From: Welwitschia mirabilis
Taxonomy: Eukaryota
DNA: 45,796 bases
Direction: 5' to 3'
NCBI GenBank assembly: GCA_051453625.1
Contig: JBOZIK010000001.1
Location: forward strand, 8,246,940-8,292,735
This document shows positions 1 to 45,796 of the stretch, in pieces; position 1 is the first letter of the stretch; each line of letters opens with the position of its first letter. The position numbers and the translations under genes were made by a program. The notes beneath the pieces were generated by a model. It was not told the origin of the DNA, did not search any database, and saw only the letters and a program-made list of their open reading frames with translations.

Positions 1-632
1 TGATCATTGAGCATATGAGGTCTATTCTTTATGGACATGTTCATTCTATGGATCCATTACAAAATGATTCAACATAAAAATGACACAATATTTACTAATA
101 TGCAATGCATTTTTCCTTTAAAGCTTCATAAGATAAAACCATAATAGCATTTGCCATAAAACAAAGATTGGAGTATACAGAATCTATGGATAAAGATGAA
201 ATTTTATCATTGAGCATAATTGTTGCCATCCTTTATTTTACTATTNNNNNNNNNNNNNNNNNNNNNNNNNNNNNNNNNNNNNNNNNNNNNNNNNNNNNNN
301 NNNNNNNNNNNNNNNNNNNNNNNNNNNNNNNNNNNNNNNNNNNNTCTTGTTGATGAGGCCATAATTTTCATTTGTATTCTCCTTTGTGAGTGGAATGCAG
401 ACTTCGGAGTTGCATTCCTTCGCGTTCTACTTTATCATCCTTAAAAGATGCACTATTTTGATCCTTATGGTTATTTGAGGTATGGCATGCAATTAAAGCC
501 AGTCATACAACACTCATAGTGGATTAAATTTACTTGCATAAATTCATTCATAATAACCTCATTACACACATTGCAACCATAACACACACCCACCCACCCC
601 AATGTAGTGTCATAGAAATTTGTGGTGTTACA
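1..632 (-). repeat. 3' LTR of element B (truncated by the window edge)
   Basis: Homologous to ~16978-17547 and ~18090-18664. On the - strand it begins TGTAACACC directly after a polypurine tract. Confidence 0.75.
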
Positions 633-655
633 TTATTCTCCCCTTAAGAATTTTC
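633..655 (-). promoter_or_regulatory. Polypurine tract of element B
   Basis: The - strand reads GAAAATTCTTAAGGGGAGAATAA|TGTAACAC, the typical Tekay PPT/LTR junction. Confidence 0.65.
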
Positions 656-1341
656 CATATCTAGAAGCTATTTAAGAAATTTAACACTCTAATAATAATC
701 ATTACTAAATTGATTAAGAAATGGATCCAAACCTAAGGTCTTAAACCAAGTATGATAACCTGGTCTTTGGATTAAACTTAAAAGGCACTAAAGTTTTTTT
801 GAAATTTGTATTATAATTACATGATTAGCCATTGTAGTAAATTAATTAGGTTTTGATTGAGATACTTAGCTCTCAGTTCCCATAGGCTATACCTATCACG
901 TCCATTGTTTTAATTATAAAGACTTAGCTTAAATTTTTAATAATTTTGTTGTTATAGGATCTTCAAGCTAATTTAGTTATTGTACTTATTTTTTTTAATC
1001 ATTGAGATATAATTATATCATGGAAATTTATGCTACAATTATTATTTTAAGTCCTTTTATTCTATAATAGCCATAATATTATTCTTGTTGTAAATCCTTG
1101 GTAATTTACTTATGATCTTTAGTGGTTATAGTAGTGGTCATGTTATCAAATAAGTTAGTGGTTGCATTAATATTAATTTCTTTGTGTAATTATTATACTT
1201 TTCTTTATATCACATAGAAAATGTATTTTGATGTGGCTCATCTTAAATTATTTCTTTTAGTAAATTTGTTATTTATTATGATAAATATTATGCACTTAGT
1301 AACCTAGCAAGGTAATGATTAGGGATTAGGGAATCCCTACT

Positions 1342-1408
1342 ATTTCCACCACCTTCACCACTTTAACTACTTTCACTACCTTTACCACTTACACCACTTT
1401 TACCACTC
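1342..1408 (+). repeat. Degenerate 9-bp tandem repeat (TTCACCACT-like, ~7 units) in LTR A
   Basis: The sequence reads ttccaccac cttcaccac tttaactac tttcactac ctttaccac ttacaccac ttttaccac. A shorter version lies at ~10741-10785 in the 3' LTR. Confidence 0.8.
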
Positions 1409-1465
1409 TCTTTAATGATGGTATCTCTTCATGTCTTTGTGTCTTTTTATATCTTATATCCTTGG

Positions 1466-1476
1466 CTATAAATAGG
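1466..1476 (+). promoter_or_regulatory. TATA box of the element A 5' LTR (CTATAAATAGG)
   Basis: Canonical plant LTR TATA motif followed by a pyrimidine-rich leader. The aligned site in the 3' LTR (~10840-10852) is mutated to TTTAGAAATGG. Confidence 0.65.
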
Positions 1477-3295
1477 ATCTTATTCTTCTCTTATTTCATA
1501 TCTTAAGAAAATCCTTTACTATCGAATCTTGACGACTTTAATCCTGAAGCTTCCAAAAGCCTTGATGCCTTGGAATATTTAGGAGTTCTTGAGTCTTTAT
1601 TTTAATTTAGGTATGATTCATGGTTTTTTTTTACTTATTTTATTACATAGTCCTTATCTCTTAATCTTGCATAATCTTTATTTTTGAATGACTTCAATAT
1701 TTATTTTAATTCCTATAAGGTTTTTCTTGCATATCATTTAAAGTTTCTTGTTTTATTCATATTACATATACCTCGTGTTAGTGCTTTATTAGAAACTTAC
1801 ATCATAATTCTTACTGATCTTGTTTAAGTCTTGTGATGAGTTTTATGATGGATTTAACTTGTTTGATTACTAAAATTATCTTGAAGATTTCTAAATAACA
1901 GAACTAAAACTAGCTAGGATAACTAGTTATTTAGACTTCAGGTAGTGATACTCCCTAAAGGGAGTCATGAGGCTGTGGGATTGAACCTTCAAGATGAATA
2001 GGAAAAATTTAACCAATTTATCATTTGTCCCTCCTATTTATGTACAACTATATTACTAAAATAAATTATAGAATAATAGTGTTAAAAAAATGATTTAAAA
2101 TGAGGTCTTAGTTACTTTTGAAATGATTTTGGCATTGTACATCTTAGATTATTCTTGGTACCTCTTTAATTATTTTGGCAATGTAAATTGTTTTGTTAGT
2201 TTACCTTAGAATTTCTTACCTTGTACTTGCAACCCCATACTAATCCATACCTTGCCATGGACCATACTAGGAACTGTGCAGGTTATAGTTTTCATGTCAT
2301 GCTTGCATGTGTAGGAAATTCTATAAGAGATTATGTGGAAAGGAGTTAATATCATGCTAGGTGTTGTCTATGTGATTTCATATTTATAAAATATTTATGT
2401 ATTATTTAACTCTCCTTGCTTTTTATTTAACTACATGCATATATTTGAAGGACCTTAAACATCCTAATGAATTGTAATATTTATGTGAACATGATGCTAG
2501 TTATTGTATTCAAATTTATTTGCNNNNNNNNNNNNNNNNNNNNNNNNNNNNNNNNNNNNNNNNNNNNNNNNNNNNNNNNNNNNNNNNNNNNNNNNNNNNN
2601 NNNNNNNNNNNNNNNNNNNNNNNTATTGAAATAAATTATGGAATAATAGTGTTAAAAAAAAATTGAAATGAGGTCTTAGTTGCTTTTGAAATGATTTGGC
2701 ATTGTACATCTTAGATTATTCTTGATACCTGTTTAATTATTTTGGAAATGTAAATTGTTTTGTTAGTTTACCTTAGAATTCCTTACTTTGTACTTGAAAC
2801 CCCATACTAATCCATACCTTGCCATGGACCATACTAGGAACTCTGCAGGTTATAGTTTTCATGTCATGCTTGCATGTGCAGGAAATTCTATAAGAGATTA
2901 TATGGAAAGGAGTTAACATCATGCTAGGTGTCATCTATGTGATTTCATATTTATAAAATATTTATGTATTATTGAACTCTCCTTGCTTTTTATTTAACTA
3001 CATGCATATATTTGAAGGACCTTAGACATCCTAATGAATTGTAATATTTATGTGAACATGATGCTAGTTATTATATTCAAATTTATTTGCAAGTGTTAAT
3101 TACTCTCCTTTAACGTAAAATTATTTGAGAAATACATTTATGTAGAATGTAAAATATAAATTAAGTTATAGATAATACTATTATCATCTAATGAATATTG
3201 AAATTTTCAAGTGAATGATCAAGTTTTCTAGACATCTATTAGGAGTTAAAATTCAAGATAAAATTTTAGGTTATGAAAACCTAGATATTACATTT

Positions 3296-3307
3296 TTGTA
3301 TCAAACC
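3296..3307 (+). promoter_or_regulatory. Degenerate tRNA-iMet primer-binding site of element A
   Basis: TTGTATCAAACC(TTAGGTT) lies 3 nt after the LTR-terminal CA. The consensus is TGGTATCAGAGC. Confidence 0.7.
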
Positions 3308-3519
3308 TTAGGTTGTGATTTTATTGGGTATAATTATTATTAAAATTTTTGATAAAAATGCTTTAATTATAAATTAGAATATGTAGCATAACTTCTATCA
3401 TGTAAGGAAAATTAGAAGCATTATGTTATAGAGGTTTACTACTAATGACAAGAACATCTGAAATATTTTAGATTCAACAGATAGGGAGTTATGCATAATA
3501 GATATTCTAGCCTCTTTTT

Positions 3520-4421
3520 TGCTTAGGGTTCTTTAACCATTAGTATACTATAAAAAGCTAAGAGGTTTCTCTTTAGTGTAAGCCTCATGTGAGTTTACTC
3601 TCTTTAACTATGGAAGCTTCATTTTTGGAATCAATAATTTTATTGTTAATAAGGACAACACTATTGTTTATCCTTGATGTAGCTTTACCCATTCACATGA
3701 TCTAGAGACATTGAGTTAGAAGTGACTTGACTAAGATATTTATAGTATTAATGAGATATAACGTGTTTTAGACCATATTAACTTATGAAAATGCAGAAAC
3801 TAGGGTTTGTATATGCCAATTCTTTATTCTTCATTTTATGAATTGGTTTCAATTCTAAGAATGCAACAAAATTAGGCTATAGTATTTGTAAGTAAGAGTT
3901 GTGGACATGAACATTTCTTTCAATTAAAAGGCATGGGGCATTAACACTAAGCAAAGTAATAAAAAAGCATTCAAATGTAAAGAAACATTAGGGTTTTGTT
4001 TTAAAATGCAATAATTCAAGGGATTTGTCTTCATATGAGCATTCTCATAAACTATTAGGGTTATAATATTAATAAATTTTTAGTTTTCTACACATCTGAG
4101 TAGAAATAAGGATTTGATACTACTAGTCATTAGAGAATAAGGTTATTATGGATGTATCATTGAGTTTCTTAGCATAAAAAATAGATTGAAGGATGCTCTT
4201 CGGGAATTGCTTGAAACTAGTGGAACCTTTGGAATGGACTTGATTAGATATTCATGAGTTAAAATAAGAGATAGAATGGCCAAATTCATAAGAGTATAAA
4301 TAACAGTATATTATTTTTATGAGTTATACCTTCAAGAACTTGAGGAATCCTTAACATAGTGGATCTGGTTCCCCATGATTCTATAGATGTATAGTATCCT
4401 GACTTATTTGAAACTACATAA
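3520..4421 (+). pseudogene. Heavily eroded and internally deleted Tekay-like gag/protease/pol-end remnant
   Basis: Motif fragments occur in the expected order: *GSLTI (cf. QGSMTV), KSCGHEH and GFCFK-C (double zinc knuckle, ~3885-4025), FGMDLI (cf. LGMDWL, ~4228-4245), VDLVP (cf. IDLVP, ~4359-4373), then *YPDLF (cf. the QYPxLF terminus of Tekay pol). There are many stops and frameshifts. Confidence 0.5.
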
Positions 4422-4859
4422 GGTTATCTCTTATTATTTGACATGTCTTTATGCACTAATAAATTCCTATGTCATTGTTAATTCAAGGCACACAAAGGAG
4501 TTCTTAGTAACTATAGAAACATAGGCTTCCACTTTTCTTAAAAGATCTCAATTCATTCACATTTGCTTTCTTGATTTTATCTAAGAACTAGTGATTGAGG
4601 TCATAGCGGAAACATAACAACATCCTAGACTTTTAAAAATCATACATGAGTAGGGAGGTTTTATTTAAAACTCCTACCAAGTAATGAATAATGCATAATA
4701 ACCTTGAGCATTCAAATCATCACTAGATGTATACTACTGAGATGAATACTTTTTAATGTTTGTTTTAAAGTTCTAATTTCTTTCTTTAATTACATTTTCT
4801 CTAGATTTGTGTCAGATTTCCTTCCAATCATAGAATCCATGTATTCATGAAAAATTTGA

Positions 4860-7800
4860 AGCTCTTATTACATTATGAGGATAACTTCACCCATCTCAAC
4901 ATTAACCTATTATGGAATTACGTTTCCTAACTTTTATTAATATTATAATAGCAAGGAGACTAGGAATAATGAGTAAGAAAACTGAGACGAAAGATAGTGA
5001 CACATTTAAATGAGTGCTAAAAAAGCATGATAACTGTTTCAAAAAATGCTAAATAAAATTTTTGTATCATGGAAGTGCTTATTAATGTATATTGCATATT
5101 TGGTAATATAGAACAAGCTAGAATTTTATTTGATGTGATGCCTGAGAAGATAGCATAGGGAAGAAGATTTAATACACTCTTAGAAAGAGACATTGTAACA
5201 TTNNNNNNNNNNNNNNNNNNNNNNNNNNNNNNNNNNNNNNNNNNNNNNNNNNNNNNNNNNNNNNNNNNNNNNNNNNNNNNNNNNNNNNNNNNNNNNNNNN
5301 NNCATCTAATAATTGGTGATTGAGGTCATAGTGGAAACATAACAACATCCCAGACTTTTAAAAATCATACATCAGTAGGAAGATTTTATTTAAAACCCCT
5401 ACCAAGTAATGAATAATGCATAATAACCTTGAGCATCCAAATTATCACTAGATGTATACTACTCAGATGAATCATTTTTAATGTTTGTTTTAGAGTTCTA
5501 ATTTCTTCCTTTAGTTACATTTTCTCTAAATTTGTGTCAGATTTCCTTTCAATTATAGAATCAATCTCTTCATGAAAAACTTGAAGTTCTTATTGCATTA
5601 TGAGGATAACTTCACCCATCGCAACATTAATATGTTATGGAATTACTTTTCCTAACTTTTATTAATACTATAATAGTAAGAAGACTAGGAATAATGAGTA
5701 AGAAAACTAAGACGAAAAATAGTGGCACATTCAAATGAGTGCTACAAGAGCATGATAACTATTTAAAAAAATGCTGAATAAAATTTTCATATCATGGAAG
5801 TGCTAATTAATGTATATTGCATATTTGGTAATATAGAAGAAGCTAGAATTTTATTTGATGTGATGCCTGAGAAGATAGCATAGGGGAAAAAGATTTGACA
5901 CATTCTTAGAAAGAGAAGTTGTAACATTATATGAGGGATTCAATATCTTTAAGTCTTATGAATCCTATGAATCAACTACAAGTAAAAGATGTGTATTCTA
6001 AGCATGAATAGTCGTGTTGTATAGAGACTAGTATCTTAGAATTATGGATCAATGATTTTCTAGAAATTTTTCTAGATAATTCTGACAAAGGGGGGAAATT
6101 GATTTTGTAATTATCACTTGCCTATTAAACTGTAAAAGGATGTTAGTAAAGCTTGGAGAGTATGTTGATAATCTAGTTAATAGAATTAGCTTAAATAGTA
6201 TGCATCTAGATGAGGTTCTTTGAGCTATTGTAAGTGTCATATTAGTTTTATTTCAGTTCTTTGAATTTTAACACTTCTAAAGAGATTATTTCTTTTGTCC
6301 TTAATCTTTGTGATTTTTTCTTAATAAAATTTGAAATAGCTTTTAATAGAGTAAAGGAGTGTGATGCAATGTATTATCTATTACCCAAGATTATGTGAAA
6401 TAAATAAGAACATTCAGGTATCACCATTGTTTTCTATTTGTCTAATTATAAGTGCATTGTTTGCAGTGGTAGAGTCTCCAAGACTTCTATTTACAAGTTT
6501 GATTCTTTTTTCATGAGACCTTTTCAGTAATGGTATCAAAGGCCATTCAGGAAATAGCTTGCTTAGAGTATTTTATATGTTTGCATTGCTATTATGAAAA
6601 AGAACCATAACTCAAGAGGTTTCTTTGTAATGGGTATATGGCTACTATTATTTTATCTATTGAAAAGGTTGTTTATTTCCAAATCAATAAGGAATTTATT
6701 CATAGATGACATATTTGATTATTAAAAATTGTAAGTATGATGTAAGTGCTTTATGCCAATTATAGCTTTACCTAATGCTCTAATCAATTGTGAAAGTTAT
6801 AACTAAACATGCCATGGAATAATAAATGGATCTCTAATTTAATCTTTGACATTTTCTCTTCTATTGACATTAAAACAAATAACATCGAAACTATCATCTT
6901 ATCAATGTCTCAATGGTTACTTCTACAAGTTGATGGTATGAATTAACTTTCCATTGTATTTTCCATTGCATTCTATGATTCTACCTTATCAATGATTATT
7001 CAAGGCTAAAATCATAGCATTTTAACTTTAAATAATCTAGTGCTATTGAATATGAGAAGCATGAAGAAGAGCTCATCTTGAAAGCTTTTTTGGAATATAA
7101 TTCACAAGTCAAGACATTGCATATTGAAGTAAATCATATGTACAAACTTTATGTAGTGTTAGGTATCCATTCAAGGTTTTAAAATAATTTGTATAATAAC
7201 AATATAAGGTGATTAGTATTTTGAGTAGGGAAGGTATATCATGAAAATGTTTATTTAATAAGTAAATTTCTTATACTATTTCAAAATGCTAATACAAAGC
7301 CAATGTTTGGTATCATCCTCTTAATCTTTCCTTTTTATGGCTCTATCTCTTTTATCTTATCTTTTTACATCATTATTTTCATTCATATATTTTCATGTAA
7401 CTTTTATAAAACATGTGGATTAAGTGTTCAATTAAAGTTTATTCATAATGATATAAATAGTACTTTGCAAAATAAAATAATCCAAGTTGGATGTTTGATT
7501 CCTTAAAATTGAGCTAATTTAAAATAAAACAAAATATACTTGTTTGGCTTGATAAGTGCTTTCACATCTTCTTCCTTTAAATATGCATTACCTTACTATA
7601 TAAATCATCAAAATTACATGTCCATAAAGCACATAACATAGAAGCCTTTAATTAGAATTGTAAGGTAATACATATGTATTAGGTTTTATCAAGAATTCAC
7701 AATAAATGAAACAATAGTTTGGTTTTGAGTATTGGTTTCTATTAAAAACATTCAATTTGGAGTTTACATTTTGCAAAATGAATGGTGTATTTTTAGTCAC

Positions 7801-9180
7801 AGACTTTAATAGAAATTCTTCTAAACCATGAAGAGAAAGGCAAGAAAGCATAGTTAATCTTGTGTANNNNNNNNNNNNNNNNNNNNNNNNNNNNNNNNNN
7901 NNNNNNNNNNNNNNNNNNNNNNNNNNNNNNNNNNNNNNNNNNNNNNNNNNNNNNNNNNNNNNNNNNNNNNNNNNNNNNNNNNNNNNNNNNNNNNNNNNNN
8001 NNNNNNNNNNNNNNNNNNNNNNNNNNNNNNNNNNNNNNNNNNNNNNNNNNNNNNNNNNNNNNNNNNNNNNNNNNNNNNNNNNNNNNNNNNNNNNNNNNNN
8101 NNNNNNNNNNNNNNNNNNNNNNNNNNNNNNNNNNNNNNNNNNNNNNNNNNNNNNNNNNNNNNNNNNNNNNNNNNNNNNNNNNNNNNNNNNNNNNNNNNNN
8201 NNNNNNNNNNNNNNNNNNNNNNNNNNNNNNNNNNNNNNNNNNNNNNNNNNNNNNNNNNNNNNNNNNNNNNNNNNNNTCAATGTCTAATGCCTCTTAGATT
8301 TGCAAACTAAACAATGTTGAAGTCCTCTTGTTATTTTAATTAATATAATTACTATCTTTATTGAATCATTTTACTTCCTATATGGAGTTGTAATCTTTAT
8401 CTTATTTTATTTCTAATGAAGGTAACAAAGATAACTTTGTTAAAGATTATGGGTTTAAACTTTGATGTGTCTTCTTTTACATACTTTGAGGTTTTATGTA
8501 ATATTACATGATTAGGCATGTGTAATTTTTGATGGTTTAAAATTGATAGGGTATCCCAACAATTTTTAATAATGCCAATAAGGTCATCTAGATTGGTAGG
8601 ATACTCTTCTGCTATTTAATAAGTTATAGATTCAAACTGTTACTATATTTATACACTATGAGAATTAATCATTCTAGTAGTTTTTACTTATAGCAGTATT
8701 CCCAATAATTCTTCATCATTGAAAAGAAATATTTTTAATTCTATTTTGAAATATTTTCTCTTGGTCTTGGAAAAGCAAAATAATAATATAGAAAGAAAAA
8801 AGGATAAGAAATTTGTACTAAAAAAGTAGAGTGCAAAATCAAAATACATAGACCTAGAGAATAAAAAAAGCAATTACATGGTAACTATATTGGGATTTTG
8901 CTTATATTATATGAAAATTTACAATTTGAAACTCAAAGGACATAGATTTAAAGCATCACTAGAAGAAATAGTAAGGTCTTAAAACCATTAGAAGCTTAAA
9001 AAAAAATTACCATTTAGAAGATCCATCAAAATAAGAATTTCTAACAATACTAATAGCTTTAATACTTGTTGAAAATCCATATATATTACATGACCAACTA
9101 AGAATCAATAAGAGTCTATATTTATCATATCTTTTCATACATTGATCATGATAATGCATTCCATGTTATCTGCTCTTGGT
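4860..9180 (+). pseudogene. Eroded PLS-class pentatricopeptide repeat (PPR) gene inside element A, possibly E+/DYW subclass
   Basis: The best motif is LINVYCIFGNIE(Q/E)ARILFDVMPEK (5078-5149, duplicate 5803-5874), matching the PLS consensus LIxMYxKCGxxExARxxFDxMPE. Other matches are NxxLWN (~4900), DSDTFK*VLK (~4995-5022), ERDIVT (~5183-5200), EIDFVIITCLLNC..KLGEYVDNLVNRISL (6095-6193), MSIKHIT*KPLI (~7618-7653) and *KFF*TMKRK (~7810-7839). A weaker E/DYW-like run lies at 8701-9180. Confidence 0.65.
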
Positions 9181-10319
9181 TTTTTCCATCGATTATAACT
9201 CTTACTTGTTAAACATAAAGCATTTAGTAGTTAAATACTATAATAGCTACTAACACATTGCACAATATATTCAGGTATAAAATTAGTAGTAAACTAAGAT
9301 TTAAGATTAAAGAGAAATTCAAATTTATAAAGCATAATAGTTAAGAGAGTCAAAATTAGAAGTAGTTGGAAATNNNNNNNNNNNNNNNNNNNNNNNNNNN
9401 NNNNNNNNNNNNNNNNNNNNNNNNNNNNNNNNNNNNNNNNNNNNNNNNNNNNNNNNNNNNNNNNNNNNNNNNNNNNNNNNNNNNNNNNNNNNNNNNNNNN
9501 NNNNNNNNNNNNNNNNNNNNNNNNNNNNNNNNNNNNNNNNNNNNNNNNNNNNNNNNNNNNNNNNNNNNNNNNNTATAATTATTATTTTAAGTCCATTCAT
9601 TTTATAATAGCCATAATATTATTTTTATTATTAATCCTTGATAATTTAATTATGATCTTTAGTGGTGAAAATAGGGGTTATGTTAGTGAATCAGTTAACG
9701 GTTGCATTAATATTAATTTACTTGTGTAATTGTAACACTTTTTTTTATATATTGTAGAAAATATATTTTGAGGTGGCTTATTTTAAATTCTTTATTTTAG
9801 TAAATTCATTATTTATTATAATAAAAATTATGCATCCAATGGACTAGGAAGGTAATGATTAGGGATTACTAAATCCCTACCACTTCCACCATCTTCACCA
9901 CTNNNNNNNNNNNNNNNNNNNNNNNNNNNNNNNNNNNNNNNNNNNNNNNNNNNNNNNNNNNNNNNNNNNNNNNNNNNNNNNNNNNNNNNNNNNNNNNNNN
10001 NNAGCTTAAGAAAACATTACCATTTAGAAGATCCATCAAAATATGAATTTCTAATAATACTGATAGCTTTAATACTTGTTGAAAACCCATATATATTACA
10101 TGACCAACTAAGAATAAATAAGAGTCTATATTTATTACATCTTTTCATACATTGGTCATGATAATGCATTCACATGTTATCTACTCTTGGTTTTTTTCCA
10201 TCAGTTATAACTCTCACTTGTTAAACACAAAGCATTTAGTATTTAAATACTATCATAGATACTAACACATTGTACAATATATTTAGGTATAAAATTAGTA
10301 GTAAACTAAGATTTAAGGT

Positions 10320-12239
10320 TAAATGACTTAGCTTAAAATTTTAATAATTTTTTTGTTATATGATCCTCAAGCTAATTTAGTTATTGTACTAATTTTTATT
10401 ATTATTGAGATATAATTACATTATGAAAAATGTGTGCTATAATTATTATTTTAAGTCCATTCATTTTCTAATAGCCATAATATTATTTTCATTATTAATC
10501 CTTGATAATTTAATTATGATATTTAGTGGTGAAAATAGGGGTTATGTTAGTGAATAAGTTAATGATTGCATTAATATTAATTTACTTGTGTAATTGTAAT
10601 ACTTTTCTTTATATAATGTAGAAAATATATTTTGAGGTGGCTTATTTTAAATTCTTTATTTTAGTAAATTAATTATTTATTATAATAAATATTATGCATT
10701 TAATGGCCTGGCAAGGTAACGATTAGGGATTACTAAATCCCTACCACTTCCACCATTTTCACCACTTCCACCACCTTTACCACTCTTTTTATGATGGTAT
10801 CTTTTCATGTTCTCATGTATTTTTACATCCTATATCCTCTTTTAGAAATGGGAACTATTTCTTCTCTCATTCTGTATGTTAAGAAAATGCCTTTATATCA
10901 AATCTTCTTGACTTTAATCTTGGACCTTAAAAAAGCCTTGGAGCCTTGGAATCTTTAGGACTTCTCAAGTCTTCATTTTAATTTGGGTACGATTCATGTT
11001 TTTTCATTTAAGTTCTTGCATGGTTCTTATCTCTTGCATCTTATATAGGCTTTATTTTGAATTATTTAAATCTTTATTTTAGTTCCTATAAGGTTGTTTT
11101 TGCATATCATTAAAATTTCTTGTTNNNNNNNNNNNNNNNNNNNNNNNNNNNNNNNNNNNNNNNNNNNNNNNNNNNNNNNNNNNNNNNNNNNNNNNNNNNN
11201 NNNNNNNNNNNNNNNNNNNNNNNNATGTTTAAATCTTTATTTTAGTTCTTATAAGGTTGTTTTTGCATATCATTAGAAGTTGATTTTTTTATTCATATTA
11301 CATACACCTCATGTTAGTGCTTTCTTAGGAACTTACATTATTGCAATCCTTATTGATCTTGTTTAAATCTTGTAATAAGTTTTGTTATGATTTGACTTGT
11401 TTGGCTATTGACCTTGGCTTAAATATTTCTAAATAAGAAAATTAAAATTGACTAAGGTAACTAGTTGTTCAGAATTTAGGGAGTGATACTATCTTAAGGG
11501 AGTCCCAAGGTAATGGGACTAAACCTCTAGGATGAATAGGAAAAATGTGACCAATTTATCATTCATCCCTCCTAGTTGTGTGCAACTAGATTACTAAAAC
11601 ATATTATGAAATAATAGTTAAAGAAGATAATTTAAAATATTTTGGCATTGTACATCTTTAATTATTCTTGGTACCTCTTGGATTATTTTGGCAATACAGA
11701 TTGTTTTGGTAGTATACCTTGGAATTCCTTACCTTATAATTAGAACCCGATAGTAATCCATACCTTACCATGGGCCATACCAGGAACTGTGAAGGTTAAA
11801 GTTCTCATGCTATGTTTGCATGTGCAAGAAGTACTACAAGAAATAATCGGAAGAGGAGTTAATATCATGCTGTGTGTCATCTATGTGATTTCATATTTTT
11901 GAAGGATTTATGTATTTTTAAGCTCATCTTGATTTTTGTTTAGTAGAATGCATATATTTAAAGGACCTTAGATGTCCTAATGACTTCTAATACTTACGTG
12001 AATAAGGTACTAGTTATTGTATTCAGATTTATTTACAAGTANNNNNNNNNNCTCCTTTAACATAGAATTATTTAAGAAGTACATTTATTTAGATTGTGAA
12101 ATATGAATTAAGTTGTGGATAATACTATTATCATCTGATGATTATTGAAATTTTCAAGCATATGGTCAATTATCTAGACATATATTAGAGTTTAAAAATT
12201 TAAGATAGAATTTTAGATTGCAGAAACCTGGATATTACA
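10320..12239 (+). repeat. 3' LTR of element A (second haplotype-like copy; first ~25 bp missing). A partial first copy lies at 9574-9902.
   Basis: Colinear with 915-3292. It ends CCTGGATATTACA and is followed by the TSD ATACC. Confidence 0.85.
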
Positions 12240-14892
12240 ATACCTCAGGAGAACTATTTGATGATAGCTCACTTGAGAAACATCACATCTAATGTTAGTG
12301 TTATTTAAAAATCTTAAGTAGGAATATATAAAATAACTATGTACATTGTGATTAAGTGGTTGGTTGCCCTACTAGCTAAGCAACCACACATACATATCCT
12401 CATCTAGAGGAGTTTGAATCACATGTAGTTCTATATTAAACTATGTTACCATCTTCATCAATACACGTAATCATAAGATAGATTAACATAATCCATATAT
12501 TAGTAGGAATATAGGTAAAAATATGCATGAAANNNNNNNNNNNNNNNNNNNNNNNNNNNNNNNNNNNNNNNNNNNNNNNNNNNNNNNNNNNNNNNNNNNN
12601 NNNNNNNNNNNNNNNNNNNNNNNNNNNNNNNNCCTACATATCCTCATCTAGAGGAGTTTGAATCACATGTAGTTCTATATTAGACTATGTTACCATCTTC
12701 ACCAATACACATAATCATAAGATAGATTAACATAATCCATATTAGTAGGAATATGGGTAAAAATATGCATGAAATAATGCAAGGATTATGTAAGCACTTA
12801 ATGTTTGACTCATTAAAACTATGTTTCCAAACTCAATCAAATAACATCAAGTGACATCACACACATATAAACATACATATGCATAATAGCTATATCGAAA
12901 GATATAGGAAGTAACTAATCAATAACTCTCAAGGTCACAACATCCATATCTAATAAGAAATTATAATGCATGAATGATGATAATACATATGTATTAACAT
13001 AAATCATATATGATTACTTGAGTATATACATAGTGAATTTTTGAAGTGATTACTTAATAATAATCACTCATTAACAACTTCATCAACCAAGCTTAAGAAA
13101 CCCCTCATATCTTCCCAATATCTTGGAAAGGAAAGTATCATAATAGAATGTCATTATAGTAAACTCATGTAGAAATATTATTAACACACATACACACCCC
13201 CCTCACCCACCTCCATTTTGGTAGGATACCACATATCTTTTCCTTTTATAATACAACAAATTCAATGTAATAATAAATAAATATATAGAATATCAAATCT
13301 AGTGTCTTGTATGCCACTGATTAAATTTATAGTATTAAAAAATTTAGCACAATAGAAGTAAAAGATAAAAATAGCTAATTAAATTTTTAATTATTTCAAT
13401 GAGCATCATAAAAGAATTCCTAATAATATATCTTTTTGTCTACAAGATAAAAATTAAGTTTTTTAAGGCATTTAATTCATATGCATGAATATATAAGAAA
13501 ATAAATTTCAAGATATATCCTCGAAATGCATTAACACATATTAGAAGTAATTGTAATCATTAAAGAATATGCTAAACCTGCATCATTATATAGACATGCT
13601 ATGCGTAACATAATTGCATTATTTTACAAAAACACACAACATTGTGACTAAGAAATCACATAAATATTTATTTTATGATGCTAACATAATAAAAATAATT
13701 CTATAAATTAAAATATTTATATGCTAATAAAATTATAAAAAGGAATTTAATCATATTATGTCCTATATAAATGTACATATTCATTTACCTCTAAGGGTCA
13801 TTACAAATTAGTGAATTTGTTTAATTGTCTAAGCCTTCTATTGGGTTCAAGTTAATTTTCAATTTATCATTATGATTTCTATTATTAATATCTCCTAAAA
13901 TCATTTTATTTGATTTATGTTTTTATTAATCAAAATTAAAATTGCCACCATAACCATTTATCCTAAGGGTGATCCTTTCACATTAAGAGACTAATATATA
14001 TATCAAAAGCTATTAATTATAATTATTATTTTCTATTTTAATACCTTAAACCATTTCATTACATATAATTATATTTTAATATGTATAACATATATTGTCA
14101 TGGCTCACATTGCACACTTTGCCATATGACTTGCATTAATTATCCTTACTAATTAAATTTTGCTACTACCTATTGGAAATATTGTTACAACATTATGTAA
14201 AGAGTATATAATGTGAATATGAGAATGATAACATATTATTAAAAAATATAGTAATACTATTGTATAATGACATGAGGAAAGAAAAGGCATTAGAGAAATT
14301 GTATCATCTGATTAAGTATGTTTTTAGTTAATAAGATCTAATCATCTATTTAACATTTTATATCTCACATAAAACTATGTTTGAGCATGGANNNNNNNNN
14401 NNNNNNNNNNNNNNNNNNNNNNNNNNNNNNNNNNNNNNNNNNNNNNNNNNNNNNNNNNNNNNNNNNNNNNNNNNNNNNNNNNNNNNNNNNNTATTGTATA
14501 ATGACATCGGAAAAAAAAAGGCATTAGAGAAATTGTATTATCTGATTAAGTATGTTTTTAATTAATGAGGTGTAATCATCTATTCCATATTTTATATCTC
14601 ACATAAAACTATGTTTGAGCATGGACGATCTATATAACAAATAGACTTGGAAACCCACTTTTTAAGTTTCATTATTATTTATAGCTAACTTTTATCTTGG
14701 ATTTGGATGATTTAACATCTTAAGTGTAACCAAAATTATTTGATTGAGTGGTCATAGTAGTTGTACTTAAAATAGAAGGTAAAATAACTAAAACATTGGG
14801 TTTGACACCCCTCTTATGATCTAATATATTTCAAGGTGATAAATAAATATGTCTTTCCTTTATAATATATATGTAATTCTATGCATATGAGT

Positions 14893-14985
14893 TAACATAA
14901 TATAATATAACATTATGCATATAATATAATATAATATAATATAATATAACATAACGTAACGTAACATAACATAACATAACATAAT
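14893..14985. repeat. Compound pentanucleotide microsatellite (ATAAT)n(ATAAC/GTAAC)n
   Basis: Directly visible tandem 5-mers with a stepwise change of unit. Confidence 0.9.
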
Positions 14986-16977
14986 ATTATGCATATGTGT
15001 TATGTAATGTAATACATATGTTTTCCATGTAATGTAAAAATATAATATTAATAGATCAAAAAATAATAATAAATAGTTGGATTACACTTATGCAACTTAT
15101 TATATATATTTATGATAATAATGTTGATCCCCTTTATTAAAATAATTGAATAGGTTCATTGTATATCAAAGTCCTCACTAAAATTATTCACTCTAAGACT
15201 TACTTATAAATCTTAAACAATATAATAGATTCATATTAAATTATCATAATGACCATATTAACACTATTATGATTTGGTAATACCTTTAGGCTTTATTTCT
15301 ATATTGTTATCTAATTAGAGTGGCTACAATACAAGTTTAATTAAGGATGCATTATAATACGGTATTAAGTAGTGTTGTTACCAATCAATATTAAAAGGAT
15401 TTTTACTTTAATATAAAAATAATTAAATTGAAAATATTAATATAATCTTAAAAGTTTGGGCTGATATCTTATTAGTTGTTTTAGTAAATGTTTTATATGT
15501 TAGGTCTTATATTATATGTTTCATGTATAAAATAAATATATAAGCTTTCATAAATAAATTTAATGATATTCCTTTGAGATCTAAACTATTGATGGGAATT
15601 TTAAGCATGAAATTAATATTGCTAAAAATTCCTAGATGCTTGAAATTACTAAGAGCAAATAATTAACACACTAAAAATTTATGGGAGGGAAAATAAACAC
15701 ATAAATAAATATCTAGATAACCAAAATACAAGATGTGTGACAAATACAACTCCTTTCCCTAGGAACTATTTATGGCCATTCAACCAATAAGGAAGGAATT
15801 TACATAACGATGTTTTCATTTATTCATTTATATTATTTTTCTATGTGTTAGCTTTATGAAACTCTATCACAGATCATAAGCATTTGTTATTTAAATTGGA
15901 TGCTAAATGTTTGCCTATGTTTCTAGTTTACTTAGATGATTAGTCTAAAGATTTTTCAAGTAAATGCATATGTTTGTGGAATGCATAACTTAAAATAAAA
16001 GGATGTCTATTCTAATATACGATATATTTTCATAACTAATCAATAACAAGAATTTTAGCACACAATCATCATAGTTATTTTATTTAGACAAAAGTAATGT
16101 AAATTCATTAAAAGGACACTCTAACGAATTGTATTGAATTTGATTTTTATATAGTAATTTCCCTTACAAAAATAGTTGATAAAATAAAAGATACACTAAA
16201 AATTAATAACCTAGAAATGACAACCAATTAAACAAAATCTATATGTAAAAATATTAATAGAAAGATAAAAAATTTGTTATTCCTTTAAGTTTCATGACAT
16301 GCTTAGATGATCTAACTTGGCATGACATCTCTAAACTTAAAATTGTTCTCTCTTGTTTCTCATTAAGTTTTTATTTAAAGGCTTATGGTTCTATGGTGAT
16401 TAAGAGAAACATAGATTTAAAAGACAATGGAACCAAAAGGTGGTCCACATTATGGTGAAAGGAATTATGCATGACATAATGTATGAATACCTCATTTTTA
16501 GATGTTCTTTAATGTAATAAATTATCTAAAATACCTCAATAGAGAGTACCTTATCTACTGTAGCAAACTCATTCCATATGTAGAACATTTAAGCAAAATG
16601 AATGTAGTCCATCCCTTGATGAATTAATCCTAATGAAACAATCTCAAAATATTCACAGAATTGTGATCATTATCTTTCATAAAATAATAGTTTCTCAATC
16701 TTATGATGCCCTCTACCTATGGATATGTCTCATCACAAAATGTGTAATTAAGATCAAAAATAGATTAGGGCAAATGCAGTTAATTCTTTACTTAAAACGA
16801 AGCTTATCTTTCACTTCAAATGCTAGCCTTGCATTTGTTAGAATGGCAGTGCTTGCAAGAAAGAAAAATGCTGCATTTACCACATCTTTCATCATGCTAT
16901 TTCTTAATAGAAAAATAATAATATTCTTTGTAAATGCATATGTACCTATACCTGCTACCATTTATTAAAGAGACAAA

Positions 16978-18664
16978 TAAATCTCGAGTAGATGAGACCT
17001 ATTCTTTATGAACATGTTCACTATGTAAATCCATCTCAAAATGATTTAACATTAAAATGATATGATCTCTCTCAACATGCAACGCATTTTTCCTCTATAG
17101 ATTTACAAGACAAAGCAGCAATAACATCAACTACAAAATAAAGAGTGGGATACACAAAGTTCATGGGAAAAGATGAATCCCTGCCATCGAGTACAACTAT
17201 TATCATCCTTTATTTTACTATTTCATTACATTTAGAGATGAGTGATACCCTAATTTACAAATAGTAATTACCATATTATTAGTGAGGCCATGATTTTCAT
17301 TTTTTTCTTTTCTATGAATGGAGTATAGGCTTCATAAATGTATTCCTTTAAGTTCTAGCTTACCACCCTCAAAAGATGCACTATTTTGTTCTTTGTGGTT
17401 ATTTAAGATATGGTGTGCAACTAGAACTAGCCCTGTAGCACTTATGGTGGCTTAGATTCACTTGTATAAATTCATTTATAATTACCTCATTACATACATT
17501 ACAAACATGACACACACCCCAATGCAGTATCATAGAAAGGTGTTACAAAGAGGCCATTAACTTAGGTAATTTACCTCTTTTATTTATAGGTAGTATGTTG
17601 GATTTTTTTATGGATTGTCATTTATCANNNNNNNNNNNNNNNNNNNNNNNNNNNNNNNNNNNNNNNNNNNNNNNNNNNNNNNNNNNNNNNNNNNNNNNNN
17701 NNNNNNNNNNNNNNNNNNNNNNNNNNNTTGATGAATCAATCCTAGTGAAACAACCTCAAAATATTCAAAACATTGTGATCATTATCTTTCATAAAATAAT
17801 AGTTTCTTGATCTTATGATGCCCTCTACCTATGGATATGTGTCATTACAAAATGTGTAATTAAGGTTAAAAATAGGTTAGGGTAAATGCAACTAATCCTT
17901 CACTTAAAACAAAGCTTATCTTTCACTTCAAATGCTAGCCTTGCATTTGTTAGAATGGCAGTACTTGCAAGAATGAAAAATGCTTCATTTACCACATCTT
18001 TCATCATGCTATTTCTTAATAGAAAAATAATAATATTCTTTGTAAATGTATATGTACCTATACCTACTACCATTTATTAAAGAGACAAATAAACCTTGAG
18101 TAGATGAAACCTATTCTTTCTGGACATGTTCACTATGTAAACCCATCTCAAAATGATTTAACATTAAAATGATATGATCTCTTTGAACATGTAATGAATT
18201 TTTCCTCTATAGATTTATAAGACAAAGAAGCAATAACATCAACCACAAAATAAAGAGTGGGCTACACAAAGTTCATGGGAAAAGATGAATCCTTGCCATC
18301 AAGTACAACTATTATCACCCTTTGTTTTACTATTTCATTACATATAAAGATGAGTGATACCCTAATGTACAAATAGTAATCATCATATTATTAGTGAGGC
18401 CATGATTTTCATTTTTTTCTTTTCTATGAATGGAGTATAGGATTTAGAAATGAATTCCTTTAAGTTCTAGCTTATCACCCTCGAAAGATGCACTATTTTA
18501 GTCTTTGTGGTTATTTAAGATATGGTATGCAACTAGAACTAGCCCTGTAGCACTTATGGTGGCTTAGATTCACTTGTATAAATTCATTTACAATAACCTC
18601 ATTACATACATTACAAACATGACACACACCCCAATGCAGTGTCATAGAAATTTGGGGTGTTACA
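16978..18664 (-). repeat. 5' LTR (or solo LTR) of family B, present twice across the 17628-17727 gap (copies end at 17547 and 18664); true left boundary undetermined
   Basis: Ends GAAATTTGGGGTGTTACA on the + strand and is colinear with 1-632. Confidence 0.75.
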
Positions 18665-21020
18665 AAGAGGCCATTAACTTAGGTAATTTATCTCTTTTAT
18701 TCATAGGTAGTATGTTGCATTTTTATATGGATTGTCATTTATCATCCCATTTACATTACCATTTCCTGATAAATGTTCCATCAATTAGCCTTTTTTTACT
18801 TGCATTATAGCTTAGTTTACATTATTGTGACATCTTTTCTTATCTTATCCTAATTAAGAACTATATTTTTTCCTCGTTTCTCTTTATTCTTTCTTTAATA
18901 TTTTTACCTAATAGAGATAACAAAACCTANNNNNNNNNNNNNNNNNNNNNNNNNNNNNNNNNNNNNNNNNNNNNNNNNNNNNNNNNNNNNNNNNNNNNNN
19001 NNNNNNNNNNNNNNNNNNNNNNNNNNNNNACATTCCATCAATTAACCTTTTTTTCCTTGCATTATAGCTTAGTTTACATTGTTGTGACATCTTTTATTCT
19101 CTTATCCTAATTAAGCACTATATTTTTTTCCTCTTTTCTCTTTCTTCTTTCTTTAATATTATTACCTAGTAGACATAACAAAACCTAGAACCAAATTTTA
19201 CTTATTTCTTTATTATCATTTTATATTCTAAGAAAATAAATCATATTATTATTATATATTTAACTATAATTACTTTTTAGGCTATTTTGATTTATAAGAG
19301 CTAGAGATATCATAAGTATGTGTTTTTTATTTCTTCCTAGTTTTTCATCACATAAAAGATATATTATGAATAGTTAACAAGATATAAACTTATTATAAAT
19401 ATACATGATTAAGTTTACCATAAAAATTAATATCTAGTAATTCTTTAGATGTAAAATGATTCTACTTTAGATTTTAAACTATATAAAGATGGTTGAGATT
19501 AACTATATAGGCTCCCACTTTGCCTCAATATACCTCCAATAAAGGTAAGAGGTGTTATATGAGATGAATGCATGCTTACCAATAACCTCCCTTTCTTGAA
19601 GCATTTCTAGATGATGCAACGTAATCCATTGATGTTAAGGGATTAAGATATTAAATTGGAGTAGATTTATATATGGGTAGGACAAAAGAGTGATGATCAA
19701 ATCCACTTCTAGAAGGGTATTATAAAAAAATGTAGTGAAATCCACACTGATGATGAAATCCAAATGCGATGATAGACATTATTAGAATTAACTTGATTTA
19801 ATATTGTAAGATGAATATACTAAAAAAATGCATGCATATGACTCTAACTAATGTGGATATATAATTTATTAGTCACTTGGTTATAATAATTCTAATAACC
19901 ATTAAGTTCATTTTAAAGAAATAACCATTAAAAAAAGATACATATAAGTGTTTGATCATGAATCTTAGAGGGGGTATGAATAGGTTTAAAAAAATTAAAA
20001 TAAATTTACAATATAAACTTATTTGAAGAGGAAATACTAAAATCTTTATACAAGGAAATTGAAAGCATTTTGAAGAATGAAAATAATAGAAGACATAGAA
20101 ATACTAATCAAATGCATGCAAGATTTATAGTGATTTGGGAAATCCCCCTACTCTACTCTCGATGATCAGTTTATAANNNNNNNNNNNNNNNNNNNNNNNN
20201 NNNNNNNNNNNNNNNNNNNNNNNNNNNNNNNNNNNNNNNNNNNNNNNNNNNNNNNNNNNNNNNNNNNNNNNNNNNNTTTCTTTATTATCATTTTATATTC
20301 TAAGAAAAATAAATCATTTTATTATTATATATTTAGCTATAATTACTTTTTAGGCTATTTTAATTTATAAGAACTAGAGATATCATAAGTATGTGTTCTT
20401 TATTTCTTCCTAGTTTTTTATCACATTAAAGATATATTATGAGTAGTTAAAGAGATATAAACTTATTATAAATATACATGATTAAGCTTACCACAAAATT
20501 TAATATCCAGTGATCCTTTAGATGTAAGATGATTCTAATTCAAGTTTTAAACTATATAAACATGGTTGAGTTCAACTATATAGGCTTTCACTTTGCCTCA
20601 ATATACCTTCAATAAAGGTAACAGGTGTTATATGAGGTGAATGCATTATCAAAAATGATCTCCCTTTCTTGAAGCATTTCTAAATGATGCAACATAATCC
20701 ATTGATGTTAAGGGCTTAAGATATTAAGTTGGAGTAGATTCATACATGGGTAGGATAAAAGAGTAATGATCAAATCCACTTTTAGAAGGGTATTATGAAA
20801 AAATGTAATGAAATCCACATTTATAATAAAATCCAAATGTGATGATAAACATTATTAGAATTAAATTGATTGAATCTTATAAGATGAATATACTACACAA
20901 ATGCATGCATATTATTCTAACTAATGTGGATATATAATTTATTAATTACCTAGTTATAATAATTCTAATCATCATTAAGTTCATTTTAAAGAAATAACCA
21001 TAAAAAAATACGCATATAAG

Positions 21021-23316
21021 TGTTGAATCATGAACTCTAGAGGGGGGATGAATAGGTTTAAAAAAATTTAAATAAATTCATAATATAAACTTATTTGAAG
21101 AGGAATCACTAAAACTTTACACAAGAAAATTAAAAGCATTTTGAAGAATGAAAATAATAGAAGACACAGAAATACTAGTCAAATGCATGCAAGATTTATA
21201 GTGGTTTGGGAAACCCCCCTACTCTACTCTTGATGATTAGTTTATAATCAAGCTTAATCCAGATCCTTATTAAACTCTTCTAGGTAGTGAAGGTTCACTT
21301 GTAACCTTTGCAAGAATTTTTTTTATGAAGGCTCAGTCTCAACCTTTTTGCAAGTGGATTTTTTTCTAAAGGCTTAGTCTCAACCTTTTGTAATAAATCA
21401 TGGTAGTAATGATAGAATACACAAGTACACTGGTATCACTCATTCTTTAGCTCAATAAGAATAATGAATAACTTCTTCTAAAGTTGATGTAATCCAAAAA
21501 CAATGAAATGCTATAGATTTAAAATTGTATGAGAAGGTACAAGAGTTGTTGATTCATCTTTGATTAGGAGTGTAATGTTAAAAAAGTACAATGATCAATC
21601 ACTAAGTTTCAATAGTTAAACAAAAGGTTTTATAGTGATTTTAATCTTGGCTATATATAATAAAAGGTTTTTAGGATTATTACAAGTGAAAATGTGCTCT
21701 TAATGATTATAAAATGGCTATATAATAGGTATAAAAGTTTCATTTTCATCTCAGCTGGTCGACCCCTCAAACATCTTTTCGACCTCTCCTAGTCTCATCA
21801 CGTAAATAAGTTACCTAAGTGAACTCTTCAATCACTCTACTTTCTTATGGTTCCACATCCGGTAGANNNNNNNNNNNNNNNNNNNNNNNNNNNNNNNNNN
21901 NNNNNNNNNNNNNNNNNNNNNNNNNNNNNNNNNNNNNNNNNNNNNNNNNNNNNNNNNNNNNNNNNNNNNNNNNNNNNNNNNNNNNNNNNNNNNNNNNNNN
22001 NNNNNNNNNNNNNNNNNNNNNNNNNNNNNNNNNNNNNNNNNNNNNNNNNNNNNNNNNNNNNNNNNNNNNNNNNNNNNNNNNNNNNNNNNNNNNNNNNNNN
22101 NNNNNNNNNNNNNNNNNNNNNNNNNNNNNNNNNNNNNNNNNNNNNNNNNNNNNNNNNNNNNNNNNNNNNNNNNNNNNNNNNNNNNNNNNNNNNNNNNNNN
22201 NNNNNNNNNNNNNNNNNNNNNNNNNNNNNNNNNNNNNNNNNNNNNNNNNNNNNNNNNNNNNNNNNNNNNNNNNNNNNNNNNNNNNNNNNNNNNNNNNNNN
22301 NNNNNNNNNNNNNNNNNNNNNNNNNNNNNNNNNNNNNNNNNNNNNNNNNNNNNNNNNNNNNNNNNNNNNNNNNNNNNNNNNNNNNNNNNNNNNNNNNNNN
22401 TTAACATTGTATGAGAAGATACAAGAGTTGTTGATTCATCTTTGTTTAGGAATTTAATGACAAAAAAGTACAATGATTAATCACTAAGATTCAATAGTTA
22501 AACAAAAGGTTTTTATAGTGATTTTACTCTTAGCTATATATATTAAAAGGTTTTTAGGGTTATTACAAGTGAAAATGTGCTTTCAATGATTATAAAATGG
22601 CTACATAATAGGTATAAAATTTTCATTTTCATCNNNNNNNNNNNNNNNNNNNNNNNNNNNNNNNNNNNNNNNNNNNNNNNNNNNNNNNNNNNNNNNNNNN
22701 NNNNNNNNNNNNNNNNNNNNNNNNNNNNNNNNNNNNNNNNNNNNNNNTCCTCAAGATCTGGTTGACCGCTCATCTAGTCATTAACATATCTATTCAGTCA
22801 CCCACTTGGTCTTAATAAAATCCATCATAATTTTTCTACTCCAAGTTTAATCCTTGGGAATCTAGTCGACTCCTTGCTAATTGGTGTTAAGTATTGATGC
22901 TTAATTCTTAAGTCTGTCCAATCCCTTAGGTGTCTAGTTGACCCCTTAATGATCCATTTAGGATATTAGGTGCATAGTGCTTAGGTTCGATCGACCCCTC
23001 ATTTATCTGGTCAGTCACTTGATGATTAGTTTAAGAGTACTGGTTCTTAGGTTCATAGGTCTAATCGAACCCTCAGATGTACAGTTAAATCCTTTAAATT
23101 CAGTTCATTTCTAAGAGTTTATTCTATGTATGATTGACTCCTTATAAGTCTAGTAGACTCCTCAAGAGGGTAATAAAGCTTAATAAGTTTCAGGAGTAAA
23201 ATGTGATAAACATTGCTTTAGCCTGCAAGTAATCAATATTTTCTGCATAAAATAAAACATATTTCAGTACACAAAAATATTAGTTTGACATCAACTAACA
23301 ATATAATATTTCAACA
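21021..23316 (-). repeat. 3' LTR of Sirevirus C (contains gaps; its inner end is duplicated at 24024-24440)
   Basis: TGTTGAA...TTCAACA termini form a perfect 7-bp inverted repeat. It is colinear with 29744-31782. Confidence 0.9.
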
Positions 23317-23745
23317 TTCTCCCCCTTTGACATTGATAGTAAACATTTTCTTGGTTGAGGAGATTTGACTTAGAAAAGCCCCCTCTCACAAAATGCCTAT
23401 TGATGTTTACAAAAATATTAAACCTTTGATATCAAGTTAGACATTTTGGTAAGACCTCAAATTCTATCAAAATTTAAAGATACTTTAAAATGCCAATTTA
23501 TATGATATATAACATTTTGATCATGAATTATTGAGTAACCATATAATATACCAGAAATTTTAGTTCATATTGAAATAGATGTGCACTAGAATAAGTGATA
23601 CACAAGTTATATAACATAGAAACAAGTGCAAATTCTATACTAAAAGATAATCATTATAATAAAGAAGTGATCATCAAGAGTAAAAACATTGAAAAGTATT
23701 AAATACAATTAAATAATTATTTCCCTTTTTACATTAATGACAAAG
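23317..23745 (-). promoter_or_regulatory. Sirevirus multi-PPT region
   Basis: TTCTCCCCCTTTGACATTGAT abuts the LTR at 23317. Further copies are AAAGCCCCCTCTC (~23375) and TTTCCCTTTTTACATTAATGACAAAG (~23720). Duplicates lie at 24441 and ~24673. Confidence 0.85.
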
Positions 23746-23799
23746 AAGAGAAATACACATAGGCATAAAAGAAAAATAACATAAGCATAGAGAGAAAAT

Positions 23800-26700
23800 C
23801 TAATCAGATTCTTCTTCTTCCTCCTCTTCATTTTCTTCTTTAAAATCTTCTTTTTCTTCCTCCTCTTCAGCTGCCATTCATGTAGAGATATTAGCTTCTG
23901 TTAAAGTGGTACTAATATCATAGNNNNNNNNNNNNNNNNNNNNNNNNNNNNNNNNNNNNNNNNNNNNNNNNNNNNNNNNNNNNNNNNNNNNNNNNNNNNN
24001 NNNNNNNNNNNNNNNNNNNNNNNCCCAAGTCGGGCAAATCCCTTAGGTGTCTAGTTGACCCCTTAATGATTAGTTTAGGGTATCAGGTTCATAGTGCTTA
24101 GGTTCGATCGACCTCTCATTTGTCTAGTCAGTCACTTAATGATTAGTTTAATAGTACTGGTTATCAGGTTCATAGGTTTGATTAATTCCTTAGATGTACA
24201 GCTAACTCCTTTGAATTCAGTTCATTTCTAAGAGTTTATTCTAGGTGTGGTTGACTCCTTAGAAGTCTCATAGATATCTCAAGAGGGTAATAAAGCTTGA
24301 TATGTTTTAGGAGTAAAATGTAATAAACATTGCTTTATCTTTTAACCTGCAAGTAATCAATATTTTCCACATGAAATAAAACATATTTTGATACACAAAA
24401 ATATTAGTTTGACATTAAGTAACAATATAATATTTCAACATTCTCCCCTTTTGACATTGATAGATAATGTTTTGATCATGAATTATTGAATAACCATATA
24501 ATATACCAGAAATTTTAATTCATATTGAAATAGATGTGGACTAGAATAATTGATACATAAGTTATATAACATAGAAACAAGAGCAAATTTTATTACTTAA
24601 AGATAATCATTATAATAAAGAAGTGATCATTAAGAGTAAAAACATTAGAAAGTATTAAATACAACTAACTAATTCTTCCCCTTTTGACATTAATGATAAA
24701 GAAAGAAATACATATGGACATAAAAGAAAAATAACATAAGCATAGAGAGAAAATCTAATCAAATTCTTCTTCTTCCTCCTCTTCATGTTATTCTTTAAAA
24801 TCTTCTTTTTCTTCCTCCTCTTTGGCTACCATTTATATAGAGCTATTAGCTTCTGTTGAAGTGTTAACAATATCATAGCTAGCTGTAATGAGAGCTTCCT
24901 TCATATGCCTAGTATAAGAGTCAATCTGCTTCAGGTATGAAAGAGTCTCTTTTGAAGAGTCTTCCTTGGGAGAAGAAGATTTAGAGGACTTCTTTGATCT
25001 GATAAAGATATGCATGAGACACAATTTCACATGTCTAATAAGTGACATGGGTTGAAGGATTTCAAGCTTTGGATGAGAAGTTATACAATAATGATGACAC
25101 ATATTAGGAATCGACATAGAGTAGGGTAACGACCTAGTTCTGTGGTACTCCAATTGAGAAATCATATTATTTAGTATAATGACAAGGGCATAAATGAAGT
25201 GTGTAGTCCCTACTAAGTACATCAAATAGGCCCTATTGTTAGAGGCCTTATCACAATAATCCATCAAAGGAAAAAAGTTATAGGTAAAAACTAAGTGAAG
25301 AAAATGGTATTTAGGAGAAAGCAAAGAGGTAGAGATGGTATGCTTTTAACTATGGAAATTACCACAAAGCTCCCTTATGACCATTTTTTTATCTTCCATG
25401 GAGTTATGAAGAGATCAAAACTTCTCATAGTCCCCTTTTAGAATATCAGTAATAGCCATAATGAAGTTGGTAGTAATTTTTATCCTCTTCCCCAAAACTA
25501 GGGTTTTAAGGATTCTATAGTTAAGATCAAAAGAAGCATTATAATAAAACATTCTAATAAGGAAAAAGTAAGATGAAGCTAAAACATCAAAAAAAAAAGA
25601 TAGATCATAATCTCATAAGAGTTAGATCATATCTCTAATCTCTCTAAGCTCTAAAGTAGTGATAGATTTTTCTTGGGATACATGTTTCTTATTAAACTTC
25701 TTAGAGGACTTTTCTAGAGCATATCCAGAAATTACCTAATAGAAATAAGAAGGATATCTAGATGCAACTTCCTTGGTCCTTCTCTTAAAGGGTCCCTTAA
25801 CCACTACAATCACTTGAAAAGATCTTAAAAACAAGAAAAATCTAAGAAAATCACTAGATCTAAAAGAAAAATGAGGCTAGAAAGTAATAAAAAGGTTTTG
25901 ATTTCCACTTGATTTTATAGAAAGTTAATTAGGGTAATTTTAAGAAAAAATTGGGTCCATCAATAATAATTTTATACTATAACACTATAGGTCTGATCAA
26001 CTAGTTTGAGGTTTGGTCAGCCTATTGAGATGTGGGTCTACAATATAGATAGGGTCTAGATAATCAGAATTTTAAGCTAATCAACTAATCAAATCTATCA
26101 GTTGATATTCTATATTAATAAAATTCATAGCATTATNNNNNNNNNNNNNNNNNNNNNNNNNNNNNNNNNNNNNNNNNNNNNNNNNNNNNNNNNNNNNNNN
26201 NNNNNNNNNNNNNNNNNNNNNNNNNNNNNNNNNNNNAGCTTCCTTCATATGCTTAGTATAAGAGTCAATCCACTTCAGGTATGAAAGAGTCTCTTTTGGA
26301 GAGTCTTCCTTGGGAGAAGAAGATTTAGAGAACTTTTTTGATTCAATAAAGATATGAATGAGAGACAATGTCACATGTCCAATGAGTGACATGGATTGAA
26401 GGATTTTAAGATTTGGATAAAAAGTTATACAATAATGATGACACATATTAGCAATCGACATAAAGTGAGGTAAAGCCCTAGTTCTGTGGTACTCCAACTC
26501 AGAAATCATATTCTTTAGTATAATGGAAAGGGCATAAATGGAGTGCGTAGTCCCTATCAAGTACATCAGATAGGCCCTACAGTTAGAGGCCTTATCATAA
26601 TAACCCTTCAAAGGAAAAAAATTATATGTAAAAACTAAGTGAAGAAAATGGTATTTAAGAGAAAGTAAAGAGGTAGAGATGGTATGCTTTTAGCTATGGA

Positions 26701-27148
26701 ACTTACCACAAAGCTCCCTTATGACCATTATCTTATCTTCCATGGAGTTATGAAGAGATCAAAACTTCTCATAGTCCCCTCTTAGAAGATCAGTAACAAC
26801 CATAATAAAGTTGGTAGTAATTTTCATCATCTTCTCCAAAACTAGGGTTTTAAGGATTCTATAGTCAAGATCAAAAGAAGCATTACAATAGAACATTATG
26901 ATAAGGACAAAATAAGATGAACCTAAAACATCAAAAAAATAAGATAGATCCTAATATCACAAGAGTTATATCATATCTCTAATCTATCTAAGCTCTGAAG
27001 TAGTGATAGATATTTCTTAGTACACATGTTTCTTCTTAAATTTCTTAGAGGACTTTTCTAAAGCATCTTCAAAAAATACCTAGTAGAAATAAGAAGGATA
27101 TCTAGATGTAACTTCCTTGGTCCTTCTTGAAGGGTCCCTTAGCATTGC
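23800..27148 (-). pseudogene. Sirevirus env-like extra ORF, pseudogenised and present as overlapping duplicate copies (most complete copy 24755-~25810; also 26237-27148 and 23800-23923)
   Basis: It lies between the RNase H end and the PPTs. Motifs include SYFVLIIMFYCNASFD..LKTLVLEKMMKI (cf. YPxLVRxFYxN...V.G..I), LHLVFTYNFFP and an acidic E-rich C-terminus. ORFs 24833-25324 and 26081-26611 are open fragments of it. Confidence 0.75.
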
Positions 27149-27539
27149 AATCACTTAGTAAGATCTTAAAAACAAGAAAAATCTAAGAAAATCACTATAT
27201 CTAAAAGAAACATGAGGCTAGAAAGTAATAAAAAGGATTTGATTTCCACTTGCTTTTATAGAAAAAGTTAATTAGGGTGATTTTAAGAAAGAAATTGGGT
27301 CCATCAATAATACTTTTGCACTATAACCCTATAGGTCTGGTCAACCAGTTTGAGGTTTAGTCGACTTATTGAGTGTGGGTTTACAATATAGGTAGGGTCT
27401 AGGTGATCAGACTTTCAAGCTAGTTAACTAATTAAATCTAATCAACCAAATCATAGATCTGATTAACTGCCCTACAATTAGTAGTGGACAGTCACTTAAT
27501 CCCCAGTTTGTTTTGGTGATAAAGAAAAATATCATAATA

Positions 27540-27665
27540 TAGGGATTTCATAATAGTATCTATTAGTTGATATTCTATATTAATAAAATTCATATCATTG
27601 TTTTCTTTTTTAACTTTGTAGTTAACATGATATAATTATTTATGCTAAAAATTTTCATGAGAAAG
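27540..27665 (-). pseudogene. C-terminal fragment of copia RNase H
   Basis: FINIEYQLIDTIMKSL (27587-27540) matches the copia terminal motif FVxTxxQLADIFTKPL. Confidence 0.6.
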
Positions 27666-27692
27666 ATGAGAAAAATAACATGGTAAAAATAA

Positions 27693-29677
27693 TTAATCTA
27701 TGTTATAAATATTATCTATTCTATTTGTTCTAAGGATAACATCATTTAATTTGCCATGCAAAATTTTATATTTAGACTTATCAAAAAATTCTTTATGACC
27801 TTTATCACATATTTGACTAATACTTAATAAATTATGCTTTAAACCATTAACATATACAACTTTATTAATTCTAGATAAGTCACCTCCACCTATGCTTCTG
27901 ATACCTTTTATTTTTACTCTTCTATTATTGCCAAAAGTCACTTCTCCTCCATCAAAATTTCTTAATTAATTGAATCTAGATTTATCACCGTTCAAGTAAG
28001 AGCTACTGTTATTTGAGATCTTGAAAGTTGTTTAAATTAAGAGACTTTGCAAATCATTAGAATTTAACCACTTAATATTTTTGGACTTATTTAGTACCAT
28101 CCTTTTGAAATAAATTTAAAAGGAAAAAAACTGATTAAATTTAAAAATAACATTAATTTTTTAGCATTAAAAAATAGTTTTGAATAATCTAACTTACTAC
28201 AAAAATGACAAGTAACTTTAGAACTGAATTTATTTTTTCAAGTTATTTAATTTTATTGACTTTGTGATTTTTAGGATATGAAGCCAATACCTAACTTATC
28301 ATAAGCAGGTTTTCAAACTCTAAGCATCTATTCTAATTTGGAATAATCACTAGAAAATGTATTAATAAAAAAAGATAAATATTTTACTTATAAAATGAGA
28401 TCAAAATTTTCAGATTGATCTATTTATACTTTAATACCATTTCCTTCTTTTCTTTGATGAGAGATTTTATAATTTTGTTTAGATAATTTATTTACTTTGT
28501 CAATTTTTTACATTTCAAATATAGTTCTTGATAAGTATCTTTTAAATTATCCTATCTTTCTTCAATCACATCCAAATCATTAGGCTATGATGTGCTAGGC
28601 AAGTTCTATAGAGGAGGCACAATCTCCATGAAAGATAGTCTTCTATCTCCATCTGATTCATACCTTGAACCACTGTCATCATACTCATCCACATTATTCT
28701 GTGTTGCAACAAATAAAGATGTCTTTGATTTTTTGTGATCTCTTTTATTGTTTGAGCTTTCATTTGCCATATGTCTAAAGCCTTTGCAAGTATAGCAACA
28801 GTTCTCTTTTTTTTTCTCTTGCTTCTTCCTATACTTTGGGTGTCCTCTTTTTGTGCTTCTACCTAGCTTACCTTTCCTTTGCCTTTTGTGTAAGACTTTT
28901 TTAAACCTTCTTACTAGAAGAACAACTTCATCATTATCTAAATCTTCATTTAATTTTTTTAACCTGTACTTTTTCTACACATACTNNNNNNNNNNTTAAA
29001 ATAATATCTTTCTTTTTATATTTAGAAAATTTTAATTAATATATTTGAAAATTACCTTAAAGCTCTTTTAGTACCATAATATTGATATTCTTGCTTTCCT
29101 TCATTGCTATGACTTTTAGTTGAAATCTCTTTAGAAGGTATCTTAGCACTTTTCTGACCACTTTTACTTCCTCTAAACAGTTATCTAGACTTGCCACAGA
29201 ATTAACTATGTTTGTGAGTCTAGCAAAGAACTCCAATAAAGTCTCATCCTCATCCATATAAATGTCTTTAAATCTAGAGATGAGTATTTGAAGCTTAATT
29301 TACTTGATTGTGGATGTTTCTTCATAAGTGTCTTCAAGAATATCCCATTATTCCTTTACATATTCACAATTTACAATGCATTTAAATTCATATGCACAAA
29401 CTACACAAAATATAGCAATAAGATCATGAGCATCTTTGATGGATTTGAATCTATTAACAGTGGTCCATTGATCTAAGGCTTTTAAAACTAAAATGGTATT
29501 ACTATTTGCATTAGGTTTTGCTAAAGAAGGTATAATGTAACCTTTCTAAATAACCTTTTTAATATCTACATCTAGGAATCTAAGGAATATTCTCATTTGG
29601 ACTTTCTAATATGCATAATTTGACCCGTTGAACAATGGTGGATGACTAGTGGAAAAGCCATCAGAGGGATTACTCAT
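27693..29677 (-). pseudogene. Sirevirus gag-protease pseudogene
   Basis: From the ATG at 29677 it reads MSNPSDGFSTSHPPLFNGSNYAY*KVQMRIFL. A UBN2-type gag segment follows (ORF 29057-29257), then zinc knuckles CYTCKGFRH (~28800-28765) and CHFCSKLDY (~28210-28183). The protease reads NSSSYLNGDKSRF..GGEVTFGNN..VNGLKHNLLSISQICD. Multiple stops and frameshifts are present. Confidence 0.92.
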
Positions 29678-29728
29678 TTTTGGTTCTAGAGTCTAAATCC
29701 ATTAAAATTTTAATACGGACTCAGCTTA

Positions 29729-29740
29729 GCTCTGATACAA
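29729..29740 (-). promoter_or_regulatory. tRNA-iMet primer-binding site of Sirevirus C
   Basis: The - strand reads TTGTATCAGAGC (11/12 match to TGGTATCAGAGC), 3 nt from the LTR end. Confidence 0.9.
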
Positions 29741-29743
29741 ATT

Positions 29744-31782
29744 TGTTGGATTATGAACCCTATGGGCAAGGTAGGTTGGGGGACGGGGGGATGGAGGTGA
29801 ATAGATTTTAAAAAAATTATTCAAATAAATTCACAATATAAACTTGCTTGAAGAGGAATCACTAAAAACTTTGCACAAGAAAACTAAAAGTATTCTGAAG
29901 AATGAAAATAATAGAAGGCATAGAAATATCAATCAGATGCATTTATAGTAGTTCATAAAAACTTCTACTCTAAGCTTGATTTAGATCCCCATTAAACTCT
30001 TTAAGTATCACCTGTAACTTTTACAAATGAACTTTTTCTAAAGGCTTAATTTTAACCTTTTTATAAGTGGACGTTTTCTAAAGGCTCAGCCTCAATCTTT
30101 TGTAAGAAATCATGGTAGTGATGATAAAATGCCCAAGTGCACTAATATCACTCATTTTTTAGCTCAATGAAAATAATGGANNNNNNNNNNNNNNNNNNNN
30201 NNNNNNNNNNNNNNNNNNNNNNNNNNNNNNNNNNNNNNNNNNNNNNNNNNNNNNNNNNNNNNNNNNNNNNNNNNNNNNNNTTATGGAGTACTTCTCCTAA
30301 ATATGATATAATCTAAAAACAATTAAATGCTATAGATCTAATCTTGTATGTAAAGATAAAACAAATGTTAATTTGTCTTTAATCAGCAATGCAATGCCAA
30401 AAGAGTACAATGATTAATCACCAAGATTCAATAGTTCAACAAAAGGTTTTTACAATGATTTTACTCTTGGCTATATATAATGGAATGTTTTTAGGATTAT
30501 TACAAGTGAAAATGCACTTCCAACAGTCATAAACTGGCTACATAATGAATATACAATTTTTGTTTTCATCTTAATTGATCGACTCNNNNNNNNNNNNNNN
30601 NNNNNNNNNNNNNNNNNNNNNNNNNNNNNNNNNNNNNNNNNNNNNNNNNNNNNNNNNNNNNNNNNNNNNNNNNNNNNNNNNNNNNNNNNNNNNNNNNNNN
30701 NNNNNNNNNNNNNNNNNNNNNNNNNNNNNNNNNNNNNNNNNNNNNNNGTTCTGATAATATCTATCATAATTTTTCTGCTCCAGGGTCAGTTGACTCCTTA
30801 GGAATCTAGTTGACCTATTATTGATCAGATGCAAAGTATTAATGCTTAGTTCTTAGGTTTGATCAACCCCTCAAGTATCCATTTAATCCCTTGATGATTG
30901 GTTTAGGAGTATCAGGTGCATAGTGCTTAGGTTTGGTCAACTCTTCATTTGTTCAGTTAACTCCTTGATGATAAGTTTAAAAGTACTAGTTCTTAGATTC
31001 ATACGTTTGGTTGACCTCTTAGATGTATGGTCGACCCCTCTAGATNNNNNNNNNNNNNNNNNNNNNNNNNNNNNNNNNNNNNNNNNNNNNNNNNNNNNNN
31101 NNNNNNNNNNNNNNNNNNNNNNNNNNNNNNNNNNNNNNNNNNNNNNNNNNNNNNNNNNNNNNNNNNNNNNNNNNNNNNNNNNNNNNNNNNNNNNNNNNNN
31201 NNNNNNNNNNNNNNNNNNNNNNNNNNNNNNNNNNNNNNNNNNNNNNNNNNNNNNNNNNNNNNNNNNNNNNNNNNNNNNNNNNNNNNNNNNNNNNNNNNNN
31301 NNNNNNNNNNNNNNNNNNNNNNNNNNNNNNNNNNNNNNNNNNNNNNNNNNNNNNNNNNNNNNNNNNNNNNNNNNNNNNNNNNNNNNNNNNNNNNNNNNNN
31401 NNNNNNNNNNNNNNNNNNNNNNNNNNNNNNNNNNNNNNNNNNNNNNNNNNNNNNNNNNNNNNNNNNNNNNNNNNNNNNNNNNNNNNNNNNNNNNNNNNNN
31501 NNNNNNNNNNNNCATAGGTTTGGTCGACCTCTCAAATGTATGGTCGACCCCTTTAGATTTAGTTCATTTCTGAGAGTTTATTCCAGAGGTGATCGACACC
31601 TTAGAAGTTCAGTCAACCCCTCAAGAGGGTAATAAAACTTGACAAGTTTCAGCATAAAAATGTGATAGACATTGCTTAAACTTCTGACTTGTAAGTGATT
31701 AATATTTTTTGCACAAAATACAACAGATTTCACTATATATAAACATTAGTTTAACATTAATTAGTAATATAATTTTTTAATA
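29744..31782 (-). repeat. 5' LTR of Sirevirus C
   Basis: Colinear with 21021-23316. A TATA motif (- strand TATATATAGCC) lies at ~30469-30479, with repeated GTCGAC-type motifs upstream of it. The terminal dinucleotide is mutated (CA to TA on the + strand). Confidence 0.9.
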
Positions 31783-33589
31783 ATAAGAACATTTCTATAT
31801 TCAAGATTATAATAAAAAAAATCTAGATAAAAATATTATTTTATTTTTTATAAAGGAAATTTTTTTTTCTTTCAATGATAATAGAAATATTTAAAATGTA
31901 TAAAATCATATCTTAATAACATACTTAAAGAAATTAAAACATACCTAGAGCTACGCTAATCCTAAAAAAATTCTTCCATGCTCATATGATAATCTCTATG
32001 GATGGGTGTAAAGAAGGTAAACAAAAGAAAGTGTAGTTCAAACATAATTGTTAAGATATAAAAATTTATCCAAGATTCATATGTCTATATTATAAGTTAA
32101 TTAAAAAAAGTGATAAGCTAAAGACTATTTATATTACTTAAACTACTACGATGAAAATTCTACCAAGCATAAACATTCAATGTAAGATAAAACAAAAATG
32201 TAAAAGAGGTATTTTTATAAAAAAAATATTTATANNNNNNNNNNNNNNNNNNNNNNNNNNNNNNNNNNNNNNNNNNNNNNNNNNNNNNNNNNNNNNNNNN
32301 NNNNNNNNNNNNNNNNNNNNNNNNNNNNNNNNNNAAACATTCTTCCATGCTCATATGATAATCTCTATGGATGGGTGTAAAAAAGGTAAACAAAAGAAAG
32401 TATAGTTTAAGCATAATTGTTAAGATACAAAAATTTATCCAAGATTCATATGTATATATTATAAGTTAATTAAAAAAAGTGATAAGCTAAAGACTATTTA
32501 TATTACTTAAACTACTAAGATAAAAACTCCAACAAGCATAAACATTTAATGTAAGATAAAACAAAAATGTAAAAGAGGTATTTTCCCAAAAAAAAAAAAA
32601 TATTTATAGGTATTTAACTTAAGGTCACTAATAAAATAAATCTTGTATACTCAAAATCCTTATAAACCTTCTGTAATAATCTTTGTGTAATTTAAAACAT
32701 TAATTATAACATTTTTGGTCCTAAGGAGACATCATAGTAAAAAAATTAATAATTAATTAATTATAAAAAAAATAAATTATAGTAGTTTTTCAGAAACTAG
32801 ATACATAATATGATTCGTAATTCTAAAAATGTTATTTTCAAGATTATCATTTAAGGTTAAAGATTGTTAAATTTTCTAAAATGATAGTCCTACTCTACTA
32901 CACTAAAATGACCATAACTTTTAAANNNNNNNNNNNNNNNNNNNNNNNAGATATCTTAATATATAGTTATAGAAACATAAATTAGTTACTTACTATTTTC
33001 TACATTTATTTTCTAACATATTTTAACAACTAACTTTTTTAAAAATAATTACCCATTAGAAAATTACTATTTTTTGTATTTTTACATTCATAACACAATC
33101 CTAGACTTACAAATTTTTTTCAACTAATTTATAGATATTAATTAATAATCTATGGTGTTTTTATTTTATGCCTCTATTTTAGAAAATTTAATTTTCACTA
33201 TAATAGAAATATTATAAGTTTTTACAATAAGCAATAACTTTAATCAGTAAAATAATGAATATACTAACTAATTACTTATAGGATATCTTAACTAAGTTAC
33301 TAATTCATATTATAGAAAGTAAAATCAAATCAATTCAAAAATAAAAATTTACTATAAGCCTTAAGATTTCCATNNNNNNNNNNNNNNNNNNNNNNNNNNN
33401 NNNNNNNNNNNNNNNNNNNNNNNNNNNNNNNNNNNNNNNNNNNNNNNNNNNNNNNNNNNNNNNNNNNNNNNNNATAATGAATGTACTAACTGATTGCTTA
33501 TAGGATATCTTAACTAAGTTAATAATTCATATCATTATATAAAGAAAAATAAAATTAATTCAAAAAAAATTTACTATAAGCCTTAAGAT

Positions 33590-34140
33590 TTTCATAAAAG
33601 AGTACTAGCCTAAAGAGATTTCTATGGATCAAAATTTACCCTCAAAAAATGGACCTAATTCATAATAAATAAAAAGAAAATATTAAAATACACATGGATA
33701 TCTAAATTTTTCCCCCTATAGTGAACCTCCTAGTTACTTAGCCATAATAATACATTATTAATTGCCATCTTTAAGTAGAAAATACCCCTCATATATCCCC
33801 AACATTTTTAAGAGATCTACTAGAAGGGAATACTAGTTTATAACATAATTACATAAAAACCATAAATAATTCCCTAATGCAATATCACATCATTTCACTA
33901 TAATATTAAAAAGAAATCATATGGATAATAAGAGTGAAGAGCTTACTTTAGAAGATTAGTAGCTCTTAATAGTTGAAGATTGATGAAGATCCAAGCTTAA
34001 GATTTCATTAACTTCAGGCTTTCAAGGTCCAAGCTCCATAAGCAAGAGAATAAATGAAAGAGAAAAGGAAAATAAAAAGAAATAAAAAGTATCTGTGCTT
34101 ACAAGAGAAAAAAGTATTTTTATATATAGATAAACAAACT
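33590..34140 (-). repeat. Possible degenerate gypsy LTR promoter fragment
   Basis: The - strand has a TATA-like CTATATATA followed by a pyrimidine-rich leader. It contains CTTGGACCTTGAAAGCCTG, similar to CTTGGACCTTAAAAAAGCCTTG in LTR A (~10919-10940). No termini were found. Confidence 0.3.
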
Positions 34141-35409
34141 CACATAGTTCAAGATCACAAGAACACATGATTTACAATTGGTAAATGTGATAAATAATAA
34201 GTGACATTGAAATACAAAAAGAGATCATATTTATAACTCATGAAACTAACTAGAGTGAATAATCCTTTTGTTTTAATTAGTAAGGTTAATTACATATATA
34301 ATTTATTTATGCTATCTTCTTTTAAATCCTTTCTAGGCTCATAAGTAATTTTAATTTGTCCAAGACATGCATCAAAAAAATACATGCATAAATTTCAAAA
34401 TTGTCATATGGTATAATAAGACAAACTCTTCAATTCTAATGAATAAAACAATCAGTATGCTATAAACCAAGTGTCCTTACACACTTCAAAAGCATAAAAG
34501 TTATGGTATAGTAAATTTATTCATTTATCATTCTTGGTTCTAGGTAGAAGTGCATGTACTTGTTCAAATTCTCATTTATTTTAAAATGCAAAAAATGTAA
34601 TAATCACATACAAAGGAGAAAATGTTTATTAATAAAATAGTATACATATCACATTTACTAAGAATCTAAATGAGTACAAAATATGTAAGATATATAATTA
34701 TGTCCTTCCTTCTCACAAAATAGAATTATTTAATTTTAAATGCTTGGATGACATCTTATTTTGACAACTTTTTAAATAAGAATAATTAATCATTTGATTA
34801 AAAACTTATTATAATTAATATTCAAGTAAGTAAGATTTATAAAATATGTAATATGTTAATTGCCTTTCATTTCTTTCTTAGGTTTAATAAAGTAACATCT
34901 AATGAGATATCTTCCTTTTTATGTATGCATTAACTTATATTCAAACTCTGCATCAAATGTTTCTATCTTTTAGACTTTGAAAAAGGTTAAACTTTGGTTA
35001 ACAAGTATGCTATTCATATCTTTTAAGAATTTTTTTCATTTTAGTGCCTATGTTTTCTAAATATTAACCAATATTTTTGAGTTTTTATTCCTTAAATGTT
35101 TTCTTTAAAAAATTTTTCTATGTTAGTAATTCTTTATTAATATTTTGCTAAGAGACTGATAAAAATATAGTTAGGGGATGTTTACATGTAAAAATTGATA
35201 TTCTAAGCAAGTATTATTGATCTATTTTACATTGGGAAAGATATTTAATTCATTAATTTATTATAAAATGATGTCTTCTACAATTTTTATCATATTTTCA
35301 TCAAATTATCAACTTTTCTTAATACTAGAAGGTTCATTATTGCCTTCTAAAAATATATGCATAAACAAACCAAATCCTAACATCAAACACTAGCACTACT
35401 AGTGAGGAC

Positions 35410-36702
35410 TATTGACACTACCATATTTATAAGGCAAATCATTGTAAAAATTACATTCTTGCATTTTTTTAAGGAATTAATTACATTGTACTTATGGATT
35501 AAGTAAAAAATAATTCAAGATAAATCTTCAAATTTGATAAAAGTAAAAGATAATATATCACAACAACATGTGATGCAATGAAAATGATCGTAATGAAGAG
35601 ACATCACATGTCATCCATTAACGTCATCACTAGTAGTGGAAGGATACATCATCACCATGTTTACAAAGAAGATAAAGAATCTTTCTTTATGGATACATGC
35701 CAAAAAATTAGAGCTACTTTTTCAAGTAATCATCTATTATAACTCCTCTTATGTAATTGCCCATCTAATGCATAATGATAATATCTAATATAATCATAAC
35801 TTAGACTTCAAACCCTTCCTCATCTATAAAAGGGCATTGAGTACCTTTCAGCTAAGTTTNNNNNNNNNNNNNNNNNNNNNNNNNNNNNNNNNNNNNNNNN
35901 NNNNNNNNNNNNNNNNNNNNNNNNNNNNNNNNNNNNNNNNNNNNNNNNNNNNNNNNNNNGCAAATAATTGCAAAAATTACATTCTTGCATTTTTTTTAAA
36001 GGAATTAATCACATTGGACTTATGGATTAAGTAAAAAATAATTCAAGATAAATCTTTAAATTTGATAAAAGTAAAAGATAATATATCATAGCAACATGCG
36101 ATGCAATGAGGATGATCATGATGAAGAGACATCACATGGCATCCATTAACATCATCATTAGTAGTGGAAGGATCATCACCATGTTTACATAAGAAGATAA
36201 AGAATCTTTTTTTATGGCTACATGCCAAAAAATTAGAGCTACTTTTGCAAGTAATCATCTATTATAACTCCTCTTATGTAATTCCCCATCTAATGCATAA
36301 TGATAATATCTGATACAATCATAACTTAGACTTGAAACCCTTTCTCATCTATAAAAGGACATTGAGTACCTTTTAGCTAAGTTTTTACTTAGTTATCATT
36401 CTTACTTAGGAATAACATTAGATATTAGCTTAGTTTTAAATTACTTTAGCTTTAAAACAAGTTATAAAAAGGAAAGAGAAATGGAATGATGCTTAGAGTT
36501 TGAACATTATCTTAGAGAGGAGGAAACCAAACTGACTCTATGGTATTACTAATTTGTCCTATGTAATCCTTCACTTCAAATTGTCCAACTGCATTTTTGC
36601 GAAGCAATAAAAACCATCAAGTACTTTTATTCTAATTCATATGTCATAACCTCATCCATCATGTGATAAATGTAAATTCAACTAGTACTTTAGTGTTAAA
36701 TA
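35410..36702 (+). mobile_element. Candidate solo LTR (part duplicated across the 35860-35959 gap)
   Basis: Imperfect terminal inverted repeat TATTGACACTA...TAGTGTTAAATA. It has an internal CTATAAAAGG (36349-36358) and a downstream AATAAA (~36606). No matching TSD. Confidence 0.35.
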
Positions 36703-38523
36703 ATAAGAGAAAGTAAGGACTCTTAAAGTACTTAAGATTTATGAAATTAAAAGAGTAACTAATAAAAAGGAATTCATACAACTTAATTAAACTTGATAGT
36801 CATAGAAGTAATCTAAAAATTGTAATTATAATATTACTTACAAAGATTAAAGAAAAATAAAATTTTCATACAGAAAGAACAACTTTATATTAAAGAAAGA
36901 AGGAAGTAGGAAGAACTCTTTAAGCAATCCTCAAAGACTAACTCACTCCCCTAAAGAGTCATCTAAAACATCATCATAAGTTAATGCTCAAAAGTGCTCT
37001 AATTCTCCAAGGAAAAAGATGAATACAATAAAGGCTTCAGGATCCTTTTATAGGGAGAGATGAAGGATGGTTATAAGCTTTTAGCTTGTAGCATTAGTAG
37101 AATATTTATCATTTAGCATTAGATACATGAGATTTTACCTTGTAGTATTTGGTGGAGGTTCTCTTATAGCATTAGGTAGATAAGATTTTATTTTCTAGCA
37201 CTAGGTAAAATCTTTATCATTTAGTATTTGGTGAAGGTTACCTTATAGTATTTAATAGAGATTGTCACATAGTGTTAGGTGGAATCTTCATTATAATAAG
37301 TCCAACATGTGACCTTCAAAGCTAGATTCCTCTACCAACTATTGCTATTACCACATGTTTCTAATGCTGCCTTTGCATGACTTTGTTACATGTATTTAAA
37401 TTCTTTTACTATGTGTTACCATCTCATATCTCCATTACCATCATTGTTTTTTATGGAATTATACTCATCTTCTACCATGTATTCCAAAATGTAGCTAAAT
37501 ATCTACAATTAATATAAAGAAAAACATAATATTCAATTTTATTTTAAAAATAATAGAAGACATGTTTTATTATTAAAATAATTAAATTAATGTATCTATT
37601 TATAATAAATCGCCCTGAAACATTTAATATAAATGTCAATTTTTACATGTTAACACACCCCTAACTAGTCTTTTACTTATGCCTTCTCAAAAGTCAATGA
37701 TGAAATGGTTAAACATGGAAAAATTGTTTAAATTAAACGTGCTTGAAGTATGTTAATAATATAATTTGAAAACATTTATGACCAATTTTATGTGATTAAG
37801 GAANNNNNNNNNNNNNNNNNNNNNNNNNNNNNNNNNNNNNNNNNNNNNNNNNNNNNNNNNNNNNNNNNNNNNNNNNNNNNNNNNNNNNNNNNNNNNNNNN
37901 NNNAAATTTAGTGCCTTGTGGCATTTGGTGGAGATCGTCATAAAGCATTAGGTGGAATCTTTCTTATGATGAATTTAACACATCTCTTTGGGAGTCGGAT
38001 TCCTTTACCAACCAATGCTATTGCCACATGTCTTGAGTGCCACCTCCACATACCTCTTCCACATGTCTTCTAATGATACTACTACATGTCACCGCCTAAT
38101 TTTTCCATTTCCACTATTGTTTTATATAGAATTATGTCCATATTCTTTCATGTGTTCTAAAACGTCGCTAAAGATTTGCAATTACTATAGAGAAAAAGAT
38201 AATATTAAATTTTATTTTTAAAAACAATAGAAAACATACTTTATGATTAAAATAATTAAATTAATGTTTTCATTTAGAATAAACTAGCCTAAAATAATTG
38301 ATATAAATGTCAATTTTTACATGTTAACATATCCGTTAACTAGTCTTTTACTAGTGCCTTAGCAAAAAGTCAATAACGAAATGGTTAAACATTGAAAAAT
38401 TATCTATGTTAAAAGCACTTAAGTATGGGAATAATATAACTTAAAAAAATTATTAACCAATTTTATGTGATTAAGGAATTAAAGTAAAACATTTAGTGAA
38501 AATTGAGTAAAAATTTAGATTCC
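36703..38523 (-). repeat. Probable 3' LTR of Athila-like element D (left boundary uncertain)
   Basis: It starts next to the Athila-type PPT. In order on the - strand it has an AT-rich start, a short tandem repeat array, the TATA motif CCTATAAAAGG (37054-37044) and a T-rich leader. Confidence 0.55.
37089..37287. repeat. Degenerate array of ~8 units of 24-29 bp, each beginning TAGYAYT
   Basis: Examples: tagcattagtagaatatttatcatt / tagcattagatacatgagattttaccttg / tagtatttggtggaggttctctta / tagcattaggtagataagattttattttc / tagcactaggtaaaatctttatcatt. Confidence 0.75.
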
Positions 38524-38558
38524 AAACCCTCAATCAAAACTAACCTTTATCCTCAAAG
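38521..38558 (-). promoter_or_regulatory. Degenerate Athila-type PPT region
   Basis: The - strand reads CTTTGAGGATAAAGGTTAGTTTTGATTGAGGGTTTG, resembling the Athila CTTGAGGACAAGC...AAGTTTGGGGG|TG junction. Confidence 0.5.
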
Positions 38559-40199
38559 TTCATGATAAAAAATAAGTCATTTGAAAACATAGGCATAGAT
38601 AGATTATGAAGAGTTCTTTTATTTGAATAATATAAATTAGACTAAGGAAAAAGATAAGATATTTACAACCAAACATGTGCTAAGTGGGAAAAAATCCATA
38701 AAAATAGTTAATGCATTAGGAGTTATTTTTCATGAGAATAATATGATGTAAAATGTAGTGAAGTAATATGAGGTAAATGAGATGGAATATGCATAAATGA
38801 AGTAAAACCAGAAATTAATGAATAAGTAAGTAAACTATTATAAGTTGTCAATCCTTTATTTGTAATGTTTATGGATTATGATATCAACTAAGCTAGGTTT
38901 TAATCAAGTAACTTGTATGAATTTAAGAAATAGATGAAAATCCCAAGTATGAAAGTTAAGAGACAATAGTTCAGATAAAATCTCTCATTCCCATTTTTTC
39001 GTTTCTTTGTTTTCCCTTTGTACCTTTACATATGTCCTTAGTATTATGCCTTTAAATCACATTGAGCATTCAATGTTATAACATTTATTACCAATAGATT
39101 TAAGAATGTTGTATTATGTAGAAATTAGTGCTACATTACTAGTGAGCATTTGTAGCCTTGATGCAATTGAACATACCATAATTAGATCATTACAGCTACA
39201 TTGTTGATAGACATCCATAATCACAATGTAGTTAACTAAATCTAATTAAGTAATTAATGCTATGTGCTTTTGGAGAAAAGATATATTATTTTATATTTTT
39301 CATCTTTTCATAGTCATTTGTTATGCACTTTTAGTGGGCCATTGGATCATTAGCCTAGTTAAGACAAATCTTGTTCTTATTAAAGGATTTTTACTTAAAG
39401 AGTACATGCAAAGGTAGATCCCACCTTTTCAACTAAGTTTTATTAAATCCATAGATCTTTAGTAAATGCATTCTTAGCTAGCCTACTTAAAATAAGCATA
39501 CATTTCCCTAAAAACAAATAATCAAACTTGATCTTAACCATTACTTAGGTGATAATATAATATTTCATTATTGATTTTTATTTTAAGGGCTTTTAGCCTA
39601 GATAGGTAAGTCTAAAAAATACATGGGTTGATGGGTTGGATGAATGGTTTATGGGTTTAATAGAGTGATTTAACAATGAATTTAGTAAATGGCAAGGTTC
39701 AAAAGGGTGGTGGAATGAGTGATAATGTTTCAGACAATGTCCGTTGAGTTTANNNNNNNNNNNNNNNNNNNNNNNNNNNNNNNNNNNNNNNNNNNNNNNN
39801 NNNNNNNNNNNNNNNNNNNNNNNNNNNNNNNNNNNNNNNNNNNNNNNNNNNNNNNNNNNNNNNNNNNNNNNNNNNNNNNNNNNNNNNNNNNNNNNNNNNN
39901 NNNNNNNNNNNNNNNNNNNNNNNNNNNNNNNNNNNNNNNNNNNNNNNNNNNNNNNNNNNNNNNNNNNNNNNNNNNNNNNNNNNNNNNNNNNNNNNNNNNN
40001 NNNNNNAAGCAAACTTGATCTTAACCATTACTTATGTGATAACACAATATTTTATTATTGATTTTTATTATAAGGGCTTTTAGCCTAGATAAGTAAATCT
40101 CAAAAATACATGGGTTGATGGTTTGGATTAATGGCTTGTGGGTTTAATAGAGTGATTTGATAATGAATTTAGTAAATGGCAAGGTTCAACAGGGTGGTG

Positions 40200-43100
40200 G
40201 GATGAGTGATAATGTTTCAGACAATGTTTGTTGACTTTAAGGAGTTTATTAGTTTTAACATTTTTAATAAAAATAACTCCACATGATAAAATCTTCTTTA
40301 TTAAGAAGGGTTATTTTCACTTAGCTACTAGTGTTTTTAGAAAAATATGTAAGAATAAATTATATAGTAAGACTAGTTCTTCTTCTTGAAAATTTTTCCA
40401 AGGATATGTTAGTTATGAAACCTCTTCATCCTATCCTCATTTATTCTTATATTATAATNNNNNNNNNNNNNNNNNNNNNNNNNNNNNNNNNNNNNNNNNN
40501 NNNNNNNNNNNNNNNNNNNNNNNNNNNNNNNNNNNNNNNNNNNNNNNNNNNNNNNNNNTTATAATAGATGTTATTTCTAATTTCATCTAGTTCATTGAGT
40601 TGTATAACCCTATTTTATTTTACAACCTCTAAGTCTAAGTTCATATTCTTGATTGCCTAGTAAGCCTATGCTCAAGTTCCACAAGTAAATGACATGCTTT
40701 ATCATAAACTAATTGAAAAATTGAAATTCCTAATGGAATTTTGTAAGTAGTGTAGTATGCTCATGAGGACATTGTTAAGTTTGAAAGACCAATTCTTATG
40801 TGTTGAATTTGCTACTTTTTAAAGGATTTTATTAAGNNNNNNNNNNNNNNNNNNNNNNNNNNNNNNNNNNNNNNNNNNNNNNNNNNNNNNNNNNNNNNNN
40901 NNNNNNNNNNNNNNNNNNNNNNNNNNNNNNNNNNNNAGACCAATTCTTATGTGTTGAATTTGCTACTTTTTAAAGGATTTTATTAAGTTCTGTATTTGTA
41001 ACCTCAATTTGATTACTTATTTGCAAGTGATAATGTGTTGCAACTTTGTATGTAACCCCATAATGAGGGATAAGACTATCGAATATTTTATTATAAAAGT
41101 GTATTCCTCCATTACTAATTAAAACACATGGATAGCCAAAATAGGTTAAGACATCTTTAAAGAATTCAACTACCATTTTAGAATCATTTTTTCAACAAGA
41201 TTATGCTTCAACCCATTTAGTTATATAGTAAACATAAACAAAAACATATTAAGACCATTATATGATGGATAAGACCTTGAAAATCAATTTCCCATACATC
41301 AGAGGGTTCAATAGCAAGAATGGAATTTAAAGGCATCATTTGTCTTTATAAAAGATTCCTAACCTTTGATAGTTATCATAAGATTTATAATAAAGATAGG
41401 AGTCTTTAAAAATTAATGGCCAATAGAAATAGATTATAGGATTTTTGTTGCGGTCTTATCAGCTAAGTAATAACTCCCAGAAGCCTTAGAATGGTAATGT
41501 TTAAGTATGTTATGAACATTGGTTTGAGGGATACATTTATGAATAACTTAGTCTAGAAAGTATTTAAAATGATATAGGCTATTCCAAAATAAATATTTAA
41601 CTTAGCTCGAAAACATACTTTTATTGTTAATGATCTAGTGGGAAGGAATAGTTTTTTAAGNNNNNNNNNNNNNNNNNNNNNNNNNNNNNNNNNNNNNNNN
41701 NNNNNNNNNNNNNNNNNNNNNNNNNNNNNNNNNNNNNNNNNNNNNNNNNNNNNNNNNNNNTAAGCCCGTTATATGATGGATAAGTCCTTGAAAATCAATT
41801 TCCCACAAATCAGAGGGTTCAATAGCAAGGATGGGAAGGATGGGATTTAAAGGTGTCATTTGTCTTTATAAAATATTCCTAAACTTTGATAGTTATCATA
41901 AGATTTATAATAAAGATAGGAGTATTTAAAAAGCAATGGCCAATAGAAATAGATTAGAGAATTTTTGTTGCATTCTTATTAGCTAAGTAATAACTCCTAC
42001 AAGCCTTAGAATGGTAATGTTTAAGTATGTCATGAACATTGGTTTGAGGGATACATTTATGAATAACTTGGTCTAGAAAGTATTTAAAACAATAGGGGAT
42101 ATTATAAAATAAATATTTAACTTAGCTCAAAAACATACTTTTATTATTAATGTCTAGTGGGAAGGAATAGTTTTTAAGACTAAGTAATTTGCAATATCTA
42201 CAAACCAAGGTATTTCTTTAACTAAAAAGAAATGTTCATTCAAAAAAGTACTATCAGTGGATAAAGATTTTTGTAGATTATCTAAAGCTATGTGTGAAAG
42301 GTAATCTACAATAACATTATTAAATCATTTCTTATTTTTAATTTCTAAATTAAATTCTTAAAGAATAATCCATCTAATAAGTCATGGTTTTGAATATTTT
42401 TTGACAAAAGATATCTAATGGCTGAGTGACTAGTGTAAATAACTACCTTAGATCCTAAAAGGCATTGGCTAAATTTTTCAAGGATAAAGACAATATATNN
42501 NNNNNNNNNNNNNNNNNNNNNNNNNNNNNNNNNNNNNNNNNNNNNNNNNNNNNNNNNNNNNNNNNNNNNNNNNNNNNNNNNNNNNNNNNNNNNNNNNNNN
42601 NNNNNNNNNNNNNNNNNNNNNNNNNNNNNNNNNNNNNNNNNNNNNNNNNNNNNNNNNNNNNNNNNNNNNNNNNNNNNNNNNNNNNNNNNNNNNNNNNNNN
42701 NNNNNNNNNNNNNNNNNNNNNNNNNNNNNNNNNNNNNNNNNNNNNNNNNNNNNNNNNNNNNNNNNNNNNNNNNNNNNNNNNNNNNNNNNNNNNNNNNNNN
42801 NNNNNNNNNNNNNNNNNNNNNNNNNNNNNNNNNNNNNNNNNNNNNNNNNNNNNNNNNNNNNNNNNNNNNNNNNNNNNNNNNNNNNNNNNNNNNNNNNNNN
42901 NNNNNNNNNNNNNNNNNNNNNNNNNNNNNNNNNNNNNNNNNNNNNNNNNNNNNNNNNNNNNNNNNNNNNNNNNNNNNNNNNNNNNNNNNNNNNNNNNNNN
43001 NNNNNNNNNNNNNNNNNNNNNNNNNNNNNNNNNNNNNNNNNNNNNNNNNNNNNNNNNNNNNNNNNNNNNNNNNNNNNNNNNNNNNNNNNNNNNNNNNNNN

Positions 43101-45796
43101 NNNNNNNNNNNNNNNNNNNNNNNNNNNNNNNNNNNNNNNNNNNNNNNNNNNNNNNNNNNNNNNNNNNAGAAGCTTGTTCTCTATGATAAAATAATTGATT
43201 TAAGTATCATTTAAGGTTTTATTAGCATAATAAATCACAATTAGATTTTTATTAATTCTTTATTCTAAAATATCTCCTACTACAAATTTACTTACATCAG
43301 ACATAATCTTAAAAGGTAACTTTCAATTAAGTGATTAAATAATGGAAGTGGAAGTTAGTTTTTCTTTAAGTTATTTGAATGAATTTTAAGTCTAGAGTCA
43401 AGTTAAAGGAGGAATTCTTGCTCAAAAGATCATACAAAGGCTTAGAGATTTTACTAAAATACTAAATGAATTGATTATAATATCTTGCATGTTCTAAGAA
43501 TGATCTAATATATTTTTATTTTTGGTGGATTAGCAGGTATGTAATTAAGAAGAGCTTAGCTAGGTCTACCTAAATTTTTCCCTTAGAGATGATATGTCCT
43601 AAAACTACACCTTGGTTTACTGTAAAATGGCATTTCTTCTAATTAAGTACAAGGAATTTTCAATGCATCTTTTAAGGACACATTCTAAGTTGATCAAATA
43701 GTGGTTAAATAAGATTTAATAAATCAAGAAGTCATCCATGAAGATTTTAATACCTTAATATAATAAGTTAGAGAATATTTTAAACATTCAACATTGGAAA
43801 GTGGCAGGTGCATTACATAGGCCAAAGGGCATTCGTTTGTAAGTAAACATTCCATAGGAGCAAGTAAAGATAATATTGTCTTAATCTTTTAAAGAAATTT
43901 CAATACCATTACAATGTAAGTAATTATCTAAGAAATAGTGAAAAGGGTATTCCATAAGATGTTCTAAAATTTAATATAAAAAAGAAAGATAGTATTAATC
44001 TTTTCTAGACACAATATTTAATATTCTATAATCAATGCACATCCTTCATTTTTTAGCAGGTCTACTAGGGATCATTCTACTCATTAGGGATAAGGATAAT
44101 TTCTGATTTATTTGCTATATGATGAGTTGGAATTATCCACTTTCTATTGTAAATCGGAAAGATAATCCTATTATGGAGAAGTTTAATTACCTTATTTTTA
44201 ACTACTTTCCTCATAGTCAGATTTATCCTACGTTTTTATTCAATGGGTTGTTTGACATTTTCCTCTAAATAGATATAGTGCATGAAAATACTAGGGTCAA
44301 TACCTCTAATGTGAGTGAGGGTCTATCCTATAGTTATTTATTCTTTCTTAAGAGTCTAAGCAATTTATCTTCTTTAGTAGGATAAAATAAGAGTTTATGA
44401 CTATTAGGAAGGTACAATTATTACCTAAAAAAGCATATTTTAGGTTATCAGATAAGGGTTTGAGTTCTAAGTCAACTTTATTTTGGGCTATGAGGAATAT
44501 TTCTTGAGAGGATTTTATTTTATCATTTTTATAATTTTGAGAAATGTATTCCTAATTCTGAATAAGACTTTCTATCCTAATTATGTACTCTATTCCTTCA
44601 TCATTTAATGGAAATTTCATACCATTAAAAATGTTTAGCTCTATGGTTATGTTGCTAAATGAAATTTTCATTAATCCATTTTTGTAATTAATTAAGGCAT
44701 TTAAAGTTGCTAAGAATGGTCTTCCTAATATGATAAGTACTATTTGGTTTAATGAATTATTCATGTCAAAGACCANNNNNNNNNNNNNNNNNNNNNNNNN
44801 NNNNNNNNNNNNNNNNNNNNNNNNNNNNNNNNNNNNNNNNNNNNNNNNNNNNNNNNNNNNNNNNNNNNNNNNNNNTTAATCCCTAAAAAATCATATTTTA
44901 GGTCATCAGATAAGGGTTTGAGTGCTAAGTCAACTTTGTTTTGGGCTATGAGGCATATTTCTTAAGATATTTTTATTTTATCATTTTTAGAATAATGAGA
45001 AATGGATTCCTAATTCTTAACAAGGCTTTCTATCCTAGTTATGTACTCTACTCCTTCATCATTTGATGGAAACTTATACCATTAAAAACGTTTAGCTCTA
45101 TGGTTATGTTGCTAAATGAAATCTTCATTAATCCATTTTTGTAATTAATTAAGGTATTTGAAGTTGCTAAGAATGGTTTTTCTAATATCATAAGCACTAT
45201 TTGGTTTAATGAATTATTCATGTTAAAGACCATAAAATTGACTAGGAAGTAGTAATTATCCACTCTAACTATGACATCATAAATGACCTCTAATAGTATT
45301 TTAAAAACTTTGTTTACTAATTAGAGTTGGATTTGTATTTTTTTGAGTCCTTATAAGCCTAGATCCTTATAGGTCTTATAGGAAAGCAAGTTTACATTAG
45401 CTCCCAAATCCAATAAGGCTTGGTTGGATGTTTTGTTGCCTATGGTAATGGTAATTGTGGGACATCCAAAGTCTTTGTACTTTAGTGGGAATTGGTTTTA
45501 TAGAATTACAATTATTTGTTGAGCTAAAAAGGCCTAATATTTATTATTCATTTGCCTCATTATAGTGCATAATTCTTTAAGGAATTTAGCATAGGATGGA
45601 AAATATTTAATGGCTTCTAAAATGGGAATGTTTATCTTAATTTCTTTGAAACTTTCTAGAGCTTATAATTACTTTTTCATTATTTTGTCCTTTCTAAGTT
45701 GTTAGGAAAAAGATAATGATTATTTGTAAATAGGCAAAGGATTTTCACTCTTATCCTTTTCCTTGTTTTTTATAGGGTTTTGTTTATCCTTGGGAT
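40200..45796 (-). pseudogene. Athila-like Ty3/gypsy gag-pol pseudogene (protease, RT, RNase H, integrase)
   Basis: Gag end and protease: FKEIKINIPILEAIKYFPSYAKFLKELCT (~45650-45565) and ALLDLGANVNLL (~45420-45385), then IILGRPFLAT. RT: *RMCIDYR (~44048), RMPFGLCNAPATFQ (~43835-43794) and IFMDDF (~43746-43729). RNase H: PFKIMSDVS (~43316). Integrase: WEIDFQG, KWVEA, FGYPCVLISNGGIHF and KACHLLVELEH. C-terminus: FKVNKHCLKHY (~40240-40208). The domain order PR-RT-RH-INT is that of gypsy. Confidence 0.95.

Follow-up and report, generated by a model that had tools for sequence, protein, structure and literature searches.

Does an LTR retrotransposon in the genome of Welwitschia mirabilis carry, between its two LTRs, a PPR gene taken from its host? 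The question was raised by a sequence-only reading of 45,796 nucleotides of contig JBOZIK010000001.1 (positions 8,246,940 to 8,292,735 of the forward strand; this whole stretch is hereafter the window, and all positions refer to it), which described an element with its pol apparently replaced by a captured PLS-class PPR gene. We find an element bounded by a target site duplication (TSD), with no detectable gag or pol and with a PPR-like motif on the sense strand, and to that extent the description stands; the PPR gene does not. The stretch 894-12239 is probably one old, non-autonomous, LARD-like LTR retrotransposon insertion that lies inside another high-copy repeat and contains a stray PPR fragment.

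Boundaries and target site

The element as a whole is described by the following features.

889..893, no strand: left copy of the TSD, ATACC, read from the sequence
894..3292, + strand: 5' LTR, from self-BLAST; homology to the 3' LTR runs from about 906 (TG) to 3292 (...ACA); summed contig depth of hundreds to thousands
3293..10308, + strand: interior, no gag/pol in Pfam searches of 114+44 frames or in Copia tblastn; low summed contig depth
3296..3307, + strand: 12-mer resembling a primer-binding site (PBS), 4 nt past the end of the 5' LTR, 9 of 12 positions matching a tRNA-iMet motif
10309..12239, + strand: 3' LTR (AG...ACA), from self-BLAST and alignment to the 5' LTR; high summed contig depth
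12240..12244, no strand: right copy of the TSD, ATACC, read from the sequence; a contig loose end lies at 12243

The two LTRs have the same orientation, are 82% identical in alignment (K2P 0.21 over 1,751 nt) and share the 3' terminus ...GATATTACA. Both end in CA, whereas TG stands at 906-907 of the 5' LTR and AG at the start of the 3' LTR. The insertion boundary at 894 reads TA and precedes the start of LTR homology by 12 nt, and these first 12 nt past the left TSD (894-905) are without a clear counterpart in the 3' LTR.

Several of these coordinates are inflated by the assembly. Within the 5' LTR, the assembly gives 2059-2523 a second time as 2629-3090 (with the gap 2524-2623), and once this duplicate is collapsed the true length of the LTR is about 1.8 kb. 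Near the 3' LTR, 9574-9902 duplicates 10438-10766 and 8993-9311 duplicates 10003-10323. LTR segments that are duplicated at gaps occur as a single copy in the opposite LTR (self-BLAST), and gap-edge duplicates are present at 17 of the 32 N-runs in the window. The scaffold coordinates of the interior also include duplicates, 5304-5928 and 9312-10002 (with gaps), and its resolved unique length, gaps excluded, is about 4.9 kb. Sequence repeated across an N-gap in this scaffold is to be read as an assembly artefact.

The proposal that the element is TSD-bounded was borne out by ATACC at 889-893 and again at 12240-12244, a match that the T after the left ATACC extends to six bases. Furthermore, in 13 contigs of run X5, sequence matching 878-893 directly precedes 12243 onward, as read from one loose-end consensus in this one run (agreement 0.66); other host-repeat copies therefore have the two outer flanks side by side, as expected of an empty site.

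The internal landmarks are less distinct. The match of 3296-3307 to the tRNA-iMet primer-binding motif is informative by position only, because matches of this quality occur at the chance rate (21 with at most three mismatches on both strands of the whole window, 20.9 expected). No convincing polypurine tract (PPT) precedes the 3' LTR: the 24 nt upstream of 10309 comprise about 16 purines with no run. These 24 nt are identical in a second contig version, which leaves the 3' LTR 14 nt past the LTR start (9312 versus 10324).

The flanks bear on whether there is one element at all. Two independent copies of the abundant repeat, as solo LTRs or fragments, could by chance lie at the two ends of some 5 kb of unique intergenic DNA, a reading with which the mere 82% identity of the repeats, the great abundance of their family, the missing PPT, the low-copy interior and the unbridged 410-N gap within it are consistent. 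It is nevertheless highly improbable, since the same 5-mer in the outer flanks and the adjacency of those flanks in other host-repeat copies require a single insertion, neither repeat taken singly has a matching 5-mer of its own on both sides, and the PBS-like site adjoins the upstream repeat.

Abundance and content of the interior

Summed contig depth, which counts only contigs at least 88% alike and is not equivalent to copy number, was 30-4180 over the LTRs versus 0.13-19 over 3509-9313 in all four runs. The family of the LTRs, each about 1.8 kb long, is abundant, and the interior of about 5 kb is low-copy. Among the 31 contig pieces listed, none spans 5202-5929 or the junction between the interior and the 3' LTR. 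The 410-N gap (7867-8276) is bridged by scaffolding alone, and coding remnants could lie inside it.

A collapsed pol remnant ending near 4421 had been reported, and our searches did not find it. Pfam returned 0 retroelement domains in the interior frames (114 of at least 25 aa and 44 of 20-24 aa), and with five Copia polyproteins as tblastn queries no match in 900-12300 was better than E=5; Gypsy remnants were sought via Pfam only. In the same interior frames, Pfam gave no trace of coding remnants at either end of the interior, no other host-gene domain, no transposase domain near the PPR-like fragment and, with the exception of the sub-threshold PPR motif described below, no match to any family. 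The whole window yielded 0 Rfam matches and 0 tRNAs by ARAGORN. Elsewhere in the window a Copia gag remnant is still detected at E 5e-39, and an RT_RNaseH frame lies at 42348-42497, for which long relatives were sought and none found.

A later Pack-type insertion had been named alongside the original claim as an alternative source of the PPR stretch. Once the assembly duplication was collapsed, no terminal inverted repeats (TIRs) or second TSD were found bracketing the motif, and the 11 inverted pairs examined were of 18-28 nt each and 71-89% complementary.

These results also speak to the history of the missing genes. A once-autonomous element might have lost gag-pol after insertion, either by internal deletion and replacement or through nested low-copy DNA that brought the PPR fragment with it, and this would fit the retained TSD-bounded structure and PBS-like site, the absent PPT, an interior unlike any retroelement protein tested (Pfam, Copia tblastn) and the departure of the second contig version just inside the 3' LTR. 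We consider such a loss unlikely, however, as none of the inverted pairs brackets the motif, the PPR-bearing stretch is without TIRs or a second TSD, and neither end of the interior shows a coding remnant.

The PPR-like motif

The PPR-like signals in the interior, including one that was later rejected, are as follows.

4141..4254, + strand: weak likeness to the last PPR motif before an E domain, unsupported; 7 tblastn HSPs, E 0.11-0.98
4579..5928, no strand: assembly duplication, with 4579-5202 and 5304-5928 (91.4% identity) on the two sides of the 100-N gap 5203-5302
5057..5155, + strand: PPR-like motif, copy 1, a 33-aa frame; PF01535 20.7 bits; profile i-E 3.4e-8 at 5051-5149; tblastn pile-up at 5003-5200
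5782..5880, + strand: the same motif, copy 2, in the duplicated contig end; PF01535 23.7 bits; profile i-E 6.2e-9 at 5776-5874

That the motif is seen twice is due solely to 4579-5202 and 5304-5928, which lie on either side of a 100-N gap; the doubling would have arisen when divergent overlapping contig ends were scaffolded in series. It consists of one 33-codon stop-to-stop frame with stops on either side, about 100 of the roughly 4,900 resolved interior bases. Among the 114 frames tested, PF01535 matched copy 1 at E 4.7e-4 and copy 2 at E 4.9e-5, with both scores below the gathering cut-off of 25. The 24-mer quoted in the sequence-only reading is exact at 5803-5874 and matches at 23 of 24 positions at 5078-5149, where Q replaces E. 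What had been called a strong PLS-PPR motif at 5078-5149 is indeed a PPR-like peptide on the + strand.

Searched with phmmer against 1.84 billion representatives, the 33-aa frame of copy 2 matched 776 proteins at E<=1e-3, most of them in 4-11 stretches each. All ten matches checked were PPR proteins, three of them with E or DYW domains, and the stretch matched in the best of these proteins has a consensus made up of successive 31-residue repeats. Identity to the listed proteins was 33-50%, with no closer protein among the matches listed. When a profile of 129 PPR segments was run over the whole window in six frames, stops being read as X, the motif was its only significant match. As a control, 150 frames of 28-44 aa were taken from 12400-29820, and none matched any Pfam family at E<=0.005; PPR-family matches were likewise absent from sets of 103 (E<=0.01), 44 (E<=0.05) and these 150 other frames.

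Could the motif be an open frame that arose by chance in AT-rich sequence? Its Pfam scores below the cut-off and its isolation between stops would allow it, as would the comparison of the two copies, which differ at 4 of 99 nt inside the motif versus 50 of 526 outside, no clear sign of constraint. Yet an E value of 4.9e-5 among 114 frames, the hundreds of matched proteins with repeated matches in each, the silence of the other frame sets and the unique significance of the motif in the six-frame profile search make this origin very unlikely.

Beyond this motif, the claimed 4-kb cargo had been said to hold many weaker P/L/S-like fragments. Three stop-tolerant searches (Pfam over the 158 interior frames, tblastn queried with 150 PPR proteins, and the 129-segment profile) found neither these fragments nor a second PPR motif, and E_motif, Eplus and DYW had no Pfam match in the 114+44 interior frames. 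A further PPR match proposed at 6095-6193 was not recovered, with the frame 6086-6220 giving no Pfam match (E<=10), tblastn HSP (E<=1) or profile match.

Two other candidates were rejected. As a pre-E-domain PPR motif, 4141-4254 scored -2.7 (E=2, at 4141-4200) with a dedicated profile of the last motif plus the E1 region; it had no Pfam match, and its HSP density is on a par with the background peaks in other parts of the window. A shortened second motif at 5150-5200 (5881-5950, in another frame) drew a few gapped tblastn alignments (E 0.009-0.7) and was not recovered by the profile.

The PPR signal amounts to one dead motif about 100 bases long, most likely a stray piece of a PPR gene or pseudogene and not a captured gene.

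Gene capture and known elements

Our results lend no support to the capture of a PPR gene. The interior had been interpreted as a PLS-class PPR gene, or its mRNA, taken up from the host, but it offers one motif of 31-33 aa, with no second motif, no E/DYW domain and only 33-50% identity to the listed matches. A K2P of 0.21 between the LTRs implies that each has drifted by about 10% from their ancestor, and at that drift a PPR coding sequence taken up whole at insertion should remain recognisable along its length. The Copia gag remnant in the same window, still at E 5e-39, offers a comparison on decay.

A passage of PMC3814199, citing Elrouby and Bureau (2010), presents Bs1 of maize as a copia-like LTR retrotransposon that carries fragments of host genes. 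Like Bs1, the LTR element here lacks a normal pol and has a host-gene-like piece on the sense strand between its LTRs; unlike Bs1, its PPR content is one motif of some 33 aa, with no open frame beyond. With this precedent, all or part of the interior could be host sequence acquired by template switching and the motif the remnant, after deletions, of a captured PPR transcript, in line with a low-copy interior between high-copy LTRs, the sense-strand position of the motif and the failure to find gag/pol. Such a transduction is quite unlikely, however, because PPR likeness is limited to one motif of about 100 nt in about 4.9 kb, no E/DYW or other host-gene domain was found, no parental protein above 50% identity is among the matches listed, and a captured coding sequence that had decayed by about 10% in each lineage should still show along its length.

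Gene-fragment capture by Pack-MULEs or Helitrons, also described in that part of PMC3814199, resembles the locus in that a small isolated gene fragment lies within repeat-rich DNA, and differs from it in that the fragment here is without surrounding TIRs, a separate TSD or a nearby transposase domain.

The LARD-like reading accounts best for the element as a whole. LARD families normally have a conserved interior common to their copies, whereas the interior here is low-copy among contigs of at least 88% likeness, and the element, again unlike a LARD, is without a convincing PPT. It resembles LARDs in its two long LTRs, a multi-kilobase non-coding interior (about 4.9 kb plus gaps), the 5-bp TSD, the PBS-like site and a presumed mobilisation in trans; LARDs are defined by size as >4 kb in a section of PMC13570524. 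Reverse transcription and integration would have been carried out in trans by proteins from an autonomous partner, with mobilisation probably using the LTR ends and the tRNA-iMet-type primer site. Integration would have made the 5-bp ATACC duplication, and later decay may have brought the LTRs to their present 18% difference. The lack of a convincing PPT, the unmatched 894-905, the AG start of the 3' LTR and the low-copy interior count against this reading.

For PLS-class PPR genes, expansion by retroposition has been proposed (O'Toole et al. 2008, as cited in a passage of PMC3814199). The motif here matches the PPR repeats of such genes, but the locus is without a repeat array, an E/DYW domain or an intact frame, and it cannot be taken as fossil evidence of PPR retroduplication. 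A whole PPR gene between LTRs would be direct physical evidence for retroposition-driven PPR expansion, and the evidence here falls short of it. There is a very slim chance that the low-copy interior is host cargo as in Bs1, with the lone PPR motif as the last trace of a template-switched PPR transcript; if so, the locus would be one of a very small number of physical cases that connect LTR elements with PPR gene movement. Where a single repeat motif is well preserved, it should not be taken for a gene; what is seen here is an ordinary LTR element, old and non-coding, with a PPR-like scrap of 100 bases, in repeat-rich plant DNA.

Target site and long terminal repeats

Two direct repeats (~906-3292 and 10309-12239) are 82% identical and share the 3' end ...GATATTACA, with a K2P distance of 0.21 over 1751 aligned nt once the gap duplicate had been collapsed. 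The arrangement in the window is as follows.

894/906-3292, 5' LTR
3293-10308, interior; only scaffolding bridges its 410-N gap (7867-8276)
5057-5155, + strand, PPR motif, copy 1
5782-5880, + strand, PPR motif, copy 2, beyond the 100-N gap at 5203-5302
10309-12239, 3' LTR

In X5, one of four sequencing runs whose contigs were aligned to the window, 13 contigs align from 12243 on with different sequence ahead, and the consensus of their loose ends matches the left flank 878-893, with a consensus agreement of only 0.66. The outer flanks therefore adjoin in other copies of the host repeat and, with ATACC common to both flanks (889-893 and 12240-12244, with 894-12239 in between), this empty-site argument supports a single insertion with the 5-bp target-site duplication (TSD) ATACC. 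The TSD-bounded element proposed in the sequence-only reading is thereby backed. The outer flanks 600-893 and 12245-12530 belong to another high-copy repeat (summed depth ~830-2250, end bins), into which the element is inserted. The case has weak points: no polypurine tract precedes the 3' LTR, nothing in the 3' LTR corresponds to the first 12 nt past the left TSD, the 410-N gap is bridged by scaffolding alone, and the loose-end consensus has low agreement. Four nt past the upstream repeat, a 12-mer agrees at 9/12 positions with the tRNA-iMet primer-binding motif; because such matches occur at chance rate in the window (21 versus 20.9 expected), only its position is informative. At corresponding positions (1339-1407 and 10743-10784), both LTRs contain a short tandem array whose 9-nt unit is CACCACTTT or similar.

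Coding content of the interior

The 33-aa stop-to-stop frame of copy 1 matches PF01535, the Pfam PPR family (20.7 bits, E 4.7e-4), as does the duplicate frame of copy 2 (23.7 bits, E 4.9e-5), both under the gathering score of 25. They are the sole PPR matches among 114 frames of at least 25 aa (Pfam, 3200-10400, both strands), and the 24-aa peptide quoted earlier as a PPR motif is found exactly at 5803-5874 and with 23/24 residues at 5078-5149. Searched with phmmer against 1.84 billion representatives, the frame retrieves 776 proteins at E<=1e-3 (69 at E<=1e-10), mostly with 4-11 matched stretches each, the pattern that a single repeat unit gives against proteins built of repeats. Identities are 33-50%, and thus there is no close parent among the matches listed; 10/10 matches checked are PPR proteins, 3/10 with an E motif and/or DYW domain. 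As controls, 0/150 frames of 28-44 aa from 12400-29820 match any Pfam family at E<=0.005, and 103 longer frames taken from outside the region have no PPR match (Pfam). Given the Pfam and phmmer matches, the checked PPR identities and the clean controls, we regard the motif as very probably PPR-derived.

Beyond this motif, 44 additional frames of 20-24 aa in 3293-9373 have no Pfam match at E<=0.05. With 150 PPR proteins as tblastn queries and alignment passing through stop codons, 642 of the 660 HSPs at E<=1 fall on 5003-5200 or 5701-5880 (+), the remainder being 8 at 4126-4290, of which 7 are on the + strand, and 10 isolated ones. At E<=20, where 250-nt bins across the whole window hold a median of 2 HSPs (90th percentile 8), the other interior bins on the + strand hold 0-10, except 5500-5749 (37, from alignments extending into the copy-2 motif) and 4000-4249 (41, not above unrelated peaks of 60, 54, 41 and 35 elsewhere in the window). 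A candidate last PPR motif plus E1 region at 4141-4200 was rejected (dedicated profile -2.7, E=2). A profile built on 129 multi-motif segments of PPR proteins, applied to all six window frames with stops as X, matches only 5776-5874 and 5051-5149, and there only through profile positions 89-121, the span of a single motif. A further PPR site claimed at 6095-6193 went unmatched in the Pfam, tblastn and profile tests, and no TIR pair surrounds the motif. Since the stop-tolerant tests show only one motif, ~100 of ~4900 resolved interior bases, the interior 'cargo' is not a PPR gene. PPR expansion by retroposition appears in a passage of PMC3814199, citing O'Toole 2008. Capture of a whole PPR transcript at insertion time is very unlikely here, because with ~10% drift per lineage since then a 2-kb repeat array would remain obvious.

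No retroelement domain was found by Pfam in 158 interior frames, Gypsy content being assessed by Pfam only. Five Copia polyproteins yield nothing better than E=5 within 900-12300 (tblastn), whereas the same five do detect a gag-protease remnant at 27615-29677 (-), with E down to 5e-39. The collapsed pol remnant said to end at ~4421 accordingly finds no counterpart in either search. The whole window holds 0 Rfam families and 0 tRNAs.

Gap-edge duplicates and neighbouring retroelement remains

The AT-rich window has a per-kb GC of 0.13-0.31 (some bins being lowered by N-runs) and contains 32 N-runs. Self-BLAST shows sequence up to a gap recurring directly past it at 77-100% identity; a systematic check of all N-runs, taking alignments with both ends <=10 nt from the gap edges, places such duplicates at 17/32 runs, and at 15/20 gaps of exactly 100 N.

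Gap-edge duplicates (the last three are examples outside the element)
4579-5202 / 5304-5928, 91.4% identical, includes the PPR motif
2059-2523 / 2629-3090
8993-9311 / 10003-10323
9574-9902 / 10438-10766
16616-17627 / 17728-18744
19205-20176 / 20277-21247
24893-26097 / 26237-27440

As an independent check by self-BLAST, the segment 'duplicated' in one LTR is single copy in the other, for each LTR. Because a true tandem duplication gives no reason for a gap exactly at the joint, these repeats look like unmerged overlapping ends of divergent contigs (haplotypes or similar) scaffolded in series, and 'tandem duplications' straddling gaps in this scaffold are suspect. At the interior/3' LTR junction, the two contig versions (9312-9373 and 10324-10385) are the same until 14 nt inside the LTR and then wholly unlike. 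A chimeric contig end could account for this, as could a nested insertion in one of the haplotypes.

A second LTR-type element lies at 21049-31800 (-), with Copia gag and protease/beta-barrel regions.

Retroelement pieces (Pfam)
29060-29299, - strand, Copia gag, decayed plant retroelement piece in the gag region 29009-29677 of the second element
27696-27965, - strand, Pol beta-barrel, decayed plant retroelement piece in the protease/beta-barrel region 27615-28088
42348-42497, - strand, RT-RNase H piece, likewise decayed plant retroelement, 50-aa frame, 25.6 bits, just over cut-off

The closest relatives of the Copia pieces are angiosperm proteins. Immediately upstream of gag is a tRNA-iMet primer-binding match with 1 mismatch (29729-29740, -), and repeats at 21049-23339 and 29798-31780 (75-82% identity, self-BLAST) resemble LTRs. 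The five Copia polyproteins detect no integrase or RT part in this element, which may be truncated or gag-only. A 170-aa frame at 24836-25345 (-) weakly matches PF20167, 'putative plant transposon protein' (E 0.0037, far under cut-off).

Copy number and origin of the element

With contigs of the four runs aligned at >=88% likeness, summed depth, which is not a copy number, is 30-4180 over 800-3121 and 77-2267 over 9314-12400, against 0.13-19 over 3509-9313, a ~100-fold contrast between LTRs and interior that is consistent in 4/4 runs. Because individual contigs lie at depths of ~3-7, the interior has one or a few copies; the LTRs belong to an abundant family. Furthermore, contigs of a second organism carry the interior, the 5' LTR/interior junction and the 3' LTR/flank junction at roughly 93-98% identity, and the insertion is therefore common to that organism, which fits an old age.

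A low-copy interior would also suit later replacement of the coding region, which we consider unlikely, or an origin of the interior from host sequence as in Bs1, a maize LTR element carrying host gene fragments (Elrouby and Bureau 2010, as cited in a passage of PMC3814199), which we consider less likely still. The observation of the sequence-only reading is confirmed in part and its interpretation supported in part: there is a real element, but no real capture of a PPR gene. Non-autonomous elements >4 kb are by definition LARDs, in a passage of PMC13570524 that stresses a continuum. On the best explanation, 894-12239 is probably an old LTR element of LARD-like, non-autonomous type that carries a stray PPR fragment.
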